A DNA stretch of 64,000 nt from positions 23,674 through 87,673 of the forward strand of contig WGCU01000079.1 of NCBI GenBank assembly GCA_015493635.1, read 5' to 3'. This document shows, piece by piece, positions 1 to 64,000 of the stretch; position 1 is the first letter of the stretch, and every line of letters starts with the position of its first letter. The notes beneath the pieces were generated by a model, which was not told the origin of the DNA, did no database searches, and saw only the letters and a program-made list of their open reading frames with translations. A program made the translations under genes and the position numbers. The stretch comes from Spirochaetaceae bacterium. GTDB taxonomy: Bacteria; Spirochaetota; Spirochaetia; B11-G9.

Positions 1-219
1 TACATAGTTATCACCGTTAAAGTGGAGATACGTATCCACACCGAACAGAACCTGCAGCATGGGGGACAGAACCAGTATCGGGAGTGTAACAACTATCGAT
101 ATCCAGAACCGCTTTCTGAAATCCGCGACCATGTGTTCATGGTGGGAATGATGATCATGGTGTGAATGTTCCCCGTCATGATCCATGTGATCCATGTGTT
201 TCATTTCTTCTTCTTTCAT
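1..219 (-). CDS. Heavy-metal translocating P1B-type ATPase, His-rich N-terminus (5' part only; gene continues beyond window start)
   Basis: Reverse-complement translation from ATG 219..217: MKEEEMKHMDHMDHDGEHSHHDHHSHHEHMVADFRKRFWISIVVTLPILVLSPMLQVLFGVDTYLHFNGDNYV. GAGAGG RBS lies 8 nt upstream. His-rich metal-binding tail followed by the FRKRFW+TM1 signature of Zn/Cd/Cu P-type ATPases. Missed by the ORF track because it runs off the window edge. Confidence 0.7.
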   Translation of the reverse strand, partial: MKEEEMKHMDHMDHDGEHSHHDHHSHHEHMVADFRKRFWISIVVTLPILVLSPMLQVLFGVDTYLHFNGDNYV

Positions 220-245
220 TTTTTACCTCTCTTTTTCTTTATCCT

Positions 246-899
246 CTATTGCCTGGAAAGCTCATCTTTCATAGTAAGGTACTCCTGCCTGCCTATATCT
301 CCCCTGGCGTACCGTACTTTCAATGCTGACAAAGGATCATTACTGCCAGTAACATACTTTCTGTTTCTTTTTACGAGATAAACGAGAAGAACAGCGGCTG
401 CCAGTATCAGCAATCCTATAAGAACCGGAACAATCCATCCCATGTATCCTCTGAATCCATAAAAAGGCATAAATCCGCCGAATCTTCCCTCCCTGAAACC
501 TCTTCCGTACATCTTCCCGCTGTCGAATGAACCGCTGCCCATCATCAGAGAACCGAAATCAGTGCTTCCGTTTGCCAGATACCGGTAACCCAGCAGTTTG
601 TGCATGTTGCTGAGACTCTGTGAACCCTCTCCGCCTATCATTTTATCCATCCATTCATGCTGCCTGGGATCGGGAATCTGAAAGCTCATAACAGCTTCTC
701 CCAGTTTTTCAAGGGACGCGTCGCTTACCTTGTCCGGCTCTATTCTGTCATTACTGCCGATGTTCAGTTCGCTTCGTATTCCCGACAGAATAGTATCTAT
801 TGATGCGCCGTGACTCTCTGAAGTATCAGCAAATACTACTGAACCAAAAAGAAGCATACTTGCCAGAAGAAATGCAAAAATGTTTTTGTTTTTAATCAT
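246..899 (-). CDS. Secreted/membrane-anchored protein with C-terminal SHOCT domain; Met/Gly-rich central region
   Basis: N-terminal signal peptide (MIKNKNIFAFLLASMLLFGSVVFA), one C-terminal TM helix, SHOCT-like tail LKVRYARGDIGRQEYLTMKDEL. ATG at 899 has a GAGGAAG RBS. The ORF-track TTG at 917 is less likely. Confidence 0.7.
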   Translation of the reverse strand: MIKNKNIFAFLLASMLLFGSVVFADTSESHGASIDTILSGIRSELNIGSNDRIEPDKVSDASLEKLGEAVMSFQIPDPRQHEWMDKMIGGEGSQSLSNMHKLLGYRYLANGSTDFGSLMMGSGSFDSGKMYGRGFREGRFGGFMPFYGFRGYMGWIVPVLIGLLILAAAVLLVYLVKRNRKYVTGSNDPLSALKVRYARGDIGRQEYLTMKDELSRQ

Positions 900-1128
900 T
901 ATAGTCTTCCTCTTCAAGAATGGTATTTTTCATTTCTTCATATTCATGCAGCGTAATTTCTCCTTTCGCGTATCGCTTTTTAAGTACCTCAAATGAAGAG
1001 GTATTTTTCCCCGAAACAAAGTTGTCTATAAACCCGCCCCGGTTATAACGCTGCCGTTTACCTGTGCCGTTGATAAAATAGATAACACCCACAATCACCA
1101 GAACCAAAAAGATAATCATCATAGTCAA
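892..1128 (-). CDS. Small membrane protein with SHOCT domain
   Basis: TM helix (MTMMIIFLVLVIVGVIYF) then SHOCT motif LKKRYAKGEITLHEYEEMKNTI. AAGGAG RBS upstream of ATG 1128. Confidence 0.7.
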   Translation of the reverse strand: MTMMIIFLVLVIVGVIYFINGTGKRQRYNRGGFIDNFVSGKNTSSFEVLKKRYAKGEITLHEYEEMKNTILEEEDYND

Positions 1129-1159
1129 ACTCCTTGTCTACCATACCCACCTAGGGTAT

Positions 1160-1196
1160 CTGGTATAAATATAATATAGTTTAGCAATGATGTCAA
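1160..1196 (-). promoter_or_regulatory. sigma70-type promoter for the SHOCT gene pair
   Basis: Minus strand: TTGACA (1195..1190), 16-17 nt spacer, TTATAT/TATATT, then a ~45 nt leader with AAGGAG RBS. Confidence 0.45.
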
Positions 1197-1200
1197 GTAT

Positions 1201-1356
1201 TATTCTCAAACGAGTGAGGGGAGCGGAATAACTTGTTGGTTCCTGGCCTAAGCGAGTGCAGAGAACGAAAGGTTGAAATACCCCGCGGCTTGCCGCGGAA
1301 TAGGCTGCTATAGCGGCCTGAGTCCAGGGTTTACCCTGGGGTATTGAAACCTTTCA
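1201..1356 (-). repeat. Copy 1 of a ~155-nt structured repeat element (candidate ncRNA or MITE-like); inverted relative to copy 2 at 14587..14745
   Basis: Reverse complement aligns to 14587..14745 at about 85% identity over the first ~110 nt and the last ~25 nt. Begins ATGAAAGG, ends CTCACTCGTTTGAGAAT. Three hairpins plus a ~20-bp closing stem. TAA stop in the only ATG frame, so non-coding. Confidence 0.85.
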
Positions 1357-1359
1357 TTG

Positions 1360-1384
1360 TAAAAAATTTAGAACAAGCAGTTCT
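1360..1384 (-). terminator. Rho-independent terminator of the HD-GYP gene
   Basis: Minus strand AGAAC-tgctt-GTTCT hairpin followed by AAATTTTTT. Confidence 0.5.
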
Positions 1385-1398
1385 TTATCCACGGAATA

Positions 1399-3108
1399 CT
1401 AATCACTCATTTCCGCATAGATCTCGTTAAATTTCTGATGATTATCCATGAAAAGCTCGAAAATTTTCTTGCCGAAAATCTTTTCGCCGCTGGTATTGGT
1501 GTAATCGTCCATTCTAATAATTTCAAGTGTTTTTTCATGGGAAAAAGCAGGTTTGTAGTGCCTTTTGCTGCGGAGGGCATCGTATCTGTCGGACAGGGAA
1601 ACAAAAAGCGCTTCCAGGGGAATTTCTTCTCCTGCCAGGGGTTTCAGTGAATGATAGTAGGCAGTTTCTTTGCTGGAGAGAGGTGCAAGGGTTCCGTTTT
1701 CTGTGACAAGACCGGGGTAATCGGTTCCGGCCCATATTTGATGATGGTTTAACGCTATCTGAAAAGCCATCTCCAGCCGGGGTTCGCGGTACGTTGAATC
1801 CATCATACGCTGCAGGATCTGGGCGCCGTAGACCGGGTGCATTTCAAGTTCCAGCCGTTCGGATATTGTCAGCTTTCTTTCAAGTTTAATAAGATAAGGG
1901 ATGGCAATCTTTCCTATATCATGAATCGAGGCAACCTGGCCGATTGACCGGCAGAAAATTTCATCCATTCCGTAAAGCTTCGCGGCCAGGCGTGCAAATG
2001 TATTAACACGGTATATATGCTGTCCGGTCATCTCATCACTGAATTCCGAAGACGCGCAGAGTCCTTCCACGGACTGCATGAATTTTGCATCATTCCTTAT
2101 CGCAAGATCAATAAGGGAATAAGTAACCCATGCGGTATTAACGTACGCCTGAATTGCCAGCTGATCATACCGGGTTAAATCAGTATTCTTGTTAAAGGCG
2201 ATAATTGAAAAATTTCCGGAATGATACACCAGATAGTTTTCTATGGGATTTCCTATAAAGGATTTTACCGATTCATTAAAAGGATTCATTTTCTCAAAAT
2301 CGGTTCGGGAAGGATACAGTGATACTTTTTCACAGACAGCTTCATTTTTTATGCGGGATTTCCAAACTGGCGCCGATGTTGCCTTGCCTATTTCTACTTC
2401 AGCTGAAACGACGGCTCCTGTTGCATATTCCCTTATGTCCTTGTATATTTCCCCATGGAGAATGTCTTCATTTTCAAGCTGGGTGATAAGCACCGCGTTG
2501 AACCCGTGGCCCAACAGCAGCCGGGCAAGCCGTTCGTAGATAGTATTATGTATCACAAGGGAATCAAGTGAGTTGATGATGTCTGTATTGAATCTCTGAA
2601 TATCGTGGATGCTCTGCTCGTACTCGTGGTAGGGTGTTGTATCATTCAGCCAGATGAGGTATCTGTTTTCTGTTTTTTTAAGTTCTACCGTATACCATTT
2701 GTTTGTTACATCAGAAAAGAACGATTTCCCTGCCAGTTGAGAAAGTTCATCAGACTGTCCGATTCCTTCTAAAAAATCATGGATGGTCTTTATGTGGTTT
2801 GAATCACAGAGTTCCTTTGTTTTTCCTGCCATGGCGGTAATAACTCCCCGGGGAGTTGTAATGAAAACAGGATCCTCCCGCTGTTCCGGCAAACTTAAAA
2901 GGAGATCTTTACTTAAATGCATGTATTTTACACTGGCTTTTGTAAATACCTGAACGAGAAAGGGGATGATATAAGGAATTACCGAACTGGTAAGTGATAC
3001 CTGCTCTAAAATATTTATAAAAAAGCCTACAAGAACTGCAAGGAAAAATGTTATGGGAGATTTAATTTCTTTCCATAATAATTTAAGATAGGTTTTTATT
3101 TTATTCAT
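1399..3108 (-). CDS. Membrane-associated HD-GYP domain c-di-GMP phosphodiesterase
   Basis: N-terminal TM segment; C-terminal HD-GYP signature HDIGKIAIP...HH..W.G.GYP. Confidence 0.85.
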   Translation of the reverse strand: MNKIKTYLKLLWKEIKSPITFFLAVLVGFFINILEQVSLTSSVIPYIIPFLVQVFTKASVKYMHLSKDLLLSLPEQREDPVFITTPRGVITAMAGKTKELCDSNHIKTIHDFLEGIGQSDELSQLAGKSFFSDVTNKWYTVELKKTENRYLIWLNDTTPYHEYEQSIHDIQRFNTDIINSLDSLVIHNTIYERLARLLLGHGFNAVLITQLENEDILHGEIYKDIREYATGAVVSAEVEIGKATSAPVWKSRIKNEAVCEKVSLYPSRTDFEKMNPFNESVKSFIGNPIENYLVYHSGNFSIIAFNKNTDLTRYDQLAIQAYVNTAWVTYSLIDLAIRNDAKFMQSVEGLCASSEFSDEMTGQHIYRVNTFARLAAKLYGMDEIFCRSIGQVASIHDIGKIAIPYLIKLERKLTISERLELEMHPVYGAQILQRMMDSTYREPRLEMAFQIALNHHQIWAGTDYPGLVTENGTLAPLSSKETAYYHSLKPLAGEEIPLEALFVSLSDRYDALRSKRHYKPAFSHEKTLEIIRMDDYTNTSGEKIFGKKIFELFMDNHQKFNEIYAEMSD

Positions 3109-3170
3109 GTTTCAATTATGGTATACCAGATATGAAGTGTCAAACATAATGGATTAAAGGAATTTTGTTT

Positions 3171-6100
3171 ATGCGGTTGAAGTTGTCAATCATGATATTC
3201 TGTATGTTTTTGTTACTCTCAATTGCCGTTTCAATGTTGTTTTATCATATTTCGGCTGATGCGGAAATAAAAACCCTGATTGGGGCGGAGCAGGAAATTC
3301 TGTCCTTTGAGAAACTGATTATTGATGAACATCTGAAAAATCTTGAAATGGATGTGAAGTACCTTGCCGTACAGCGGAAGACCATAGCGTTTGTCCAGAG
3401 CCGATACAATCCGGCTTACGACCCTTCTGCTTTGTATATATCGTTCCTTAAACGGAAAGACATCTTTTCTTCTGTACAGATTATTGACTCTTCCGGAAAA
3501 GAAATGCTCCGGATCAACGTTGATAACGGCAGAATTATCAGATTGAAAAGCGGTGCATTACAGGAAAAAGGCAATCGGTACTATTTTCAGGAAATAATGA
3601 ACAGTAATCCCTCTTCCGTGTATGTATCAAATTTTGATTTTGACCGTGATGATGGTAAATCCGTTTTTTTCCCCCGTTCTGTTTTACGGTTAGGAAAGGT
3701 TCTGCTTGATAGAGGAGGAAACAGGCAGGCTGTTATTGTGCTTACCTATCAGGGAGATTCCCTTTTTAAACTCATTAACAATGAGGATTTCTCTCATGCA
3801 GGATTACTTTCATTGATAAACAGCGAAAATAAAATTTTCTCTGAGGAAAAAGGAACAATACAGTTTAATGCCGAACTGGGCAATTTTATCACTTCTTCGG
3901 ACTGGGATGAACTTGATTCCAATCCGGAAGGATATGTTGCCGGTGATTTTGGCATTATTTTTTATAAACATTTTACCATTCCCGGATCCTTTGAAAAGCG
4001 GAAAGCTGCACTTGTTTCCTTTGTAACTCCAGAAAGGCGCGGAATTCTGCTTCATCCGGTTAGAGTGAGGGCTCTGTATATTCTTTTATGTTTAATGGTA
4101 TTGTCACTTATTCCTTCATTGCTGATTACCTCCTATATAGCAAAGAAAAAGGTAGCAAATAATGAGTTGCTGATTCTGAGAGCAGCAGTTTCTCAAAGTG
4201 CCAATTCAATTGTCATAACTGATACGGAAGGGGTCATTAAATTTGTAAACGCTGCTTTTGAAAGACTGACCGGTTATACTTTCAATGAGCTGGAGGGGGT
4301 AAATCCCCGTATTTTAAAAAGCGGACATCAGAATGAGGATTTTTATATTGATCTGTGGCATACCATTAAATCCGGCAGGGTATGGTCCGGAATTTTCCTT
4401 AATAAACGGAAAGATGAAACGAATTACTGGGAGAGAGCAACAATATCACCGGTTTATGACAGGAAAAAGAGGATACGATACTATATTGCTGTAAAAGAGG
4501 ATATTACCGAAAAGAAAAGAATTGAAAATGAATTAAAACGGGAACATGAACAACTGGTACTGGCAAAGAATGATGCTGAATCAGCCAGAGAAGAGGCTGA
4601 AAAAGCTAATCTGTTAAAGAGTGCTTTTCTTGCAAATATCTCACATGAAATTCGTACTCCCATGAATGCGGTTCTTGGATTTTCTCAGATGCTTATGAAG
4701 AATGAAACGGAAGAAAACAAGGCAAAAAAGCTGAAAGTAATTATTGAATCAGGGCAAAATCTGCTTGCTCTGATAAATGATATTCTTGATCTGTCGAAGG
4801 TTGAAGCAGGAGAAGTTGAAGTACATCCATCAGAAATAAGTATCAGGGATGAGACAAAAGAAGTTATGCAGCTTTTGCAGGGGGAAGCGGAGAGGAAGGA
4901 ACTTGAGCTTGATTTTGAGATTGCAGAGGATGTACCTTCTCTTATCCACGGTGATGCTGATCTGATACGGAAAATTCTTGCTAATATTGTATCCAATGCC
5001 ATAAAATTTACTCACCATGGATCAGTCAGCGTTTACATTTCAAGAGACGGAGATTTATTAAATATTTCCATACGTGATACCGGAATAGGAATTCCGGAAA
5101 ATACCCGTGAAACAATATTTGAACCTTTCAAACAGCAGGATTCTTCCTCCAGCAGACAGTACGGAGGTGCCGGATTAGGTCTCGCTTTATCAAAAAGATA
5201 TGCTGAGCTGATGGGAGGTGACATAACTGTTTCAAGTACTCCGGGAATGGGAACACTGTTTGTATGCACTCTTCCCTTCACCGTAGTGCCCGATGATCCC
5301 ACCTGCCCGGAGAACAGTGGTATAACAGAATCTTTGCCTCTTTATCCGGTATGGAAGGACCGGCTGGTAAAAGACGGCAACCTCCTTGTGGATGTTTTAA
5401 ACGAGACTGTTGAAAAATTTCCCGGACAGATGGAAAAACTTTATTCGGCAGTAAAAGGTGGTGATTATACTCTGGCAAAAAGAATAACGCATACCCTTAT
5501 GGGAAGCACAGGCAGTCTGAAAATGTTTGAAGTGCGGGATACACTCAAAAGGATAGATGATTTGCTGCACCCCAAATCTACTCATAAGAGGGAAATACTC
5601 TCTTTTTGTAAAGATCTCCTGCTGCTGTCTGAGAATAGCAGAGATTTATCAAGGGAAGCCGGGAAGCCTGAAAATACAATTAAAGATGGTTCTGGTGCCG
5701 CAAAGGAAGGGCTGCCGTCTTCAAGGATTCTTGCGGCGGATGATGATGAAAGTGTCCGTAATGTTATCGCGGCTTTTCTTAAGTATTCAGGAATGCATGC
5801 TGATTTTGCTGTAAACGGTGAGGATGTTCTTGAAAAACTTGCAAACGGGAGCTATGATATTCTTCTCATTGATTTACAGATGCCGGTGCTTGATGGTATT
5901 GAAACAGTAAAAGAGATCAGGAAAAAAAGTATCTATAATGATCTGTATATCATTGCTGTCACCGGTGACGAATGTGAAAAAATCAAGCTAGACTTTGTAA
6001 AGACGGGATTTGATGACTGCATTTCAAAACCGCTGGATATGGAATCCTTTATTAAAAAGATTCAGGAAAAGAAGTCTGATAATAACGTAACATGGATTAT

Positions 6101-6299
6101 CGAGGATCTTGAACCTTTGGTTAAAGCCTTTAATGCGGATAAGGTAGTCAACGTTGCCCGGGAGATCGAGTCGAAAAGTGACTCTGTATATCTAAAGAGC
6201 ATTTCTTCCAGAATACGGAACATAGCTTCTTCGTATGATTCAAATGCACTGTTGGCACTGATTAAAGAATTGAAGGGAACGTATGGAAATGAGAGATAA
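3171..6299 (+). CDS. Hybrid sensor histidine kinase (periplasmic sensor, PAS, HisKA, HATPase_c, Hpt, REC)
   Basis: Two TM helices flanking a ~270 aa periplasmic domain, PAS/PAC, H-box LANISHEIRTPMNAVLGF, G-boxes, Hpt motif HTLMGSTGSL, receiver ILAADDDESVRN...DLQMP. ATG 3171 after an AAAGGA RBS. Confidence 0.9.
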   Translation: MRLKLSIMIFCMFLLLSIAVSMLFYHISADAEIKTLIGAEQEILSFEKLIIDEHLKNLEMDVKYLAVQRKTIAFVQSRYNPAYDPSALYISFLKRKDIFSSVQIIDSSGKEMLRINVDNGRIIRLKSGALQEKGNRYYFQEIMNSNPSSVYVSNFDFDRDDGKSVFFPRSVLRLGKVLLDRGGNRQAVIVLTYQGDSLFKLINNEDFSHAGLLSLINSENKIFSEEKGTIQFNAELGNFITSSDWDELDSNPEGYVAGDFGIIFYKHFTIPGSFEKRKAALVSFVTPERRGILLHPVRVRALYILLCLMVLSLIPSLLITSYIAKKKVANNELLILRAAVSQSANSIVITDTEGVIKFVNAAFERLTGYTFNELEGVNPRILKSGHQNEDFYIDLWHTIKSGRVWSGIFLNKRKDETNYWERATISPVYDRKKRIRYYIAVKEDITEKKRIENELKREHEQLVLAKNDAESAREEAEKANLLKSAFLANISHEIRTPMNAVLGFSQMLMKNETEENKAKKLKVIIESGQNLLALINDILDLSKVEAGEVEVHPSEISIRDETKEVMQLLQGEAERKELELDFEIAEDVPSLIHGDADLIRKILANIVSNAIKFTHHGSVSVYISRDGDLLNISIRDTGIGIPENTRETIFEPFKQQDSSSSRQYGGAGLGLALSKRYAELMGGDITVSSTPGMGTLFVCTLPFTVVPDDPTCPENSGITESLPLYPVWKDRLVKDGNLLVDVLNETVEKFPGQMEKLYSAVKGGDYTLAKRITHTLMGSTGSLKMFEVRDTLKRIDDLLHPKSTHKREILSFCKDLLLLSENSRDLSREAGKPENTIKDGSGAAKEGLPSSRILAADDDESVRNVIAAFLKYSGMHADFAVNGEDVLEKLANGSYDILLIDLQMPVLDGIETVKEIRKKSIYNDLYIIAVTGDECEKIKLDFVKTGFDDCISKPLDMESFIKKIQEKKSDNNVTWIIEDLEPLVKAFNADKVVNVAREIESKSDSVYLKSISSRIRNIASSYDSNALLALIKELKGTYGNER

Positions 6300-7347
6300 A
6301 GAACGTTTTCGGATACTCATCGTAGATGATAATAATGAGAACAGAAGAATTATTGCCATGATTCTCAGTCCGAACAAAGAGTTCGATCTGACCCTTGTCA
6401 GCAGCGGTTACGCTGCAGTAGAATTTTCACTTAAAACCATCCCGGATCTCATTCTTCTGGATATTATGATGCCGGAAATGGATGGATATGAAGTAGCTAG
6501 AAAATTAAAATCCGATGAGAGGACAAAGGATATCCCTATTCTCTTTGTAACGGCAAATACTGATGATGAAAGTATCTCGAAAGGGTTTGAGAGCGGAGGG
6601 ATTGATTATATTACCAAACCATTCAACCATAATGAACTGCTTGCCCGGGTGAATGTACAGGTCCGGTTAAAAAAATATCACAAGCAGCTTGAGGAACAGA
6701 ATAGGTTGCTGCTTGAGAAGAAATCGCTCCTCACCGCGCTTGTGGATGAGAAGACGAAAAAGATAGCGGACATAACCCGCGCGCTTGTTACCGCATTGGA
6801 GAACGCAAACCAGATGAACGATACCGATACCGGAGAGCATATCAAGCGTGTCAGTGAGTATGCCGGAATTATTGCCCTGGAACGGACTGGTGATATTGAT
6901 TTCTCAAAACAGATCAGACTTTATTCATCCCTTCATGATGTGGGAAAGGTCGGTATTCCTGATATTCTTTTAAAAAAACCGGGGATGTACACTGCTTTGG
7001 AGAGGGAAACGATGAGACAGCATGTATTGTTTGGTGCAAAGATGCTTGATTCTCCCGGAATACCCCGTCTAGCTGTTAATATTGCACGGTATCATCATGA
7101 GAAGTGGGATGGCTCGGGATATCTGGAAGGGCTCTCCGGCAGTGATATTCCTCTGGAGGCACGGATTGTTACGCTTGCGGATATATACGATGCGCTTGGA
7201 ACAAAGAGAACGTATAAAGATGCTTTTCCAGAAGATAAAATTGATGAAATAATTCTGGAGGGTAAGGGGACTTTTTTTGATCCTGAACTTGTCGATCTGT
7301 TCTTTAAAAATAAATCAAAAATGCTTGAAGTAAAGCGAATGCTGTAA
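6283..7347 (+). CDS. Response regulator with REC and HD-GYP domains (RpfG-like)
   Basis: REC (RILIVDDNNENRR...LLDIMMPEMDG) plus HD-GYP (HDVGKVGIP...HHEKWDGSGY). Overlaps the kinase stop by 17 nt. Confidence 0.9.
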   Translation: MEMRDKERFRILIVDDNNENRRIIAMILSPNKEFDLTLVSSGYAAVEFSLKTIPDLILLDIMMPEMDGYEVARKLKSDERTKDIPILFVTANTDDESISKGFESGGIDYITKPFNHNELLARVNVQVRLKKYHKQLEEQNRLLLEKKSLLTALVDEKTKKIADITRALVTALENANQMNDTDTGEHIKRVSEYAGIIALERTGDIDFSKQIRLYSSLHDVGKVGIPDILLKKPGMYTALERETMRQHVLFGAKMLDSPGIPRLAVNIARYHHEKWDGSGYLEGLSGSDIPLEARIVTLADIYDALGTKRTYKDAFPEDKIDEIILEGKGTFFDPELVDLFFKNKSKMLEVKRML

Positions 7348-7353
7348 ACTATT

Positions 7354-9087
7354 TCAAAGAGGAAGAGTAAAATAAAAAATTGAGCCTCCCTCTGGATTAT
7401 CAGTGATACCTGTTTCTCCTCCCAATTTCTCTACAATACGTTTCACAATAGAAAGTCCCAGACCGTTGCCTTCTACTGTTTCCCCGCCAAGCCGGATAAA
7501 GGGTTTAAAAAGTTTCTTTTTTTGATTTTCAGTAAGTCCTTTTCCGTTATCACTAACAAGGTACTGAACACTTTTGTCTTTTATTTTTTCCTGCAATTTT
7601 ACGACAGGCGGTGTTCCTCCATATTTGACAGCGTTGCTGATGTAATTAATCCAGACCTGTTCGATCCAGGGGGCGTAACTGTGTACGGTTGTCCAGCCGT
7701 CAGGTTTTAAAACCAGAGCATTTCTGTCTTTCACTGTAAGAGACAGTCTTTCAAGCACCGTTTCAATGATTGTTTCCATGGATACCGGTCCAAAAGTGAT
7801 ATTTTTTGTTATATCAACTTCTGAAAGAAGAAAAATTTCTTTAATGATGGAATCTATCTTCTTCCCGTTTTGGTGTATATTCTGAATCATAGCTTTTCTT
7901 TCGGTTTCCTGAACGTCTTTTTCTCTTGCCATAAGAATATTGGAAAAACCCAATATAGCTGTAAGCGGGTTTTTTATGTCATGGGAAACCATCCTTGAGA
8001 AAGCTTCAAGTTCTTTATTCTTTTGTTCAAGTTTTTCAGCATACGTTCGTAATTCGGTAATATTACTCATGGTAAGAACATAACCGGCTGCATATTTATT
8101 ATTTTCAAGCAGAGGTGTAATTCTTATACGGTAGTATTCCTGAGGTTGATCTTGTCCGTGTTCAAAGGTAAGCTCGCATTCTGACCCCTGAAGTTTGTCA
8201 AGCGCACTCAGGATTCTGTTGTTGAAAATGGAAGGGAACACGGCATCAGCCGGATACCCCCGGATATCTTCTATGGTGCTGACGGAAAAAACAAGTGCTT
8301 CCCTGTTGAAATCCATAATCTGTTTAAATCTGTCAAGAATAATGAAAGGATCTGTTATGGAATCCATCAGTATTTCTCTGGCAATAGGGGTAACACTGAA
8401 GAAACTATTTTTAAAAACAGCATAGAACAGGGGGATAATACTGATGGATAAGATAAGGGGTGATATGTCAAAATGTTCGGGAAGTATCTTAAGGATATAA
8501 AAAATATTTCCAACCCAGTTTATTATGGAAAATGAAAGCAGCAGCAGTATCTGCCAGCGGAAAACGGGTGAAGTATTCAGGTAACTGTGTAAAAGAATGA
8601 TGACAGCAATAATTAAAAGGCCGTATGAATAAGTAATGTTGATAAAGTACCATAAACCCGGTGAAAAATTCAGTGTAACAAACAATTCTTCCTTTAAAAG
8701 AGAGGGATGTACCCATATCAGATGGTGAATACTGTTTGTCCATGCTGCCAGTGCCGAAAGTGAAGGAATGAAAAAAAACAGAAAGAATTTCGAGGGTTTA
8801 ATCTTTCCGAGCTTGCCTGTATAGGTAAGAACCAGTGAAATCCATGTGGGAGCAATAAAGGGGGCGCCAAGGTATTCAACCTTTGACCAGAATAAAACAT
8901 TCGAGAAGGAATATCCGGTAAGTTCAAAAAAATATGCGCCTGACCATACAAACATCTGAGCCATAAGAGCGGTAAACCAGCCTACACTTGCTGACCGGTG
9001 ATTCAGTAAGCCTTTTAACATCATGGTGCCGGAGAAAAGCGCTGCCAGCAGCACAGAAAGTGTGTAAACGTTCAAACGATTTCCCAT
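7354..9087 (-). CDS. Sensor histidine kinase with N-terminal 7TM receptor-type domain
   Basis: Seven predicted TM helices, PAS-like linker, H-box FSRMVSHDIKNPL, HATPase_c GNGLGLSIVKR. Confidence 0.85.
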   Translation of the reverse strand: MGNRLNVYTLSVLLAALFSGTMMLKGLLNHRSASVGWFTALMAQMFVWSGAYFFELTGYSFSNVLFWSKVEYLGAPFIAPTWISLVLTYTGKLGKIKPSKFFLFFFIPSLSALAAWTNSIHHLIWVHPSLLKEELFVTLNFSPGLWYFINITYSYGLLIIAVIILLHSYLNTSPVFRWQILLLLSFSIINWVGNIFYILKILPEHFDISPLILSISIIPLFYAVFKNSFFSVTPIAREILMDSITDPFIILDRFKQIMDFNREALVFSVSTIEDIRGYPADAVFPSIFNNRILSALDKLQGSECELTFEHGQDQPQEYYRIRITPLLENNKYAAGYVLTMSNITELRTYAEKLEQKNKELEAFSRMVSHDIKNPLTAILGFSNILMAREKDVQETERKAMIQNIHQNGKKIDSIIKEIFLLSEVDITKNITFGPVSMETIIETVLERLSLTVKDRNALVLKPDGWTTVHSYAPWIEQVWINYISNAVKYGGTPPVVKLQEKIKDKSVQYLVSDNGKGLTENQKKKLFKPFIRLGGETVEGNGLGLSIVKRIVEKLGGETGITDNPEGGSIFYFTLPL

Positions 9088-9134
9088 TGATAACCATTAT
9101 CGTACAATATAAATACCTTGTAAAGGACTTTTCA

Positions 9135-9881
9135 TTACAGATCGAGTACACGCAGGGCAACAGGGATAAGCAGCATCATCAATACTTCTCCGGTTTCTAT
9201 CAGACTGCCGTAAGCGTCGCCGGTAAGTCCTCCGAGTATTCTGCTGATAATGAGAGCTGCAATACCAAGAAGCAGAAGTGTTGTCAGACAGATTAAAATT
9301 GCCGGCAGTCCTCCAAGGATAAAGACGATGGTAAGGGTGAAAATTCCGGCAATAACCGGTTTCCATACTCCCATATGCTTCTTGAAGAAGGAACCCATAC
9401 CCTCCTTACGCGCGGAAGGGAACATGACAATAAAGTTCATGGTAATCCAGCGGGCGCTCATCGGTATTAGAATAAGGTAAAACTGGTTTCCCTCTGTCAT
9501 CATCTGGATAATCAGACTCCATTTAAGAAGAACGAGTATAACGAGAGCGAGAACTCCGAATGCTCCTGACCGGCTGTCTTTCATAATTGAAAGTTTCTCT
9601 TCTTTTGTCCTGCCGCCTCCCAGGCCGTCTGCAAGATCCGCCAGCCCGTCAAGATGAAGCCCTCCGGAGATAACAATCCACAGGAGGCAGATGAGAGCAG
9701 CGTTTACTTCGGGAATAAACAACAGGTTAAATAATCTTTCTGCTCCAAACAAAAGGGTGCCGATAAGAAGTCCTGCCACCGGGAAAAAGGCTGCCGAACC
9801 TCCCACCTTTGCCATGTTTTCACCCTGTTTATAGGGAACGGGGATGATGGTTAAAAACCGTAGTGCATAGAGCAGTCCCAT
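9135..9881 (-). CDS. cobS: Adenosylcobinamide-GDP ribazoletransferase (cobalamin synthase)
   Basis: MGLLYALRFLTIIPVP N-terminus and a polytopic ~248 aa CobS-family profile. Confidence 0.8.
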   Translation of the reverse strand: MGLLYALRFLTIIPVPYKQGENMAKVGGSAAFFPVAGLLIGTLLFGAERLFNLLFIPEVNAALICLLWIVISGGLHLDGLADLADGLGGGRTKEEKLSIMKDSRSGAFGVLALVILVLLKWSLIIQMMTEGNQFYLILIPMSARWITMNFIVMFPSARKEGMGSFFKKHMGVWKPVIAGIFTLTIVFILGGLPAILICLTTLLLLGIAALIISRILGGLTGDAYGSLIETGEVLMMLLIPVALRVLDL

Positions 9882-9884
9882 GGT

Positions 9885-10439
9885 TCATCCCTTCAACTTC
9901 TGAGGGATACCGGCAGTCATTAAATAAACGGTATCGGCAGCGGAAGCAATAATCTGGTGGCTTATCCCGGCAATGTCCTGAAAAATGCCGCCGAGCCTTG
10001 TTGGTGCGACAAGGCCTGCTTCAACATGGTTGGAAATAATAATCAAATCAGGTTCAATCTCAACAGCCTGTGCGAGGATTGCTTTTACTTCGGACGTTAC
10101 ACGTCTCAAGGCTTCTTCCGCATCAGGGTTTTCCCCGAGTTCCATCAGAATATTTGTAGAGAGCATTGTCAGGCAGTCAATAATCACCGCCGCTTTATTC
10201 CCGGCAGCTTTACCGAGTATTCCTGAAACCTCCAAAGGTTCTTCTACCGTTATCCATTTTTTCGGCCGGGAGCTGCGGTGGACGGCAATTCTTTTTTTCA
10301 TTCCTTCATCGAGGCCCCATGCTGTTGCTATGTAGGTTACATTCTTTCCTTTTCCCGTTGCTAATTCAGCGGCGAGTTTTTGTGCGAATGATGTTTTCCC
10401 GCTTTTTGTTCCTCCCAGTACAAGGATTACTTTTCCCAT
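9885..10439 (-). CDS. cobU: Adenosylcobinamide kinase / adenosylcobinamide-phosphate guanylyltransferase
   Basis: P-loop MGKVILVLGGTKSGKTSFAQ. Start placed at ATG 10439 (GGAGGA RBS 10 nt upstream, 185 aa) rather than the track's 10571. Confidence 0.75.
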   Translation of the reverse strand: MGKVILVLGGTKSGKTSFAQKLAAELATGKGKNVTYIATAWGLDEGMKKRIAVHRSSRPKKWITVEEPLEVSGILGKAAGNKAAVIIDCLTMLSTNILMELGENPDAEEALRRVTSEVKAILAQAVEIEPDLIIISNHVEAGLVAPTRLGGIFQDIAGISHQIIASAADTVYLMTAGIPQKLKG

Positions 10440-10588
10440 ATTTCCAGTTTCCTCCATTACTACTCTTTCAGGATAATAGATCTTTTCCCCGTATAATACA
10501 AGAAATAGTATTTCTCCATTTTTCAGGACGGTAATGAGTATAGGAATGGTGGGCTGTTGTATGGTATACATGCTGCAGGAGCTGTTAC

Positions 10589-11755
10589 TTGAAATTGAAA
10601 TTCAGTATAAACTATTTTCTGTTTTTTTCTACCATTGCTGTCCTTGCGCCGTATCTTCAGGTACTGCTGAGGAATAAAGGCTTTTCTTCCCCTGATATAG
10701 GGCTTCTGTTGGGGGTTTATGAAATCTCCGGCATTGCGGGCCCTCTTCTTGCGGGTTTGGCTGCTGAGAAAATGGGAAAATACCGGCTCCCCCTGTTGAT
10801 TTTTTCTTTTACTGCCGGAGGGATTCTTTTTCTTCTCGGTATAAGTACAGGGTTTATAAGCGCAGGGATTTCTCTCGTTATATTCGGTCTTTTTTACCGT
10901 CCCATACCGTCACTTCAGGATGCGCTTGCTTCACGTATTCTGCATAATCCGGTAAAAAATTACGGTGGTGTAAGAATATGGGGGAGCATAGGTTTTATAA
11001 CGGTTTCTTTGAGCATTCAGCTTTTCCATTTAATAGATGCATCATCTTCTTTTCAGATTATTACAATCTTTGGTATTTTTTCCACGTTGCTTTTTATAAG
11101 TACAGCAGTGCTGCCGGAAGTTGAAACTATTCGGCCCAATCCGGGACATGTTTCCGGTATCCCCCGTCTTTCAGGAAGATTGACCCTGCCGTTCTATCTG
11201 GCCCTTTTGACTGCTTTTTTTATTAAAATGGGATTAAGCGGATACTATTCCTTTTTTACTTTGTATCTTCAGGATGTCTATTCCTTAAAGGGTGTAAGCG
11301 GGATCTGGGCTCTGGGAGCTATTGCAGAGATACCGATGATTCTCTGGGGAAGCCGGCTGGTAACCCGTTTCAATCCTGCGGCGATGCTTGTTCTTTCAGT
11401 TTTGGGCTCTGCTGCCAGGTTATTCATATATGCCGCGGGTCTGCCCCTTCCCTTTGTATTGGCAGCTCAGTTCCTGCACGCATTTTCATTCGGCCTTATT
11501 CATATTACTGTGATAAGTGTTATAAATCATACGGTCAAACCGCATAGACGGGCATTTGCAATGTCACTCTATGGCGGCATAGGGTTTGGACTTGCGGGAT
11601 TTATCGGGAGCAGTATAAGCGGGTACGTTTTAGGAGGATTCGGATTTAACGTGCTCTATATCTTTTGCGGTGCGGTAACCCTTATTCCTCTGGTACCGGT
11701 TTTAATCTTCCGGAAACGGGCAGAGGAAGAATATTCCGGTATACTGGTTTCGTAA
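10589..11755 (+). CDS. MFS transporter (12 TM)
   Basis: Twelve hydrophobic segments and a GxLaDrxGrkxxl-type loop (AAEKMGKYR). TTG start after an AGGAG RBS. Confidence 0.8.
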   Translation: MKLKFSINYFLFFSTIAVLAPYLQVLLRNKGFSSPDIGLLLGVYEISGIAGPLLAGLAAEKMGKYRLPLLIFSFTAGGILFLLGISTGFISAGISLVIFGLFYRPIPSLQDALASRILHNPVKNYGGVRIWGSIGFITVSLSIQLFHLIDASSSFQIITIFGIFSTLLFISTAVLPEVETIRPNPGHVSGIPRLSGRLTLPFYLALLTAFFIKMGLSGYYSFFTLYLQDVYSLKGVSGIWALGAIAEIPMILWGSRLVTRFNPAAMLVLSVLGSAARLFIYAAGLPLPFVLAAQFLHAFSFGLIHITVISVINHTVKPHRRAFAMSLYGGIGFGLAGFIGSSISGYVLGGFGFNVLYIFCGAVTLIPLVPVLIFRKRAEEEYSGILVS

Positions 11756-11801
11756 TGTATGCTTGATTTAATTGGGAATACGCACTATTCTCTGGTACAC
11801 T

Positions 11802-12161
11802 ATGAAGATTACACGGCTATATGCGGATAGTAACGGCGAATCGCATTTTGAGGATATGGATATCCCTCTGAAAGACGGAGGCGATATTGGCAGACTGTCG
11901 GATTTATTACCGGTATCCGGTATGATACTGAGAGAAAATCCCGGTGATTACAATTACGATTGGCATCCGGCTCCCCGGAAACAGTATATTGTCATGCTGG
12001 AAGGACTGCTGGAAGTTCTGGTGAGTGACGGAGAGCAGCGGGGGTTTGTACCCGGAGATATACTTCTTGTGGAAGATGTTTCGGGGAAGGGGCATAAGTC
12101 ATGGGTCCCTGACGGGAAACCGCGGAAATCACTTTTTATTACCGTTCATGAAGATCTATAA
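11802..12161 (+). CDS. Cupin-domain protein
   Basis: Small beta-barrel-type sequence with conserved G..D.....GE / H..W pattern. Start uncertain (ATG 11802 or TTG 11772). Confidence 0.55.
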   Translation: MKITRLYADSNGESHFEDMDIPLKDGGDIGRLSDLLPVSGMILRENPGDYNYDWHPAPRKQYIVMLEGLLEVLVSDGEQRGFVPGDILLVEDVSGKGHKSWVPDGKPRKSLFITVHEDL

Positions 12162-12179
12162 ACAGGAGAACAGCGGCTT

Positions 12180-12551
12180 ATGTCCAATCCATCACTTTCA
12201 ATAGTATTAAAATACGCGGGAATAGTAGTAATCCTTGTGTTTTTCTATTTTTACTATAAAAGAAAAGCAGGCCGGGAGCAGGAACAGGCTGCGGAAAGAC
12301 GATCTTCCTACATCAATAACCATACAGATCTTTCTGATGAAATTCGTTCGGCTTTGTCTGAAGGAAGAATTCTTGAAGGAATGACAGAAGAGGAGCTGGT
12401 AGCGAGTGTCGGCTTCCCCCTCCGGAGAAACGTTCTGACAATGGAGCCTGCCAGAAGCGAAGAGCTGATCTATCCATCATTTTATGTCCTCCTGCATATG
12501 GGAATTGTCCAGAGCTGGAAGGAACAGAAGAAGCTGTCCGGTCTGCAATAA
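12180..12551 (+). CDS. Small membrane protein, BamE/SmpA-like motif (hypothetical)
   Basis: One TM helix; GMTEEELVASVGFP resembles the BamE GMTkxQV motif. Confidence 0.5.
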   Translation: MSNPSLSIVLKYAGIVVILVFFYFYYKRKAGREQEQAAERRSSYINNHTDLSDEIRSALSEGRILEGMTEEELVASVGFPLRRNVLTMEPARSEELIYPSFYVLLHMGIVQSWKEQKKLSGLQ

Positions 12552-12577
12552 AAAACCGGCAGAGTGTTCTGCCGGCT
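12549..12577 (-). terminator. Rho-independent terminator (convergent genes)
   Basis: CCGGCAGAGTGTTCTGCCGG hairpin with a T-run on the minus strand. Confidence 0.65.
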
Positions 12578-12583
12578 GTACTG

Positions 12584-12994
12584 TCAGTCCAGGTTTACTT
12601 CGCTGTATTCCCCGAAAGAATGGGGCTTCCACCGTACTCTTGCGGGAACCACTTCCACATGGACAAGTTTTGGGTCATGTTCATCTTTAAACAATCCCCG
12701 TGCTCCCGGATGAAGTTCAAGAAGCTTCTTTTTCTTTTCAACCCCTCCGCTTAAATCCGCTTTTCCTGAAACGCGCAGATGATTTCCTTCTTTGTCCACC
12801 CAGCATAGTTCAACTTTCGGATTATCCTTTAATTCTTTTACCTTTCCGCTGATGGCAACCGTGGTACACCAGAACTTGAAATCATCGGTAATAACAAATT
12901 TCATGGGCCGAACCCGCGGCTGGTCCCCGACACTTGTAGCCATCTGGCAGTATCCGGCGCTTTTTACTATTTCCCGTACCTTTTCTTGTGACAT
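12584..12994 (-). CDS. Pyridoxamine 5'-phosphate oxidase-like FMN-binding split-barrel protein
   Basis: PNPOx/general-stress-protein-26 family pattern. 8 nt downstream of the carboxyltransferase gene. Confidence 0.7.
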   Translation of the reverse strand: MSQEKVREIVKSAGYCQMATSVGDQPRVRPMKFVITDDFKFWCTTVAISGKVKELKDNPKVELCWVDKEGNHLRVSGKADLSGGVEKKKKLLELHPGARGLFKDEHDPKLVHVEVVPARVRWKPHSFGEYSEVNLD

Positions 12995-13002
12995 GATTCT
13001 TC

Positions 13003-14553
13003 CTATAACGGCATATTGCCGTGTTTCTTCACGGGCCGTGTTTCTTCTTTTCCCAGGTACATCTCAAGTGATTTCCAGAGGGCCTTGCGTGTTTGTGCCG
13101 GATCAATGACGTCATCAACATAACCGTAACCTGCCGCGATAAAGGGGTTCATTACCTGCACCTTGAACTCTTCAATCTTTTCCTGCCGTTTTGCCGCGGG
13201 GTCTTCTGCAGCTTCAATTTCTTTTCTGAATATAATATTGGCGGCTCCCTCCGCGCCCATTACTGCTATTTCTGCTGCGGGGTAGGCAAGAACCCGGTCG
13301 TACCCAAGGTTTTTTGATGCCATGGCAATAAATGCTCCACCGTATCCTTTTCTTACTATAAGAGCAATTTTTGGTACGGTAGCTTCTGCTATCGCAAAAA
13401 GAAGCTTGGCACCGTGGCGTATAATACCTCCGTGTTCCTGAGCGGTACCCGGCAGAAATCCCGGTACATCCACAAGAGATACAACAGGAATATTAAAAGA
13501 ATCGCAGAACCGGACGAACCGGGCGGCTTTATCAGATGCGTTGATGTCAAGAACGGCAGCCATCATTTTGGGCTGATTCGCCATAATTCCCACGGTGTAT
13601 CCGTTTAATTTTGCAAATCCCACAACGATGTTCTGTGCAAAATCCGCCTGTACTTCAATGAAAGAATCTGCATCAAAAGCGGAATTGATAAGACTGCGGA
13701 TATCATACGGCTTCCTCTGGTTTTCAGGAAGAAGGTCCTTCAGTTCCGGTGTCGGTCTGTCAACAGGATCTGTACATTCAGAAACAGGAGGTTTCTCCTT
13801 GTTGTTTGACGGGAGATAGCTTAAAAGCCGCCTTGTAAAAGCAAGACACTCATCTTCAGATTTAAACCTGAAATGAGCATTACCGCTTTTAAAGGTATGG
13901 GCTCGTGCTCCGCCCAGATCTTCCTGAGAGATTTCTTCACCTGTCACCGCTTTGATAACCTGGGGACCGGTAATGTACATGTTGCTTACTTTTTCCACCA
14001 TCATGATGAAATCGGTAATGGCCGGTGAATACACAGCTCCACCTGCGCAGGGCCCGAGAATTATGGAAATCTGCGGAATTACTCCTGAGCTCAGCGTATT
14101 TGCTCTGAAAATTTTTGCGTATCCGTCCAGGGAAAGTGTCCCTTCCTGAATACGTGCTCCGCCGGAATCATTTATCTGGATGAAGGGCGAACCGGTTTTA
14201 AGGGCATCGATCTGGGCATCAGCTATACGGATAGCGTGCATTTCTCCCAGGGAACCTCCAAGGACGGTAAAATCCTGAGAGGAAAGGTACACCTTGCGGC
14301 CGTTTATTCTGCCGCTTCCGCTGACCACACCGTCACCGGGAAATTTCTTCTTATCCATGCCGAAATCATGTGAACGGGGAACAACATAGGTATTCTGCTC
14401 CGAAAATGAATCTTCATCCAGGAGAGCTCCAATCCGTTCCCTGGCTGTTAATTTCCCCCGCTTGTGCTGTGCTTCTATCCGGGCATCACCGCCCCCTTTC
14501 AGCATCTTTTCTCTTGTTTCTTCAAACCTTGCAAAAGCTTCTTCGTTTGTCAT
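13003..14553 (-). CDS. Acyl-CoA carboxyltransferase (propionyl-CoA carboxylase beta / methylmalonyl-CoA decarboxylase alpha family)
   Basis: 516 aa, full-length match to carboxyltransferase domain proteins (MTNEEAFARFEETREKMLKGGG...). Confidence 0.9.
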   Translation of the reverse strand: MTNEEAFARFEETREKMLKGGGDARIEAQHKRGKLTARERIGALLDEDSFSEQNTYVVPRSHDFGMDKKKFPGDGVVSGSGRINGRKVYLSSQDFTVLGGSLGEMHAIRIADAQIDALKTGSPFIQINDSGGARIQEGTLSLDGYAKIFRANTLSSGVIPQISIILGPCAGGAVYSPAITDFIMMVEKVSNMYITGPQVIKAVTGEEISQEDLGGARAHTFKSGNAHFRFKSEDECLAFTRRLLSYLPSNNKEKPPVSECTDPVDRPTPELKDLLPENQRKPYDIRSLINSAFDADSFIEVQADFAQNIVVGFAKLNGYTVGIMANQPKMMAAVLDINASDKAARFVRFCDSFNIPVVSLVDVPGFLPGTAQEHGGIIRHGAKLLFAIAEATVPKIALIVRKGYGGAFIAMASKNLGYDRVLAYPAAEIAVMGAEGAANIIFRKEIEAAEDPAAKRQEKIEEFKVQVMNPFIAAGYGYVDDVIDPAQTRKALWKSLEMYLGKEETRPVKKHGNMPL

Positions 14554-14586
14554 AGTTCCTCACCTGTACCGTAAAATACAATAAAA

Positions 14587-14745
14587 ATGAAAGGTATCAA
14601 TATCCCAGGGCAAGCCCTGGACCCAGTCCGCTATCGCGGCCTATTCCGCAGCAAGCTGCGGGGTATTTTAACCTTTCGGTCTCTGCACTCGCTTGGAAAC
14701 GGGACAACCACGTTGTCCCGCTCCACTCACTCGTTTGAGAATAAA
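14587..14745 (+). repeat. Copy 2 of the ~155-nt structured repeat element (candidate ncRNA)
   Basis: Same element as 1201..1356 in opposite orientation. Hairpins CCAGGG-caag-CCCUGG, GUCCGC-uauc-GCGGCC and CCGCAG-caag-CUGCGG, with compensatory changes versus copy 1. The track ORF 14587..14787 is not conserved in copy 1. Confidence 0.85.
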
Positions 14746-14929
14746 GTTCATGTTAACAGCGGCCGCCCTTTACGTCAAGGAAAATGAAATAAAGTAAGAG
14801 GAAAATCATGGTTAAATTTACTCTTTCAGATGCCGGATAATAAATCGGTATACACGGGAGCATACTATACTTTAAAACCGGACATTTTATTTTACTGTGC
14901 AGGGAAAAAGAAAAAAATAAAACTTTATC

Positions 14930-14956
14930 TTGACAGGGGGGAATTTGTGATATAAA
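14930..14956 (+). promoter_or_regulatory. sigma70-type promoter (extended -10) for the GNAT gene
   Basis: TTGACA (14930-14935), 15 nt spacer, TGaTATAAA (14948-14956), then AAGGAG RBS and ATG 14993. Confidence 0.45.
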
Positions 14957-14992
14957 ATGCTTTTTTCCATTAAATTTTTAAGGAGTAGATCT

Positions 14993-15718
14993 ATGAAATC
15001 AGTAGTACCTGAGAAAGTATCTCAGGAAGAATTGAAAATTCCGGTATCAGAAATTGAATCATGGCTTTCAGGCCCGAAGGTTGAACTTCCTCCATTCGAA
15101 CCTGCAATGACGGAAACAAGAGGCGGGAAAAAACTTGTTATAAGAGCCTTAAGAAAAGATGAAGCACCTGCCATGCTCAAGTTCCTAAAGAACTTTCTTG
15201 ATGTGGACAGGGACTTCTATGACATTGTTGGTGTTCGTGTGTATGCAGAGATCCTCGGCTGGTTGAGAAACAGGCTGAAAGATTCCTATCACCTGGTTGG
15301 TTCCATTGACGGCGAGCTGGCAGGATTTGCCAACGGCCGTAAGAGAGACGATAAAGTGCATATATCACTTCATTCAATGGCTTTCAAGAGAGGCGGCGGT
15401 GTTGGTGCTGCCATGTACTATGCAAAAGCCCAGTACGCTTTTGAAGTACTTGGTGCTCAGGAATGGTGGTCAACCTTTGAATCATACAACGGATGGAAGA
15501 GATACGGTCTTGGTGCGGCACAGCCCTCATACCCATGGCCTGAATACCAGCATGAACTCGGCGGTGCAGCAGTATACTACATCAGAAGAGATTACTGGGA
15601 TTCAACGGTAAAAGATTACAACAAACAGCTTGTTCATGGTGATCTTATCAGGCCGGTTCCTGCGGATCTTTTAAAGAAAGCAGAAAATCTTATTATTCCG
15701 GACAAACCGGACGTATAA
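14993..15718 (+). CDS. GNAT-family N-acetyltransferase
   Basis: Acetyl-CoA motif A FKRGGGVGAAM. Start at ATG 14993 with an AAGGAG RBS. The track start 14957 sits inside the -10 element. Confidence 0.65.
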   Translation: MKSVVPEKVSQEELKIPVSEIESWLSGPKVELPPFEPAMTETRGGKKLVIRALRKDEAPAMLKFLKNFLDVDRDFYDIVGVRVYAEILGWLRNRLKDSYHLVGSIDGELAGFANGRKRDDKVHISLHSMAFKRGGGVGAAMYYAKAQYAFEVLGAQEWWSTFESYNGWKRYGLGAAQPSYPWPEYQHELGGAAVYYIRRDYWDSTVKDYNKQLVHGDLIRPVPADLLKKAENLIIPDKPDV

Positions 15719-15745
15719 GCTTTTAGCAATCGGTGTTAAACCAGA

Positions 15746-15773
15746 CCCCCGGCATGTACCGGGGGTTTTTTTG
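15746..15773 (+). terminator. Rho-independent terminator
   Basis: CCCCCGGCATGTACCGGGGG hairpin plus TTTTTTT. Confidence 0.8.
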
Positions 15774-15890
15774 TTCAAACACTGATATATCCATAATAAA
15801 TCTATCAGTATGGATAAAAAAACTTGTAAAATCGTCCCTTTACCGTTACTATACTTAGTGCTTCATTAATATTTTATATGGAGGTAGTGG

Positions 15891-17294
15891 ATGAAAACAC
15901 TCATAAAGAACGGTACTATTGTAACTGCCAGTGATACATACAAAGCTGATATCCTCATAGAAGGGGAGAAAATTGCGCTTATAGGTAATGACCTGAAAGA
16001 GGACGGTGCTGAGATTATTGATGCGGAAGGACTGGTACTTATGCCGGGCGGAATTGACGGACACACGCATCTTGATATGCCCTTTGGAGGAACAACAACA
16101 GCGGATGACTTTTTTACAGGGCAGCGCGCTGCCGCATTTGGCGGAACAACAACACACATAGATTTTGCGCTGCAGCAGAAAGGCGGGACACTTCTTGAAG
16201 GTGTTGAGATGTGGAAAAAGAAGGCTGAGGGAAAAGCTGTTATCGATTATGGATTTCATATTGCGGTAACAGATCCTGGAGAAGCCATGGTACGGGAGAT
16301 AGAGAAACTTCCCGCTGCGGGAATTACCAGTCTAAAGGTTTTTCAGCAGTATAAAGGCCTTTTCATGGTTGATGATACCACTCTTTTCCAGGTTATGCAG
16401 GCTGCGAAAAAAGCAGGTGTTCTTGTCATGATTCACAGTGAAAACGGTGATGTGACCGATATCGTTACAAAACAGCTTGTAGCCGCAGGGAAGACAGATG
16501 TGAAATACCATCTTGTAGCTCACCCGCGGGAGATAGAGGCTGAAGCAACGGGCAGAGCAATCGCCCTGGCCGGAGTAACGGGCTGTAAGCTTTATGTTGT
16601 TCACATGACCTGTGAGGATGCTGTATTGGAGATGAAACTCGGCAGAGCCCGGGGATATAAAGTAATGGGTGAGACGTGTACCCAGTATATGTTCAAGTTC
16701 GAAGATGATATGCGGGTTCCCGGATATGAAGGTGCAAAATGGGCATGCGGACCTCCTGTACGGACACCGAAAGACGCGGAGTACCTGTGGAAATCCCTTG
16801 CTGATACCACTCTGCAGTTTGTTGCCACTGATCATTGTTCCTTTGATTTTGAAGGCGGAAAAAACGGCAAAAAACCGGGGAAAGAGCTTGGCAAGGCAGG
16901 GTTCCATAAAATTCCAAACGGTATCCCCGGAATTGAGGACAGAATGCCGGTTATGTACCACAACGGAGTAAACGGCGGAAGATACGATATAAACCGTTTT
17001 GTTGCAATTACTGCTACCAATCCTGCCAAGGTACATGGACTTTATCCCAAAAAGGGAACCATTGCTGTCGGTTCAGACGCGGACATTGTCTTCTGGGATC
17101 TCAATAAAGAGCACACCATCTCTGCAAAAACCCACCATATGAACGTGGATTATAACGCATACGAAGGGATGAAAGTGAAAGGCTGGCCGGTGAGAACCAT
17201 CCTGAGAGGGAAAAGTATTGTCGTTGACGGTGAATGGAAGCAGGAAAAAGGAGCCGGACAGTTTATCAAACGGCATTCCGGGGAGTTTCTGTAA
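15891..17294 (+). CDS. Dihydropyrimidinase / D-hydantoinase (cyclic amidohydrolase)
   Basis: 467 aa. Metal ligands DGHTHLD...KVF...H..H, full-length hydantoinase/dihydropyrimidinase match. GGAGG RBS. Confidence 0.9.
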   Translation: MKTLIKNGTIVTASDTYKADILIEGEKIALIGNDLKEDGAEIIDAEGLVLMPGGIDGHTHLDMPFGGTTTADDFFTGQRAAAFGGTTTHIDFALQQKGGTLLEGVEMWKKKAEGKAVIDYGFHIAVTDPGEAMVREIEKLPAAGITSLKVFQQYKGLFMVDDTTLFQVMQAAKKAGVLVMIHSENGDVTDIVTKQLVAAGKTDVKYHLVAHPREIEAEATGRAIALAGVTGCKLYVVHMTCEDAVLEMKLGRARGYKVMGETCTQYMFKFEDDMRVPGYEGAKWACGPPVRTPKDAEYLWKSLADTTLQFVATDHCSFDFEGGKNGKKPGKELGKAGFHKIPNGIPGIEDRMPVMYHNGVNGGRYDINRFVAITATNPAKVHGLYPKKGTIAVGSDADIVFWDLNKEHTISAKTHHMNVDYNAYEGMKVKGWPVRTILRGKSIVVDGEWKQEKGAGQFIKRHSGEFL

Positions 17295-17333
17295 ATCTGT
17301 TCAAAGTGTGTAGACATCAATAAAAAGATCAAT

Positions 17334-17366
17334 AAAAAAGGCTGCCGATCAAGGCAGCCTTTTCTG
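17334..17366. terminator. Bidirectional rho-independent terminator
   Basis: AAAAAAG-GCTGCC-gatcaa-GGCAGCC-TTTTCT between convergent genes. Confidence 0.75.
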
Positions 17367-17384
17367 TATTCGATTCTTCGGAGT

Positions 17385-18803
17385 CTATTCTCCCATGATT
17401 TCTCTTTCTTCTTTTAACGTTTCTTCGGTTTTATATTGCCGTCCCCATCCGGTCAGGATAGCAAAGAGCATAACACCGAACAGCCCCATTCCATGGAAGA
17501 AGTAGGGCATTGCCTGTATGATATTAAAGCCGCTGCCAACAATACCAGTCGTCATGGCTATACCTAAGGTGAGCATTACACCGGGATTGTAAGGAACAAA
17601 CATAATGGTTCCTGTAGCCAGAGCATCCATAATATTTGCGTTTCGCTGCGGTGCCAGATTGTGGCGGTCACCAAGTTCTTTTGCAAGAGGTCCTATGGCA
17701 ACGATTGACCGTGCCGAACCGGCAGTAATAATATTTCCTACTATAGTCATGATAAAGATGGTAAGCTCTGCGTTTCGTACCTTCTTGGTAAAAGGGGAAA
17801 CCTTATCAAGAATGAGCTGAAAAAGTCCCGCTTTATCAAAGACTCCAACGAGACCAAGTAAAAGCATGGTGAACATTATGATAGGCAGCATACCGTTGAT
17901 TCCGCTGTAGATAACTCCACCGAATTTTTTGTGAACAACATCCGCAAAAAGGATACTTTTGGGCTTCATAAGTCCGAAGGCCAGACCAACTATCATACCA
18001 AAAGCATTCATCGTCATAAGAGCCGTTACCAGGTGTGTGCCTTTATACATAATATAGATAAGTACAATAGGTACAATAAGCATGATAAGACCTTTAGGAC
18101 CGGCAGACTTGGCCAGTACGGCAGCAGAAGAAACAGGGGTCTGCCTGAGAATTCCGAAGATAACAAACAGTATCATGGAAAATCCGGCGGCTACAAGAGC
18201 ATATTTCAACCGGGTCCGCACAACGGTTTTAATTTCGGCACCCTGGGTAAAAGCCGATGCAATGGTTGTGTCTGATATAGGAGCTATATTGTCTCCAAAG
18301 AAAGAGCCGCTTACCAGTGCTCCGATCATAACGAGGGGATCCCCGCCGAGTCCGACGCCAACAGGAAGCATAAGCGGTCCTATTGCCGCAATACTGCCTC
18401 CCGATGTACCGGTAGCGGTGGAAAAGAGTGCCGCAACAATAAAGGTTATAAGCGGCAGGAAAGCTCCTGATACCCCTGCATTTACACCCAGCCAGACAAG
18501 ACTGTCCACCAGACCTGTAGCACGGAGCAGTTTTCCCATGATTCCCGCAAGGATCCATGCCATGGTCATAACCGCAATCATCTTTCGGGACATACCGAAG
18601 AGAATAGCTTCGGAAGCCTCAGACGGCTTTTTTGCCAGAATAACAGCAACGAGCATTGCCGCAAGACAGGCAGCCCACAGTGTTTTGGTGTGGACCCACC
18701 CGGTAAGTACCAGGGCGAGAATTGCTCCTAAAAGTGTAAGGAGCGGTAAAAACGCTCCAAACATACCCATCCTGAATTCCAGTCGATTTGAACTGTTTCC
18801 CAT
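17385..18803 (-). CDS. NhaC-family Na+/H+ antiporter-type membrane transporter
   Basis: Polytopic. GDNIAPISDTT motif of the NhaC family. Start at ATG 18803 (AGGAGG RBS 5 nt upstream) rather than 18827. Confidence 0.8.
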   Translation of the reverse strand: MGNSSNRLEFRMGMFGAFLPLLTLLGAILALVLTGWVHTKTLWAACLAAMLVAVILAKKPSEASEAILFGMSRKMIAVMTMAWILAGIMGKLLRATGLVDSLVWLGVNAGVSGAFLPLITFIVAALFSTATGTSGGSIAAIGPLMLPVGVGLGGDPLVMIGALVSGSFFGDNIAPISDTTIASAFTQGAEIKTVVRTRLKYALVAAGFSMILFVIFGILRQTPVSSAAVLAKSAGPKGLIMLIVPIVLIYIMYKGTHLVTALMTMNAFGMIVGLAFGLMKPKSILFADVVHKKFGGVIYSGINGMLPIIMFTMLLLGLVGVFDKAGLFQLILDKVSPFTKKVRNAELTIFIMTIVGNIITAGSARSIVAIGPLAKELGDRHNLAPQRNANIMDALATGTIMFVPYNPGVMLTLGIAMTTGIVGSGFNIIQAMPYFFHGMGLFGVMLFAILTGWGRQYKTEETLKEEREIMGE

Positions 18804-18936
18804 TTCTTCCTCCTTGGAATGATACATATATGTGGATATATGTATAACTAAAAATTCGAAAATATAAATATTGACAAATAGATACTATCATAGTACCCTG
18901 AATAAAGCAAGTTTTTTTTACTGAGGGTACTTATTA

Positions 18937-19689
18937 ATGATATATTTTTGGGCCGGAATAATTACACTGCCGCTCACCGCTTTACTCTCCATTACCGGTG
19001 TAGGTGCTGCCTTCATTCTCATTCCGGTTTTTATTGCTCTCGGTGTTGAGCTTCACGAGTCAATGGCGGTTGCTCTGCTGCTGAACTCACTTTCCATGAT
19101 TTCCGCATCCTTCAGGTATGCCAAAAAGAAACTTATACTTTGGCGGATTGGAATTCCCCTGGTTATAACAAGTATAATAGGAGCACCAATTGGAGCACGC
19201 TTCAGCTATTCAGTAAACAACGAACTCCTGAGAATCTGCTTTATAGGTTTTCTGCTGTTTGCAGCCGGAATGATGTTTTTCTACCGTTCAGCCAGGCATC
19301 AGAAAGGGGAGGTTACCAGCCTGTCTCTGAAAGCTACGCTCCTAAGCGGTGCTTCAGGGCTTGTTATTGGTTTTATCGGAGGCCTTCTCGGTGTCGGAGG
19401 GGGAAATATAATTTTGCCCATCCTTATAGCTTTAGGGATTGAGCCTAAAGAGGCAGTTGCCACAACCGCTTTTATCGTTATCTTTTCTTCCCTGTCCGGA
19501 TTTATCAGCCATCTTGAATTCGGTAATCTGGACATGCTGTTTGTAGCTGTAACGGCAGGAGCTTCGGTTGCAGGTGCCGTAATAGGTTCCTGGCTGATGA
19601 CCGATAAATTAAATCCGAACATGATTAAAAAGATACTTGCAGTAATTCTTATTGCTGTAGCTGTCAAGATGCTTATCAGTATTATATAA
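18937..19689 (+). CDS. TauE/SafE (TSUP) family sulfite/anion exporter
   Basis: 250 aa. 4+4 TM halves with the repeated GxGGG motifs typical of TSUP. Confidence 0.8.
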   Translation: MIYFWAGIITLPLTALLSITGVGAAFILIPVFIALGVELHESMAVALLLNSLSMISASFRYAKKKLILWRIGIPLVITSIIGAPIGARFSYSVNNELLRICFIGFLLFAAGMMFFYRSARHQKGEVTSLSLKATLLSGASGLVIGFIGGLLGVGGGNIILPILIALGIEPKEAVATTAFIVIFSSLSGFISHLEFGNLDMLFVAVTAGASVAGAVIGSWLMTDKLNPNMIKKILAVILIAVAVKMLISII

Positions 19690-19707
19690 AAGGGAGATGA
19701 ACTGAAA

Positions 19708-20901
19708 ATGGAAAATGAAAAGATTGAAAAAATAAGAAAAGAACTTCCCGCGGTCAACAGCTGTCATTATCTTAATACAGGCACCAACGGGCCTCTTTGC
19801 CGCAGGACAGCGGAAGTAATGAAAAGCGAAGAAGAGAAGGAATTTCTTAAAGGCAGGTATCTGCCGTTTCTTTCAGAGCTGTACGCGGATATGGATGAAA
19901 CAAGAAAATTGGTGGCTGAGTTTATCGGTGCGGATTATGAGGAGGTGGCACTTACCCATACCGCTACGGAGGGAATGAACCTTATTCTGTGGGGCCTCAA
20001 CTGGCAGCCCGGAGATGAGGTAATTACAACAAACCAGGAGCATGTGGCAAGTCTTGCCCCGCTGTCTTTGATAAAAAACAAGTATGGCATAAATATAAAA
20101 TATCTCCAAGTACCCTATGGTAATGACTATGATGAGCAGGATCTTCTTGATAATTTTAAGAAGTACATTACTCCGAGAACCAGGCTTCTTGTGGTAACCC
20201 ATGTCTCCTTCTCTACGGGTATTACGTTTCCCTTGAAAAAACTCGCACAGATCTGCCACGAGAATAACATGTACATTCTGGTTGACGGGGCTCAGGGTGC
20301 CGGGGTTGCTTCTCTGGATGTTCACGACTTTGATATTGACTTTTATTCCATAGCAGGAAGAAAATGGCTTTTAGGACCGGAAGGAATTGCCGCTCTTTAT
20401 GTTGCCAGGCGCCGGATATCCGAGGTGGATCCCACCTTTGTAAGTCCTTCTTCAATTAGGGACAGGCATGATCTGGATATTGCGTCTCCTTATATTATTC
20501 CTGCTCCCTATGCGGCACGGTTCCAGACAGCAACATCGATAAACAGACCCATTCTGCTGGGATTCAAGGAGGCACTTCTTTTCCTCCTTCGGGATGTGGG
20601 GAAGGAGTGGATGTTAAACCGGATAGCTGAGCTGGTTGTATATCTCAGAGACAAACTGGAGGTAATTCCGGGAATAACCCTTATTACCCCCAAAGGTAAA
20701 GAGGCCGGATTTATCCACTTTCTTATTGATGGATGGGAGCCTGATGAGTTCTGTTCTGTTATGAATAGTAAAAATTACATGATTCGTCCGGTTCCGAAGC
20801 AGCATCTGCCTGCACCGGCAAGGGTATCGGTCGGATTTTACAATACTAAAGAGGAACTGGACGGGCTGGTGGAGGTTATTAAAGATATTTTAAAGGACTG
20901 A
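19708..20901 (+). CDS. Class V aminotransferase (cysteine desulfurase / SufS-like PLP enzyme)
   Basis: Aminotran_5 pattern including the PLP-lysine region ...SIAGRKWLLGPEG... Confidence 0.8.
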   Translation: MENEKIEKIRKELPAVNSCHYLNTGTNGPLCRRTAEVMKSEEEKEFLKGRYLPFLSELYADMDETRKLVAEFIGADYEEVALTHTATEGMNLILWGLNWQPGDEVITTNQEHVASLAPLSLIKNKYGINIKYLQVPYGNDYDEQDLLDNFKKYITPRTRLLVVTHVSFSTGITFPLKKLAQICHENNMYILVDGAQGAGVASLDVHDFDIDFYSIAGRKWLLGPEGIAALYVARRRISEVDPTFVSPSSIRDRHDLDIASPYIIPAPYAARFQTATSINRPILLGFKEALLFLLRDVGKEWMLNRIAELVVYLRDKLEVIPGITLITPKGKEAGFIHFLIDGWEPDEFCSVMNSKNYMIRPVPKQHLPAPARVSVGFYNTKEELDGLVEVIKDILKD

Positions 20902-20959
20902 TTTTTTAATGACATAACCCGGGTTGTATGGTAGAATATTCTTTTTACAAGGATTTGGT

Positions 20960-21283
20960 ATGGCAAACGATGACAGAACTAAAAACGATCTGAGGGCAAA
21001 TATTCTGAAAGCACTGGCTAATCTGACCCGGGTTTGTATAATCGAGCATCTTCAGGACAGCCCTTACAACGTAACCGAATTATCCCGTCTTCTTAAAGAA
21101 TCCAGTTCTATAACATCCAGGCATCTGAATGTATTGAAGAATGCAGGTCTTATTGAGCAGGAGAAGAGGGGCACGACGGTTATCTACTCACTGGCAAGTA
21201 AAGGAATTCCGGATATACTGGAGTCTGTAGATGAAGTAATAAAGATGAACTACGAGAAATACCGGGCTTTTTTCCCGCAGTAA
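20960..21283 (+). CDS. ArsR/SmtB family transcriptional regulator
   Basis: HTH LANLTRVCIIEHL...ELSRLL...SRHLNVLKNAGLI. AGGA RBS before ATG 20960. Confidence 0.8.
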   Translation: MANDDRTKNDLRANILKALANLTRVCIIEHLQDSPYNVTELSRLLKESSSITSRHLNVLKNAGLIEQEKRGTTVIYSLASKGIPDILESVDEVIKMNYEKYRAFFPQ

Positions 21284-21319
21284 AAAAGCAGGGGAAAAGG
21301 AAAAGGTTCCTATACATGG

Positions 21320-21350
21320 AAAAGGCTGCCGTGAAGGCAGCCTTTATATG
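21320..21350. terminator. Bidirectional rho-independent terminator
   Basis: AAGGCTGCC-gtga-AGGCAGCCTT hairpin, same stem family as 17334..17366. Confidence 0.65.
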
Positions 21351-21363
21351 TTTTACATTGATA

Positions 21364-22671
21364 TTATCTTATCCATTCGTACGTGCCGACTGCAATATCT
21401 CTCTTGTTCGATGCGTCTTCTTTCCATTCTGAAAGACTTCCCTTTCCGAATTGATCAGCTTCTTTAAAGAGTACCTTTCCCGGTGTTATACAGTCATAGA
21501 CAGGGCATACCTGAAGGCAGAGCTGGCATCCCACGCAGGTGTCTTCCATGATGGTCGGCTTCCTCTTTTCGTTGTCCCATTCAATAGCTTGATGTGCTCC
21601 GTCCATACAGGATACGTAGCAACGTGCGCACCCGACGCACTTGTCATAATCAATCTGGGGAAGAACCTTGAAATCTCTTTCGAGATCGTCTGCCGGAATA
21701 ATATTTTTAAGGGCTATACCTACAAAATCTTCCAGTTTATCAAATCCCTTTTCAGCGAGATAGATGGAAAGGCCGCTTATCATGTCTTCCACTATTCTGT
21801 AGCCATACTGCATTATAGAAGTAGTAAACTGGACATTGCTTGCTCCGACCATGAGGAATTCGGCTGCGTCTTCCCACGTTTCGATTCCGCCGATGCCGCT
21901 TAACGGGATTCCTTGAAGGTTCATGTCCTGGGCAAGGTTCGTAATAAATCTGAGAGCAATAGGTTTTGCCGCCTTGCCTGATAATCCTGAAATAGATGAC
22001 TTTCCGTTTACTACGGGAAGTGAGGTGTACTTGTCAAAGTCAAGACCTGTTATTGCCTTGATGGTATTTACCGTGGAAATAGCCTGGGCACCTGCCTTGA
22101 TGGCAGCTTCTGCAGGGGGTTCCATCTTTTCAATATTGGGTGTCATCTTGGCAATAAGCGGAAGGTTCGATCCTCTCCGGGCCGCCTTTACATACGTATC
22201 AATGAGATCAAGATTGGCTCCTACATCCGAGCCCATACCTTCATAGGTCATTTGCGGACATGAAAAGTTAAGTTCGATCATGTCCACACCGGTGGCGGTT
22301 ACATCCTTTGCCATCTGTTCCCAGTCATCCTCATCCATTCCCATAATGGAGCCTATAATGAGTTTATTTGGATAATCTTCTTTGAGTTTTTTCATCATAT
22401 CCAGATTATCCTGGTACGGTTTGTCCGATGTCTGCTCCATATTTTTAAAGCTGATAAACGGTGTCGCCTCTTTCCTCTGAGCATCAAACCGGGGTGAGCA
22501 TTCTTCCGGAATGGTGGTCGTTAATGTTTTATAAAAGACTCCGCCGCCTCCTGCTTCCAGAAATCTGGAACACATATCATAGCTGCTGCTGACAGGAGAG
22601 GATGAGAGGAAAAAAGGGTTTTCACATTTAAAACCCAGAAAGTCAATTGAAAGATCTGCATGTTTTGCCAT
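21364..22671 (-). CDS. preA: NAD-dependent dihydropyrimidine dehydrogenase subunit PreA (DHOD-like TIM barrel plus two [4Fe-4S] motifs)
   Basis: 435 aa. DHO_dh fold with C-terminal CVGCARCYVSC...CVGCQLCLQVCP ferredoxin motifs. Confidence 0.85.
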   Translation of the reverse strand: MAKHADLSIDFLGFKCENPFFLSSSPVSSSYDMCSRFLEAGGGGVFYKTLTTTIPEECSPRFDAQRKEATPFISFKNMEQTSDKPYQDNLDMMKKLKEDYPNKLIIGSIMGMDEDDWEQMAKDVTATGVDMIELNFSCPQMTYEGMGSDVGANLDLIDTYVKAARRGSNLPLIAKMTPNIEKMEPPAEAAIKAGAQAISTVNTIKAITGLDFDKYTSLPVVNGKSSISGLSGKAAKPIALRFITNLAQDMNLQGIPLSGIGGIETWEDAAEFLMVGASNVQFTTSIMQYGYRIVEDMISGLSIYLAEKGFDKLEDFVGIALKNIIPADDLERDFKVLPQIDYDKCVGCARCYVSCMDGAHQAIEWDNEKRKPTIMEDTCVGCQLCLQVCPVYDCITPGKVLFKEADQFGKGSLSEWKEDASNKRDIAVGTYEWIR

Positions 22672-23993
22672 TACTGTTTTCCCCCTTTGGTGAGATATTC
22701 ATCAATACTTTCGGCTGCAATTTTTCCACCCTGAACCGAGTGTACAACGGTTTTTGTAGAGCCAGAAGCAACATCTCCCGCAACGAAGATACCCGGAATA
22801 CTTGTTTTCCCTTTATCTCCGGTGACAACAAATCCCCGTTTATCAAGACCAATTCCTGCAGCAACTTTGGTTATGTCCTCCGGTTTTTGGCCGATGGCAA
22901 AGATAACCTTGTCCGCTTCTATCTGTAATAAAGAATTGTCCCGTGTTCCAACTGCTTTAACTGCAATCAGTTTTCCCTTTTCACCAACAAACTCCTGAGG
23001 GGAGAAGGTATACAGGAAATTAATTCCCAGTGACTCGCAATGGGTAAGTTCCAGCCTGTTTGCGGGAGCCTCTTCCCTCGTTCTCCGGTAGAGAACGGTA
23101 ACCTTTTCGGCATCCAGGAGCCGCGCTGTTGTCGCGCAGTCAAGAGCTACATCTCCGCCTCCGATGACAACCACATGTCTGCCAATATCCGCTTTGCCGT
23201 TGCCGGATCGTGCGGAAGCAAGGTAATCAAGCGCCGTTGTTACTCCATCAAGATCACTTCCCGGTACGTCAAAAACAGCAGAAACCTGCATTCCTGCTCC
23301 AATAAAGAATGCTTTGAACCCCTGCTCTTTCAATGCGTCAAGAGTAACATCCCTGCCGACTTTTACGTTTACCTTTATTTCCACCCCTAGATCGGTAACA
23401 TGTTCAATTTCCTCGTCAACAACATACTGGGGAAGCCGTGACGGTACAATACCATAGGAAAGAACACCGCCTGCTTTTTCCTTTTCTTCAAAAATGGTAA
23501 CCTTGTATCCTTTCATTGCCAGGGTTGCCGCCGCGGAAAGGGACGCGGGACCGGATCCGATCATGGCTATCTTTTCTTTTGTTGCCGGAGGCGGATCAAG
23601 GGCCTGAAAGTTCGTTGTTTTTTCCAGATCGGTAACAAACCGCTGTAGACGGCCGATATGAATGGGGTGATCTATGCCTGACCGTGCGCATGCCTCTTCA
23701 CAGGTTTTTTCGTACGGACAGACCCGGGCGCATACACCCCCGAGGATATTGTTTGACCGAATTATCTCAGCTGCACCTTTAAAGTTTTTAAATCTAATTG
23801 CACGTATAAAATCGCCGGGGTTTGTCCCTGCGGGGCACCCTTCACTGCAGAGAGGATTGTAGCATAAAAGACATCTTGATGCTTCCTCCATTGCCATAAA
23901 AGGAGTATAAGGGGGTACTGTTTCTTCCATGTAGCCTTGTTCGGGCTTTAAAACAATACCTTCTTTTACTCCAACACTGATAGAACTACTCAC
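22671..23993 (-). CDS. preT: NAD-dependent dihydropyrimidine dehydrogenase subunit PreT (GltD-like FAD/NAD(P) and FeS)
   Basis: 440 aa. Cys cluster ...CLLCYNPLCSEGCPAG..., GSGPASLSAA dinucleotide motif. Overlaps the preA start. Confidence 0.85.
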   Translation of the reverse strand: MSSSISVGVKEGIVLKPEQGYMEETVPPYTPFMAMEEASRCLLCYNPLCSEGCPAGTNPGDFIRAIRFKNFKGAAEIIRSNNILGGVCARVCPYEKTCEEACARSGIDHPIHIGRLQRFVTDLEKTTNFQALDPPPATKEKIAMIGSGPASLSAAATLAMKGYKVTIFEEKEKAGGVLSYGIVPSRLPQYVVDEEIEHVTDLGVEIKVNVKVGRDVTLDALKEQGFKAFFIGAGMQVSAVFDVPGSDLDGVTTALDYLASARSGNGKADIGRHVVVIGGGDVALDCATTARLLDAEKVTVLYRRTREEAPANRLELTHCESLGINFLYTFSPQEFVGEKGKLIAVKAVGTRDNSLLQIEADKVIFAIGQKPEDITKVAAGIGLDKRGFVVTGDKGKTSIPGIFVAGDVASGSTKTVVHSVQGGKIAAESIDEYLTKGGKQ

Positions 23994-24038
23994 AATGTTC
24001 CTCCTTCGATAACATAATTACGTATATTGTGAGAAACC

Positions 24039-24067
24039 ATTATACTCCCTTAGGTTTTGCAAGTCAA
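24039..24067 (-). promoter_or_regulatory. sigma70 promoter of the preT-preA operon
   Basis: Minus strand TTGACT (24067..24062), 17 nt spacer, TATAAT (24044..24039). About 45 nt leader to the preT ATG. Confidence 0.6.
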
Positions 24068-24200
24068 AGAAATTAATTCCTCTGGCAGGGTTATATCAGC
24101 GTTAAATTTGTGTTCAGGCCAAAAGAGGAAACGTACAAAGATTGACATCCGGTCAAGAGCACGTGATAGGATGAGATACTTTCAAGAACAGGGGGATAAG

Positions 24201-25448
24201 ATGGATTTTAATAATCTGCGGATCAACGGAAAACGTCTCAGGGAAACTATTGAAACTTCTGCCGGGATTGGTGCGACACCGAATAAAGGTCTTATACGGT
24301 GTGCGGCCACACCGGAAGATAAAATAGGCAGAGATCTGCTTTTAAAATGGTATAAAGAAGCGGGGTGTGAAGTTACCATTGATGAAATGGGAAATATGTT
24401 CGCTGTCCGTCCGGGGAAAAACCGGGAATTAGGCGCAGTGTTGACTGGATCCCATTTTGATACCCAGAAACCCGGAGGGCGGTTTGACGGTATTTTGGGT
24501 GTTCTGGGAGCTCTGGAAGTTATGCGGACGATTCAGGAGAATAATATAGAACTTGAAAGGGATTTTATTATTACCAACTGGACCAATGAAGAAGGAGGCT
24601 GGTTTGCTCCCGCATGTATGGGCTCCGGTGTGTGGGCAGGAAATCATTCGAAAGAATGGGCCTATGAACGGAAAGACCGGGACGGGAAAACAGTGTTCGG
24701 TGAAGAGCTGGAGAAAATCGGGTACAAAGGGACTTTCCCCTGTTCGTATAAGGAGTGGAATATCTATGCCGCTTATGAACTTCATATAGAGCAGGGTCCC
24801 CAGCTGGAACAGGCAGGAATTCAAATCGGAGCCCCCAAAGGGATCCTCTGCCTTCACTGGTACGATGTGTATCTGGAGGGGACGGCAAATCAGGTGGGAC
24901 CGACACCGATGGTTGGGAGAAATGATGCCCTCCTTGCTGCCTCTGAAATGAATATTGTTGTTAATAAGGTTGCTCATCAGATGGGTAATATGGTTGGTAC
25001 TGTAGGGGAAATTCAAAATTACCCCAACTCCCGCAATATTATACCCAGTAAAGTCCATTTTACCGTGGATATAAGATCATGGGATGATGAGCATGCAGTA
25101 AAGGCATGGAAAATGATGAAAAAAGAGTTCGAGGTTATAGCTGAACGCCGGGGATGCCCCATCAGAACAGAAGAATTCTGGAAGGTTGCTCATGCCCCAT
25201 TTGATCAGGAGCTGAATGACCGTGTTGTAGAGAGCGCTGAAGCACTGGGCCTTTCAGCCATGAAGATGTATTCCGGAGCCGGACATGATATGAGTGAGGT
25301 GAACCAGGTGACGAGAGGAGCAATGATATTTGTTCCGTCAATTGACGGCAGAAGCCATGTTGAGGTTGAGGAAACACCATATGAGGATTGTGAAAATGGA
25401 GTAAACGTGCTGCTTCAATGTGTGCTGAAAACGGCTGACGAAGTATAG
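24201..25448 (+). CDS. M20-family N-carbamoyl-amino-acid / beta-ureidopropionate amidohydrolase (allantoate amidohydrolase family)
   Basis: About 415 aa from ATG 24201 (GGGGGA RBS). Metal-binding H..D...E..H pattern of Zn-dependent amidohydrolases. Confidence 0.85.
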   Translation: MDFNNLRINGKRLRETIETSAGIGATPNKGLIRCAATPEDKIGRDLLLKWYKEAGCEVTIDEMGNMFAVRPGKNRELGAVLTGSHFDTQKPGGRFDGILGVLGALEVMRTIQENNIELERDFIITNWTNEEGGWFAPACMGSGVWAGNHSKEWAYERKDRDGKTVFGEELEKIGYKGTFPCSYKEWNIYAAYELHIEQGPQLEQAGIQIGAPKGILCLHWYDVYLEGTANQVGPTPMVGRNDALLAASEMNIVVNKVAHQMGNMVGTVGEIQNYPNSRNIIPSKVHFTVDIRSWDDEHAVKAWKMMKKEFEVIAERRGCPIRTEEFWKVAHAPFDQELNDRVVESAEALGLSAMKMYSGAGHDMSEVNQVTRGAMIFVPSIDGRSHVEVEETPYEDCENGVNVLLQCVLKTADEV

Positions 25449-25461
25449 CCGCCGGTTTCAC

Positions 25462-26361
25462 TTATGGCGTCTGCTGTGGTCTGTCCGGTACTGCTGCAGC
25501 TGGTCTTTTTTGTATTATAAAGACCGAAAGGATAACGGTGAACACACCTATAAGTGTTGGAATCCCCGGCCGTTCACCGAGAAAGAGAAATGCAAGAGCA
25601 AGCCCGAATACGGGAATAAGCATCTTGTAGGATGTAGCGGAAGTTACAGGCATCCGGACAAGTGCCCGGTTAAATGCAAGGTAGGTAAGTGATGTCCCGA
25701 TAACACCGAGGTAAAGGATCATTATGATGGAAAAAGGGGGAAGTGATAAAATCTGAAACGGATTCTGTTTTCTTACTGTATTGATAATGAGAATGAATGT
25801 CGTTCCTGAAACCATGGAAATCCAGGTCGGGATAAGACTTCCGTACCGGACTGCGAATTTCTTGATAAGAATGCTGTAGAGACTGAGAGAGAAAGAGGCT
25901 CCGAGGAGCAGCAAATTTCCGAGAACAGCCGGACCGCCGAGAGCAAGTGCCCGGAAATTGCCGTTTGTTACAACAAGAGCGACACCAAGGATCCCTATAA
26001 GAATACCGGATATTTTTTTTCCTGAAAGAACCTCTGCAATCAGCAGGGGGCCGAGGATTGCGGTAAAAATAGGCTGTGTGTTTGTCAGGAGTGCTCCGTT
26101 TGCCGCAGTAGAGAGTTTTATGCCGTAAAACAATCCGGCGGAGAAAAGGGTAATGCCAATAATGCCAAGGAGTGAGATAGAAAGGACTTCCCTTCCTGTG
26201 AGAGGTTTCTGCTGCCGGTTTAATTCCTTGATGAAGAAAGGTGTTAACGGTATGAAACCAAGGAAGTAGCGGTAGAATGAAAGGACAAGGGGGTCAATAT
26301 CGGTAACGACATATTTGATAATAGGGTAGAAGGTAGACCAGATAAGCATAACGCCCACCAT
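25462..26361 (-). CDS. DMT superfamily (EamA) transporter
   Basis: 299 aa, 10 TM, two EamA repeats. Confidence 0.8.
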   Translation of the reverse strand: MVGVMLIWSTFYPIIKYVVTDIDPLVLSFYRYFLGFIPLTPFFIKELNRQQKPLTGREVLSISLLGIIGITLFSAGLFYGIKLSTAANGALLTNTQPIFTAILGPLLIAEVLSGKKISGILIGILGVALVVTNGNFRALALGGPAVLGNLLLLGASFSLSLYSILIKKFAVRYGSLIPTWISMVSGTTFILIINTVRKQNPFQILSLPPFSIIMILYLGVIGTSLTYLAFNRALVRMPVTSATSYKMLIPVFGLALAFLFLGERPGIPTLIGVFTVILSVFIIQKRPAAAVPDRPQQTP

Positions 26362-26487
26362 GACGGCCGGCCAAAAAAGGTTTCTATTCTGCAGGGGGGT
26401 TCTCCTCTATACGTGTTCCGTTTACTCTACCTCCATAATGCCCAGGCGTCAAGGAAATAACGGAACGCTGTTTCATAATTTTTTTTC

Positions 26488-26517
26488 TTGACAGATGAGA
26501 AAAACTGAAGCTATAAT
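26488..26517 (+). promoter_or_regulatory. sigma70 promoter for the CN-hydrolase and permease genes
   Basis: TTGACA (26488-26493), 18 nt spacer, TATAAT (26512-26517). Confidence 0.6.
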
Positions 26518-26556
26518 TACTTTTTGTTACAATTTTATAAATTTAAGGAGAGATAA

Positions 26557-27420
26557 ATGTCCAGAATTGTTAAATGCGCTCACATTCAGGCTTCCAACCC
26601 GAAACATGATGGCACGGTAGCTGAAATAAAAGAGGCAATGATCCAGAAACATATACCCCTCATTGAGGATGCGGGGAAGAAGGGTGTGCAGATACTGTGT
26701 CTCCAGGAAATATTCTACGGACCGTACTTTTGCGCGGAACAGGATGTTAAGTGGTATCAGTCTGCGGAACCTGTACCCGGACCGACAACAAACCGGATGG
26801 CGGAGTATGCCAAGAAGTACAATATGGTAATGGTTGTACCGGTTTATGAAGAGGCTCAGGCCGGTGTTTACTACAACACGGCAGCGGTTATTGATGCCGA
26901 CGGAACGTATCTTGGAAAAATGAGAAAGATTCAGATTCCTCATACCTGGCCGGGATTCTGGGAGAAGTTTTATTTCAAACCCGGTAATCTGGGCTTTCCG
27001 GTATTTCAGACAGCCTATGCAAAAATCGGCGTTTTTATCTGCTATGACAGGCATTTCCCTGAATCAGCCCGATGCCTGGCACTGAACGGAGCTGAAATTC
27101 TCTTTAATCCGTCTGCAACAACAAAGGGAAAGTCCCAGTATCTGTGGGAACTTGAACAACCTGCTTCCGCTGTTGCGAATGGTGTATTTATCGGTGCAAA
27201 CAACAGGGTAGGCCTTGAAAAACCATGGGAGTTCGGTGAGTTTTACGGTTCAAGTTATTTTGTTGATCCCCGAGGTAAGATACTGGTTAAGGGTTCAGAG
27301 GATAAAACCGAACTGGTAGTAGCTGATCTCGATCTTGATGTTATCCGGGAAGTACGGGATGGATGGCAGTTCTTTAGAGACAGACGGCCTGAAATGTACG
27401 GCGAGATCTGCAAAGCATAA
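26557..27420 (+). CDS. Carbon-nitrogen hydrolase (nitrilase superfamily), putative beta-ureidopropionase / N-carbamoyl amidase
   Basis: 287 aa with an E...K...C catalytic triad context (…ILCLQEIF…, …CYDRHFPE…). Confidence 0.8.
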   Translation: MSRIVKCAHIQASNPKHDGTVAEIKEAMIQKHIPLIEDAGKKGVQILCLQEIFYGPYFCAEQDVKWYQSAEPVPGPTTNRMAEYAKKYNMVMVVPVYEEAQAGVYYNTAAVIDADGTYLGKMRKIQIPHTWPGFWEKFYFKPGNLGFPVFQTAYAKIGVFICYDRHFPESARCLALNGAEILFNPSATTKGKSQYLWELEQPASAVANGVFIGANNRVGLEKPWEFGEFYGSSYFVDPRGKILVKGSEDKTELVVADLDLDVIREVRDGWQFFRDRRPEMYGEICKA

Positions 27421-27496
27421 TTTTTTAGCGCATACTTAAGACAGCAGCGGGTGTGTTACATGGAAGCTGCTGCTTAATAAAAATAACGGAGGAAAT

Positions 27497-29014
27497 ATGA
27501 GCGGAAACGGAAAAAAATCGAGTTGGGTTATATACCCGATTGGTAGCAAGCCTCATATGGGACTTGCCTTTCTTCTGGGATTACAGCAGTACCTTACCAT
27601 GTTTGGTGCTACTGTACTCATCCCCTTTATCGTAGGCGGAGCAATGAAAATGCCGCAGGACCAGCTGGCACTTCTTATCTCTACGATGTTCTTTGTGTCT
27701 GGTATTACAACCCTTCTGCAGCAGTCTCCCCTTGGGAACAGACTGCCGATTGTTCAGGGTGGTACCTTCTCATTTTTAGGGCCTATGTTTGCCATTGTCG
27801 GCATGGTAGCAGCCAAGAAACTTGGATGGCAGGTTATGATTCAGCAGGTTAGTGCTGCAGTCATGTTTGCTTCTTCTTTTGAAATTATACTTGGGTATAC
27901 CGGTCTTATGGGGCTTATCAAACGGGCTATCAGCCCTATAGCTATTGCTCCGACTATTGCAATGATCGGACTTGCACTGTACGGAATCGGAGCTCCCTGG
28001 ATGGCAGGGAACTGGGTTATCTCTCTGACAACCCTTACGGTACTTGTTTTGTATTCGCAGGTTTTCTCCCGGAAATCAAAAGTATTTTTACTTTTTCCGG
28101 TACTGCTTGCCATATTAACAGGATGGATACTGGCTCTCATTGGAACAGCATTGGGATGGATTCCAAAAGGGAATCCCGCCAACCTTGCCGATGGTATTGG
28201 TCTTATAAAAGCAGCTCCCTGGATTTCTTTCAGGCCTATGCTTCCTTTTAAATGGGGATTTCCTCAGCTTAACGCGATAACCCTTGCAGGATCTCTCGGG
28301 ATGCTGGCCGGGTATCTCGGTTCCATGGTTGAGTCCATTGGTGATTACTATGCATGTGCACGAATGGCTGAAGCCCCCGTACCAACAGAAAAAATGATCT
28401 CCAAGGGTCTTGGTGCAGAAGGTCTTGGTTGTTTTATAGCAAGTCTGTTTCAGACTGGTAACGGAACAACTTCCTATTCAGAAAATATCGGTTCAATCGG
28501 TCTTACCCATGTAGCCAGCCGCCGTGTTATCAGGGCTGGTGCTGTAATCATGCTGGTACTTCCTCTGTTCGGTAAGTTCGGTGCTGCTCTTGCAACTCTT
28601 CCTCATCCGGTAATCGGTGCAATGTTTGTCGGTATGTTCGGTCTTATTGCAGCGGTTGGACTTTCCAATCTGCAGTTTGTAAACCTTAACAACTCCCGCA
28701 ACCTTTTTATTGTTGGGCTCTCCTTCTTTGCCGGGTTAAGTTTCCCTGCTCAGTTTAATGCTCATGCAATAAGCTGGGGGACCTCCGGTTCTCTGGTAAA
28801 TGTACTGGGAGCTATTCTTCAGACAATTCTTACCACCGGTATGGCGGTAACCGCAATTGTTGCAATTACCCTTGATAACCTTATTCCAGGGGCAACGAAA
28901 GCGGAGCGAGGGCTGGAGTACTGGGAAAGCGAAGCCAGTGACGAAGCCTGGGAAAAAGCTGAAGCGGAATGGGCCAAGATGGCTATTGGTGAAGAAATTC
29001 CTCTTTCACAGTAA
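27497..29014 (+). CDS. NCS2-family nucleobase:cation symporter (uracil/xanthine permease)
   Basis: 505 aa, about 13 TM, xanthine/uracil permease family signature region. Confidence 0.85.
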   Translation: MSGNGKKSSWVIYPIGSKPHMGLAFLLGLQQYLTMFGATVLIPFIVGGAMKMPQDQLALLISTMFFVSGITTLLQQSPLGNRLPIVQGGTFSFLGPMFAIVGMVAAKKLGWQVMIQQVSAAVMFASSFEIILGYTGLMGLIKRAISPIAIAPTIAMIGLALYGIGAPWMAGNWVISLTTLTVLVLYSQVFSRKSKVFLLFPVLLAILTGWILALIGTALGWIPKGNPANLADGIGLIKAAPWISFRPMLPFKWGFPQLNAITLAGSLGMLAGYLGSMVESIGDYYACARMAEAPVPTEKMISKGLGAEGLGCFIASLFQTGNGTTSYSENIGSIGLTHVASRRVIRAGAVIMLVLPLFGKFGAALATLPHPVIGAMFVGMFGLIAAVGLSNLQFVNLNNSRNLFIVGLSFFAGLSFPAQFNAHAISWGTSGSLVNVLGAILQTILTTGMAVTAIVAITLDNLIPGATKAERGLEYWESEASDEAWEKAEAEWAKMAIGEEIPLSQ

Positions 29015-29038
29015 AAGATTTTCTATTGAAAATATTTG

Positions 29039-29076
29039 GAAATGAGGCAGTGTCTACTGTCTCATTTCTTTTTTTA
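29039..29076 (+). terminator. Rho-independent terminator
   Basis: AATGAGGCAG-tgtcta-CTGTCTCATT hairpin plus TCTTTTTTT. Confidence 0.75.
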
Positions 29077-29131
29077 TCTGTATAATTTATCTGTATAATT
29101 TTATTCAATGATATAATTCCGGAGGGTTCGT

Positions 29132-29512
29132 ATGTCTTCTTTTATGCGTAAATTTCTTTATTTTACCCTTGCTTTTCTGATGATTATTGATTTTTATCTT
29201 ATCTTTAACGCGGGAAATCCGAACTCTCTTTTACGGTATCTTATTAAAGATACAGGATACGATGTTACCGTTACCGTATTTGTTTCCATTATAATTGCGG
29301 TGATCTCACTGTTCATGATGGGCGGCAGTAATCAAAATACGATAAAAAAGATGCTGGAAAGGAACGATCAGCATATTTCAGAACTAAAAAACCAAAACAG
29401 GAGTGATGAGGAAATAGCAGAATCCTTTTTAAAGGAGCTGGGCGCTGTAAAGGGTCTGTCTCACTTTATTTTAAAAAAGAGAGTTCTGCGTTATCTCTCG
29501 AAAAGAAAATGA
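29132..29512 (+). CDS. Hypothetical small membrane protein (2 TM)
   Basis: ORF with GGAGGG RBS. No recognisable domain. Confidence 0.55.
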   Translation: MSSFMRKFLYFTLAFLMIIDFYLIFNAGNPNSLLRYLIKDTGYDVTVTVFVSIIIAVISLFMMGGSNQNTIKKMLERNDQHISELKNQNRSDEEIAESFLKELGAVKGLSHFILKKRVLRYLSKRK

Positions 29513-30024
29513 ATATATTAAACGGTGGAAATATAAGTACTTTTGTTATCGGCGGACTTTTTATGGGTTTTGTTCTCTTGATTGCATTCATCAGAAATGT
29601 TGAAGCAAAGAATCTGAGAAAAAAACTTGGAAAAGGTGAAATTCTCATGAGCGGCTTTAATGTTCACTATTACGGGGTTGAATCTGAGCCGAAAATGCCT
29701 TTTAACAGTATGGGCGCTCTCGGTTTAACGAGGGAAGGGCTGTACTACTGTTCACGTTTTTTAAAACGGGAACTTTTTATTCCCGGAAACCAGTTTTCTT
29801 CGATCTCGGTAACTGATGATTTTAAAGGGAAAAATATGTACGGTAATGTTGTTGTTTTTAACTTTATCAATGATAAGGGAGAACGTGACCGGGCAGCGTT
29901 TAGAATACCCTATCCTGAGCGCTGGTCAAAAGCAATTACTGATCTGTTTTTAAAAAAAGGTTCAAATCAGAATATTATCTCCTACGATGTAATCAAGGAT
30001 GCAAAAAAAAAGAAAGGTAACTGA
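29509..30024 (+). CDS. Hypothetical membrane-anchored protein
   Basis: ATGA overlap with the upstream ORF. One TM, then a soluble domain of unknown function. Confidence 0.55.
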   Translation: MNILNGGNISTFVIGGLFMGFVLLIAFIRNVEAKNLRKKLGKGEILMSGFNVHYYGVESEPKMPFNSMGALGLTREGLYYCSRFLKRELFIPGNQFSSISVTDDFKGKNMYGNVVVFNFINDKGERDRAAFRIPYPERWSKAITDLFLKKGSNQNIISYDVIKDAKKKKGN

Positions 30025-30071
30025 TTCAGGAGCGTTTAAATGACAAAATCTGTTCCTGAGAAGTATAAATT

Positions 30072-30887
30072 ATGAGATCTGAAATTTCTGCAGAGTACAA
30101 AGGGTCCTTTCTTGCCAGTGAATCATGGAAGGGTAGGATTCAGTCAATCTATTCAAAGGCGGTAAATCTTTTACACCCTTCGGGGATACTTGTATCGGTA
30201 GTAGCAGGACTCGAAGATATCAGTGATTACGGCCTTGCCGTAAGGGATTTCAATTCCTTTGTTTCAAGGATATCAGGGGACAGCCGGTTCCTGTGGAAGG
30301 GTAGCCGCATTGTCTTTGATGGTGCGGTTCTTGATATGGAGGATGCTGCTGTATGGTCGGGCCGTGTAATACATAATTCGGGGGGATTTCCGGTGGACTT
30401 GATTTCTGAAAAAGAAGCCTTTATCGAACTTGCCGCTGAAGAGGGGTTCTCTCCGCTTGTAACAATGAGAGAGGGAAATCTGTATTCCCGGGCAGCCAGC
30501 AGGGTGCTGAATAATGCGGCCGGATCAGTCAATCCATCTAAAGGTTCAATGCTTGAACTGGGGTCTCTGATTGGTATGGGAGTGGGATTTACCCCCTCGG
30601 GGGATGATTTTCTCACAGGAATAATGCTCTATGAAGCTGTTACAGGAAGAAGATTGTTATCAAAAACTGATATCAGGAAAAATCTTGGCCGTACTACAGA
30701 CGGAGGAAGAACGCTGCTGTCCCTGGCATTGGCTGATTCCTTCCCTTTTTATATGAAACAGTTTGCCGAGGTATTGCATCAGCAAGGTTATTCTCCTCAT
30801 GAAGCTATAAAAAAAGCGCTCAAACATGGAGCTACATCCGGAAGCGATGCCCTTACAGGATTTTTCTGGGCAGCGGAATTAAATTAA
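30072..30887 (+). CDS. ylbF: DUF2877 protein, YlbF/AllH-like (third subunit of the FdrA-YlbE-YlbF oxamate carbamoyltransferase-type complex)
   Basis: 271 aa. GMGVGFTPSGDDFLTG motif characteristic of DUF2877. Confidence 0.7.
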   Translation: MRSEISAEYKGSFLASESWKGRIQSIYSKAVNLLHPSGILVSVVAGLEDISDYGLAVRDFNSFVSRISGDSRFLWKGSRIVFDGAVLDMEDAAVWSGRVIHNSGGFPVDLISEKEAFIELAAEEGFSPLVTMREGNLYSRAASRVLNNAAGSVNPSKGSMLELGSLIGMGVGFTPSGDDFLTGIMLYEAVTGRRLLSKTDIRKNLGRTTDGGRTLLSLALADSFPFYMKQFAEVLHQQGYSPHEAIKKALKHGATSGSDALTGFFWAAELN

Positions 30888-30915
30888 TTATTTTCCCTAT
30901 TTATGCTAAAATAAA

Positions 30916-30944
30916 ATTGACAAGATAGAAAAGTATGGTATACT
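30916..30944 (+). promoter_or_regulatory. sigma70 promoter of the molybdo-hydroxylase operon
   Basis: TTGACA (30916-30921), 17 nt spacer, TATACT (30939-30944). Confidence 0.6.
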
Positions 30945-31081
30945 TATTTTTTGCTCCTGTGAAAAAAATCGACTGATTGGTATTTATAAAATACTTTCGT
31001 CGGTTTTTTTCATTTTTCGTAACAATGAAAGGAATTAAAAAAGGGAGTTGAAAATAAAAAATTTTTTATGGAGGATATATT

Positions 31082-31963
31082 GTGGAAAATTTTCGTTACT
31101 TGAAGCCTGCCGCAATTGATAAGGCTCTTTCCCTGAAAAAAGAGCTTGGCAGTAAAGCACGATTCCTTCTTGGCGGAACAGATTTGTTTATTCAGATGGA
31201 CAAGGGGTTTGTTGTTCCCGAAACGGTGATAGATCTTAAGGGTATTGATGAACTTAAGGGTATCGAAAAGAAGGATGGGTACGTATATGTTGGAGCGAGA
31301 GTTACATGGACTCAATTAATTGAATCTGACCTGATCAGGAAAGAATTCCCGGCACTCTGGGAAGCTTCTGACATCGTCGCATCTGTTGGTGTACGGAATA
31401 CAGGAACCCTTGTCGGGAATATCTGCAATGCTGTTCCTTCTCTGGAAGGAGGCTCTCCGCTGCTGGCATACAACGCAGCTGTTTTGGTAAAGAGTTCCCA
31501 GGGAGAAAGAGAGATCCCGGCAGCTGACTTTTTTACCGGAGTTAAAAAAACGGCACTTGCTGATGATGAGATGGTAACGGGAGTGAAAATTCCTGTTAAA
31601 AACGGTAAATTCGGTGAAGTTTACGTAAAAATGGGAAGATATGAAGGTGAAGATCTTGCTCAGGCAGGTGTTGCGGTTGTTGTTGATGATAAAAATAACT
31701 ACCGGATTGCGCTGAATGCTGTTGCTCCTACTCCTGTACGGGCTGAGAAAGCAGAAGCTCTTCTTTCAGGTAAGAAGCTGGACGAAAGTCTTGCTGAAAA
31801 AGCCGCGGAACTGGCGCTTGAAAGTATTTCTCCCATTTCCGACATTCGTTCAAGTAAGGAATACCGGCTTCATATGTGCCGGGTTATGGTTAAACGTGCT
31901 TTGATGGCAAGTGTTTCCCGTATGGAAACAGGTAAGCCTGCTTTAAACACACGGTTGATATAA
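31082..31963 (+). CDS. Xanthine dehydrogenase family FAD-binding subunit (CoxM/XdhB-like)
   Basis: GTG start after GGAGGA. FAD_binding_5 pattern GGTDL...; 293 aa. Confidence 0.85.
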   Translation: MENFRYLKPAAIDKALSLKKELGSKARFLLGGTDLFIQMDKGFVVPETVIDLKGIDELKGIEKKDGYVYVGARVTWTQLIESDLIRKEFPALWEASDIVASVGVRNTGTLVGNICNAVPSLEGGSPLLAYNAAVLVKSSQGEREIPAADFFTGVKKTALADDEMVTGVKIPVKNGKFGEVYVKMGRYEGEDLAQAGVAVVVDDKNNYRIALNAVAPTPVRAEKAEALLSGKKLDESLAEKAAELALESISPISDIRSSKEYRLHMCRVMVKRALMASVSRMETGKPALNTRLI

Positions 31964-31976
31964 AGGAGTATCTACG

Positions 31977-32453
31977 ATGAATCATACGGTGAAATTTAAC
32001 TTAAACGGTTCTCCTGTAGAAGTACAGGTGAAATCCAATGAGAAGCTGCTGGATGTACTGAGGGATAAACTCGGTGTAACCAGCCCGAAGTTTGGATGCG
32101 GTGTCGGTGAATGCGGTGCCTGTACTGTTTTAATAGACGGTCTTTCGGTACGTTCATGCATAACCTTCGCGGTTGAAGTTGAGGGTAAGAACGTTGTAAG
32201 CCTTGAGGGACTTCAGGCTGATGGTCCGACAAAGATCCAGAAGGCTTTTATTAAAAATAACGCGTTCCAGTGCGGTTTTTGTGCACCAGGATTTGTAATG
32301 AGCGCGACAGAGCTTATTGAAAAGAATCCTTCACCCACAGAAGAAGAAATACGCCATGCTCTGGCAGGAAATCTCTGCCGCTGCACGGGATACAAGAATA
32401 TTGTTGATGCAATGAATGAGGTGTCCCAGGAAAATAAAGAGGAGGGGCGATAA
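31977..32453 (+). CDS. Xanthine dehydrogenase family [2Fe-2S] subunit (CoxS/XdhC-like)
   Basis: CGVGECGACTV and CGFCAPGF cluster motifs; 158 aa. Confidence 0.9.
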   Translation: MNHTVKFNLNGSPVEVQVKSNEKLLDVLRDKLGVTSPKFGCGVGECGACTVLIDGLSVRSCITFAVEVEGKNVVSLEGLQADGPTKIQKAFIKNNAFQCGFCAPGFVMSATELIEKNPSPTEEEIRHALAGNLCRCTGYKNIVDAMNEVSQENKEEGR

Positions 32454-34804
32454 TGAAAGAAGAATTAAAAGTTGTCGGTCATAATGCAGTACGACTCGAC
32501 ATCCTTGAGAAGGTAACCGGCGCCGCTGAATATACGGATGATCTGGCATTCGGGCCAAATCTACTCCATATGGCTGTTCTGAGCAGTCCCCATGCGCATG
32601 CGAAAATCCTCAGTATCGATACTTCGGAGGCAGAAAAACTTCCCGGAGTTCATGCTGTTCTGACGGGAAAAGACTTTCCTGAAAAATTCGGTCTTTATTT
32701 AAAAGACAAATCCATCTTTGCTGTTGACAGAGTACGTCAGGTTGGTGAGCAGGTGGCCGGAGTTGTTGCTTCGACATACGAAATTGCACGGAACGCGTGT
32801 AAACGTATTAAGGTTGAATATGAAGTGCTTCCGGAGATTCATGATCCGTACGATTCCATAAAGGAAGATGCAATTCTTATTCATCCGGATCTCGGAAACT
32901 ATGAAATTGAACCCTGGCTTGACGCGCAGCCGGGTACCAATATTGCCCATTTAAGAAAAATCAGGAAGGGTGATGTTGAAAAGGGTTTTGAAGAAGCGGA
33001 TGTCATTGTAGAGGGAGAATATCATATCCCCCATGTTGCACATACCTGTATTGAGACTCATATCAGTGTATCCAAATTCAGCATGGATGGACGTCTGACC
33101 ATGTGGAACTCTACTCAGTCTCCCCATACACAGCGGAACATTATGGCGCATTCCCTCGGTATACCGCACAAAAACGTCAGGGTTATAGCACCCCCCATCG
33201 GCGGCGGATTCGGCGGAAAAGCCGGTATTTCCATGGAAGTAATGGCTGCTGCAGGTGCGAAAGCGTGTCCCGGTCACCCGGTGAAACTGAGATGGACCCG
33301 GGAGGAAGAATTCTATAATTCTTCCCAGCGGACAGGACTCCGTAACAAGGTAAAGATGGGTTTCAAAAAGAACGGTAAGCTTGTCGCGATAAAGCACCAG
33401 ATGTTCTGGGATGTCGGTGCATCCGCTGAATACGGTTCCAATGTTGTTAACGCAACGGGATTTTCCGCTACCGGTCCATACTATATCCCCAACGTTTATA
33501 TTGATTCCTATGCCTGTTATACCAACAATCCGATTTGTTCAGCATACCGCGGGTTCGGTTACTCTGAATTCTCTTTTGGTATTGAAAGTACCATGGATAG
33601 AGCAGCAAAGAAGATGGGTTTTGATCCTGTTGAACTGAGGAAAATTAATGCCATCAAGGAAGGTGAAGGGGTTGCATACGATGTACCCATGAATCCTAAC
33701 GGGCTTATTGAATGTATTGATAAGGTAGCAAAGGAAATTGAATGGGGAAAGGAAGAAAAATCTGATGATCCCAACAAGATCATTGCGAAAGGGTTTGCTT
33801 CCGTATGGAAAGCTCCGGCCATGCCGGCGAATGAATCTTCCAGTGCCTTTATCAAGTTTTCGGAAGATGGAAGCATCAATGTCCTTGTTTCCGGAATGGA
33901 TCTCGGTCAGGGATTTCTTACTGCCATGGCTAAAATTGCTGCGGAAGTACTGGGGCTTACTCTTGATAAGGTCCGTGTTGAATTACCCGATACTGACCGG
34001 AATCCCTATGAATGGCAGACTGTTGCTTCCCATGTAACATGGAGCTGCGGTAACGCGGTAAAACGCGCTGCTATTGATGCCAAAAACAAGATTCTGGATA
34101 TTGTTCAGCGTGCTCATTTTATTGACAAGAGTCAGCTTTATCTTGAAGATAACGGGGTTAAATGTACAACCCAGGAATCATTCTTTATTCCTTATTCAGA
34201 CTTTGTCATAACCGGTATTCAGACTGAGCATAACACCTGGATCGGCGGACCTATTCTTGGAAGCGGAATGTTTATGCCTGAGTACACCAATGCCATGGTA
34301 AATCCGGAAACCGGTCTTGGTGGGCATCCAATGGTTCATTATACCGTTGGTGCCGGTGCGGTGAAAATTGAGATTGATAAGGAAACAGGCCGGATAAAGG
34401 TCCTTAAGATGGCAGAGGCCTTTGACCTCGGAAAGGCTATAAATCCCGACCTTGCCAAAGATCAGATTGTCGGTGGTTTTGTTCAGGGAATGGGAACCGC
34501 GTTATGGGAAGAATGTATCTTTGATGAAAAAGGCAAGATGCTTAATGACGGATTTACCGATTACAAGATCCCTACAATTCTTGATGTTCCCCGGGATATG
34601 AATCCAATTCTTGTAGAAGTTCCCCAGCCTGACGGACCTTATGGGGCTCGGGGACATTCCGAGCATACGATGATTCCTGTCATGCCTGCTGTAGCCAATG
34701 CAGTGGCAAACGGTCTCGGTGTCAGGATTACCGATGTACCGGTAACCGCGGAAAAGATTGTCATGAGAATGGGAAAACCGGAGTTTATGGAAGAGAAAAA
34801 ATAA
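32453..34804 (+). CDS. Xanthine dehydrogenase family molybdopterin-binding large subunit
   Basis: 783 aa. Ald_Xan_dh_C / C2 domain pattern. Start overlaps the stop of the FeS subunit. Confidence 0.9.
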   Translation: MKEELKVVGHNAVRLDILEKVTGAAEYTDDLAFGPNLLHMAVLSSPHAHAKILSIDTSEAEKLPGVHAVLTGKDFPEKFGLYLKDKSIFAVDRVRQVGEQVAGVVASTYEIARNACKRIKVEYEVLPEIHDPYDSIKEDAILIHPDLGNYEIEPWLDAQPGTNIAHLRKIRKGDVEKGFEEADVIVEGEYHIPHVAHTCIETHISVSKFSMDGRLTMWNSTQSPHTQRNIMAHSLGIPHKNVRVIAPPIGGGFGGKAGISMEVMAAAGAKACPGHPVKLRWTREEEFYNSSQRTGLRNKVKMGFKKNGKLVAIKHQMFWDVGASAEYGSNVVNATGFSATGPYYIPNVYIDSYACYTNNPICSAYRGFGYSEFSFGIESTMDRAAKKMGFDPVELRKINAIKEGEGVAYDVPMNPNGLIECIDKVAKEIEWGKEEKSDDPNKIIAKGFASVWKAPAMPANESSSAFIKFSEDGSINVLVSGMDLGQGFLTAMAKIAAEVLGLTLDKVRVELPDTDRNPYEWQTVASHVTWSCGNAVKRAAIDAKNKILDIVQRAHFIDKSQLYLEDNGVKCTTQESFFIPYSDFVITGIQTEHNTWIGGPILGSGMFMPEYTNAMVNPETGLGGHPMVHYTVGAGAVKIEIDKETGRIKVLKMAEAFDLGKAINPDLAKDQIVGGFVQGMGTALWEECIFDEKGKMLNDGFTDYKIPTILDVPRDMNPILVEVPQPDGPYGARGHSEHTMIPVMPAVANAVANGLGVRITDVPVTAEKIVMRMGKPEFMEEKK

Positions 34805-34807
34805 AGC

Positions 34808-34839
34808 AGTCACTCTTATTTTAGAGTGAGCTGTTTTTC
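34808..34839 (+). terminator. Rho-independent terminator/attenuator after the large subunit
   Basis: TCACTC-ttatttta-GAGTGA hairpin plus GCTGTTTTT. A second GC-rich hairpin at 34877-34900 lacks a T-run. Confidence 0.55.
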
Positions 34840-34923
34840 ACAAAAGGTGACGGCAGTTTATGCTGTCATCAAATCGAAGCCCCTCGAAGGAGGGGCTTTA
34901 CCGATTACGTATCAGGAGGAATT

Positions 34924-36483
34924 GTGAAACGAGTATTAGTTGAAAAAGATTCGTATTATGACTCTGTATTCCTAATGTTGATTAACCGTGAGGTTAAAGA
35001 GATTGAAGGTGTTACAGATGCTGTTGTATCAATGGGTACCGATGTAAACGTGACGCTGCTGAAAGAAACAGGGCTGGCAGACAAAGAAATTGAGGGGGTT
35101 ACTCCCAACGATCTCATCGTAGCCGTTGAAGGGAAGAGTGATGAGGTTGTTGAAGCTGCAATTGCCAAGGCAAAAGAGCTTCTTGATCAGAAGAGCTCCG
35201 CAATGGATGAAAACGGCGGAACAAAAATTTACAGCCTCGAAGGGGCGCTTGATGTTGTTCCGGACGCAAACCTGGCTATCATATCACTTCCCGGAGAATT
35301 TGCTCCGCGGGAAGTAAAAAAAGCCTTACGCAGCGGACTTCATGTTATGCTTTTTTCTGATAATGTATCTGTTGAAAGTGAAATTGAGCTGAAAAACCTT
35401 GCAAAAGAGAAGGGCCTTCTTATGATGGGGCCTGACTGTGGTACTGCTATTATAAATGGAAAACCCCTCTGTTTTGCGAATGTTGTCAGACCCGGTGATA
35501 TTGGGGTTGTTGGAGCTTCAGGGACTGGTTTGCAGGAAATTACCTGTACCATTGAAAAATTCGGTGCAGGTATTACCCAGGGAATAGGTACCGGCGGCCG
35601 TGATCTTAAAAATGCCAAAATAGGCGGGACCATGATGCTTATGGGGATTGAGGCCTTGAAGAATGATGATGCGACTAACGTTATCGTTGTTGTATCAAAG
35701 CCTCCCGCTGAGGAAGTTGCTGTTAAGGTAATTGATGCTCTGCGAAAAACCGGAAAGCCTTCGGTAGTTCATTTTATCGGTATGGAACCGGGAAAGCAGG
35801 AAGGAAACCTTTACTACGCGGGTAATCTGGAAGAAGCTGCCGGTATGGCCGCTGCTCTTTCTAAGGGAGAAACCTACCAGAAGCGCACCTATACCCTCGA
35901 CCGCTCGGAAATTGATGCCATCATTGAACGGGAAACGAAAAAGATGTCCTCGAAACAAAAGTATATCCGGGGACTCTATACCGGCGGTACCCTTGCGGAT
36001 GAAGCGCTTATCATGTTTGACCGTGAAATCGGGGGAATTTATTCGAACAATCAGTCTAAAGAAGCGTTCATTCCTCCGGATCCCAACAAATCAGTAAAAC
36101 ATACCATTGTTGATCTTGGGGATGATGTTTATACGGTCGGCCGTCCTCATCCGATGATTGATCCTAGTACCCGGGAAGACCGGATTCGAATTGAGGCTGA
36201 AGATGAAGAGATGGCAGTTATGTTGCTTGATATCGTTCTTGGATATGGCTCCCATGAGGATCCTGCCGGTGCTATACTTGATTCTTTGCGTGATGCCAAG
36301 AAAAAAGCAGCGGATAGAGGCGGTTATCTCTCAATAGTAACCTCAATTACCGGGACCGAGGGGGATTTCCAAAATATATACGAGACAAAAAAGAAACTGG
36401 AATCTATTGGATGTGTTGTGATGCCTTCTAACTTTCAGGCTTCAACACTGGCGTTGGAAATTATGAGAAAGGTGGAAAAATAA
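34924..36483 (+). CDS. fdrA: FdrA-family protein (succinyl-CoA-synthetase-like; AllF-type subunit)
   Basis: 519 aa. GTG start after AGGAGG. CoA-binding/ligase-CoA domain pattern of FdrA. Confidence 0.85.
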   Translation: MKRVLVEKDSYYDSVFLMLINREVKEIEGVTDAVVSMGTDVNVTLLKETGLADKEIEGVTPNDLIVAVEGKSDEVVEAAIAKAKELLDQKSSAMDENGGTKIYSLEGALDVVPDANLAIISLPGEFAPREVKKALRSGLHVMLFSDNVSVESEIELKNLAKEKGLLMMGPDCGTAIINGKPLCFANVVRPGDIGVVGASGTGLQEITCTIEKFGAGITQGIGTGGRDLKNAKIGGTMMLMGIEALKNDDATNVIVVVSKPPAEEVAVKVIDALRKTGKPSVVHFIGMEPGKQEGNLYYAGNLEEAAGMAAALSKGETYQKRTYTLDRSEIDAIIERETKKMSSKQKYIRGLYTGGTLADEALIMFDREIGGIYSNNQSKEAFIPPDPNKSVKHTIVDLGDDVYTVGRPHPMIDPSTREDRIRIEAEDEEMAVMLLDIVLGYGSHEDPAGAILDSLRDAKKKAADRGGYLSIVTSITGTEGDFQNIYETKKKLESIGCVVMPSNFQASTLALEIMRKVEK

Positions 36484-37910
36484 TGGATGTAACCAACATT
36501 AATAAACTTTTTAAAGAGGACCTTTCCGCAGTAAATCTCGGTCTGGAATCATTTGCAGAGAATTTACGGGATGAAGGGGTGAAAGCTGTTCAGGTACTGT
36601 GGAAACCGCCAGCAGGGGGAAATAAGGAAATTGCCGGTCTTCTAGACAAGCTTGATACGATACGGACAAAAATAGATATAGACGCTGCCAACAAAAAAGC
36701 TGCCGAAATAATCAATAACGGGAAACCGACGGTTATTGATATTTATACCGCGGGAAAGGCGATTCCCGGAATGAGGAAGAACCTTCTTCTTCATGCGGGC
36801 CCTCCTGTCACCTGGGATAGAATGAGCGGCCCGACACGGGGAGCTGTTATCGGCGGACTTGTATATGAGGGGCTTGCAAAAACCTATGAAGATGCAGAGA
36901 AACTTGCTGCTTCCGGTGAAATAGATTTTGAACCCTGCCATGACCATGGAACGGTTGGCCCTATGGCAGGAATTGTTACGTACAGTATGCCGGTATGGAT
37001 TCTTGAAAATAAAACATACGGAAATAAATCTTATGCTACCCTTAATGAGGGTCTTGGAAAAGTGCTCCGTTATGGTGCATACGGTCCGGATGTTCTGGAA
37101 AAACTGAAGTGGATGGAAACAGATCTTGCTCCCATCCTTAAAGAAGCTCTTGATCTTCATGGGGAACTGGACATGAAGAACATCATTGCCCAGATTCTTC
37201 AGATGGGGGATGAGGGTCATAACAGAAACAGAGCCGGTACGTCTCTCTTTATCAGGGAAATGGCTCCTTATCTGGTACAGCTTGACGAACCGAAAGAAAA
37301 GATTGTCAAGGTCCTTGAATTCCTCAACGCCAACGATCACTTCTTTCTGAACCTTTCCATGCCCTCCGCAAAATGTATCATAGACGCGGCCGCAGGTATT
37401 GAAGGAAGTTCAATTTGTACTACGATGGCGAGAAATGGAACGGATTTCGGTATCAGAATGTCCTGTACCGGCAGTCAGTGGTTTACCGCTCCGGCACCCA
37501 TGGTTGACGGGCTTTATCTTCCCGGTTACTCGGCGGAGGATGCGGCACCTGATATCGGTGATTCAACCATCACGGAAACCGTCGGTATCGGCGGCTTCGC
37601 TATGGCAGCTGCACCGGCAATTGTCAAGTTTGTCGGCGGTACACCGAATGATGCCCTTAATGTGACAAAGCGGATGTATGAAATAACTGAAACAGAAAAC
37701 AAGATTTTTCAGATCCCCGCACTTGATTTCAGAGGAACACCCACAGGGATTGATATTCTGAAGATCGTTGAGAAGGGGATACTTCCCGCGGTTAATACCG
37801 GTATAGCCCATAAAAAACCGGGGATCGGGATGGTTGGTGCAGGTCTCGTAAAACCGCCGGAGAAATGTTTCAACGATGCCTTTAAGGCATTTGTAGAAAA
37901 GTACTCGTAA
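36483..37910 (+). CDS. ylbE: DUF1116 protein, YlbE/AllG-like subunit
   Basis: 475 aa. Translationally coupled to fdrA (ATGA-type overlap at 36483). Confidence 0.75.
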   Translation: MDVTNINKLFKEDLSAVNLGLESFAENLRDEGVKAVQVLWKPPAGGNKEIAGLLDKLDTIRTKIDIDAANKKAAEIINNGKPTVIDIYTAGKAIPGMRKNLLLHAGPPVTWDRMSGPTRGAVIGGLVYEGLAKTYEDAEKLAASGEIDFEPCHDHGTVGPMAGIVTYSMPVWILENKTYGNKSYATLNEGLGKVLRYGAYGPDVLEKLKWMETDLAPILKEALDLHGELDMKNIIAQILQMGDEGHNRNRAGTSLFIREMAPYLVQLDEPKEKIVKVLEFLNANDHFFLNLSMPSAKCIIDAAAGIEGSSICTTMARNGTDFGIRMSCTGSQWFTAPAPMVDGLYLPGYSAEDAAPDIGDSTITETVGIGGFAMAAAPAIVKFVGGTPNDALNVTKRMYEITETENKIFQIPALDFRGTPTGIDILKIVEKGILPAVNTGIAHKKPGIGMVGAGLVKPPEKCFNDAFKAFVEKYS

Positions 37911-37982
37911 GTTTTTAAGGATAATTGCCGGGGGTTGAATCTCCCGGCTGCTATAATAAATATTTTTCATAAGGAGAAACAA

Positions 37983-38855
37983 ATGAAAGCAATTGATTTA
38001 ACCATTCCATTAGGTATTGGAACACCTCCATGGCCTACATACATTCCCCTGCAGGTGCAGTACTTTAAAAGACTTGCGCCGAATGGAGCGAACGGCCAGG
38101 TTGTAACTCACTCAAACCACATAGGAACACACCTTGACGGGGAAATCCATTTCTATACACCCGGTAAGGATATGGCTGAACTGCAGCTGGATTATCTTAT
38201 GCACGATGCGGCTATCGTTGACCTTTCTGATGTCTGCGGTGATTACGATGTGTATACATCACAGATGGTGGAAGAACGGGTAGAAGTCAAGGAAGGAGAT
38301 ATCCTTATTATTCATACCGGGTATCACCACTACGGCTGGGATCAGTCAGGTGCTGATGAGATCAGATACATGATCAAACATCCCGGACCAAACAGGGAAT
38401 TTGCGGAATGGGCAAAAAAGAAGAAACTCCGATGGATCGGAGTAGACTGCGGTTCTGCTGATCATCCCATGAATACCAAAATCAGGGACTGGATGCCGAA
38501 AGAGGCTAAGCACTGTGACGCACACATGAAAGAAAAATACGGCCAGGGCCTCGATGAGATCTTTGCTGAAGACAAGTATCAGCTGATGCACCTTGAAATG
38601 TTTGATCATCATATTATCCATGCTGAATGTATGGGCGGTGATATTGACCTGCTCCTGAACCAGAGAGTAACCGTTGGATGTTTCCCCTGGAAGTTTGTTG
38701 ACGGTGAAGCAAGTATTTCCAGAATTGTAGCCTTTGTAGATGATGACCGGTACGAGAAACTGATGGCGAAAAAAGCTAAATGTGAACTGACAAAATTCGG
38801 TGATATTGACGGCGGAAAGAATGCATGGCTCCATGAAGAGGCAAAGAAGAAATAG
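37983..38855 (+). CDS. Cyclase-family hydrolase (kynurenine formamidase / isatin hydrolase-like)
   Basis: HIGTHLDGEIHF metal-binding motif (HxGTHxDxPxH). AAGGAG RBS before ATG 37983. Confidence 0.8.
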   Translation: MKAIDLTIPLGIGTPPWPTYIPLQVQYFKRLAPNGANGQVVTHSNHIGTHLDGEIHFYTPGKDMAELQLDYLMHDAAIVDLSDVCGDYDVYTSQMVEERVEVKEGDILIIHTGYHHYGWDQSGADEIRYMIKHPGPNREFAEWAKKKKLRWIGVDCGSADHPMNTKIRDWMPKEAKHCDAHMKEKYGQGLDEIFAEDKYQLMHLEMFDHHIIHAECMGGDIDLLLNQRVTVGCFPWKFVDGEASISRIVAFVDDDRYEKLMAKKAKCELTKFGDIDGGKNAWLHEEAKKK

Positions 38856-38869
38856 ATAACACTACCCGA

Positions 38870-38914
38870 TTTTTTTACCGCACCGTGCCCTGCAGCGCTG
38901 GTGCGGTTTTTTTG
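38870..38914. terminator. Bidirectional rho-independent terminator
   Basis: ACCGCACC...GGTGCGGT stem flanked by T-runs on both strands. Confidence 0.75.
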
Positions 38915-39331
38915 TCAGGCAGTATTATCGGGGTTGTCTCCTGCCTTTTCCAGCAGGTGAAGGAACCGGCACTCTTCCACTCCCCTCCCGGGGCTGCAGA
39001 AGGTGGAAAATTTCTTAAGAGCATTCATGATACGGTTTAATTCCGCTATGCGATGTTCAATGTCCCTTATCTTTTGCAGCGCTTTTTTATGCACTGTCTC
39101 ACAGGAGCTTCCTGGTGCAATTTTCATCTCACTGAGCTCTTTGATCTCCTTCAATGAGAAACCGAGTTTTTGGGCATTCCTGATAAATTTCAACTGTTCC
39201 ACAGTAGTACTGTCGTAGTCTCTGTATCCGTTAGCCCGTTTCCCGGGAACCGGGATAACCCCCTTTTCCTCATAGAACCTGATAGTGCGGGATGAAACCC
39301 CGGTTAGTTGTGAAAGTGTTCCTTTTGTCAT
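38915..39331 (-). CDS. merR: MerR-family regulator with Hg(II)-type cysteine triad
   Basis: HTH TIRFYEEKGVIP. Cysteines SSCET and FCSPGRGVEEC in the spacing of MerR C82/C117/C126. GGGGTG RBS before ATG 39331. Confidence 0.75.
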   Translation of the reverse strand: MTKGTLSQLTGVSSRTIRFYEEKGVIPVPGKRANGYRDYDSTTVEQLKFIRNAQKLGFSLKEIKELSEMKIAPGSSCETVHKKALQKIRDIEHRIAELNRIMNALKKFSTFCSPGRGVEECRFLHLLEKAGDNPDNTA

Positions 39332-39385
39332 TTCTACACCCCTGTACTCCAACAATACGGTATCAGGCTTAAAGTATCCAGTAGT

Positions 39386-40720
39386 TTATCCGGCACATCA
39401 GCTTAAAGAATGAATGTCTTTGTCAAAGACAAGAGTTGCGAGTTTAATGCCTTCCACTGCAGTCAGATAGGGGAAGTATGTGTTAACAAGATCGTTGGTG
39501 CTCATTCCGGCCATGATGGCAATGGTAAGCGTCTGTATCATGTTCCCGGCATCCCTTGCCAGAATTTCGGCACCAATAAGAAGATCTGTATCAGCATTTT
39601 TAACCAGAATGATGGTCCCGAACGTGTCATTGTTTGCGAGACCGTAGGGCGTTTCCGCCATGGGAAAACGGGACACTGAAGTGCGTATACCGGCTTTGTC
39701 TGCTTCCCGTTCTGTTATTCCAACCCGTGCAATCTGCGGGTGGGTAAAGATAACATGAGGAACTGCGTGATAGGAAAGTGGAACGGGAACAGGGGAAAAT
39801 GCGTTTGAGACTGCGGTTTGTCCTTCTTTGGCAGCGACATAGACAAGTCCGGGAGTGGCGCATACATCTCCCGCCGCGTAGATATCAGGATTTGAAGTAC
39901 CAAGATACTCATCGGTATATATATGGTTTGCCGTATCGGTTTCAACCCCTGCTGCTGACAAATTCAGCGATTCAGTATTCCCCGTTCTTCCTGTGGCAAA
40001 AACTATCTGTTCTGCAGCAATGGTTTTTTCTTCTCCGTTTTTTGTATACTTGATGGATTTTTTACCTTTGTCAGGGAAGGCCTCGACAAGGGTAGTGCCG
40101 GTAATAACGTTAATTCCTGGTCAACGAGTACCTTTTCTATGGAAGAACTTATTTCAGTATCGAACTGAGGAATAAGATGAGTACTGCGCTGGAGAATGGT
40201 TACGTCAACGCCAAGCCGGGCAAAAGCCTGACCCAGCTCCAGAGTAATAAAACGTCCTCCGACAATAATAAGAGATTCGGGCAGTGTATCAATGAACAAT
40301 ATACCGGTACTGTCCAGCGGATCTATTGTTTCTATTCCGGAAAAATTCGGGATAAAGGGTTTGGAACCTGTTGTAATGATGAATTTCCTGCCTGTAATAG
40401 TACTGCCATTGGATAATACTATTGATCGTTTGTCTATAAACCGGGCTGTTTCATGGAAATAGGATACCGTATCTCTGTAATTATCAAGCACGTGAATATA
40501 TTTATTCTTTCGAAGACTGCCGATAAGCCGGTCTCTTCCGTTGGCAATAAAACTCCATGTGCTGCCTGAAAAAGCTTCACTGATAATATATTTGGAAGGC
40601 ACACATCCTCCATTTCCTCAATAAGGGCAGCGCTTTTTCCTCCTTCAGCGCGTTACCCACTGTCTACTCGCAATGGATGCAGCTCATGCCGTCAATTTTT
40701 AGTTTTTTATAGCTGATCAT
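39386..40720 (-). pseudogene. merA: Decayed merA (mercuric reductase) with in-frame TGA at both redox-cysteine positions, one frameshift, one TAG and an N-terminal internal deletion
   Basis: Track ORFs 40003..40602 and 39398..39961 are two frames of one pyridine nucleotide-disulfide oxidoreductase. HMA-domain start MISYKKLKIDGMSCIHCE (ATG 40720, AAGGAG RBS) ends at TAG 40666..40664. Redox motif reads ...PY-TGA-GNGGCVPSK. C-terminus reads LS-TGA-CAG then TAA at 39388..39386. A 1-nt deletion near 40117-40123 breaks the frame. Confidence 0.7.
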
Positions 40721-40758
40721 CCGGTAATCTCCTTAATTATTATATTACTATATAAGTA

Positions 40759-40789
40759 ATATAAGCGCGGCACTATGGTGCGGTGTCAA
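40759..40789 (-). promoter_or_regulatory. MerR-type promoter/operator (19-nt spacer) upstream of the merA remnant
   Basis: Minus strand TTGACA (40789..40784), 19 nt spacer, TTATAT (40764..40759). Spacer holds dyad CCGCAC-cata-GTGCCG resembling merO. Palindrome ATATTACT-N5-AGTAATAT lies just downstream. Confidence 0.5.
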
Positions 40790-40805
40790 GGGAAAAAGTA
40801 TTTGT

Positions 40806-41684
40806 TTAAAAGAAGATGCTTATTTCCTGCAGTGTTTCTTCCGGTGAGGGGTTTACGCCCAGGGCAAGTCTGTTTTTAAGGTTAAGGGTTTTTTCATCCG
40901 GAACGATCTTGTACTCATTAAAAAGTTTCATTTCAAGGGTCCGGTATAATCTTGTTACCTCGCTGGTATTTCCGAGAAAACCCAGTGCCTGCATAATCAG
41001 TCTGTAAGCGGGTTCGCAGAAAGGATCGCACGATAAAAGCTGCTGGCCGTAGATGAGAGCTTCTCTGTACAAACCGGAATAAACACACAGGCGGAGGGTG
41101 CGGAAAAGGAGTGTCTCATAGATATGTTTAATGCGCAATCTTTCATTTTGTAAAGGTATGACTGTTGTTATATTATCAAAGAAAGTACCTCCATACAGGG
41201 ACAGAGCAGCACGGGATGTACGAAGCGCTTCATCGAAATATCCTTTCTCTTCAAGATCCCGGGCTTCTTCAATGCCCGCCGCAAAAGTATCAACATCGAC
41301 TTCAATGGCATCTCCATTAAAAGCAATTGAATTTCTGTCTATCATGAGAATGCTGTCATTCATTTTGAAAAGCTTCTTAAGCCGATAGATAAGCGTATTC
41401 AGATTATCCTTTTTACTTCGTTGTGAGTAATGTTCCCAAAAAAGATTAAAAATTACTTCTTTCCTTAAAACATCTTTCCTGTGCAGTATGAGAAGAATGA
41501 GCAGATCCTGAATCCTCCTGCGTTTCAGAAAATCAGATGAAGATACGTGTTGTCCGTCAAGGAATATGTTTAAGGGTCCGAGGGTGCTGAACTGTAGAAC
41601 AGGTTTTTTCTTTGCCGTTTCACCGGTAAATGCTGCCGGGTACAAATTCTTTTCCATTATAACGGGTAGCGTTGAAGTACTCAT
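40806..41684 (-). CDS. SARP-family transcriptional regulator (OmpR-type winged helix plus BTAD)
   Basis: N-terminal LQFSTLGPLNIFLDGQHV winged-helix pattern. C-terminal bacterial transcriptional activator domain (…LYREALIYGQQLL…YRLIMQAL…). Confidence 0.7.
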   Translation of the reverse strand: MSTSTLPVIMEKNLYPAAFTGETAKKKPVLQFSTLGPLNIFLDGQHVSSSDFLKRRRIQDLLILLILHRKDVLRKEVIFNLFWEHYSQRSKKDNLNTLIYRLKKLFKMNDSILMIDRNSIAFNGDAIEVDVDTFAAGIEEARDLEEKGYFDEALRTSRAALSLYGGTFFDNITTVIPLQNERLRIKHIYETLLFRTLRLCVYSGLYREALIYGQQLLSCDPFCEPAYRLIMQALGFLGNTSEVTRLYRTLEMKLFNEYKIVPDEKTLNLKNRLALGVNPSPEETLQEISIFF

Positions 41685-41887
41685 AGATTCTCTCCTTATT
41701 AATACTAAGCACGAACCGTGCCATAGCTGAAGTACTGATTGAAAGGGGTCTTAAGGGAGATATATGTTGCAAAATTGCAAATATGTATGGTAAATAAGTA
41801 TAACTTGTTTAAAAGTAGGTAGATAAGTGTGTTGCAAAAGCGCAACATGGTATTGCAAGAATACAACAATTATGGTATGAACCTTTC

Positions 41888-43630
41888 ATGGCTATAAAGG
41901 ATTTTACTCTTTACAACGATTACCATGTTACGGTGGATACACCCCCTTCAGCAGTTCTTTCACGTTTTCTTTCATCACGAAGCGTGCAGCTTGTTGTTCT
42001 GGAAGGCCATCGGCTGAAAGGGTTGATTGACATTTTTACGTTTGCGGAGAATGATCTTTCCTGTTCTGTAAAAGAATGTGTTTCAGAGAAATATGTTTCA
42101 GCACAGCTGACAGATTCCCCGGAAATGTTCTGGAATGCTGAACAGCACATTATCCCCGTTATTGGAGATGACGGATTGTTTATAGGGTGTGTCCAGAGAG
42201 AGGATATCATCTCCTCTCTCATCCAGACTGGTGGAGCATTACATCTTGAAGAAGAATACCGGGCCATCTTTGAATATTCGTACGACGGGATCTTTATCTC
42301 AAACGGACAGGGAAAGGTTGTAAGGATAAATAAAGCATGTGAAATAATGGAGGGGATTAAATCAGCGGAGGTTGTCGGCAAAAGTGTGAAGCAGCTCCTC
42401 GATGAGGGATATTACACAAATTCGGTAACTCTGGAAGTATTAAAAAAGAAAATACCGGTGACACAGCTGCAGAGAGCAAAAAACGGCCGCAGAATTATGT
42501 GTACCGGAGTTCCTGTTTTTAAAAACGGTGAAATAACGCGTGTTGTTATTAACTCCCGGGATATAAGTGAGCTTACGCTCCTTGAGAAAGAACTTCAGGA
42601 AACGAAAATTCAGAGTGAAAAATTACGGAATCAGGTTAGGCATCTGGAGAAAGAGATCCTTTATGATGAAAAACTTGTCTATAAAAGTGAATATATGTTT
42701 GAAATTATGAAGACCGTACTGCATGTGGCTGAATTTGATTCTACCCTGCTTCTTACCGGTGAATCGGGAGTAGGTAAAGAGATGATCGCGCGCCTTGTCC
42801 ACCGGAAGAGTAAACGGCGGGAATTTCCGTTTATCAAAGTTGACTGCGGTTCCATTCCCTCAGCACTGTTTGAATCAGAACTGTTCGGGTATGAAAAAGG
42901 AGCGTTTACCGGTGCGGAACGGCAGGGAAAAATGGGATTGCTGGAGCTGTCGGACAAAGGGACGCTGTTTTTTGATGAAATAGGAGATCTCCCTTTGGAA
43001 ATGCAGGTAAAACTCCTGCGCTTTATGCAGGACAAGGAAATAATAAAAGTGGGAGGTAAAAAAGCCATACCGGTTGACACCCGGATTATAGCCGCAACAA
43101 ACAGGGATCTTGTCAGCATGGTAGAGGCGGGAGATTTTAGAAAAGATCTATATTACCGCATCAATGTCATCCCTCTTATTGTTCCGCCTTTGCGGGAACG
43201 GAAAGAAGATATCTTTGTTTTACTGCAGTTTTTCCTTGATAAGTTTAACAGGCAGTTCGGTATTACCAAAGAGCTGGATACGGAAACACTGGAAATTCTG
43301 GAAGAATATTCCTGGCCGGGCAATGTACGGGAGCTGGAAAATCTAATGGAGCGGCTCATGGTCTTGAGCCCCGAGAAAAAAATACATGTGTCTGACCTTC
43401 CCGTTGCACTGCGGAACGGTTTCACCGGCCGGAAACTCTTTTCCGATGTAACGCAAACTGATACGTACCGGTCTGTCATGTCAAAAGTAGAAAAAAAAAT
43501 ACTTGAGGAAGCAAAAGTAAAATCCGGTAATTTGAAAGAGATGGCTCAAATCCTTGGACTGGATAAAAGCTCGGTTTCAAGAAAATTAAAAAAGCATGGT
43601 ATCCCGTTATGGCAAAAAGAAAAACCGTAG
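41888..43630 (+). CDS. sigma54-dependent transcriptional activator with CBS pair and PAS sensor domains and C-terminal Fis-type HTH
   Basis: AAA+ sigma54-interaction domain with Walker A GESGVGKE and GAFTGA motif (ESELFGYEKGAFTGA). PAS and CBS regions at the N-terminus. HTH ...LKEMAQILGLDKSSVSRKLKKHGI. Confidence 0.9.
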   Translation: MAIKDFTLYNDYHVTVDTPPSAVLSRFLSSRSVQLVVLEGHRLKGLIDIFTFAENDLSCSVKECVSEKYVSAQLTDSPEMFWNAEQHIIPVIGDDGLFIGCVQREDIISSLIQTGGALHLEEEYRAIFEYSYDGIFISNGQGKVVRINKACEIMEGIKSAEVVGKSVKQLLDEGYYTNSVTLEVLKKKIPVTQLQRAKNGRRIMCTGVPVFKNGEITRVVINSRDISELTLLEKELQETKIQSEKLRNQVRHLEKEILYDEKLVYKSEYMFEIMKTVLHVAEFDSTLLLTGESGVGKEMIARLVHRKSKRREFPFIKVDCGSIPSALFESELFGYEKGAFTGAERQGKMGLLELSDKGTLFFDEIGDLPLEMQVKLLRFMQDKEIIKVGGKKAIPVDTRIIAATNRDLVSMVEAGDFRKDLYYRINVIPLIVPPLRERKEDIFVLLQFFLDKFNRQFGITKELDTETLEILEEYSWPGNVRELENLMERLMVLSPEKKIHVSDLPVALRNGFTGRKLFSDVTQTDTYRSVMSKVEKKILEEAKVKSGNLKEMAQILGLDKSSVSRKLKKHGIPLWQKEKP

Positions 43631-43658
43631 AGACATCTGCCTCTACGGTTGTATGAAA

Positions 43659-45044
43659 TCATTTACCGAACTTTTTCCAGTGATCTCCAAAAAGTTTTTC
43701 TTCGTTGGGAATAACCGGATCGATAGGCTGTGAAACCCACGTGGTATTAAGGAAGTGTTTCCACCCTATGTTTTCAGAAACGATGTTGCCGCCCCATGTC
43801 CCGCATCCAAGCGTCATGGAAAACGGCATACCGTTATCGTAGTTCCCGCTGTTGCCGTAGCTCTGGGGCTGCCGGACCATAATGCGGCTTACTTTGACCC
43901 GTGTAGCAAGCTTAATCATGTTTTCGTCGCTGGTAGTGTGTATACCGCAGGAATGTCCATACCCGCAAAATGCTGTAAGCCTTTCAACGTGGTCGATCGC
44001 TTCATCAAATTTGTTAACCTTCCATACCGTAAGGACAGGAGAAAGTTTTTCGCAGCCGAACATGTCTTCCGGACCTATTTTCTCACCCATGACCATAAGA
44101 AATGTGGTATTTTCCGGTACATTCAATCCCGCCAGATCAGCAATCTTTAAGGGAGACTGGGCAACAATGTCTTTGTTCAGGTGGGATCCGTCCGGCCACA
44201 TTACCTTGCGGAGCTGTTCTTTTTCCTGCGAACTGCACAGATATCCGCCCTCTTTTTTAAGATTGTTTATCATGGTATCAAAAACTTCTGATTGCATGAC
44301 AACCGAGTTTTCAGAGGAGCAGGAGGTCGCATTATCAAATGTCTTTCCGAGAAAGATCTTATGGGCTGCGTCATCAAGGTCAGCGGTAGTATCAACTACC
44401 ATAATAGCATTTCCCGCTCCGACACCGTATGCGGGGGTACCTGCGGAATATGCAGCTTTAACCATACCTGCGCCTCCGGTTGCTACGATAAGATCCACAA
44501 CCTTCATTAGTTCCTGGGTAAGTTCAACGGACGGTTCTGTAATACACTGAAGCAGATCAGCAGGTGCTCCTACTTTTTCAAGTCCCTTTCTCATGTATTC
44601 AACGGCAAGTCCGGTGCATCCTTTCGAACGGGGATGGGGAGCAAAGATAACCGCGTTACGGGTTTTCAGGATGGGAAGCCCATTCCCGGGAGGGGTTGAA
44701 GTCGGATTTGTTACCGGTGTCAGTGCACCGATTACTCCGACAGGTTTGGCAATTTTTATAAGACCTTTCGCTTTGTTTTCTTCTATTATTCCTACCGTCT
44801 TTACCCCGTCAAGATCCCGCAGGGTCCCAAGAGTTTTTTTCTGATGTTTAATGAGCTTGTGCTCGTAGATACCCATTCCTGTTTCTTCCACTGCCATACG
44901 GGCACAGGCTTCTGCATTCTCCTGTTTATACACTTCCCAGGCTGCCGCAGCAACCATCTCATCAACCTTTTCCTGGGGCCAGAATTCCACAATTTTCTGT
45001 GCTGCCCGGGCTTTTTCAAGCATTTCTTTCAAGTTATCCGCCAT
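43659..45044 (-). CDS. CoA-acylating aldehyde dehydrogenase (succinate-/malonate-semialdehyde dehydrogenase, SucD/EutE/PduP family)
   Basis: 461 aa. Close resemblance over the whole length to Clostridium kluyveri SucD-type acylating dehydrogenases, including the catalytic Cys in ...SCSSENSV... Confidence 0.85.
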   Translation of the reverse strand: MADNLKEMLEKARAAQKIVEFWPQEKVDEMVAAAAWEVYKQENAEACARMAVEETGMGIYEHKLIKHQKKTLGTLRDLDGVKTVGIIEENKAKGLIKIAKPVGVIGALTPVTNPTSTPPGNGLPILKTRNAVIFAPHPRSKGCTGLAVEYMRKGLEKVGAPADLLQCITEPSVELTQELMKVVDLIVATGGAGMVKAAYSAGTPAYGVGAGNAIMVVDTTADLDDAAHKIFLGKTFDNATSCSSENSVVMQSEVFDTMINNLKKEGGYLCSSQEKEQLRKVMWPDGSHLNKDIVAQSPLKIADLAGLNVPENTTFLMVMGEKIGPEDMFGCEKLSPVLTVWKVNKFDEAIDHVERLTAFCGYGHSCGIHTTSDENMIKLATRVKVSRIMVRQPQSYGNSGNYDNGMPFSMTLGCGTWGGNIVSENIGWKHFLNTTWVSQPIDPVIPNEEKLFGDHWKKFGK

Positions 45045-45057
45045 TTTTTATTTCTCC

Positions 45058-46383
45058 TTATTTTATTTTTGCATCAACTACTTTGAGTGCTTCGTCAATT
45101 ATAGCAACAGCATCGTCTATCTGTTCCTTCGTGATAATAAGAGGAGGTGCAATAAATACAAAATCCCACTTGGCGAAAAGGGTTAACCCCAATTCTGCAA
45201 GACGTTTTGTAAAAACTCCGGCAACATTCTGGATGGAATTGTTAAATCCGGCGAGAGGTGCCCGGGTCTTTTTATCAGAGGTAAACTCAAGAGCTGCCCA
45301 TAATCCGATAGCTCTGACATCACCTACGCAGGCATGTTTTTCCTTAAGTTCCAGCAGCCTTTTCTTGAGATGTTCGCCGACTACTGCAGAGTTTTCTATA
45401 AGATTTTCACTTTTATACACTTCGATGTTCGCAATACCCGCTGTGCATGCAAGTGCATGACCGGCATAGGTTAATCCGCCTACAAAGGGATGATCATAAA
45501 AATAATCCCAGAGTTTTTTATTCCAGATCATTGCGCCGAGCTGTACGTATCCTGACGTAAGTCCTTTTGCTGTGGTAATAATATCAGGAATAACATCAAA
45601 ATGTTCTATAGCGAACCATTTTCCTGACCGTCCCCATCCAGCCATCGTCTCATCAATAACAAGCAGTATTCCATTTTCGTCACAAAGCTGTCTGACACCC
45701 TGCATATATTCCTTGTTCGGAATTATTATACCGTTTGTACCGACAACAGGTTCCATGAAAATTGCCGCTATCGTGTGAGGTCCGTCAAGCATGATCTGGG
45801 TTTTAAGAACCTCCAGTGCTTTTCTGTTTGTTTCTTCCTCGGTTTTTCCTCCAAAGGGATCGTGATAGGGGTATGGTCCGAAGAATTTAACAACTCCTGG
45901 TATCCCGGGTTCAGCTGCCCACCGCCGGGGATCACCGGTAAGCGTAATTGCTCCTGCGGTAGCCCCATGGTAGCTCCTCCACCGGGAATATATTTTATGC
46001 CTGCCGGTAAACATCCTTGCTGCCTTAATTGCATTTTCAATGGATTCAGCACCGCCATTGGTAAAGAAGGTGTAGTCAAGATCGCCGGGTGTAACTTCTG
46101 ATATCATTTTTGCCAATCTGGCTTTCGGTTCAGTTCCAAACATGGTTCCGACGTAGCACAGTTTGTCCATCTGGGTTTTCATTGCATCAAGCACATGTTT
46201 GTTACCGTGTCCTATATTTATATTCAGTAATCCGGAGCAGAAATCGATGTACTTTTTACCGTCTGTATCCCACTGGTAGATTCCCTGTGCGTGATCCATG
46301 ATAATTGGATTTACATCCCCCTGAGCATGCCAGCTGTAGACGACATGTGAACGATCCATCTCTACTATCTTTTTTGTATCCAT
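45058..46383 (-). CDS. Class III (omega) aminotransferase, beta-alanine/GABA:pyruvate or 2-oxoglutarate type
   Basis: 441 aa. Aminotran_3 pattern with PLP-lysine region ...DETMAGWGRSGK... Confidence 0.85.
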   Translation of the reverse strand: MDTKKIVEMDRSHVVYSWHAQGDVNPIIMDHAQGIYQWDTDGKKYIDFCSGLLNINIGHGNKHVLDAMKTQMDKLCYVGTMFGTEPKARLAKMISEVTPGDLDYTFFTNGGAESIENAIKAARMFTGRHKIYSRWRSYHGATAGAITLTGDPRRWAAEPGIPGVVKFFGPYPYHDPFGGKTEEETNRKALEVLKTQIMLDGPHTIAAIFMEPVVGTNGIIIPNKEYMQGVRQLCDENGILLVIDETMAGWGRSGKWFAIEHFDVIPDIITTAKGLTSGYVQLGAMIWNKKLWDYFYDHPFVGGLTYAGHALACTAGIANIEVYKSENLIENSAVVGEHLKKRLLELKEKHACVGDVRAIGLWAALEFTSDKKTRAPLAGFNNSIQNVAGVFTKRLAELGLTLFAKWDFVFIAPPLIITKEQIDDAVAIIDEALKVVDAKIK

Positions 46384-46415
46384 ATTGCCTCCACGAAAGC
46401 TAAAAGTATGACTGT

Positions 46416-46444
46416 ATTATAATGCAGTACTGCTATCAAATCAA
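46416..46444 (-). promoter_or_regulatory. sigma70 promoter of the aminotransferase-aldehyde dehydrogenase operon, with a palindromic operator in the spacer
   Basis: Minus strand TTGATT (46444..46439), 17 nt spacer, TATAAT (46421..46416). Spacer contains GCAGTACTGC. Confidence 0.55.
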
Positions 46445-46527
46445 ATTTATTCTGTTTAAATAGCATCTAATCCCTGTTTTAAAGCTGATATTTTGCTGTT
46501 TTTTTTTGCAAATAAAAGATAATAGTA

Positions 46528-49008
<2,481 letters not shown>

Positions 49009-49081
49009 TTTTAGTTTCGGACATGGTTATTTTCTTGATTTCTGGTGAATGAGGGATTACATTAATAGGCGGGGGTAGTCA

Positions 49082-49885
49082 ATGATAGTAACAATTTCAA
49101 GACAACCCGGATGTCAGGGAGAGGCTATTGCGAAAAAGCTTGCGGAAGAGAAGGGTTACGCGTATCTGGATAAAAAGATACTGAAAGAAAAGCTTGTTGA
49201 ACGCCAGATACCTGAGTTGCTTTTTGACAGATATGATGAGAAGAAGCCCGGATACTTAAGCAGGTTTTCTGAAAAAACAGAGCATTACTTCAATCATATG
49301 AAGATGGTTATTCTTAATTTTGCCAGTAAAGGGGACTGTGTTCTTGTCGGCCGCGGAACACAGATCCTTTTTGCCGGTATTCAGGGGGTTGTAAAGGTGC
49401 GGTTAACTGCTCCCCGGCAGGTACGGATAAACCGTCTTGCAACAGACCATGGTATATCTGATAAAGAGGCCGAAAAGATGGAACGGCGGATATACAATGA
49501 ACGGAAGGGATTTTACCGGACTTTTTTTAATGAAGATCCTGAATCCAGTGAAATGTATGATCTTGTTATAAATAACCGGTATCTTGATGCGGATGCTGTT
49601 GTCAGTATCATCAGCAGCCTGATAGATGTCAAAAACGGGATGGATTGTTCACTGAACGATCTGGTAATAAAACAGAAAGTTATTGATGAGATTCTCTATA
49701 AACGGAAAATACCGGTATACAATTTAAATGTTGAAGTGGTAAAAGGGGATGTTTTTCTCGGCGGTTCTGTCCATGTAAAAGAAAATATAATCTTGAGCAG
49801 GGACGCGGTTCTTGCTCTTCCCGGAGTTACCGGGGTACATACTGAGAAAATTGTTGTTCCGAGGATAAATACTTACGGTAAATAG
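49082..49885 (+). CDS. Cytidylate kinase-like family protein
   Basis: N-terminal P-loop-like IVTISRQPGCQGEAIAKKLAE and family-typical length. Function unknown. Confidence 0.6.
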   Translation: MIVTISRQPGCQGEAIAKKLAEEKGYAYLDKKILKEKLVERQIPELLFDRYDEKKPGYLSRFSEKTEHYFNHMKMVILNFASKGDCVLVGRGTQILFAGIQGVVKVRLTAPRQVRINRLATDHGISDKEAEKMERRIYNERKGFYRTFFNEDPESSEMYDLVINNRYLDADAVVSIISSLIDVKNGMDCSLNDLVIKQKVIDEILYKRKIPVYNLNVEVVKGDVFLGGSVHVKENIILSRDAVLALPGVTGVHTEKIVVPRINTYGK

Positions 49886-49920
49886 CGGGGAAAACCAGGG
49901 ATGAAACAAAAGTGAAAAAC

Positions 49921-49961
49921 CGCAGCACCGGGTATTTCCCCGATGCTGGTCTGGTTTTTTT
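49921..49961. terminator. Bidirectional rho-independent terminator
   Basis: CAGCACCGGG-tatttc-CCCGATGCTG stem followed by GTCTGGTTTTTTT. Confidence 0.65.
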
Positions 49962-49968
49962 CTGTCAA

Positions 49969-50823
49969 TTATTCACTTTTTTTCCCGGTGAACAGAGTTG
50001 TTACGGCAATTATTGATGATACCAGAATGAGAATAAAAGCTATAGCGTTTATGACTGGTGTCGATCCGTCGCGTACCTGTGTAAAAAGTTTTATCGGCAG
50101 GGTAGCATTTGATCCTACCAAAAACAGTGTTGTATTAAAGTTCTGGAAAGACATGAGAAAAGCAATAGCCGCTCCGCCTGCAATTGAGGGCCTCAAGTAC
50201 TTGAGGGTAATGAACCAGATAACTTGAAACTTGTTTGCTCCAAGGTTATATGCTGCATCCTCCAGTGTGCGGTCAAATTTTTTAAGCCGTGCTGAAACAG
50301 TCATGGTTACAACAGTTGTGATAAACGAAAACTGGCCGAAGACAACAAGCCAATAACCAGGTCCGAGAAACTGCAGGTCGATGCCCAAAACATTTTGAAA
50401 AAAAGTTCCAACAGCGTTAGCAAAAAGCAGGATGGAAATACCAAGTATAACTCCTGGGATGACAAGGGGTGCCAGCATAAGAAAGTAGAGGGTTCCTTTA
50501 AATTTAAAATCTTCATGTTCGAACAGAAAGGAGGCCATGGTTCCTACTATGGTTGATAAAATTGTTACGGTAATGGCAACATGTATGGAAGAGTATATAC
50601 TCCTTAAATTTGCCGCATCATGGAAAATACCTATCTTATCAGGCCCTTTGCCAAAAAACCATTTCCAGGTAAAGCCCTGCCACGGCAGGGAAGGATACAT
50701 CGAGTTGTTAAATGCAAGAACCATGGTAACGATTATGGGAGAAAAAAGGAAAATAAAAAAAAGCACTATAAATAATTTGTACGCAGCCTTGTAGCTGGTT
50801 GAATTTGGTAATGTTCTAATCAT
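49969..50823 (-). CDS. ABC transporter permease (PotC-like)
   Basis: 6 TM, EAA-loop region. ATGA overlap with the upstream permease. Confidence 0.8.
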   Translation of the reverse strand: MIRTLPNSTSYKAAYKLFIVLFFIFLFSPIIVTMVLAFNNSMYPSLPWQGFTWKWFFGKGPDKIGIFHDAANLRSIYSSIHVAITVTILSTIVGTMASFLFEHEDFKFKGTLYFLMLAPLVIPGVILGISILLFANAVGTFFQNVLGIDLQFLGPGYWLVVFGQFSFITTVVTMTVSARLKKFDRTLEDAAYNLGANKFQVIWFITLKYLRPSIAGGAAIAFLMSFQNFNTTLFLVGSNATLPIKLFTQVRDGSTPVINAIAFILILVSSIIAVTTLFTGKKSE

Positions 50824-51689
50824 TTAATCACCTTCCTGAAATCCTGCCTTGTAATCTTTAAGGCTACAAAAATAATGAGCGATGACAAGAGGAGAAGTAG
50901 AAAACCAAAAGCAGCACCCTGGTTCCAGTTAAAATAGATAATCATGGAATTATATATCTGCTCGGTAAACCAAAGGGCATTCTTGCCGCCCATCAGTTTA
51001 GGAGTAAGATATGACCCCAGTACAAGCATAAAAACAAGAATACTTCCTGACATGATTCCAGGAGTAACGTAGGGGATAATTATTTTTTTCCAAATTGTAA
51101 TTTTTTTTGCTCCAAGATCGTATGCTGCCTCTATAAGGGAATCATCAAGACTCTGCATGACGCCAATAAGGGGTACAATCATGAAAAGCATCGATATGTA
51201 CACGAGTCCCATCAGCATGGTTACATTGTTATAGAGCAGCTCATGAGGCTGTTTGAATATTCCCAGACTTAATAAAAACTTGTTCAGTATTCCACTTTCC
51301 CGTAAAAGAATCATCCATCCGTAAACCTGAATTAATTCACTTATCCAGAAAGGTATAAGTACCACAACGGTAAGGAATCCTTGGGTTTGTATCTTTGCGA
51401 TTTTAGTGATGTAAAAGGTAAGGGGGAGGGAGATCGCAAGGACAAGAAGGGTAACGGTAATGGAATATAAAGCGGTACGCACAAAGGTAAGCCAGTAGAT
51501 AGGCTCTGTGAAGAATGCGGCATAGTTTGCAAAGGTAAAATTGGCTTTCCCCGGGAGACCGGTTCCGAAGAATGACATTTTCAAAAGTTCAAGCTGTGGA
51601 AAAACAATAAGGAGAAAAAGCCAGAGCAGTACCGGAGTAATAAAGATTATCAAACTCCATCGTATTTTATGTGTTTTAGAATTCTTCAT
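50820..51689 (-). CDS. ABC transporter permease (PotB-like)
   Basis: 6 TM BPD_transp_1. Start ATG 51689 (MKNSKTHK). Confidence 0.8.
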   Translation of the reverse strand: MKNSKTHKIRWSLIIFITPVLLWLFLLIVFPQLELLKMSFFGTGLPGKANFTFANYAAFFTEPIYWLTFVRTALYSITVTLLVLAISLPLTFYITKIAKIQTQGFLTVVVLIPFWISELIQVYGWMILLRESGILNKFLLSLGIFKQPHELLYNNVTMLMGLVYISMLFMIVPLIGVMQSLDDSLIEAAYDLGAKKITIWKKIIIPYVTPGIMSGSILVFMLVLGSYLTPKLMGGKNALWFTEQIYNSMIIYFNWNQGAAFGFLLLLLSSLIIFVALKITRQDFRKVIK

Positions 51690-52785
51690 ATATCTTCTCT
51701 TCTGATCTTTTAAAGCAGACTGCAGATTTCGGATGCCATCCAACCCGTATCTTATCTTTTGCTTTTATGTAGTCAAATTGATGATTCTGGGGAAGTGCTA
51801 CTATAAGTTCCATATCCGAGTTTTCCGGTACAACAAGTAATCTACTGTTACCGCCGTCAAAAAGAAGGGCTTTCACATCGGCTTTCAGTACATTGATCGT
51901 TTTATCATCAATATCCGGATTTATAATCATTGCTTCAGGACGTACATACATTTCAAACGTAGTATCGCTTTCGATATCAAAAGGTTCGGCAAGAAGAAAT
52001 TTTCCTCCCTCGGGGGTTGTAGCGTAAAAATTGCCGCTTTCATCCTTCTGCAGGCCAACGATAAACTTATTGTTATTACCGACAAACTGAGCTACAAAAG
52101 ATGAAGCGGGGCTATTGTACAGATTCTGGGGGGTATCAAGCTGTTCAAAATGTCCTGAATTCATAACAGCTACATGATCGCTCATGACCATTGCTTCAGA
52201 CTGATCATGGGTAATATAAACAAAGGTTGTTCCCACCTGAGCCTGGAGTTTTTTGAGTTCAACTTTCATGTGTTCACGGAGTTTTGCGTCAAGAGCTCCC
52301 AGCGGTTCGTCAAGGAGCAGTACTGTCGGTTTTAGAACAAGAGCCCGGGCAATAGCTACCCGCTGTTTCTGTCCTCCTGAAAGCTGATTGATCTCTTTTT
52401 TCTCGTATCCCGGGAGACCGACACGTTCGAGCATTTCGCTAACCTTACTGGTTACTACCTGTCCTTTTTCATTTCTGCGTCTCAGTCCGAAAGCAATATT
52501 TTCAAAAACGTTCATCATGGGGAAAAGTGCAAGGTTTTGAAATACAAGGTTTACCGGCCGTTTGTTCGGTTCAACTTCAATAACATTTTTACCCCTTAGT
52601 TCGATTATACCGCTGGTAGGTTTATGAAATCCGGCAATCATCCTGAGGAGCGTTGTTTTCCCACAGCCTGAAGGGCCGAGAATGGAAAAAAACTTGCCGT
52701 CCTCTACATCAAAGCTTATATTGTTTACTGCGGTGAAATCTCCGAACTTTTTGGTTAAATTTTTAACAGATAACGCAATCTGCAT
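51676..52785 (-). CDS. ABC transporter ATP-binding protein (PotA-like, with C-terminal TOBE domain)
   Basis: Walker A GPSGCGKTT, signature LSGGQKQRV, Walker B LLLDEP. Confidence 0.9.
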   Translation of the reverse strand: MQIALSVKNLTKKFGDFTAVNNISFDVEDGKFFSILGPSGCGKTTLLRMIAGFHKPTSGIIELRGKNVIEVEPNKRPVNLVFQNLALFPMMNVFENIAFGLRRRNEKGQVVTSKVSEMLERVGLPGYEKKEINQLSGGQKQRVAIARALVLKPTVLLLDEPLGALDAKLREHMKVELKKLQAQVGTTFVYITHDQSEAMVMSDHVAVMNSGHFEQLDTPQNLYNSPASSFVAQFVGNNNKFIVGLQKDESGNFYATTPEGGKFLLAEPFDIESDTTFEMYVRPEAMIINPDIDDKTINVLKADVKALLFDGGNSRLLVVPENSDMELIVALPQNHQFDYIKAKDKIRVGWHPKSAVCFKRSEEKIYEEF

Positions 52786-52858
52786 GTATATACCATCCTC
52801 ATTTGTATTTTATGTAAAAAAGAGCAGGCAGTGAGAACTGCCTGCTTTAAAAAGAAAA

Positions 52859-53970
52859 CTATTTTGCTGCTTGAATCTTGTCGAGTACTTTTCCTTCCAT
52901 TTCTTCAAGTCCAGGAGGAACGGTTGGATACCAGTGAATTTTTGCAAGAACTGCCGGCGGTAAACCGCGTTTGAAGTTAGCTGAAATCTCAGGATCGAAA
53001 TACTTAACTGCGTCTTTTGATGCTGTTCCGTATTTTTCTTTGTTGGTAAAAACAGCTGCATTCTCAGGTCTCAGCATGAAGTTGATCCATTTGTAGGCAC
53101 CTGAAACGTTTTCTGACTTTGCAGGAATAGCGAACGTGTCTACCCATGCAAGAGCGCCGCTGGTTGGTGCTATGTAGTCGATGTTTGGATTTTCAGCATG
53201 GAGTTTCCATCCTGCCTGTTCCCATGCCATAGCTGCCCAGACTTCTCCGGACCGGAGGGACTGCAGAAGCTGGTCGCCGTTGTCCCAGTAATTTCTTACA
53301 ACAGGTTTTGCTGCAATAAGTTTTGCTGCAATATCATTGAGGAATTTCTGATATCCTGCTTTGTCACTGTACAGAGCAAAGGGATCGTAACCGAAGGAAA
53401 AGCCCATACCAATAAGGGTAGGTCTTTTTAACCGGTATGAAACATGTCCGGTATACTTGGGGTTGAGAAGATCTTTATAATCTTTTACATCGGGAGCTTT
53501 TGCTTTGTTAACAACGAGTCCGGATGTACCGTATACGTCAGGTACCGCGTAGGATTTACCGTTAACAAGGGTGTTTTTCTTTACTGCTGCGAGTAAAGAA
53601 GGATCAAGTTGTGCGGTGTCTACTTTTGAATAGTCAATAGGCTGATAGATGTTATACTGTGCCTGAACAGCTGAAATTCTATCCTGTGAAGGCTGGGCAA
53701 GGTCAAAACCTCCGCCGCGTGTAGCTCTGAGCTTTGAGATCATCTCTTCGTTGTTACTTAAGGTAACTTCTACGGTGATTCCTGTCTCTTCTTTAAACTT
53801 TTTAATCATTGAATCAGGAGCGTATCCCGACCAGGTGATTAACCGTAGTACTTTGTTTTCAGTTTGTGCCGGTTGAGCTTTAGCTTCTGGTGCTTTCTTT
53901 TTACAACCTACAAATGTGAGGCTGACTATTAATACCAATAGTATTAATAAAAGTACAATGCCTTTCTTCA
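52859..53970 (-). CDS. Periplasmic spermidine/putrescine-type solute-binding lipoprotein (PotD/PotF family)
   Basis: Lipobox LTFVGC after the signal peptide. GGAGGA RBS before ATG 53970. SBP_bac_1/PotD-like pattern. Confidence 0.8.
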
Positions 53971-54100
53971 TGTTTTCGTCCTCCGTATATGAATTTAAAT
54001 ATATAATAACATATAATAGAGTAAAAAGCACCAAAAAAAAAGTAGAAAACGTTAAAAAAAAATAAAATAATTAAAAATAGATCACTGAATGGAATATTTA

Positions 54101-54129
54101 TTGACAACTATATAGAGAAGTTTCATAAT
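54101..54129 (+). promoter_or_regulatory. sigma70 promoter for the C26 / Fe-ADH / AOR operon
   Basis: TTGACA (54101-54106), 17 nt spacer, CATAAT (54124-54129). Confidence 0.55.
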
Positions 54130-54162
54130 ACGTCATTCTTATTTAAAAGAAAGGAGAGAGAA

Positions 54163-55002
54163 GTGAAGTTTCTAATTATTGACGGTTATTCACAGGCCAG
54201 CAGAGACAAGCTCGAAGAAGCCGGAATGAGTTTTGCATGGAAGCTCTATAAAGATATGCTGTTGAAGTATGTCCCTGATGCCGAGTACAGGATTTTTTTT
54301 CCCACTGATTCAAAGGTAGAAGATTTCCCGGGAAAGGAAGAGCTGTCCGGGTACTCGGGGATAATATGGACAGGATCCGACCTTGATATAAAGGAGACCC
54401 ATATTCCGACAAATGCGGCGCAGATTGACATTGCCAAGCTCGCATATGAAATAGGGGTTCCCTCATGGGGGAGCTGTTTCGGGATACAGATGGCTGCTGT
54501 AGCTGCGGGTGGAACGGTTATAAAAAATGTCAAGGGACGGGAAATGGGGATTGGTAGAAAAATCTCAAAAACAGAAGCCGGAAAGACACACCCTATGCTC
54601 GAAGGAAAGTCTGACCTTTACTACGGGTTTGAAAGTCATTACGATATTGTTGACAAGGTACCTGAGGGTGGTGTCGTGCTTGCTACAAATCCTTTTTCCG
54701 GAATACAGGCGTTGGCAGTAACCCATAAAAAAGGAGTTTTCTGGGCATCCCAGTATCATCCCGAGTATAATCTCCATGAGATAGCACGCTTAACGGTAGC
54801 TCGTGAAAAGCTTCTTACAGAGCAGGGATTTTTCAAGGACCATGAAGCCATGCAGTCCTACGTGGACAAGATGGAGGAACTGTATCTGAATCCTGAACGG
54901 ACAGATCTTGCATGGCAGCTTGGCATTGATGAAGATATCATTGATGAAGATATTCGTCAGACAGATTTTAGGAACTGGATAAAGTTTGTAAAATCGTTAT
55001 AA
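54163..55002 (+). CDS. Class I glutamine amidotransferase-like / peptidase C26 (gamma-glutamyl-amine hydrolase, PuuD-like)
   Basis: Nucleophile elbow GSCFGIQM and YHPEY His motif. Confidence 0.7.
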   Translation: MKFLIIDGYSQASRDKLEEAGMSFAWKLYKDMLLKYVPDAEYRIFFPTDSKVEDFPGKEELSGYSGIIWTGSDLDIKETHIPTNAAQIDIAKLAYEIGVPSWGSCFGIQMAAVAAGGTVIKNVKGREMGIGRKISKTEAGKTHPMLEGKSDLYYGFESHYDIVDKVPEGGVVLATNPFSGIQALAVTHKKGVFWASQYHPEYNLHEIARLTVAREKLLTEQGFFKDHEAMQSYVDKMEELYLNPERTDLAWQLGIDEDIIDEDIRQTDFRNWIKFVKSL

Positions 55003-55021
55003 AAATTATGGAGGCAGTTGC

Positions 55022-56203
55022 ATGGAAATTAAAGGTATCAGCAGATTTTCATTTCCCACAAACATAGTATTCGGCCCGGGCGCTATTAAAGAACTTCCGG
55101 GAATTTTTAAAGAATTACATGTTGAAAGGCCTTTTGTTGTAACCGATCCCGGATTTGCCGGGACAGATTCTTTCAAGAGTATTCTGGCAGTTTTAGACGG
55201 AGAAGGTATCAAGTATTCAATCTATACTGATGTGAATCCAAACCCTCATGATACGGATGTGGAAAAAGGCGCCAAAGAGTATGAAAAAGACGGATGTAAC
55301 GGTATCGTAGCTGTCGGCGGGGGAAGCCCGATGGATGCCGCAAAAGCAATTGCCGTTCTTGCCGGTCAGGGCGGTGTTGTAGCGGATTATGACGCTCAGA
55401 AAAGTGACGGGAAAGCCATAACCGGTCCTCTCCCTCCCATTGTAACTGTTCCGACAACATCAGGAACAGGAAGTGAAGTGGGAAAATGCTCGGTTATTAC
55501 CTCCACGGAACTTGGAAGAAAGATATTTATGTGCAGCCCCCACATGCTTGCAAAACAGGCTGTTTTGGATCCTGAACTGGTTGTTACTCTTCCTGCCCAC
55601 CTTACCGCGTTTACCGGCATGGATGCCATTACCCATAATATTGAGTCGTTAACAGCACCTATCTTCCATCCTATGTGTGATGCCATTGCGGTAAAGGGAA
55701 TTGAAATCGGGGTTGAGTATCTGGAAAAAGCGGTTAATAATCCAACTGACATTCAGGCAAGGGGCTACATGATGATATGTGCCATGATGGGCGCGGTAGC
55801 TTTTCAGAAAGATTTGGGTACGGCTCATTCCATGTCCCACGCGCTTTCCGCTGTCTGCGGTCTTCAGCATGGTCTTGCCAATGCAATCTGCCTTCCCGTG
55901 GTTATGAACTACAACAAGGAAGTGTCAAAAAAAGAATATGCTCTTGTGGCACGGGCCTTCGGTGTGGATATATTCGGAATGGATGAGCTGAAAGCAGCGG
56001 AACGGGCTATCAAGGAGATTTCGGCTCTGAACAAAAGGATCGGGATTCCCGGAGCATTGAAAGATGTAGGAGTAAAAAAGGAACAGCTCGCGGAAGTAGC
56101 TGATAAAGCATTTCTTGATCCTTGTCATCTGACAAACTCAAGAAGCAGTACCCGTGATGATCTGTACAATCTGCTTCTGGAAGCGTATGAAGGGGAATTC
56201 TAA
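55022..56203 (+). CDS. Iron-containing alcohol dehydrogenase
   Basis: GGGSPMDAAK motif and the His triad region (…HSMSHAL…). Confidence 0.9.
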   Translation: MEIKGISRFSFPTNIVFGPGAIKELPGIFKELHVERPFVVTDPGFAGTDSFKSILAVLDGEGIKYSIYTDVNPNPHDTDVEKGAKEYEKDGCNGIVAVGGGSPMDAAKAIAVLAGQGGVVADYDAQKSDGKAITGPLPPIVTVPTTSGTGSEVGKCSVITSTELGRKIFMCSPHMLAKQAVLDPELVVTLPAHLTAFTGMDAITHNIESLTAPIFHPMCDAIAVKGIEIGVEYLEKAVNNPTDIQARGYMMICAMMGAVAFQKDLGTAHSMSHALSAVCGLQHGLANAICLPVVMNYNKEVSKKEYALVARAFGVDIFGMDELKAAERAIKEISALNKRIGIPGALKDVGVKKEQLAEVADKAFLDPCHLTNSRSSTRDDLYNLLLEAYEGEF

Positions 56204-58083
56204 TGCCGAAAGGATATACTGGAAAAATTATTCGTATAAATCTAACTGACAGTTCGACCAGAATTGAGACTTTTGATGAGGAGTTTTACCGGACGTATCT
56301 TGGCGGCGGCGGATTCGGAACCTACTTCCTTTTGAAAGAGACAAAAGGTGATACTGATCCTCTTTCTCCTGAAAATGTTATTACAATAGCACCGGGTATA
56401 ACAACCGGTCCTGCTGTAAGCGGTGTGAGCAGGTGCAGTCTTACCGCCCTTTCCCCTGAAACCGGGGGAATAGGTGATTCCCAGGCCGGCGGCAGTTTCG
56501 GTCCGTATCTGAAACGTGCCGGTTGGGACGGTGTTATTATTACAGGAAAGGCTCCAGCTTTTTCCTACATTCTTGTAGAGGATGATACCGTATCGGTACA
56601 GCCTGCGGAGGGAATCCGGGGAATGTCAATTCTTGAGGCACGGGATTTTTTTGAGGAGAAGTATGGAAAGAAGGGTGTCTCTGTTATGCAGTGCGGTCCT
56701 GCCGGTGAGAAACTGGTCAAATACGCCTCGGTTTCAAGTGATCTGCATGATGCCTACGGAAGAACGGGGATGGGAGCGGTATTCGGGAGCAAAAATCTCC
56801 GGGCGGTTGTTGTTAAAGGAACTGGTCAAGTGGAATTTGCTGATCCTGAAGGATTAAAGAAACTTGCTCAGAGTGCCATTAAAAATATTCCGAATTCCGG
56901 ATTTGTAACAACCATAAAAGCATACGGGACTGAGGGTATTGTTATCGGTAATGCCGAAGCGGGAAATCTCTGTACCCATAATTACTCGACGGGTTATCAC
57001 AAGGATTACGCAAAACTTGACAGAAGTACGTACGATGAATCCATTCTCTCAAAGGGAACGACCTGTTACGGATGCGCGGTGGGGTGCCGGAAAACCATAA
57101 AAGCACAGACCCCCTATACCGTAACAGACAGACTCGGCGGACCGGAGTTTGAAACCATTGGACTGCTAGGGCCGAACCTGGATATTACCGACCCTGTTGC
57201 CGTTGCCAAGGCAAATGAAGTCTGCAATACCTATGGAATTGATACCATTACCTTCGGCGGTATTGCATCGTACCTTGCCGAGTGTGTGGAGAAGGGTCTT
57301 ATTACTGATGATCAGATAGGATTTAAAGGTTTTGGCTTCGGTAACCCTGATGGGATTATCTGGCTTATTGAACAGATTGGAAAACGGGAAGGTATCGGTG
57401 ATATTCTTGCGGAAGGGTTTGAAGCAGCCATCAAGTATTTCGGTGAGGAAACCCGTAAGTATGCGGTACATGTAAAGGGGCATGGATTTGCTGTGCATAT
57501 GCCCCAGGTAAAACCTTCTCTTGCGCTCATGTACGCGGTTGTTCCGATTGGAGCTGATCATATGTCAAGCGAGCATGACTGGCTTATGGCTGATACGTCG
57601 GAGGCATCAAGAGGTCTTGGAATTCTTGTCTCCGATGATGTGTATTCAACCGGAATCAATAAGGTTCGTATGGCCGTGTATTCCCAGTATTACTACTCGG
57701 TGCTTGATGCACTCAACCTCTGCATGTTCTGCTGGGGAGCCGGCAGCCTCTATACCTATCCGGAACTTGAGGAACTGGTGCACTACACAACCGGGATGGA
57801 TATGACATTCTGGGAACTTATGAAAGCCGGAGAACGGAAAATTACCATGATGCGTCTTTTAAATCTCCGCAGAGGCTTTACTGAAAAAGATGATGTTCTT
57901 CCTGAGAAAATGTTTCAGCCGCTGTATGACGGTCCCACAAAGGGACGTTCTGTTGACAGGGAAGCTTTTAAAGAGATGAAGGCCCTGTACTATGGTTTTC
58001 TCGGCTGGGATGAAGCAGGTGTACCGACAAAAGGAAAACTTGCTGAACTTGGTCTTGAATGGGCTGATCAAACCGGCAATTAA
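56203..58083 (+). CDS. Tungsten-containing aldehyde:ferredoxin oxidoreductase (AOR family)
   Basis: 626 aa. AFOR_N and AFOR_C pattern including the Cys ligand motif CYGCAVGC. Confidence 0.9.
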   Translation: MPKGYTGKIIRINLTDSSTRIETFDEEFYRTYLGGGGFGTYFLLKETKGDTDPLSPENVITIAPGITTGPAVSGVSRCSLTALSPETGGIGDSQAGGSFGPYLKRAGWDGVIITGKAPAFSYILVEDDTVSVQPAEGIRGMSILEARDFFEEKYGKKGVSVMQCGPAGEKLVKYASVSSDLHDAYGRTGMGAVFGSKNLRAVVVKGTGQVEFADPEGLKKLAQSAIKNIPNSGFVTTIKAYGTEGIVIGNAEAGNLCTHNYSTGYHKDYAKLDRSTYDESILSKGTTCYGCAVGCRKTIKAQTPYTVTDRLGGPEFETIGLLGPNLDITDPVAVAKANEVCNTYGIDTITFGGIASYLAECVEKGLITDDQIGFKGFGFGNPDGIIWLIEQIGKREGIGDILAEGFEAAIKYFGEETRKYAVHVKGHGFAVHMPQVKPSLALMYAVVPIGADHMSSEHDWLMADTSEASRGLGILVSDDVYSTGINKVRMAVYSQYYYSVLDALNLCMFCWGAGSLYTYPELEELVHYTTGMDMTFWELMKAGERKITMMRLLNLRRGFTEKDDVLPEKMFQPLYDGPTKGRSVDREAFKEMKALYYGFLGWDEAGVPTKGKLAELGLEWADQTGN

Positions 58084-58101
58084 GACAGTATTAAGAAAGT
58101 A

Positions 58102-58147
58102 GGCCGTAGAGGCAGGAATTCCCGTCTCTATGGCCGCTTCTTTTTTA
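58102..58147. terminator. Bidirectional rho-independent terminator
   Basis: GGCCGTAGAGGCAGG-aatt-CCCGTCTCTATGGCC stem plus GCTTCTTTTTT. Confidence 0.75.
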
Positions 58148-58933
58148 ATAGAACTTTGCAACCGTTTCTTTCAGAACCTCCGGCTGGTTTGAAATGATCC
58201 CGTCTACTCCCCGCTGCAGTAAGTCTAAAGCCTTGTCTCTTTCATCAACAACCCATGTCATAACGCCGAAACCGTTTTTCCCTTTAGCATGTTTTAAAAG
58301 TTTTTTGGTAACTTGTGTTTTTGATGGTTTCATAATATCTGGTCTGGCAATATACTTTCCGGCTCCTCTTCTAAAGATGAACGGTACTTTTGGAGAGACA
58401 CAGTAGATAACAGCTGTCGGAATCCCGGGGAAAAGTTTTTTGAAGCTCCGTACGGCGAAGGGGTTGAATGAGGAGATTATAACCCTGTCTTCAAGGTTGT
58501 ATTCCCTGATTTTCCTCATTATTTCAGTTTCCATTACGGTTGATTTTATCAGGTTATGTTTTATTTCTATGTCATAGTAGACTTGATCTCCCATGAGAGA
58601 GAAAACTTCATCAAGGGTGGGTATTTTTTCTCCTTCATATTTCCCGGAAAAGAAGGAGCCGAAGTCCATCCTGCGAAGCTCTTCGTAAGTTTTGTCTTCA
58701 ACCAGAGCGTCCACTCCTGTTATTCTTTTCAGATTAAAATCGTGGGTAATAACAAGTTCGCCTGATTTACATGTATGAACATCAAGTTCAATCCCCGGTA
58801 CACCGTTTTTCAGAATTTCTTTGAAAGCTGAGAGAGTGTTCTCAGGAGCTTTTTTAGAGCATCCCCGGTGGCCGAAAAGCAACGGATGCTCCGCAAAGGG
58901 GAAGATTTCCTTTCCTGTTTTTTTCTGTATCAT
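58145..58933 (-). CDS. Glycerophosphodiester phosphodiesterase
   Basis: FGHRGCSKKAPENT...ELDVHTCKSGELVITHD GDPD motifs. Confidence 0.85.
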   Translation of the reverse strand: MIQKKTGKEIFPFAEHPLLFGHRGCSKKAPENTLSAFKEILKNGVPGIELDVHTCKSGELVITHDFNLKRITGVDALVEDKTYEELRRMDFGSFFSGKYEGEKIPTLDEVFSLMGDQVYYDIEIKHNLIKSTVMETEIMRKIREYNLEDRVIISSFNPFAVRSFKKLFPGIPTAVIYCVSPKVPFIFRRGAGKYIARPDIMKPSKTQVTKKLLKHAKGKNGFGVMTWVVDERDKALDLLQRGVDGIISNQPEVLKETVAKFY

Positions 58934-59033
58934 AGTATGATCCTTATGTCTCCATCATTTCAATAAATGACTTCATAAAATATTCATTTGGATGGAGGTA
59001 GTCAATAGATAAAATCTCGATTATAGTGGATTG

Positions 59034-59618
59034 ATGAATTTAACGCTGCACCGGTACATTTTTGAGATTATCGCTCCTGTATATACCTGGTTTTTCAAAG
59101 GACAACATAAACGCTATACGGAAATTCTTTCTGAAAATGAAGCTCTGTTAAAGATACCTCCCGGAGGCCGTATTCTGGATATCGGCTGTGGAACCGGAGC
59201 GCTAACGCAGGCTTTTGCCGATAGAGGGTTTTCTGTTACGGGCGTGGATATTGCCCGGAATATGGCAGCTTCCGGAAAACGGAAAGGTCTCGATTGTATG
59301 TATGGAAATGCCGTCGAAGGTCTTCCGTTTCCTGATAAATCCTTTGATCTCGTTGTGTTTGCCTATGTGGCACATGGCCTGGATAGAGAGAAACGCGCCC
59401 AACTCTTCAGGGAAGCTTCCCGGCTTTCCGGAGGAACGGTTCTTATTCATGATTATGGCCGGGAAAGAAGTTTGGGTACTACCTTTATTGAATTTCTGGA
59501 AGGCGGGGACTATTTTAACTTTATAAAAAAAGGGGAAGATGAAATGCGGAACTTTTTCCCGGATGTTACTGTTGTTTCAGTCGGTGACAATGCCTGCTGG
59601 TATATCTGCCGGCTGTAG
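59034..59618 (+). CDS. Class I SAM-dependent methyltransferase
   Basis: Motif I ILDIGCGTGALT and motif post-I VTGVDIARNM. Confidence 0.8.
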   Translation: MNLTLHRYIFEIIAPVYTWFFKGQHKRYTEILSENEALLKIPPGGRILDIGCGTGALTQAFADRGFSVTGVDIARNMAASGKRKGLDCMYGNAVEGLPFPDKSFDLVVFAYVAHGLDREKRAQLFREASRLSGGTVLIHDYGRERSLGTTFIEFLEGGDYFNFIKKGEDEMRNFFPDVTVVSVGDNACWYICRL

Positions 59619-59621
59619 ATA

Positions 59622-61136
59622 TTACGTTTTCGTCCGGACCGGAAAGTCAAGATGCCAGGTTATACCTCCTTCCGTTGTGTAGTGTATGGTTCCGTTGAGC
59701 TGAACTTCCGCGATGGAAAAGATAAGTTTCATACCAAGACTGTTGCTCTCCCTGAAATCAAATCCTTCCGGGACGCTGACTCCGTTGTCACTGAGAACAA
59801 GATGAATAATATTATCCCTGGTTTTACTGAGAGAAACACTGATCTTTCCCGCGTGTTTATCAGGAAAAGCGTATTTGAAAACATTGGTTAAGATTTCATT
59901 AAGAATAATACCCGCTGGAATAGCCTGACTCAAGGGTAGAATTATATCTTCCATCTGCTTTTCTATGCTGATTGTATCTCCCGATTTCTGGTAACTTTCT
60001 TTTAATGTTACAAGGAGATCATCAATATACTGGTTAAGATAAATAGTATCCAGTGATCCCGACTGGTACAGCTTTTCGTGAACTGCGGCCATGGAATAAA
60101 TTCTGTTTCTCATGTCATCAAAGACTTCATTGATCTCTTTATTGTCTGTATAACCGGATTTTAATGACAGGAGGGAGCCTATCATCTGCATATTGTTCTT
60201 GGTCCGATGATGAAGTTCCTTCATCAGCGTTTTTTTCTCTTTTAATGCAAGACTGAGAGACTCCTCCACCTCTTTTTGTCGGGTAATATCCATCATGCTT
60301 ACTATGGTATGTTTTAGAGCCTGCTTTGAAGCAGGGAATTTAATTTTGAGTAATGCTGTTCTCTTGTTTCCCTTTAACGTCCTGTGGTTGATTTCTGAAA
60401 CAAACTCCTCTTTACCCTCGGCGAGGGCGGCAAGTTCTTCCGCCAGAACATGTACCTGGTCTTTAGGAATAATATACTCCAGGGATCCAAATATCTGGTC
60501 TTTGGATGATGCCTCTACAAGGTGCAATGTCTCAACATTTATATCAATGACCCTGACTGAACCAATAATTTCAAGGACGGTTTCAGGGTGTGCGTGAAGG
60601 TATGCAGCTACATCAGTTTTACATTTTTTTTGAAGTGACTGAAGCATTGCTTTTGCCTTGGAAAAATCCTCTTCCCAGAAAGCGACACCCGCATTTTCAA
60701 ATACAAACCGATACCATTGTTCATTTTGAATAAGCTTTTTTTCGGCGGCTTTGCGCTGGCTTATATCCCTGATAATGGAAAAGAAAAAGGAAGTTTCTGC
60801 AATATCCGCCTGAAGAATGGTAACCTCAACGGGGATACGTTTCCCGTCCTTGCAGAGATCCTCTGTTTCAAAGAAAGTAGAGGAATGTGTCTGTAAGTCG
60901 GAAAGGGTAACACTTGTACCTTCGGGCCGTTTTTCCGGCGGGACAAGGTCCCGGAGGGTGAGTGCTGTTATTTCATGGTGAGTATATCCCAGCATGGTGC
61001 AGTAAGGTTCATTCGCATCAAGTATCTGGTCATGGATATCTGTAATAAGTATCGGGATAGAGGAGTGTGTAAAAAGGGACTGGTACAATTTACTTCTTTT
61101 AAGAAAATCAAGCGTCATTAAACAAAAGTATACCAT
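59622..61136 (-). CDS. PAS-domain sensor histidine kinase of the HisKA_2/HWE type
   Basis: Two PAS/PAC regions. H-box ELHHRTKNNMQMIGSLLSL (HisKA_2) and C-terminal HATPase. Start uncertain (61136 or 61118). Confidence 0.8.
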   Translation of the reverse strand: MVYFCLMTLDFLKRSKLYQSLFTHSSIPILITDIHDQILDANEPYCTMLGYTHHEITALTLRDLVPPEKRPEGTSVTLSDLQTHSSTFFETEDLCKDGKRIPVEVTILQADIAETSFFFSIIRDISQRKAAEKKLIQNEQWYRFVFENAGVAFWEEDFSKAKAMLQSLQKKCKTDVAAYLHAHPETVLEIIGSVRVIDINVETLHLVEASSKDQIFGSLEYIIPKDQVHVLAEELAALAEGKEEFVSEINHRTLKGNKRTALLKIKFPASKQALKHTIVSMMDITRQKEVEESLSLALKEKKTLMKELHHRTKNNMQMIGSLLSLKSGYTDNKEINEVFDDMRNRIYSMAAVHEKLYQSGSLDTIYLNQYIDDLLVTLKESYQKSGDTISIEKQMEDIILPLSQAIPAGIILNEILTNVFKYAFPDKHAGKISVSLSKTRDNIIHLVLSDNGVSVPEGFDFRESNSLGMKLIFSIAEVQLNGTIHYTTEGGITWHLDFPVRTKT

Positions 61137-61283
61137 AATTTGATCATAATTTAAACAAGTTTAAAAAAAATAGGAATGTTCCCTGTAAAAAAGAAAATTT
61201 TCTTGTTATATGAGAGATATCATAGTATAATGTTTACTTTCTACCAAAAATTTTTGGAAAATTTCAGACGGAGGAAGAGAGAG

Positions 61284-62285
61284 ATGAAAAAATTATTATC
61301 ATTGCTTCTCATTACTGCAATTACCGTTTCGGCACTGTTTGCAGGAGGAAGTAAAGAACAGCAGAAGGGCGAAAAACCATTCAAAATGGCTGCTATTTTT
61401 CAGACATCCATTGAAGAACCCTGGGACGGAGCCATTCATGCCGCATGTGAAAAAGTCGCAAAGGAAATGAACATTACGTATGAATTTGCTGAAGGTGTTC
61501 AGGCTGCTGATTTTGAAAAAGTTGTACGGGAATACGCATCCAGAGGTTTTAATCTTATTGTCGGTGATGCTTTTCTGGCCGGTGAAGAACCTTCCCGAAG
61601 GGTTGCCAAAGATTATCCAAATGTTGCGTTTGCCTTTGGTTCGGAACATGGTCCCCAGGAGCCGAATTATTCGGTTTTTGATAACTGGATTCATGAACCT
61701 GCCTATCTGTCTGGAATTATTGCCGGGATGATGACAAAAACCAATACCCTCGGTGTTGTTGCTGCAATTCCTATTCCAGAAGTAAACCGTCTTGTCAATG
61801 CCTACAAAGCAGGTGCTCTCTCTGTTAATCCAAAAGTAAAGGTAAAGGTATCTTTTATCGGAAGCTGGTTTGATCCTGCCAAAGCAAAGGAAGCTGCTGT
61901 CGCGATGATTCAGAGCGGTGCTGATTATCTGTATGCTGAGAGGTTCGGCGTTTTTGAAGCAGCAAAAGAAGCTGGTGTTTATGCGTTTGGTAATATGGCA
62001 GATCAGAATTCGCTTGCTCCTGATGTTGTTGTAACAAGCTGTATCTGGGATGTCTATCCTCTTATCAAGAAGAGTGTTGAGTCAGTAAAAGCGGGGACAT
62101 GGAAAGCAGCAAATTTGAAAAACTGGTCAATGATGGCGGCAGGCGGAGCAAAACTCGCTCCGTACCATGGATTCGATTCAAAACTTCCCGCGAAGGTTAA
62201 AGATAAAGTCGCGGCTGTTGAAGCAAAAATTATGGATGGTTCTTTTACTGTTCCTGTTGATGAATCAGAACCTGTTTCTGATTAG
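61284..62285 (+). CDS. BMP-family (Med/PnrA/TmpC-like) nucleoside-binding ABC transporter lipoprotein
   Basis: Signal peptide MKKLLSLLLITAITVSALFAGGS, then a BMP-family fold. GGAGGAAG RBS. Confidence 0.8.
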   Translation: MKKLLSLLLITAITVSALFAGGSKEQQKGEKPFKMAAIFQTSIEEPWDGAIHAACEKVAKEMNITYEFAEGVQAADFEKVVREYASRGFNLIVGDAFLAGEEPSRRVAKDYPNVAFAFGSEHGPQEPNYSVFDNWIHEPAYLSGIIAGMMTKTNTLGVVAAIPIPEVNRLVNAYKAGALSVNPKVKVKVSFIGSWFDPAKAKEAAVAMIQSGADYLYAERFGVFEAAKEAGVYAFGNMADQNSLAPDVVVTSCIWDVYPLIKKSVESVKAGTWKAANLKNWSMMAAGGAKLAPYHGFDSKLPAKVKDKVAAVEAKIMDGSFTVPVDESEPVSD

Positions 62286-62307
62286 ACTTCCGCTGCATTT
62301 TAATGAG

Positions 62308-62345
62308 ATCAGCCTGCAGTTTTCTGCAGGCTGATTTATTCTTTA
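62308..62345 (+). terminator. Rho-independent terminator
   Basis: ATCAGCCTGCAG-tttt-CTGCAGGCTGAT perfect 12-bp stem plus TTATTCTTT. Confidence 0.8.
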
Positions 62346-62377
62346 AGGGTAGGATTTAAAGTAAGGAGGGTGTTTTC

Positions 62378-63886
62378 TTGGAAAAACAACCTGTAATAGA
62401 AATGCGGGAAGTCACAAAGCGGTTTCTCGATGTAATAGCAAATAACAAGGTAAACTTAAAGTTATACCCCGGAGAAATTGTTTCTCTCCTTGGAGAAAAT
62501 GGAGCAGGTAAGACGACGCTTATGAATGTCCTGTTCGGTTATTATCAGCTTGACGGAGGGGAACTTTTAATCAGGGGTAAAAAGGCTGTGTTTACCTCGC
62601 CGGGTGATGCAATTGCCAGCGGAATTGCAATGATTCATCAGCATTTTACCCTTGTTCCCAGCCAGACTGTTCTTGAAAATGTTATGATAGGTGTGGAAGG
62701 GGCGTTTTTTCTCAATAAAGCACAAGCTAAAAAGAAACTGCTTGCAATAGAAGACCAGTTTGGTCTTCAACTTGATCCTGACGCGTACGTATGGACCCTG
62801 GCCATCGGGGAAAAACAGAAGCTTGAGATATTGAAATCTCTCTACCGAGAAGCAGAAATTCTTATTATGGATGAACCGACGGCGGTTCTTGCTCCCACAG
62901 AGACAATAGAACTGTTCAAGACGTTGAAAACCCTCGTTTCAAAGGGTAAGTCAGTTATATTTATCTCTCATCACCTTCAGGAGGTTATGGAAATTTCCGA
63001 CCGGGTTATTGTTCTGCGGAACGGAGAGAATGTTGCAGAGCGGAAAGTCTCAAAAACGACCATTCCGGAACTAGCAAGCCTTATGGTCGGGCGTGAACTT
63101 CTCGAACGTCTTGAACGGGGAAGTAGTAATCCCGGTAAACCAGTAATGGAAGTTTCCGGTCTCCGTGTTAAAAATAACAGAGGAATTGTTGCTGTTGACG
63201 GAGTTTCCCTGCAGGTGCGTGAAGGGGAAGTTGTCGGAGTAGCGGGGGTGTCCGGAAACGGACAGACAGAACTTTCCGAGATTCTCTTTGGGCAGCGCTT
63301 CCCGGAGGAAGGAACAATCCAGATTTACGGGAAAAGTATTCCCGGAGGAAGTCCTGCAAAAATTATCAAAACAGGGATGGCACGGATACCTGAAGACCGA
63401 ATTGCCACCGGTTTGTTTATGGATCTGTCGGTTAAAGAGAACATGATTCTTGAAAAACATACTTCGGAACCCATATCCAGGAACGGGCTTCTTAACAAGA
63501 AGGAAATTGAAGAATTTGCTCTTCATTGTGTAAAGGATTTTCAGGTTAAAACAGATGGAATAGAAGCTCCTGTAAAGAGCCTTTCCGGAGGGAATTTACA
63601 GAAGGTGATTCTGGCCAGGGAGCTGGTAGGGAATCCCAAAGTTGTTGTTGCCTGTCAGCCTACACGGGGGCTTGATGTCGGTGCCATGGAATATGTCCAT
63701 CAGGCAATGCTCAACGAAAAAGACAGAGGGGCCGGTGTGCTCCTCATTTCAGATGATCTTGATGAAATATTTTTACTCAGTGACAGAATTGTTGTGATGT
63801 ATGAAGGAAAAATTATGGGTGAAACAGATATTGAACATGCAAACAGGGATACCATTGGTCTGTGGATGAGCGGGGTGGCGTCATGA
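62378..63886 (+). CDS. ABC transporter ATP-binding protein with duplicated ATPase domains (nucleoside/sugar type)
   Basis: TTG start after AAGGAGGG. Two Walker A regions (GENGAGKTT; second degenerate) and two signature motifs. Confidence 0.85.
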   Translation: MEKQPVIEMREVTKRFLDVIANNKVNLKLYPGEIVSLLGENGAGKTTLMNVLFGYYQLDGGELLIRGKKAVFTSPGDAIASGIAMIHQHFTLVPSQTVLENVMIGVEGAFFLNKAQAKKKLLAIEDQFGLQLDPDAYVWTLAIGEKQKLEILKSLYREAEILIMDEPTAVLAPTETIELFKTLKTLVSKGKSVIFISHHLQEVMEISDRVIVLRNGENVAERKVSKTTIPELASLMVGRELLERLERGSSNPGKPVMEVSGLRVKNNRGIVAVDGVSLQVREGEVVGVAGVSGNGQTELSEILFGQRFPEEGTIQIYGKSIPGGSPAKIIKTGMARIPEDRIATGLFMDLSVKENMILEKHTSEPISRNGLLNKKEIEEFALHCVKDFQVKTDGIEAPVKSLSGGNLQKVILARELVGNPKVVVACQPTRGLDVGAMEYVHQAMLNEKDRGAGVLLISDDLDEIFLLSDRIVVMYEGKIMGETDIEHANRDTIGLWMSGVAS

Positions 63887-64000
63887 TACATATGAGTATT
63901 ATCAAACGGAAACCTCTCCCCGGGTGGGTAAGAGTTGTTATTCCTGTAGCGGCGGTTGTTGTTACCTTGATTCTTGCTGCCATACCCATCCTCTTTGCAG
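63883..64000 (+). CDS. ABC transporter permease (5' part; continues beyond window end)
   Basis: ATGA overlap with the ATPase stop. MIHMSIIKRKPLPGWVRVVIPVAAVVVTLILAAIPILFA begins a TM segment. Confidence 0.6.
   Translation, partial: MIHMSIIKRKPLPGWVRVVIPVAAVVVTLILAAIPILFA

Follow-up and report, generated by a model that had tools for sequence, protein, structure and literature searches.

The window, that is, the whole 64-kb stretch of DNA that was analysed, contains one long inverted repeat pair, located by repeat search at 1200-1358 and 14586-14744 (159 nt, 85% complementary). The original prediction had described a repeat of ~155 nt present twice at about 85% identity, and alignment of the two segments with MAFFT bears this out: the copies are 154 nt long, end where they had been said to end and are 86% identical to each other, with similarity dropping off abruptly at either end. 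Mismatch-tolerant searches with two conserved blocks found no third copy in the 64-kb window. The two copies and the triplets next to them are listed here, with scores from the covariance model described below.

1202 to 1355, minus strand: copy 1, GAAAGG...GAGAAT, 154 nt, covariance model score 135 bits
1356 to 1358, minus strand: 5' flank of copy 1, AAT, the target triplet; the same triplet closes copy 1 at 1202-1204
14586 to 14588, plus strand: 5' flank of copy 2, AAT, from insertion-site comparison
14589 to 14742, plus strand: copy 2 of the element, 154 nt, covariance model score 146 bits

Copy 1 lies 44 nt after the stop codon of an HD-GYP gene (1399), between this gene and a strong promoter-like site of a SHOCT gene (TTGACA-17-TATATT, 1196..1168, 11/12 match) found just outside the element, 5 nt beyond its end, as had been predicted. 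The terminator assigned earlier to the HD-GYP gene at 1360-1384 did not hold up, being a weak AGAAC/GTTCT hairpin with a T run that fails the terminator scan. Copy 2 lies between the start of a divergent carboxyltransferase gene (14553, minus strand), 35 nt away, and the promoter-like site of a GNAT gene (14930..14958), which it precedes by 190 nt; the GNAT protein next to it has no database record. Both window copies point at the next gene, and promoter and terminator scans found no such site inside either of them. The absence of coding capacity claimed for the repeat was confirmed by direct reading (TAA in the ATG frame of copy 1), and no conserved ORF was found in the unit. A composite transposon bounded by the two inverted copies was considered and rejected, as the 13 kb between them hold ordinary chromosomal genes throughout (HD-GYP, histidine kinases, CobS/CobU, MFS, carboxyltransferase). 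The window comes from a metagenome scaffold, and the best relatives of the proteins encoded in it are in Spirochaetales.

The element is not confined to this window. In a first scan, one genome per species was searched with the 17-mer found at the end of both copies. Most matches were due to chance, but four were true copies, all of them from spirochaete MAGs (Guaymas Spirochaetes B11_G9, Spirochaetales binchicken_co9_203 and a Spirochaetaceae MAG) and with 73-77% identity across the whole unit. A three-block pattern scan of metagenome contigs gave 36 loci, many of them on different contigs of the same samples, with at least 12 different contigs carrying a copy in metagenome Ga0307989. Counting copies had been proposed as a check of the original prediction. 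The full copies gathered, from spirochaete MAGs and from metagenomes, number 33, are 152-160 nt in length and represent 31 distinct insertion sites. PLSDB plasmids, GenBank phages and IMG/VR yielded chance matches only or none. In every copy the flanks are unrelated and the ends are sharp, reading (A)AT/GAAAGG...TTTGAG AAT/ (slashes mark the junctions). Copies are found between genes and within ORFs, in either orientation; the claim that the repeat shares the orientation of its flanking genes is correct for copy 1, and across the family no rule relates the orientation of copies to that of neighbouring genes.

The 31 independent sites define the inserted unit as GAAAGG...GAGAAT, with AAT on both sides. 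The triplet before GAAAGG is AAT at 30/31 sites and TAT at 1/31, while the last triplet of the element is AAT at 29/31 and TAT at 2/31, the two TAT-ended copies having AAT as their 5' flank. On the 3' side of the insertion point, T is never seen at position +4 (C, A or G), +5 is A at all sites (31/31) and +6 is a purine at 29/31; position -5 of the target is A in 21/31 sites. The preferred target can be written A-N-A-A-T/N-A-R, with information at ~8 positions and unrelated flanks past ~5 nt. Stated as A-[not C]-A-A-T-[not T]-A-R, it resembles the joined ends of the element, A-G-A-A-T-G-A-A, at each constrained position. An empty site available for an mreB gene (see below) has one AAT where the filled site has AAT on both sides, and the bases after this AAT belong to the target. 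These observations fit a 3-bp (or 2-bp, AT) duplication, and fit equally well an insertion 3' of an AAT in which the second AAT is the element's own last triplet. At one locus (L061), two units are arranged head to tail with one AAT in common (...TTTGAGAATGAAAGG...). Terminal inverted repeats are absent from the consensus, in which the 5' end, GAAAGGTATCAT, is unlike the reverse complement of the 3' end, ATTCTCAAACGAG.

To look at the consequences of insertion, exactly GAAAGG...GAGAAT was cut in silico from each locus with one AAT kept, ORFs were sought across the resulting scar and their products were checked against Pfam. Four interrupted genes were healed in this way: 1) L054 gives a 343-aa MreB with a single MreB_Mbl match covering residues 10-336 (E 1e-109); 2) L041 gives a RibD_C protein; 3) L072 gives a DUF1499 lipoprotein; 4) L055 gives a 584-aa glycosidase-like protein. 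A database search with the healed 343-aa MreB returned homologues of 95%, 90% and 83% identity, the closest of which read ...VVLSKSIKTAGD... / ...GDVVLSKSIKTAGDYFD... and are identical to the healed gene there. The intact, empty mreB allele is present on three contigs encoding the 95% homologue ('...ctctcaaaatcaatcaaaac...', '...gtcctctcaaaatcaatcaaaactgcc...'), and the filled allele of L054 has the same flanks as the empty one. A second presence/absence pair is provided by L080, an 85%-identical orthologue of the L023 locus, which aligns with it on both flanks and is without the L023 copy. Identical copies of 155-156 nt occur at different loci (L040 and L043; L059 and L061), from which recent transposition in that population follows. 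The reading as an insertion or mobile repeat, offered in the original prediction, is thus proven: filled alleles have empty counterparts, and excision in silico restores reading frames. We are highly confident that the element is mobile and non-autonomous.

Insertion within genes could also be made harmless if the element were a miniature self-splicing or self-cleaving, intron-like RNA. In favour of this, the copy inside mreB is in the sense orientation and the unit has a compact four-way junction fold. The other clear intragenic copies (L041, L072, L055 and L068, or 4/5) are antisense to the gene, the 155 nt of the unit are not a multiple of three and contain a TGA in frame, and wherever the boundary is placed, a 5' exon with a terminal U never coincides with a G as the last base of the element. 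The unit does not begin with GUGYG, its boundaries are compatible with neither a group I nor a group II intron, and no ribozyme or intron family was matched even at E <= 10. Moreover, mreB occurs as three tandem paralogues, and the loss of one of them may be tolerated. An intron-like nature of the element has, in our view, next to no likelihood.

Judging from their divergence, the two window copies are older insertions and not recent ones, because they differ from each other by 15%; both are intergenic and upstream of the predicted promoters of the next genes, and they have no demonstrable host function. No orthologous empty site was obtained for them, because synteny breaks down in the closest relative: downstream of the nearest HD-GYP homologue (L078, 70% identity) lies another gene. 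Locus L052, a candidate for the orthologous site of copy 2, was rejected, the amidohydrolase there being only ~40% identical.

On the strand chosen in the original prediction, the minimum free energy structure of both copies consists of three hairpins (CCAGGG..CCCUGG, GGCCGC..GCAGCC and CCGCGG..CCGCGG) and a closing bipartite stem of ~8+6 bp, in agreement with the three hairpins and long-range stem proposed originally, to which two hairpins in the 3' third (H4 and H5) can now be added. Folding energies are -55.6 kcal/mol for copy 1 and -61.7 kcal/mol for copy 2 (z = -4.5 and -4.9, respectively), and 0/200 dinucleotide shuffles of either copy are as stable. The unit can be divided into the following parts.

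1266 to 1356, minus strand: 5' domain of copy 1, a four-way junction, with stem P1 (1340-1356 with 1266-1282) and hairpins H1 (1324-1339), H2 (1303-1318) and H3 (1283-1298)
1250 to 1265, minus strand: C/U-rich linker TTCTCTGCACTCGCTT of copy 1, conserved and predicted unpaired, from the consensus and direct reading
1205 to 1249, minus strand: 3' domain of copy 1, with hairpins H4 (long, 1217-1249) and H5 (terminal, 1205-1218); this part recurs in mosaic variants at other loci
14588 to 14678, plus strand: 5' domain of copy 2, with P1 (14588-14604 with 14662-14678), H1 (14605-14620), H2 (14626-14641) and H3 (14646-14661)
14695 to 14739, plus strand: 3' domain of copy 2, with H4 (14695-14724) and H5 (14726-14739)

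A covariance model was built from 30 copies with a hand-drawn structure, and the 33 full copies (32 of them distinct) were then realigned with it. Standard pairs occupy 91.5% of the pair cells of the 33-copy alignment. Changes on both sides of a pair are seen in 18/51 pairs; column shuffles give 8.8 +/- 1.4 (0/500 get to 18), and slid controls, with partners moved by 1-3 columns, give 3-7. The covariation score is 0.161 against 0.081. An alignment fitted to the model favours the structure, a bias that the slid controls keep in view. Covariation is concentrated in H2 (6/8 pairs), H1 (3 pairs), H3 (2 pairs) and H4 (7/14 pairs). P1 and H5 are conserved without any both-side changes, an invariance in part built in by the search patterns, which fixed ATGAAAGG, GGGGTAT and TCGTTTGAG. 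The fold is real, selected and kept by compensatory change, and the selection on structure argued for from the two window copies is borne out by the 33. Direct reading also shows the linker TTCTCTGCACTCGCTT together with the 3' strand of P1 to be the reverse complement of the joined element ends. If the linker paired to the 3' end as a 'splint', the pairing would extend 3 nt beyond what is trivially implied, with invariant bases, and it is not claimed here.

The strand and the kind of nucleic acid on which this fold acts are a different matter. In the wobble comparison, G-U occupies 115 cells of the 'sense' strand and A-C, which would be G-U on the other strand, occupies 66, while the mean RNA energy is -63.7 kcal/mol for the sense and -65.7 kcal/mol for the antisense strand. 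The fold also forms under DNA energy parameters, the antisense strand being the lower in energy in 25/32 copies. The present fold data are mixed and do not distinguish RNA from single-stranded DNA, or one acting strand from the other. The proposal of a novel ncRNA with the minus strand as its RNA strand is not supported by these comparisons, as both strands fold equally well, the wobble evidence is mixed, internal promoters and terminators are lacking, orientation follows no rule and Rfam has no match. The Rfam search suggested at the outset matched no family, with 0 matches to Rfam 15 at gathering score over the whole window; at E <= 10, the sole match of copy 1 is a chance one to SAM_alpha on the opposite strand (13 bits).

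A host-beneficial family of small RNAs that are structured and independently transcribed, or else a leader or 3'-UTR element regulating in cis, of which the copies would be paralogous genes, would account for the covariation in H1-H4, for the conserved junction and loop bases and for several conserved G-U positions on the 'sense' strand; it would also suit the two window copies pointing at the next gene and a persistence in several spirochaete lineages at 73-77% identity. Conservation is nevertheless bounded exactly by the unit, which leaves no common promoter or terminator, and the predicted promoters of downstream genes come after the element. The presence/absence polymorphism with its precise boundaries, the interruption of ORFs (mostly antisense to the gene), the free orientation relative to neighbouring genes, an antisense strand that folds as well or better and the failure to match an Rfam family all speak against a role of this kind, which appears very improbable. 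The element is a parasitic repeat, not a regulatory RNA gene. The covariance model should prevent such units from being mistaken for riboswitches or small-RNA genes, and allows them to be masked and interrupted genes (e.g. one of the three tandem mreB paralogues) to be recognised.

Beside the full copies there are mosaic variants. In L051 and L014 the ends are unchanged and H1 is swapped for other hairpins; in L043 a different hairpin module comes after the 5' domain; L061 and L042 carry ~66-nt hairpin modules in tandem ahead of the 3' domain; and L041 has a solo 3' domain. Across these sequences the constant parts of the family are the 3' 60 nt (H4-H5) and the first ten bases. This architecture, with a fixed 5' four-way junction, a 3' H4-H5 part and 0 to n ~66-nt modules between them, recalls the BOX elements of Streptococcus pneumoniae and S. 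suis, which are modular boxA-boxB(n)-boxC repeats (PMC3049150). Both are gene-less interspersed repeats of ~100-200+ nt that are almost wholly base-paired, lie between and within genes and have an uncertain mobilising enzyme. They share no sequence relationship and their hosts belong to different phyla, and where BOX ends are IS-like inverted repeats, the spirochaete element has no terminal inverted repeats and has an AAT target and a four-way junction. Classical MITEs (Correia/NEMIS, RUP, Nezha) are likewise small, multi-copy and non-autonomous, with an AT-rich target, a stable secondary structure and the capacity to disrupt genes; they are bounded by terminal inverted repeats matching a DDE-type IS, which the spirochaete element lacks, and make true target duplications (e.g. 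TA). The MITE label given in the original prediction is therefore apt for a small, gene-less unit with unrelated flanks at 31 sites and inapt for one whose termini are not inverted.

As for the enzyme, no transposase or recombinase is encoded in the 64-kb window, and a motif screen of the ORFs of all related loci for DEDD, serine, Y1, Y2 and TnpB signatures found none, with the exception of one RAYT-like gene. The element is considered non-autonomous on these grounds. Neither a longer, autonomous element with the same ends nor a cognate transposase was found in ~340 kb of related loci. The RAYT-like Y1 gene (L023:5101-5586; Pfam Y1_Tnp; NCBIfam REP_Tyr_transpos, NF047646, 81.5 bits) lies 1.9 kb from the L023 copy. 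It is flanked, as are its homologues in L080, L083 and L084, by a G-rich motif, GGGGWCRGAGG, unrelated to the element. A partnership between this gene and the element is not supported: the gene comes with a flanking motif of its own, and in L080 it is found in synteny although no copy lies nearby.

RAYTs are the enzymes that mobilise REPINs/BIMEs (PMC3116915). These resemble the spirochaete element in being short, highly structured, multi-copy and gene-less, in forming mosaics, in persisting for long within a lineage and in a presumed single-strand HUH mechanism with a single-copy enzyme acting in trans. The spirochaete element differs in its multi-branch fold, which is not an inverted REP pair forming one hairpin, in having copies inside genes as well, and in that the single RAYT-like gene near a copy bears an unrelated flanking motif.

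Our overall best explanation, a tentative one, is that of a spirochaete gene-less mobile element of ~155 bp whose fold is recognised in trans and which is likely moved by an HUH enzyme. The multi-hairpin fold (the four-way junction and the two 3' hairpins) would be the cis-acting feature for a trans-encoded enzyme, and the element would move as a folded single strand. With compensatory changes preserving the hairpins and inverted terminal repeats absent, this seems the most likely mode of movement. The enzyme would probably be an HUH endonuclease (Y1, IS200/IS605- or RAYT-like) acting by 'peel and paste': it would cut after the AAT flanking the left end and after the AAT ending the element, and reinsertion would take place 3' of another AAT. 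The single-strand, HUH route, taken by itself, is possible if somewhat doubtful on our analysis. It agrees with the logic of IS200/IS605 elements, in that a fixed motif lies 5' of the left end, a related motif forms the last bases of the right end, hairpins are found near both ends and a true duplication is unneeded. Three observations run against it: 1) the hairpins nearest the ends, H1 (CCAGGG..CCCTGG) and H4/H5, are dissimilar, whereas the left and right hairpins of IS608-type elements are alike; 2) the 3' flank is constrained (+4, +5 and +6), which IS200/IS605 targeting does not require and which fits a recombinase reading both sides; 3) no cognate transposase was found in the ~340 kb of related loci.

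The same considerations govern the comparison with PATEs, non-autonomous derivatives of IS200/IS605 elements (PMC3119063, PMC10055086). The likeness lies in the absence of terminal inverted repeats, in a target duplication that is not needed, in the motif 5' of the left end with its related right-end motif and in hairpins near the ends; PATEs are mobilised in trans and may carry a structured RNA (omega RNA). The spirochaete element is much shorter than described PATEs, the whole unit is one structure, its left and right hairpins are unlike, its 3' flank is constrained, and the Rfam IS605-orfB and HEARO models do not match it. It cannot be filed as a PATE because no IS200/IS605 element with matching ends was found in the ~340 kb. 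Nor does it fit the other named families: without terminal inverted repeats it fails as a classical MITE, and being neither an inverted REP pair nor restricted to intergenic positions it fails as a REPIN.

A literature search for spirochaete repeats returned nothing. The element is a previously undescribed one within a known broad kind, that of interspersed repeats that are small, structured and non-autonomous. With it, a structured mini-element that has sharp limits, recent activity and no terminal inverted repeats joins the few bacterial repeats for which there is filled/empty-allele proof, in a phylum whose small repeats are essentially undescribed. Its exact boundaries, short AAT target, conserved fold and lack of a nearby transposase make it suited as a test case for the movement in trans of BOX, REPIN and PATE-like hairpin repeats, and for the role of structure in DNA as opposed to RNA.

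The constraint on both flanks can also be read in terms of a circular intermediate. The element would be excised as a circle, the junction of which (GAG-AAT-GAAAGG) would recombine with look-alike A-N-AAT-N-A-A sites through the AT/AAT core, by means of a DEDD (IS110/IS1111-type) or serine (IS607-type) transposase provided in trans. An identical triplet on both sides of copies, the match of all constrained target positions to the joined element ends and the importance of both flanks are what this would produce, and the head-to-tail pair of L061 with its one AAT looks as the junction of a circle would, or like a unit inserted at the junction motif. With an IS110 enzyme, the folded transcript of the element could be a bridge/seek RNA, which would suit a unit that is nearly all covarying structure and whose copy 1 has an internal stretch, ACCUUUCGUUCUC, complementary to the joined ends by direct reading. 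Of these 13 nt of complementarity, however, 3 nt exceed what the P1 stem and the repeated AAT imply, and their positions are invariant and give no covariation support. The flanks past ~5 nt are unrelated where IS110 elements have long specific targets, and neither the window nor the related loci contain a DEDD or serine recombinase motif. Direct reading gave no junction promoter (no suitably spaced -10 accompanies the TTGAGA of the 3' end), promoter scans of the window copies were empty and both strands fold equally well. Movement as a circle seems unlikely on balance.

The precedent for it, of which the IS110 version would make the element an analogue, is MITEPpu9, the ssr9 module of ISPpu9 (IS110 family), a small-RNA module that is excised as a circle and spreads with an IS110 transposase supplied in trans (PMC12288879). 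Like the spirochaete element on this reading, the module is small and essentially a structured RNA gene, and in both the same short sequence (here AAT, or at least AT) is found at the two junctions; ISPpu9 targets REP specifically, whereas the flanks of the spirochaete element are diverse and no promoter or IS110 transposase was seen. A related reading, which we regard as quite improbable, takes the gene-less transposon to be almost entirely the scaffold of a guide-type RNA, which would serve an IS110-like recombinase as its bridge/seek RNA or, as an omega RNA, a TnpB/IscB nuclease whose gene lies elsewhere in the genome. The four-way junction would then be a recognition structure of RNA and not of DNA, and bases of the linker and junction would read GAGAAT/GAAAGG and the target ANAAT/NAA. 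If this were so, the element would be an RNA-guided mobile element of a minimal kind, dependent on functions in trans and using a guide that is unusually short.

To return to movement as a folded single strand by an HUH enzyme, the two window copies lie in opposite orientation 13 kb apart, which is unexpected under a strict lagging-strand bias. Such an arrangement could be reconciled with the bias if the origin or terminus, or a later inversion, lay between the copies.

The two window copies of the element constitute 159-nt inverted repeats situated 13.2 kb apart (1200-14744), and homologous recombination between them could, in principle, invert the intervening segment.

A transposase gene of the RAYT type is found near the element copy of L023, one of the spirochaete loci gathered for comparison, with further instances at other such loci, including L080, the orthologue of L023 without that copy:

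L023:5101-5586, + strand, RAYT-type Y1 (HUH) transposase gene (NF047646, 81.5 bits)
L080:5001-5486, RAYT-type Y1 transposase gene
L083:5001-5501, RAYT-type Y1 transposase gene
L084:5001-5522, RAYT-type Y1 transposase gene

The products at these four loci are 161-173 aa long. Upstream of the gene, and in some cases downstream as well, a G-rich 11-mer (GGGGTCAGAGG, GGGGACAGAGG or GGGACGGAGG) is present in two to three direct copies. The gene's genomic position is conserved between two related genomes. Many homologues of this gene are held by very short contigs, a pattern typical of multi-copy genes.

Another repeat module, roughly 66 nt long (TTACGCAAAACTCC...AACGGGAAACCGTT...GGGAGTTTCGC), is found joined to the element's 5' domain or to its 3' domain. 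This module is arranged in tandem, is hairpin-forming throughout and forms arrays that are sites of contig breaks:

L061:14466-14617, - strand, ~66-nt module
L042:5400-5503, - strand, ~66-nt module
L043:1330-1399, + strand, ~66-nt module
L060:4057-4101, + strand, ~66-nt module
L041:384-425, + strand, ~66-nt module

In the comparison locus L054, the element interrupts an mreB gene, which corresponds to the first of three paralogues at another locus:

L074:2303-5446, three tandem mreB paralogues (343, 342 and 344 aa)

Such tandem paralogues may account for the toleration of the insertion in L054.

The copy at L045:2110-2400 (+ strand) is flanked on both sides by similar stretches, CGGACTCT(T)ACCG(Y)CGGT...GGAATT, an arrangement that suggests another repeat or structured RNA there. 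At L065:3260-3321, a copy adjoins an opposite-strand sequence (GGCCGATGGTGTAATGGTAGCACTGCAGATTCTGG...) resembling the beginning of a tRNA gene. One locus shows only the last ~22 nt of the element:

L006:1869-1890, - strand, partial element sequence (TCTCTCACTCGTTTGAGAATCA)

This stretch lies directly upstream of an Fe-alcohol-dehydrogenase-like gene carried on the other strand. It could be the relic of a truncated copy, or else a match arising by chance with a 5-nt extension.

The window also carries the following genes:

38915-39355, - strand, merR-like gene adjoining the next
39380-40800, - strand, broken mercuric-reductase-like gene (HMA domain, Pyr_redox_2, Pyr_redox_dim)
26557-38855, purine/oxamate catabolism cluster

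The mercuric-reductase-like gene is interrupted by one or more frameshifts and also by in-frame stops. One of these stops falls within GMSCIHCE*TV, and another takes the place of the initial Cys in the ...LS*CAG motif at the C-terminus. The gene looks like one that is decaying or that contains assembly errors. The catabolism cluster, which encodes a xanthine/uracil permease, all three subunits of xanthine dehydrogenase, AllH, AllG and a CoA-ligase-like protein, is ordinary, yet useful for characterising the host.

What the first reader, a model, noticed from the sequence alone, without database searches (positions are those of the whole stretch)
14587..14745. Copy 2 of the structured repeat shows compensatory changes and G-U wobbles that support an RNA-level structure
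Relative to copy 1:
- Hairpin 3 changes CCGCGG/CCGCGG to CCGCAG/CUGCGG, a G-C to A-U double substitution.
- Hairpin 2 becomes a perfect GUCCGC/GCGGCC stem with a U-G wobble. Copy 1 has a C/A mismatch in that orientation but a U-G wobble when read on the plus strand.
- The closing stem keeps pairing through a C-G to U-G change.
- The central ~30 nt between the junction and the conserved 3' tail is replaced by a different hairpin: GGGACAAccacgUUGUCCC here, versus GGAACCAACAAGUUAUUCC in copy 1.
- Here the element lies in a divergent intergenic region. On the minus strand it is in the 5' leader region of the carboxyltransferase gene (start 14553). On the plus strand it is ~185 nt upstream of the GNAT promoter.
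- The ORF-track peptide 14587..14787 is not conserved in copy 1 and is probably spurious.
Basis: seen in the sequence. Interest (0 to 1): 0.6.

Follow-up and report, generated by a model that had tools for sequence, protein, structure and literature searches.

The report
Mobile structured repeat in spirochaete genomes
This 155-base stretch is one copy of a small, tightly folded "jumping" DNA repeat that has spread through a group of uncultured spirochaetes, landing between genes and even in-frame inside genes; it is not a dedicated regulatory RNA of the neighbouring gene.

Summary
The repeat is real. Window 14586-14745 (+) and 1199-1358 (-) are 85% identical copies of a ~154-nt element with sharp borders, and both fold far better than shuffles. 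I recovered eight more full copies and one partial copy from related spirochaete assemblies and metagenome contigs. Across ten copies the fold (helices P1, P2, P6; hairpins H1-H4) is 94% paired. Nine pairs changed on both sides, against 2.7 expected. One detail is wrong: hairpin 2 of copy 2 has a U·C mismatch, not a U-G wobble. The RNA reading is not specifically supported, because G·U versus mismatch counts are the same on both strands. The element is mobile. Relatives at 89-94% identity have an empty site here, and a 98% relative has a copy where the window has an empty AATAAA. All ten copies sit at AAT|AA(A/T). There are no terminal inverted repeats. Four copies lie in-frame inside real genes (miaA, hipA, a TolC-like gene, an MBL-fold gene), each with loop indels that make the length a multiple of three and avoid all stops, as in Rickettsia palindromic elements. 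The mobilising enzyme is unknown; an IS200/IS605-type single-strand mechanism fits best. Copy 2 landed at the start of the carboxyltransferase leader.

The parts
14586..14745 (+). Copy 2 of the repeat in its forward orientation: 5' AAT (14586-14588), 154-nt insert (14589-14742, ending in AAT), then AAA of the AATAAA target (14743-14745).
   Evidence: Borders come from filled versus empty sites.
14589..14677 (+). 5' domain of copy 2. P1 is GAAAGGT 14589-14595 with ACCTTTC 14671-14677. P2 is 14599-14604 with 14662-14667. The hairpins are H1 14605-14620, H2 14625-14642 and H3 14646-14661, forming a four-way junction.
   Evidence: MFE fold; consensus and pair counts.
14678..14742 (+). 3' domain of copy 2. 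P6 is GGTCTC 14678-14683 with GAGAAT 14737-14742, enclosing hairpin H4 (GGGACAAC-CAC-GTTGTCCC, 14701-14719). The P6 5' strand follows the P1 3' strand with no spacer, so the two element termini lie side by side.
   Evidence: helix 1 is columns 6-12 with 92-98; helix 6 is columns 99-104 with 160-165.
1199..1358 (-). Copy 1 (forward orientation on the minus strand): 5' AAT 1358-1356, 154-nt insert 1355-1202, then AAT 1201-1199. It lies 40 nt after the stop of the HD-GYP gene (1399-3108, -) and just before the TTGACA-17-TATATT promoter of the next gene.
14750..14778 (-). Promoter of the carboxyltransferase gene (TTGACG-17-TAACAT, with a TG before the -10). It is conserved in all relatives and ends within a few nt of the insertion point, so the whole of copy 2 is transcribed as leader.
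   Evidence: conservation in the alignment (invariant TTCCTTGACG...GCTG.TAACATGA).
13003..14553 (-). Carboxyltransferase gene (acyl-CoA carboxylase beta / methylmalonyl-CoA carboxyltransferase type). Its 5' leader now contains copy 2 in reverse orientation.
   Evidence: Pfam PF01039, E = 5.7e-190; names on homologues.
15795..15800 (+). Unoccupied AATAAA target in the amidohydrolase/GNAT spacer. The 98% relative (L004 2008-2168) has a full copy inserted exactly here.
14573..14600 (-). Promoter-like site made of an outward-facing -35 hexamer at the reverse-strand end of the element (TTGATA here; TTGACA in c3 and c6-c8) plus a -10-like hexamer in the AT-rich flank. This is a consensus match only.
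   Evidence: the same arrangement in L003: TTGACA-16-TACATT.

Best explanation
Window 14586-14745 is one copy of a ~154-156-nt non-autonomous mobile repeat, found so far only in a narrow clade of uncultured Spirochaetota and a few related metagenome contigs. SHOWN: it is present or absent at identical sites in close relatives. It always sits at AAT|AA(A/T). It has no terminal inverted repeats. It occurs in both orientations, between genes and in-frame inside genes. Its single-strand fold is maintained by compensatory substitutions: two closing helices P1 and P6 that bring the termini together, an inner stem P2, and four hairpins. INFERRED: the fold is kept because the enzyme that moves the element recognises the folded single strand. 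The best-fitting mechanism (about 35-40% likely) is 'peel-and-paste' single-strand DNA transposition by an IS200/IS605-type Y1 transposase acting in trans. In that model the window minus strand of copy 2 is the active strand, TTTATT is the flanking target motif and TTCATT is the element-encoded end motif. At this locus the element landed a few nt downstream of the -10 box of the carboxyltransferase promoter. This happened in the common ancestor of the window genome and its 98% relative. The gene's mRNA now begins with about 155 nt of strongly folded, reverse-orientation element RNA; any regulatory effect is a by-product and is untested. Inside genes, only copies whose length is a multiple of three and that avoid all stops are seen. 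These are read through as 51-52-residue inserts.
For: Repeat family: there are 10 full copies and 1 partial copy in 178 kb of window plus related loci, at 70-94% pairwise identity. A Logan contig ends inside the element, as expected for an assembly-breaking repeat. Mobility: the GNAT/carboxyltransferase spacer is filled in the window and in L004 (98% relative) but empty in L005, L006, L008 and L009 (89-94%). The difference is exactly the element. L004 has a copy in the amidohydrolase/GNAT spacer, where the window has a bare AATAAA. Target: 9 of 10 copies are flanked AAT...AAT|AAA and one AAT|AAT. The two bases on the 5' side are not conserved. AATAAA occurs only 101 times on both strands of the 64-kb window. 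Fold: z = -4.2 to -5.4. Cells paired are 94.1%, with 9 pairs changed on both sides against 2.7 +/- 1.2 (0 of 500 shuffles) and 0-4 in slid controls; four of these are in H2 of the divergent copy c10. No strand bias in wobbles. In-gene copies: miaA, hipA, a TolC-like OEP gene and an MBL-fold gene carry inserts of 156, 156, 156 and 153 nt. Their different loop indels route translation through three frames without meeting a stop. IS200/IS605 features per PMC7290912 and PMC10055086 are no TIR, no TSD, insertion 3' of a fixed 4-5-nt motif, a related motif at the other end, and subterminal hairpins. TTTAT and TTCAT are real TAMs in Geobacillus.
Against: No transposase of any kind lies in the window or in the 178 kb of related loci. 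No autonomous parent element with the same ends was found. The AAT at both ends, single in empty sites, is equally compatible with a 3-bp target duplication. I saw no obvious complementarity between candidate guide tetranucleotides at the hairpin feet and the TTTATT/TTCATT motifs, and the hairpins near the two ends are not alike, unlike IS608. Copies 1 and 2 are in opposite orientation 13 kb apart on one contig, which fits poorly with a strict lagging-strand bias. The in-gene copies were found through a protein search, so open-frame copies are over-sampled. The covariation rests heavily on one divergent copy (c10) and on an alignment fitted to the structure.
Confidence: 0.8

Rival explanations
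1. It is a classical MITE, cut and pasted by a DDE transposase that duplicates a 3-bp AAT target. The fold is then just the legacy of inverted repeats.
For: AAT is present at both ends of all ten copies and only once in both empty sites. The element is small, multi-copy and non-coding. An internal 18-bp inverted repeat (GAAAGGTGTCAATACCCC / GGGGTATTGACACCTTTC) is perfect in c6.
Against: The termini are not inverted repeats: GAAAGGTATC versus the reverse complement of the other end, CTCAAACGAG. The 18-bp inverted repeat closes only the 5' domain and lies about 65 nt from the 3' end. Conserved flank bases are on one side only (AAA after the 3' AAT, nothing before the 5' AAT), whereas DDE targets are usually symmetric around the duplication. 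Hairpins H2, H4 and P6 show compensatory change, which a TIR legacy does not explain.
Confidence: 0.2
2. One reading: it is a functional structured RNA, either a cis-regulatory leader or a small RNA gene, that exists in two or more copies because it regulates its neighbours.
For: The fold is strong and conserved with covariation. Copy 2 is certainly transcribed in the carboxyltransferase leader. Copy c3 ends 27 nt before an Hsp20 start codon on the same strand. Some stems keep pairing through G·U.
Against: There is no Rfam match at gathering score, nor at E <= 10 on either strand. The neighbours are unrelated genes: HD-GYP 3' end, carboxyltransferase leader, Hsp20 upstream, a post-terminator spacer, and four coding sequences. 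The orientation relative to the neighbouring gene differs between loci. The orthologous leader lacks it in four relatives. G·U versus C·A counts are symmetric between strands. No terminator-like site or own promoter is conserved.
Confidence: 0.06
3. Some copies have been exapted. The element supplies a mobile outward -35 hexamer or hybrid promoter, a leader that stabilises mRNA, or new peptide segments, and this is why copies persist.
For: The reverse-strand end carries TTGACA/TTGATA 10 nt from the border and forms promoter-like sites with the AT-rich flank at two loci. In L014 the element supplies the TGA stop of the rpoZ-like gene (gene, element from 411). Four host proteins carry the insert in frame.
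Against: These are consensus matches only. At copy 2 the hybrid site would start transcription inside the Shine-Dalgarno region. The intergenic copies have no common position relative to genes. This is not exclusive of the main explanation.
Confidence: 0.15
4. It is spliced or otherwise removed from mRNA, as a mini-intron or IStron-like element, so in-gene insertions are harmless.
For: It sits inside intact-looking genes. IStrons are IS200/IS605- or IS607-related elements that insert in genes at a fixed pentanucleotide (PMC4227781; bioRxiv 10.1101/2023.11.20.567912).
Against: At 154-156 nt it is far below a group I core, and there is no Intron_gpI or other ribozyme hit in Rfam even at E <= 10. 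All four in-gene copies have lengths that are multiples of three and are free of stops in the host frame, achieved by different loop indels. Such a constraint only makes sense if the insert is translated.
Confidence: 0.03

Closest known systems
Rickettsia palindromic elements (RPEs)
   Same: Both are ~150-bp highly palindromic interspersed repeats with no coding capacity of their own. Both occur between genes and, strikingly, in-frame inside unrelated housekeeping genes, where they add a conserved peptide segment. For both the mobilising mechanism is unknown (review PMC10969869). Here there are four in-frame cases with a shared peptide ...RGILTFRSLHSLGNGTNKLSRSTHSFEN.
   Different: The host phylum differs (Spirochaetota versus Alphaproteobacteria), and no sequence relationship is known; I did not compare sequences directly. 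This family has a defined AATAAA target and a two-domain fold with a four-way junction. Its commonest intergenic form (154 nt) is not a multiple of three, and the in-gene copies carry secondary loop indels that restore the frame.
PATEs (palindrome-associated transposable elements), the ends-only derivatives of IS200/IS605
   Same: Both lack TIRs, lack a demonstrable TSD, insert next to a fixed short motif on one side only, and have a related motif at the other end (TTTATT / TTCATT here; TTTAT and TTCAT are known TAMs in Geobacillus, PMC10055086). Both have hairpins near both ends and are moved in trans (PMC7290912). IS605-type elements and free-standing IS605 stem-loops occur in spirochaetes (Borrelia, PMC2775950).
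   Different: No cognate tnpA or tnpB and no parent element were found. The hairpins at the two ends are dissimilar. There is much more structure than two subterminal hairpins (P1/P2/P6 and a four-way junction). Guide-to-cleavage-site pairing is not evident, and the AAT repeat leaves a 3-bp TSD possible.
Structured bacterial MITE-like repeats (ERIC, Correia/NEMIS, RUP/BOX, bcr1)
   Same: Both are about 100-200-nt multi-copy intergenic repeats that fold into long stem-loops, are co-transcribed with neighbours, sometimes carry outward promoter elements, and are occasionally intragenic (PMC10969869, PMC3184786).
   Different: Those elements have terminal inverted repeats and defined TSDs (bcr1 from my memory only). 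This element's ends are not inverted repeats.

Membership tests
MITE (miniature inverted-repeat transposable element) | Small, non-coding, multi-copy, with insertion polymorphism | tested here: met
   There are 10 full copies of 144-156 nt, and filled and empty sites in close relatives. Intergenic copies mostly have stops in every frame.
MITE (miniature inverted-repeat transposable element) | Terminal inverted repeats | tested here: not met
   The ends GAAAGGTATC... and ...CACTCGTTTGAG are not complementary. The 18-bp inverted repeat is internal, closing the 5' domain only.
MITE (miniature inverted-repeat transposable element) | Target-site duplication | tested here: inconclusive
   AAT is at both ends and single in empty sites. 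This is indistinguishable from insertion next to a fixed motif with an element end that mimics it.
IS200/IS605-derived PATE | No TIRs; insertion 3' of a fixed 4-6-nt motif present on one side only, without duplication | tested here: met
   On the reverse strand, TTTATT (ATTATT in c1) precedes the element in 10 of 10 copies, and the base after the other end is variable. The 'without duplication' part cannot be separated from a 3-bp TSD.
IS200/IS605-derived PATE | Subterminal hairpins on the active strand, bound by TnpA; in IS608 the left and right hairpins are alike | tested here: inconclusive
   H4 starts about 20 nt from one end, and H1-H3 lie 20-75 nt from the other. They share only CTTG loops and are otherwise dissimilar.
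IS200/IS605-derived PATE | Guide tetranucleotides at hairpin feet that pair with the cleavage motifs | tested here: inconclusive
   By inspection of the sequences there is no clear complementarity to TTTATT/TTCATT. The pairing rules are partly non-canonical, so this is not decisive.
IS200/IS605-derived PATE | Cognate Y1 transposase or an autonomous element with the same ends in the same genomes | not testable with these tools
   None appears in the window or in 178 kb of related loci. The MAGs themselves could not be searched, because the DNA scans of the large collections were exhausted and found no parent.
Rickettsia palindromic elements | ~100-150-bp palindromic repeat inserted in-frame in unrelated ORFs, encoding a conserved peptide | tested here: met
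   The host genes are miaA, hipA, a TolC-like OEP gene and an MBL-fold gene. The inserts are 156, 156, 156 and 153 nt and open in the host frame.
Rickettsia palindromic elements | Sequence membership in one of the RPE families of Rickettsia | not tested
The behaviour is alike, but membership is not claimed.
Riboswitch / cis-regulatory leader RNA | Constant position and orientation upstream of a functional class of genes, conserved in orthologous leaders | tested here: not met
   The contexts and orientations are unrelated, and the element is absent from the orthologous leader in L005, L006, L008 and L009.
Riboswitch / cis-regulatory leader RNA | Match to a curated RNA family | tested here: not met
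   Rfam 15 gives no hit at gathering score in 64 kb and nothing relevant at E <= 10. There is no tRNA or tmRNA.
REP/REPIN (RAYT-mobilised) | 20-40-nt palindromes tagged by GTAG or CGTC at one end | tested here: not met
   The element is 154 nt and contains no GTAG/CTAC or CGTC/GACG (sequence; tags per PMC3733652).
Group I intron / IStron | Ribozyme core and removal from mRNA | tested here: not met
   There is no Intron_gpI hit and the size is too small. The in-gene copies are constrained to stay open and divisible by three, which implies translation. Splicing itself was not assayed.

The most novel reading that the evidence does not exclude
The fold is not only a transposase handle. P1 and P6 use one continuous internal strand (ACCTTTC|GTTCTC) as a splint that holds the element's 3' end (GAGAAT) and 5' end (GAAAGGT) head to tail, exactly as in a circle junction. 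The same GTT can pair with either terminal AAT. The element could therefore be a self-templating circularising single strand (DNA or RNA) of a new kind. Alternatively it could be an ends-only IS200/IS605 derivative whose about 115-nt reverse-strand junction domain, which abuts the TTCATT end, is a guide-RNA (omega-RNA-like) scaffold that reads its guide from the flanking DNA and works with a TnpB/IscB encoded elsewhere.
Probability: 0.08. Interest if true: 0.85.

Novelty: new variant of a known kind. Interest (0 to 1): 0.5.

Why it matters
In-frame colonisation of protein-coding genes by a palindromic repeat is best documented, and unusually frequent, in Rickettsia. A second, unrelated family in free-living spirochaetes suggests the phenomenon is more general. 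This family also comes with features that make it tractable: a defined AATAAA target, clean filled and empty sites, and a visible frame-repair signature in which different loop indels each restore an open frame. Practically, the element breaks metagenome assemblies and creates spurious ORFs and N-terminal extensions in annotations, and it could be mistaken for a riboswitch-like RNA. If the mobilising enzyme turns out to be a Y1 transposase, the element would be an unusually elaborate ends-only derivative. Its junction domain would then be worth testing as a guide-RNA scaffold.

Tried and rejected
(1) Known RNA family: Rfam at gathering score over 64 kb and at E <= 10 around copy 2 gave nothing relevant, and ARAGORN found nothing.

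(2) Coding peptide: ORF 14587-14787 is closed in copy 1 and has no Pfam hit. Similar small ORFs in public data (P0240, P0241 and others) are spurious gene calls over other copies.

(3) Wider distribution: two exact-pattern scans of 185,579 species-representative genomes found nothing (one pattern from each domain of the element). IMG/VR found nothing. JGI metagenomes gave one contig. Distant-mode blastn against plasmids and phages found nothing.

(4) Composite transposon formed by the inverted copies 1 and 2: rejected. The genes between them next to copy 2 (carboxyltransferase, PNPOx and two small genes) are in place without the element in L006 and L009, and the synteny breaks do not coincide with the copies.

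(5) Strand assignment from wobble pairs: no bias.

(6) Transposase nearby: Pfam annotation of 46 window ORFs, plus the precomputed Pfam labels on all fetched loci, shows none.

(7) Hits P0239, P0243 and P0246 of the exhaustive protein search are giant tandem-repeat proteins whose weak similarity adds up over many repeats. I discarded them.

(8) Orthologous site for copy 1: the only relative found (70% HD-GYP, L011) has different downstream genes, so no clean empty site was obtained.
Full report
**1. What is at the coordinates**

Window 14586-14745 (+) and 1199-1358 (-) are two copies of one repeat. The repeat finder reports inverted arms of 159 nt at 85% identity. The pairwise alignment shows identity starting sharply at AATGAAAGGT and ending at TTTGAGAATAA. 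A profile search finds only these two copies in 64 kb, at E about 1e-58. Each copy folds much better than dinucleotide shuffles in either orientation:

| Copy | Strand | MFE (kcal/mol) | z-score |
|---|---|---|---|
| 2 | + | -61.7 | -4.83 |
| 2 | - | -67.9 | -4.70 |
| 1 | - | -55.6 | -4.23 |
| 1 | + | -69.4 | -5.37 |

. The fold has two domains. The 5' domain has a closing stem P1 (GAAAGGT/ACCTTTC) and an inner stem P2 around three hairpins H1-H3, forming a four-way junction. The 3' domain is closed by P6 (G[G/T]TCTC/GAGAAT) around hairpin H4. Rfam has no match at gathering score, nor at E <= 10. ARAGORN finds no tRNA or tmRNA.

**2.

- Correct: the hairpin 3 G-C to A-U double change; the C-G to U-G change, which lies in P2; and copy 1's C·A in hairpin 2, which reads as U·G on the other strand.
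- Wrong: copy 2's hairpin 2 (GUCCGC/GCGGCC) is not perfect. It contains a U·C mismatch, or G·A on the other strand (columns 47/61).
- Overstated: the central hairpin is not a replacement. Copies c3 and c4 are intermediate between copies 1 and 2.
- Correct: gene start, spacer and promoter distances. ORF 14587-14787 is indeed closed in copy 1.

**3. Organism and further copies**

The closest homologues of the adjacent carboxyltransferase that carry a source name are labelled as MAGs of Spirochaetes, Spirochaetales or Spirochaetaceae. The window is part of a 104-kb ENA scaffold. Two exact-pattern scans of 185,579 species representatives found nothing. IMG/VR, plasmids and phages also found nothing. 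JGI metagenomes gave one contig, L003, where the element ends 27 nt before an Hsp20 start codon.

Loci of close relatives, fetched through the neighbouring protein, gave two full copies and one partial copy in L004. The DNA scans were then exhausted, so I used the six-frame translation of the element as a protein query. I also submitted the window's own element-spanning ORF to the exhaustive HMMER search. Together these gave five more loci (L012-L016). The total is ten full copies at 70-94% pairwise identity. A covariance model (R1) run over 178 kb of window plus loci finds no others.

**4. The element is mobile**

The GNAT/carboxyltransferase spacer is 439 nt in the window and 416 nt in the 98% relative L004, and both contain the element. 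It is 275, 210, 210 and 257 nt in L005, L006, L008 and L009 (89-94% relatives), none of which has it. The alignment shows a clean block insertion. Conversely, L004 has a full copy in the amidohydrolase/GNAT spacer where the window has a bare AATAAA at 15795-15800.

In forward orientation, empty sites read N-AAT-AAA and filled sites read N-AAT-[GAAAGG...TTTGAG-AAT]-AAA. All ten copies follow this pattern, with AAT|AAA in nine and AAT|AAT in copy 1, while the bases before the 5' AAT vary. AATAAA occurs only 101 times on both strands of the window. The termini are not inverted repeats. One Logan contig ends inside the element, as repeats cause. L004 also holds a decayed copy, retaining only the 3' domain, about 75 nt from the full one; it replaces about 100 nt of spacer.

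**5. The fold is under selection, but the strand and molecule are undetermined**

With two or five copies the evidence is thin. At eight copies RNAalifold's covariation term is +0.77 and only 3 of 47 pairs are changed on both sides.

With ten copies aligned to the model, 94.1% of cells pair. Nine pairs show changes on both sides, against 2.7 +/- 1.2 in shuffles (0 of 500) and 0-4 in slid controls. Four of these are in H2 of the divergent copy c10 (GGCCGC/GCGGCC becomes GAGGCAC/GTGCCTC), one is in P6, and the others are in H3 and H4. Two caveats apply: the alignment was fitted to the structure, and c10 contributes much of the signal.

The only evidence that could tell RNA of one orientation from the other strand, or from DNA, is G·U versus C·A, and it is balanced: 16 G·U and 32 mismatches forward, 17 and 31 reverse. 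Individual cases point both ways. Copy 2's P2 U-G favours the forward strand, while copy 1's H2 and two pairs in c9's P1 favour the reverse strand. In c7 and c8, H2 becomes a loop-less perfect palindrome (GCCGCCATGGCGGC). In c5, the centre of H1 is precisely deleted. Both are typical of DNA palindromes.

**6. In-gene copies**

Four copies lie inside real coding sequences, all in forward orientation.

- **miaA (L014):** 19 called residues (with a possible internal TTG start giving MSTKLPN) precede the insert, and KYPVILLFGPTGVGKT, the P-loop, follows it. There is no in-frame start codon between the element and the P-loop. The element also supplies the TGA stop of the overlapping rpoZ-like gene, replacing the TAA of AATAAA.
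- **TolC-like OEP gene (L012):** the insert follows the signal peptide.
- **hipA (L013, downstream of an HTH gene):** the insert lies between the N-terminal part and the HipA_C domain.
- **MBL-fold gene (L016):** the insert is in a different codon phase.

Insert lengths are 156, 156, 156 and 153 nt in genes. The other six copies measure 154, 154, 153, 154, 144 and 156 nt.

The frame is kept open by single-nucleotide loop indels that differ between copies: H2 and H3 loops in c6, H1 and H3 loops in c7 and c8, and a deletion in the P2/P1 linker in c9. These route translation through all three frames of the element while avoiding each frame's stop codons. The ascertainment favours open copies. Even so, the constraint implies that the inserts are translated rather than spliced out. 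This is the behaviour described for Rickettsia palindromic elements (PMC10969869).

**7. What copy 2 does at its locus**

The carboxyltransferase promoter (TTGACG-17-TAACAT, 14778 to 14750, minus strand) is conserved in all relatives and ends within a few nt of the insertion point. The whole element, in reverse orientation, is therefore now the first about 155 nt of the mRNA leader. In relatives the leader is about 35 nt.

The ribosome-binding site lies about 25 nt beyond the element and is not part of the fold. Any effect on stability or translation is untested. The reverse-strand end of the element carries an outward -35-like hexamer (TTGACA/TTGATA) that forms promoter-like sites with the flank here and in L003. 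These are consensus matches only.

**8. Mechanism**

Shown: non-autonomous mobility, a fixed asymmetric target, no TIRs, and a selected single-strand fold. Inferred: the fold is the substrate recognised by the mobilising enzyme.

The best fit is IS200/IS605-type single-strand transposition. That family has no TIRs and no TSD, inserts 3' of a fixed 4-5-nt motif, carries a related motif at the other end, and has subterminal hairpins (PMC7290912). TTTAT and TTCAT are experimentally verified TAMs in Geobacillus, and PATEs lacking genes are moved in trans (PMC10055086). IS605-type elements and free stem-loops occur in Borrelia (PMC2775950). Read on its reverse strand, the element is TTTATT|CTCAAACGAG...CCTTTCATT|N.

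Against this:
- No Y1 transposase or parent element was found (and all locus annotations).
- The end hairpins are unlike each other.
- No guide pairing is evident.
- Copies 1 and 2 are oppositely oriented on one contig.
- A 3-bp AAT duplication by another enzyme cannot be excluded.

I put the mobile-repeat conclusion at about 0.9 and the Y1 mechanism at about 0.35-0.4.

One structural observation is made directly from the sequence. The 3' strand of P1 and the 5' strand of P6 are contiguous (columns 92-98 and 99-104). The folded strand therefore holds its two termini head to tail as in a circle junction, and GTT can pair with either terminal AAT. What this is used for is unknown.

**9. Comparison and novelty**

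The element works like an RPE (in-frame palindromic repeat) and, by its end features, like a PATE. It is not a MITE in the strict sense, because the TIR test fails. It is not a demonstrated PATE, because no cognate enzyme was found. It is not a member of the Rickettsia RPE families; the host differs and the sequences were not compared. I file it as a new variant of a known kind.

Interest is moderate at 0.5. It is a clear second example of gene-invading palindromic repeats, with an unusually legible frame-repair signature and an elaborate fold. It is not the regulatory RNA first proposed, and the mechanism is unresolved.

Noticed in passing
window 39398-40602 (-): Two adjacent ORFs (39398-39961 and 40003-40602) each match part of one pyridine nucleotide-disulphide oxidoreductase (Pyr_redox_2 plus Pyr_redox_dim). 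The conserved ...AEQIVFATGR... motif continues in a different frame across the TAG at 40005-40003. This is a frameshifted gene, either a pseudogene or an assembly error.
   Followed up: partly
window 1-11755 and about 8.6 kb beyond the left edge (L010 1354-21360): A block of about 20 kb lies between the small 119-aa gene and a ParA/FeS-assembly gene in this genome. It carries an MFS transporter, CobU/CobS, histidine kinases, HD-GYP proteins, a P-type ATPase, an HMA protein, a multicopper oxidase, ferritin, cytochrome P460 and ResB/CcsA. In relative L006 (GCA_054021595.1) those two flanking genes are adjacent. This is a lineage-specific insertion or deletion that includes copper-handling genes, and copy 1 lies inside it.
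   Followed up: partly
L004 3047-3163 (-): A decayed copy that retains only the 3' domain and the 3' strand of P1 sits about 75 nt from the full copy in the same spacer. It has its own TTTATT flank and replaces about 100 nt of spacer sequence present in the window and in L005. This is a second, independent hit in one spacer, followed by deletion.
   Followed up: partly
L014 411-415: The element's first bases (AATGA) supply the TGA stop codon of the upstream rpoZ-like gene (called 221-415). This replaces the TAA that the unoccupied AATAAA target would have provided. The same insertion sits in the first codons of the overlapping miaA.
   Followed up: yes
L002 1-48: A Logan contig carrying the identical carboxyltransferase ends 48 nt into the element. 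The repeat breaks short-read assemblies, so its copy number in MAGs is probably under-estimated.
   Followed up: no
window 17385-38855: There is a large nucleobase-catabolism neighbourhood: dihydropyrimidine dehydrogenase-like genes, peptidase M20, CN hydrolase, a xanthine/uracil permease, xanthine-dehydrogenase-type FAD/2Fe-2S/molybdopterin subunits, and AllG/AllH oxamate carbamoyltransferase. The carboxyltransferase, GNAT and amidohydrolase genes next to copy 2 sit at its edge.
   Followed up: no
P0239, P0243, P0246 (hits): Giant tandem-repeat surface-type proteins (4,289 and 7,573 aa) scored E about 1e-24 to 1e-7 against the 66-aa element ORF. This happened only because a weak resemblance (ISLTFDSAIALGSGTITLVND versus ILTFRSLHSLGNGTTTLSRS) is summed over many repeats. 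It shows how such searches can mislead.
   Followed up: yes
L015 1373-1538 (JGI 3300001336, contig ML7_10060977): This is the most divergent copy (70-77% identical to the others). It has a fully rewritten but still paired H2 and a perfect H4 (GGAACCAA-CAAG-TTGGTTCC). Three of its four hairpins have CAAG loops (CTTG on the other strand). The recurring loop may be a recognition feature.
   Followed up: partly

Follow-up and report, generated by a model that had tools for sequence, protein, structure and literature searches.

Gene organization of the cluster

The locus described here lies on the + strand of a 64 kb (64,000-nucleotide) stretch of DNA from a Spirochaetaceae bacterium, referred to below as the window. 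Pfam searches identified, between positions 30072 and 38855, genes for an AllH-like protein, a three-subunit enzyme of the xanthine dehydrogenase (XDH) family, AllF-like and AllG-like proteins and a cyclase-fold hydrolase. The seven genes on one strand of the original prediction are all present with strong Pfam matches, and only the start of the cyclase gene was revised. Base composition is unremarkable, and the region, which had been named an island, is therefore none in the compositional sense. The features of the region and of the DNA preceding it are as follows.

26488-26517, +: sigma-70-like promoter before the CN-hydrolase/permease pair (TTGACA-18-TATAAT, 12/12)
26557-27420, +: carbon-nitrogen hydrolase (Pfam CN_hydrolase, 212 bits)
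27497-29014, +: NCS2/NAT nucleobase permease of divergent type (Pfam, 252 bits; motif ENIGSIGLTH, Glu first)
29038-29069, +: terminator-like hairpin after the permease, 14-bp stem and T run (scan)
29132-30024, +: two small predicted membrane proteins of 126 and 171 aa, lineage-specific (sequence)
30072-30887, +: AllH-like (DUF2877) subunit (PF11392, 61 bits; 24% identity to E. coli AllH/YlbF)
30917-30944, +: sigma-70-like promoter before the XDH genes (TTGACA-16-TATACT, extended -10 TG; conserved in the related locus L003)
30962-31010, +: leader hairpin, terminator-/attenuator-like, between this promoter and the FAD-subunit gene (fold; A7 and U7 flanks)
31082-31963, +: FAD-binding subunit of the Mo hydroxylase (PF00941 and PF03450; XdhB models 200-209 bits, under cut-offs)
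31977-32453, +: 2x[2Fe-2S] subunit (PF01799 and PF00111)
32453-34804, +: molybdopterin (Mo) subunit (Pfam, 277, 222 and 102 bits; catalytic Glu at residue 737)
34803-34837, 34846-34870 and 34872-34906, +: three intercistronic hairpins in the Mo-AllF spacer (dG -53 kcal/mol, z = -7)
34924-36483, +: AllF/FdrA-like subunit, succinyl-CoA-synthetase-alpha-like (NCBIfam NF004760, 532 bits against a cut-off of 433)
36483-37910, +: AllG-like (DUF1116) subunit (PF06545, 331 bits)
37983-38855 (revised start), +: cyclase-fold metal hydrolase, proposed ring-opening amidohydrolase (PF04199, 107 bits)
38877-38913, +: intrinsic terminator closing the operon, 8-bp GC-rich stem and T7 (sequence; the scan flags a terminator-like element at 38890-38906)

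In agreement with the earlier account, the cluster is preceded by the permease and by a complete reductive pyrimidine set, which includes a PreA equivalog (566 bits, cut-off 335), a PreT-like protein, a dihydropyrimidinase (575 bits, cut-off 393) and M20 and CN-hydrolase carbamoylases (carbamoylase family, 361 bits, cut-off 204). With an 'allantoate amidohydrolase' subfamily model the M20 protein just reaches the cut-off (452/452); its gene context suggests a carbamoylase of beta-ureidopropionase type. The CN-hydrolase at 26557-27420 reaches 244 bits with the N-carbamoylputrescine-amidase model, under its cut-off of 410, and shares 36% identity with the CN-hydrolase encoded after the cyclase in seven other loci. 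Its role could be that of a beta-ureidopropionase-type decarbamoylase or that of the amide-hydrolysing enzyme in the cluster. The window permease has only 26% identity to both UacT and UraA of E. coli and scores higher with the xanthine-permease model (219 bits) than with the uracil-permease model (85 bits). The two small membrane proteins gave no Pfam or NCBIfam match and have homologues in close relatives only. As had been stated, carbamate kinase is absent from the 64 kb window (tblastn).

The leader hairpin is about 100% identical in L003, an 89% relative, whereas its flanks diverge; an Rfam search with it gave no match. The spacer between the Mo and AllF genes (34805-34923), described at first as a double hairpin, folds into three. 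In L003 the third of these is conserved while hairpins 1 and 2 are changed in sequence, and a reading of the alignment suggests that the latter two can still form stems. The hairpin-3 palindrome occurs in one copy only in the window, and a weak promoter-like site is found at 34837-34864.

Features of the encoded proteins

The FAD, 2x[2Fe-2S] and Moco subunits of the Mo hydroxylase are all present according to Pfam, as in XdhABC and PucCDE, and the equivalent of bovine Glu1261 (Glu737) is conserved in 37 of 37 cluster-linked Mo homologues. The Mo subunit falls below every NCBIfam equivalog cut-off; its scores with the xanthine dehydrogenase models (508/780, 488/916 and 429/784) are equalled by that with the 4-hydroxybenzoyl-CoA reductase model (512/995), and in structure it comes closest to 4-hydroxybenzoyl-CoA reductase and nicotinate dehydrogenase. 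Cluster-linked Mo subunits carry Ala at the positions of bovine Glu802 (38/39) and Arg880 (39/39). E. coli XdhA likewise lacks both residues, having Gln and Ala there, and these positions are therefore non-discriminating for xanthine binding; the residues of the Mo subunit fail to discriminate between candidate substrates.

For the cyclase, the end and strand of the predicted gene (37935-38855) stand, and its start is most likely ATG 37983 judging from the sequence, with a GGAG ribosome-binding site 6 nt upstream and a 290-aa product that matches the length of its relatives. The metal motif had been given as HxGTHxDxPxH and actually reads HIGTHLDGEIH, with Glu in place of Pro. His43, His46, His50, Asp52 and His56 are invariant in 32 cyclase homologues, median identity across phyla is 67%, and the very conserved subfamily counts 2890 database proteins at E <= 1e-5. 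A structural model of moderate quality (pLDDT 74) matched 3KRV, 4M8D and 4CO9 in Foldseek with probability 1.0, isatin hydrolase and kynurenine formamidase being among the matches. The arylformamidase equivalog TIGR03035 was not reached (43 bits, cut-off 223).

Window AllF, which contains CoA-binding and CoA-ligase domains (Pfam), shares 39% identity with E. coli AllF and 44% with YahF; for window AllG the value is 46% with AllG and YahG alike. Orthology to E. coli AllFGH was not found, as the cyclase-linked AllG proteins form a clade that excludes both AllG and YahG in a neighbour-joining tree.

Distribution and conservation of the cluster

The census of AllG-anchored loci comprised 83 loci overall, with a core of 46 full-length loci including about 10 kb on each side, and spans at least 15 phylum-level groups. 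Among the full-length loci AllF is present in 46, the cyclase in 45, the Mo subunit in 34, an NCS2 permease in 30 and AllH in at least 39, and 12 have no XDH inside 10 kb. The cyclase adjoins AllG in nearly all loci carrying it, and three loci encode AllF-AllG fusion proteins. Relative to AllG, the XDH block is found upstream in 25 loci and downstream in 18, and in every case it shares the strand of AllG. On this comparison of sequences, the invariant core of the cluster is an AllH-AllF-AllG-type enzyme with a dedicated cyclase-fold hydrolase, to which the Mo hydroxylase and a uracil-type permease are usual, not invariant, additions.

The juxtaposition seen in the window is thus not unique, the combination being found in 34 of the 46 loci and at least 15 phylum-level groups, and this recurrence supports the original proposal that the Mo hydroxylase, the cyclase and the FdrA/YlbE/YlbF homologues act together. 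It is highly improbable that the XDH and AllFGH/cyclase genes are unrelated and adjacent by chance, with the hairpins at 34803-34906 acting as a full terminator between units. The stability of the three hairpins and the weak promoter-like site separating the Mo and AllF genes would fit such an arrangement, as would the separate promoter and leader of the XDH genes; however, the association is kept despite rearranged gene order, and the E. coli paralogue loci, allFGH and yahEFG, have neither XDH nor cyclase nearby. In addition, a Spirochaeta isovalerica-like contig (L088) carries a tight nine-gene string in which the Mo-AllF gap is 13 nt, so that the hairpins of the window are no argument for unrelated functions. 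The divergent sequences and gene orders of the census loci also argue against the recent spread of a single mobile element.

Several other families recur in the cluster. Carbamate kinase occurs in 8 of the 46 full-length loci (17%), an amidase with malonamidase E2 as its nearest match of solved structure (E = 3e-45) in 15 loci, and a thiolase/DUF35 module in about 14. The recurring CoA-transferase belongs to the dicarboxylate enzymes of YfdE/SUGCT type, with best matches to YfdE and to the 'CoA:oxalate CoA-transferase' model (388 bits, under the cut-off of 522); its best named relatives act on oxalate. In L001, carboxyltransferase, OAD gamma, biotin carrier and OAD beta genes, a set corresponding to Na+-pumping (methyl)malonyl-CoA decarboxylase, lie between the cyclase and XDH genes, and OAD-beta is found near the cyclase in two further loci. 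Cytosine-deaminase-like genes follow the cyclase in the XDH-containing loci L007 and L031, and PyrF genes are likewise found in cluster variants. PucR-type regulators, which have a classical link to purine catabolism, occur in 14 loci. Near some clusters there are YqeC and SelD markers, as for selenium-dependent nicotinate or purine hydroxylases.

The Glu-type NAT motif is present in 22 of 26 cluster-linked permeases; Glu also occupies this position in UraA of E. coli, and Gln in XanQ and UacT. The cluster-linked permeases share 33-70% identity with UraA but only 23-30% with XanQ/UacT, and uracil permease is their best NCBIfam model. In L003 a UraA-like permease is encoded upstream of AllH, and this permease is missing from the window. 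No AtzD-family barbiturase or hydrolytic ureidomalonase was detected among the Pfam-scanned ORFs of the window or the recurrent families of the census.

A candidate route for uracil degradation

The region may represent one version of a widespread catabolic cluster for which the best model, given about an even chance of being correct, is a uracil route via barbiturate and ureidomalonate, built in all its enzymatic steps from comparative genomics. Uracil, perhaps also thymine, would be imported, and the Mo hydroxylase would act at C6 to convert uracil into barbiturate, which the cyclase-fold hydrolase would open to ureidomalonate. The AllFGH-like enzyme, modelled on E. coli oxamate carbamoyltransferase, would then carry out phosphorolysis of ureidomalonate to carbamoyl phosphate and malonamate, and carbamate kinase would convert carbamoyl phosphate to ATP, NH3 and CO2; as the window has no gene for this kinase, the model places it elsewhere in the genome. 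An amidase or CN-hydrolase would deamidate malonamate, and malonate would be converted to malonyl-CoA and decarboxylated. By established chemistry, barbiturate is hydrolysed to an acyl-urea, the class of compound on which AllFGH acts; as an acyl-urea, ureidomalonate exceeds oxalurate in length by one CH2.

Urate, barbiturate and nicotinate-type substrates had all been held conceivable; the evidence now favours a pyrimidine, probably uracil, over urate or nicotinate. The Glu-type UraA-like permeases and the cytosine-deaminase-like genes point to uracil, while the malonamidase-like amidase, dicarboxylate CoA-transferase, Na+-decarboxylase and thiolase/DUF35 genes point to a predicted malonyl chemistry. 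Carbamoyl phosphate is pointed to by the carbamate kinase of 8 of 46 loci together with the activity of E. coli AllFGH. The reductive pyrimidine pathway encoded beside the cluster in the window could also end in malonyl-CoA. Observations that count against the uracil model are the divergent permease and lack of carbamate kinase in the window, the low share of full-length loci with that kinase (17%), the absence from the window of the UraA-like permease of L003, the oxalate-linked relatives of the CoA-transferase, the PucR regulators, the 12 of 46 loci without XDH and the non-discriminating Mo residues. Nor does the model account for the roles of the AllF CoA-binding domain and of the h231/thiolase/DUF35 module.

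In an alternative that is judged quite unlikely, the Mo enzyme oxidises a purine- or imidazole-type ring and the cyclase opens a parabanate-like ureide to oxalurate, the AllFGH-like enzyme being a true oxamate carbamoyltransferase and oxamate passing via oxalate to oxalyl-CoA. The sole characterised member of the family acts on oxalurate (PMC11326118), and the matches of the CoA-transferase, the PucR regulators of 14 loci and the score of the window permease with the xanthine-permease model fit this scheme. However, allantoin-pathway genes do not recur in the 83 loci, no possible oxalyl-CoA decarboxylase appears among the recurring census families, the biotin/Na+ decarboxylase and thiolase modules are ill-suited to C2 oxalyl chemistry, the permeases are mostly of the UraA-like kind that bears the Glu signature, and the AllG clade excludes the E. 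coli proteins.

Also unlikely is the degradation of another N-heterocycle (nicotinate-, pyridone- or pterin-type), with the AllFGH-like enzyme making an acyl phosphate or acyl-CoA instead of carbamoyl phosphate. The CoA-related domains of AllF, the recurring CoA-transferase and thiolase genes, the minority linkage of carbamate kinase, the structural neighbours of the Mo subunit and the YqeC/SelD markers are consistent with it. It is opposed by the NCS2 nucleobase permeases of 30 of the 46 full-length loci, mostly UraA-like, by the fact that carbamate kinase does recur, by the cytosine-deaminase-like and PyrF genes of variants, and by the link of the whole family so far to ureide catabolism (PMC11326118; PMC12625717).

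Returning to the uracil model, the cluster may encode an unrecognised energy-conserving 'oxidative' pyrimidine pathway of anaerobes in which a dedicated Mo-hydroxylase clade is the uracil dehydrogenase, the cyclase takes the place of the unrelated barbiturase and a new AllFGH subfamily phosphorolyses ureidomalonate, a tentative proposal with slightly less than an even chance. The pathway would yield ATP from the ureido group via carbamate kinase in at least 15 phylum-level groups, gut Bacteroides, Clostridia and Negativicutes among them. In this spirochaete it and the reductive route could operate side by side and so balance redox between them. No published description of the cluster or route was found in the searchable literature. 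If true, this widespread anaerobic variant would extend the list of pyrimidine catabolic routes in a 2025 paper, namely the reductive, oxidative, Rut and URC routes (PMC12507026); roles would also follow for a large AllFGH subfamily, a conserved cyclase subfamily and a distinct XDH clade, and uracil dehydrogenase would gain candidate genes. With gut-associated Bacteroides, Lachnospiraceae and Negativicutes among the carriers, the route could influence how uracil analogues, for example fluoropyrimidines, are turned over. The cluster is present in a cultured species, Spirochaeta isovalerica.

Comparison with known systems

The AllF-AllG-AllH (FdrA/YlbE/YlbF) proteins of E. coli are an oxamate carbamoyltransferase of established activity (PMC11326118). 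The window cluster has the same three protein families (PF06545, PF11392 and NF004760) and a predicted reaction of the same type, phosphorolysis of an acyl-urea to carbamoyl phosphate and an amide, and some cluster loci also include carbamate kinase. The proteins are nonetheless no closer to E. coli AllFGH than to the uncharacterised paralogue YahEFG. E. coli AllFGH sits with allantoin/ureidoglycolate genes and an adjacent carbamate kinase, which the window cluster does not; the cluster enzyme is instead paired with a cyclase-fold hydrolase, usually also with XDH and a uracil-type permease, none of which lies close by in E. coli, and its predicted substrate is ureidomalonate in place of oxalurate.

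The cyclase shares its fold and His/Asp metal motif with isatin hydrolase and kynurenine formamidase (PF04199), and isatin hydrolase likewise opens a cyclic amide. It is, however, only about 15% identical to these enzymes, with TM-scores around 0.5, is about 80 residues longer than kynurenine formamidase and falls in a subfamily of its own that is highly conserved and linked to AllG.

Anaerobic purine degradation proceeds by the reductive urate (2,8-dioxopurine) route and by clostridial xanthinase (PMC12507026; bioRxiv 10.1101/2025.04.24.650524), and neither source mentions FdrA, DUF1116 or the cyclase. Like the proposed route, these pathways achieve anaerobic nucleobase breakdown with an XDH-family enzyme, and the reductive urate route likewise gains ATP via a carbamoyltransferase and carbamate kinase; the genes are different, with a YgeW-type carbamoyltransferase, YgfK, SsnA, HyuA and YgeX.

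The aerobic oxidative pyrimidine pathway of Rhodococcus and Corynebacterium employs uracil/thymine dehydrogenase, barbiturase and ureidomalonase. In a comparison that rests partly on PMC3758960, it would share with the proposed route the intermediates barbiturate and ureidomalonate and a Mo/FAD/Fe-S hydroxylase as first enzyme. Unlike in that pathway, the hosts of the cluster are anaerobes, ring opening is assigned to a proposed enzyme of the cyclase/isatin-hydrolase fold and not to an AtzD-family ('Toblerone' fold) barbiturase, and the ureido group would leave as carbamoyl phosphate, with energy conserved, instead of being hydrolysed to urea.

Gene content of the cluster

Pfam and NCBIfam models matched all seven genes of the cluster where the original prediction had put them:

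30072-30887, + strand: AllH/DUF2877 (PF11392, 61 bits)
31082-31963, + strand: FAD subunit of the XDH-family enzyme (PF00941 and PF03450)
31977-32453, + strand: 2x[2Fe-2S] subunit (PF01799 and PF00111)
32453-34804, + strand: molybdopterin (Mo) subunit (277, 222 and 102 bits)
34924-36483, + strand: FdrA/AllF-type protein (NF004760, 532 bits against a cut-off of 433)
36483-37910, + strand: AllG/DUF1116 (PF06545, 331 bits)
37935-38855 as first placed, + strand: cyclase (PF04199, 107 bits)

The start of the cyclase is almost certainly ATG 37983 and not 37935, as judged from a GGAG site that precedes it by 6 nt and from a product of 290 aa, which matches its relatives in length; TTG 37935 sits within an intergenic hairpin. 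The His/Asp pattern of the motif first read as HxGTHxDxPxH was retained, its Pro being replaced by Glu (HIGTHLDGEIH), and the metal-motif His and Asp positions are invariant among 32 homologues. Carbamate kinase, predicted to be missing, was not found in the 64 kb of the window, the base composition of which is nothing unusual.

Conservation of the gene neighbourhood

GTDB species genomes were searched with an AllG alignment. Out of at least 581 AllG hits the best 80 loci, each with 55% identity to the query or more, were taken, and three contigs from exact-protein look-ups were joined to them. ORFs were called crudely and clustered, and recurrent clusters were named by Pfam. The genomes are mostly MAGs and many loci are incomplete; module counts were taken from the 46 loci with about 10 kb on both sides.

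Table. Genes accompanying AllG in the 46 full-length loci. AllH and the Fe-S subunit belong to divergent families and their counts are lower bounds.
AllF: 46/46
Cyclase: 45/46
AllH: at least 39/46
Mo subunit: 34/46
FAD subunit: 31/46
Fe-S subunit: at least 31/46
NCS2 permease: 30/46
Amidase or CN-hydrolase: 19/46
Thiolase or 231-aa protein: 14/46
Carbamate kinase: 8/46

The gene directly after AllG is nearly always the cyclase. The XDH block shares the strand of AllG throughout; it precedes AllG in 25 loci and comes after it in 18. Three loci (L018, L023 and L028) encode an AllF-AllG fusion of about 1040 aa, which fits the action of both proteins in one complex. Carriers include Spirochaetota, Bacillota (Clostridia, Negativicutes), Bacteroidota, Chloroflexota, Thermotogota, Caldisericota, Verrucomicrobiota, Myxococcota, Acidobacteriota, Cloacimonadota, Ignavibacteriota and Chlorobiota, among others; the source organism of the window is itself a spirochaete, and the named AllG homologues at 68-96% identity are almost all from Spirochaetota MAGs. 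Given this spread across phyla, the juxtaposition is clearly not unique to one genome, the case that had been named as speaking for two unrelated halves, and chance adjacency of the XDH and AllFGH/cyclase genes is essentially excluded. The joint role proposed for the Mo hydroxylase, cyclase and FdrA/YlbE/YlbF (AllF/AllG/AllH) in a heterocycle pathway is supported by the recurring linkage and is sharpened here towards pyrimidines.

Glu737, the catalytic residue of the Mo subunit, is intact and conserved in 37/37 homologues. The protein falls under every NCBIfam equivalog cut-off, with the XdhA and 4-hydroxybenzoyl-CoA reductase models about equally far, and its nearest solved structures are 4-hydroxybenzoyl-CoA reductase and nicotinate dehydrogenase. 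The placement advised for this subunit yielded a clade of its own, separate from E. coli XdhA, and its substrate cannot be read from the residues. At the positions of bovine Glu802 and Arg880 it has Ala; this was dropped as evidence against xanthine, since neither residue is present in E. coli XdhA. The cyclase has the cyclase/isatin-hydrolase fold with an intact metal motif; its AlphaFold model (pLDDT 74, poor at residues 11-52 including the metal motif) serves for fold assignment only.

A putative route for anaerobic uracil breakdown

From comparative genomics we infer a route in which the Mo enzyme would hydroxylate uracil at C6 to barbiturate, which would be hydrolysed to ureidomalonate (H2N-CO-NH-CO-CH2-COOH). 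Phosphorolysis would then release carbamoyl phosphate, yielding ATP through carbamate kinase, and malonamate, which would be converted via malonate and malonyl-CoA to acetyl-CoA. Ureidomalonate is the one-carbon homologue of oxalurate, an acyl-urea and thus of the AllFGH substrate class. The scheme would give the ever-present cyclase a role, since the ring must open before AllFGH can act, and would explain the usual hydroxylase, since a ring hydroxylated at C6 can be hydrolysed and then gives an acyl-urea.

In the NAT family, uracil carriers have Glu and xanthine/urate carriers Gln at the start of the signature motif. Of the cluster-linked NCS2 proteins, 26 have a recognisable motif, and in 22 of these it begins with Glu (ENTGAVALTG or ENIGVMAITK); the motif of E. 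coli UraA is ENIGVMAITR, and those of XanQ and UacT begin with Gln. Cluster-linked permeases are 33-70% identical to UraA (two Negativicutes loci at 70% and 65%, Anaeromyxobacter at 52%) versus 23-30% to XanQ/UacT, and uracil permease is the top NCBIfam model for the UraA-like ones. L003, a close relative, carries such a permease directly upstream of AllH (2264-3505, 40% identical to E. coli UraA), where the window has a 47-nt spacer (30024-30072) and the permease is missing. The permease that the window does encode is divergent and favours a xanthine-permease model, a weak point of the uracil scheme; its motif is of the Glu type. Another weak point is carbamate kinase, linked in only 17% of full-length loci.

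Two downstream modules recur, both together in one full-length locus only. The first, in 15 loci, consists of an amidase-signature enzyme and a family III CoA-transferase. The nearest solved structure to the amidase is malonamidase E2 (E = 3e-45), with GatA behind. The equivalent of malonamidase Arg158 is present and was rejected as a marker, being non-discriminating: we take this position to be part of the GGSxRxP signature common to the entire amidase family. The nearest relatives of the CoA-transferase are the dicarboxylate enzymes YfdE and SUGCT. The amidase is replaced by a CN-hydrolase in seven loci; the CN-hydrolase of the window, with no more than 36% identity to this cluster-linked group, may serve either the present pathway or the reductive one. 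The second module (about 14 loci) comprises a 231-aa protein, a thiolase-like protein and a DUF35 protein. The window also encodes a 253-aa protein (14957-15718) with 35% identity to the 231-aa family of these loci, a weak GNAT match (E = 1.5e-5) and no PDB sequence match.

In locus L001 the cyclase and XDH genes are separated by genes for a carboxyltransferase, OAD-gamma, a biotin carrier and OAD-beta. Two Bacillota loci have OAD-beta close to the cyclase, and in two XDH-containing loci the cyclase is followed by cytosine-deaminase-like genes. Further recurrent genes encode PucR regulators (14 loci), a MocA-like protein, XdhC and YqeC.

As read from these assignments, the uracil permease, malonamidase-like amidase, dicarboxylate CoA-transferase, biotin/Na+ decarboxylase and carbamate kinase would all fit the uracil scheme. 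PucR regulators have a classical link to purines and the named relatives of the CoA-transferase act on oxalate, which leaves an oxalurate/purine version of the pathway as a quite improbable alternative. The xanthinase pathway was set aside, as nothing like its prenyl-FMN-dependent decarboxylase is among the annotated recurrent census families. The CoA-ligase-like domain of AllF and the thiolase module would also be compatible with some other chemistry acting on a different heterocycle, an unlikely alternative to the breakdown of uracil.

Variation also occurs between lineages. In the Spirochaeta isovalerica-like contig L088 (13609-20819), SelD, a selenium carrier, a cysteine-desulfurase-like protein and a YqeB-like XdhC adjoin the cluster, and in three Clostridia loci (L030, L070, L079) YqeC and the MocA-like protein do so, with XdhC in two of the three. 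In some lineages the Mo hydroxylase may depend on selenium. Four loci of Clostridium/Lacrimispora/Lachnospiraceae (L052, L054, L057, L060) carry a variant without XDH: AllH-AllF-AllG-cyclase is followed by 8-oxoguanine-deaminase-like, cytosine-deaminase-like and DUF6198 genes and, at the end of the string, by a short-chain-fatty-acid transporter, carbamate kinase (3/4 loci), a Gln-type NCS2 permease and PyrF. An amino-substituted ring may be the substrate of this variant.

Transcription signals

The following features flank the genes of the region:

26488-26517, + strand: perfect sigma-70-like promoter ahead of the CN-hydrolase and NCS2 permease genes
29038-29069, + strand: strong terminator-like hairpin after these two genes
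29132-30024, + strand: two small overlapping ORFs (126 and 171 aa) with predicted membrane segments, between permease and AllH
30917-30944, + strand: near-consensus promoter between AllH and the XDH genes
30962-31010, + strand: A7-stem-U7 hairpin 3' of this promoter, just upstream of the XDH genes
38877-38913, + strand: clean terminator closing the AllF-AllG-cyclase unit

Together these signals suggest several transcription units. The two small membrane-protein ORFs are confined to the closest relatives. The stretch of about 100 nt that holds the second promoter and the A7-stem-U7 hairpin (30905-31010) is conserved in L003 at about 100% identity, in contrast to the diverged spacer around it; L003 AllG is 89% identical to that of the window. 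The stretch may represent an unknown attenuator or leader. Rfam gave no match to leader or hairpins, either in the whole window at gathering thresholds or in 26300-35000 at permissive thresholds.

The spacer between the Mo gene and AllF, first described as a double hairpin, contains three (dG -53 kcal/mol, z = -7), after which AllF, AllG and the cyclase follow. The three may act as terminators or just make the transcript more stable. The first two differ in sequence in L003, their stems still being possible by reading of the alignment, and the third is conserved. The third was discarded as a repeat element, its palindrome occurring once only in the window. In the Spirochaeta isovalerica-like contig, with a nine-gene string, the Mo-AllF gap is 13 nt. 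A sigma-54 consensus search was uninformative (2 matches versus 1.8 expected).

The adjoining reductive pyrimidine genes

A complete reductive pyrimidine set (PreA, a PreT-like protein, dihydropyrimidinase and an M20 carbamoylase) adjoins the cluster. It is accompanied by an aminotransferase, a CoA-acylating aldehyde dehydrogenase (SauS-like, 577/600 bits) and an MmdA-like carboxyltransferase:

13003-25448 and 43659-46383: reductive set, aminotransferase, aldehyde dehydrogenase and MmdA-like genes

These enzymes could lead from beta-alanine via malonate semialdehyde to malonyl-CoA. As the reductive pathway lies side by side with the cluster, oxidising and reducing branches might, speculatively, balance electrons in a pyrimidine fermentation.

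On the other side of the cyclase lies a further pair:

38915-40602, - strand: MerR regulator adjoining a pyridine-nucleotide-disulfide oxidoreductase

With its N-terminal part missing and the remainder split over two or more ORFs, the oxidoreductase looks like a pseudogene. In L003 neither gene lies between the cyclase and BTAD genes, which are 86 nt apart.

Comparison with known systems

E. coli AllFGH converts oxalurate and phosphate to carbamoyl phosphate and oxamate (PMC11326118). The cluster proteins are 46% (AllG), 39% (AllF) and 24% (AllH) identical to their E. coli counterparts, no closer than to the E. coli paralogue set YahEFG, and form a separate clade in a neighbour-joining tree; they would resemble AllFGH in their working and are not orthologues. 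Neither a cyclase nor XDH was found near E. coli allFGH or yahEFG. A metagenomic paper places allFGHK beside biuret/triuret genes in nitrifiers (PMC12625717), which fits a general acyl-urea role of the AllFGH family. No description of an XDH-AllFGH-cyclase cluster was found in the openly accessible full-text literature, and published anaerobic purine pathways use other genes. The intermediates proposed here are like those of the aerobic barbiturate pathway; however, the cluster is without an AtzD-type barbiturase, and a phosphorolytic step would replace the hydrolytic ureidomalonase.
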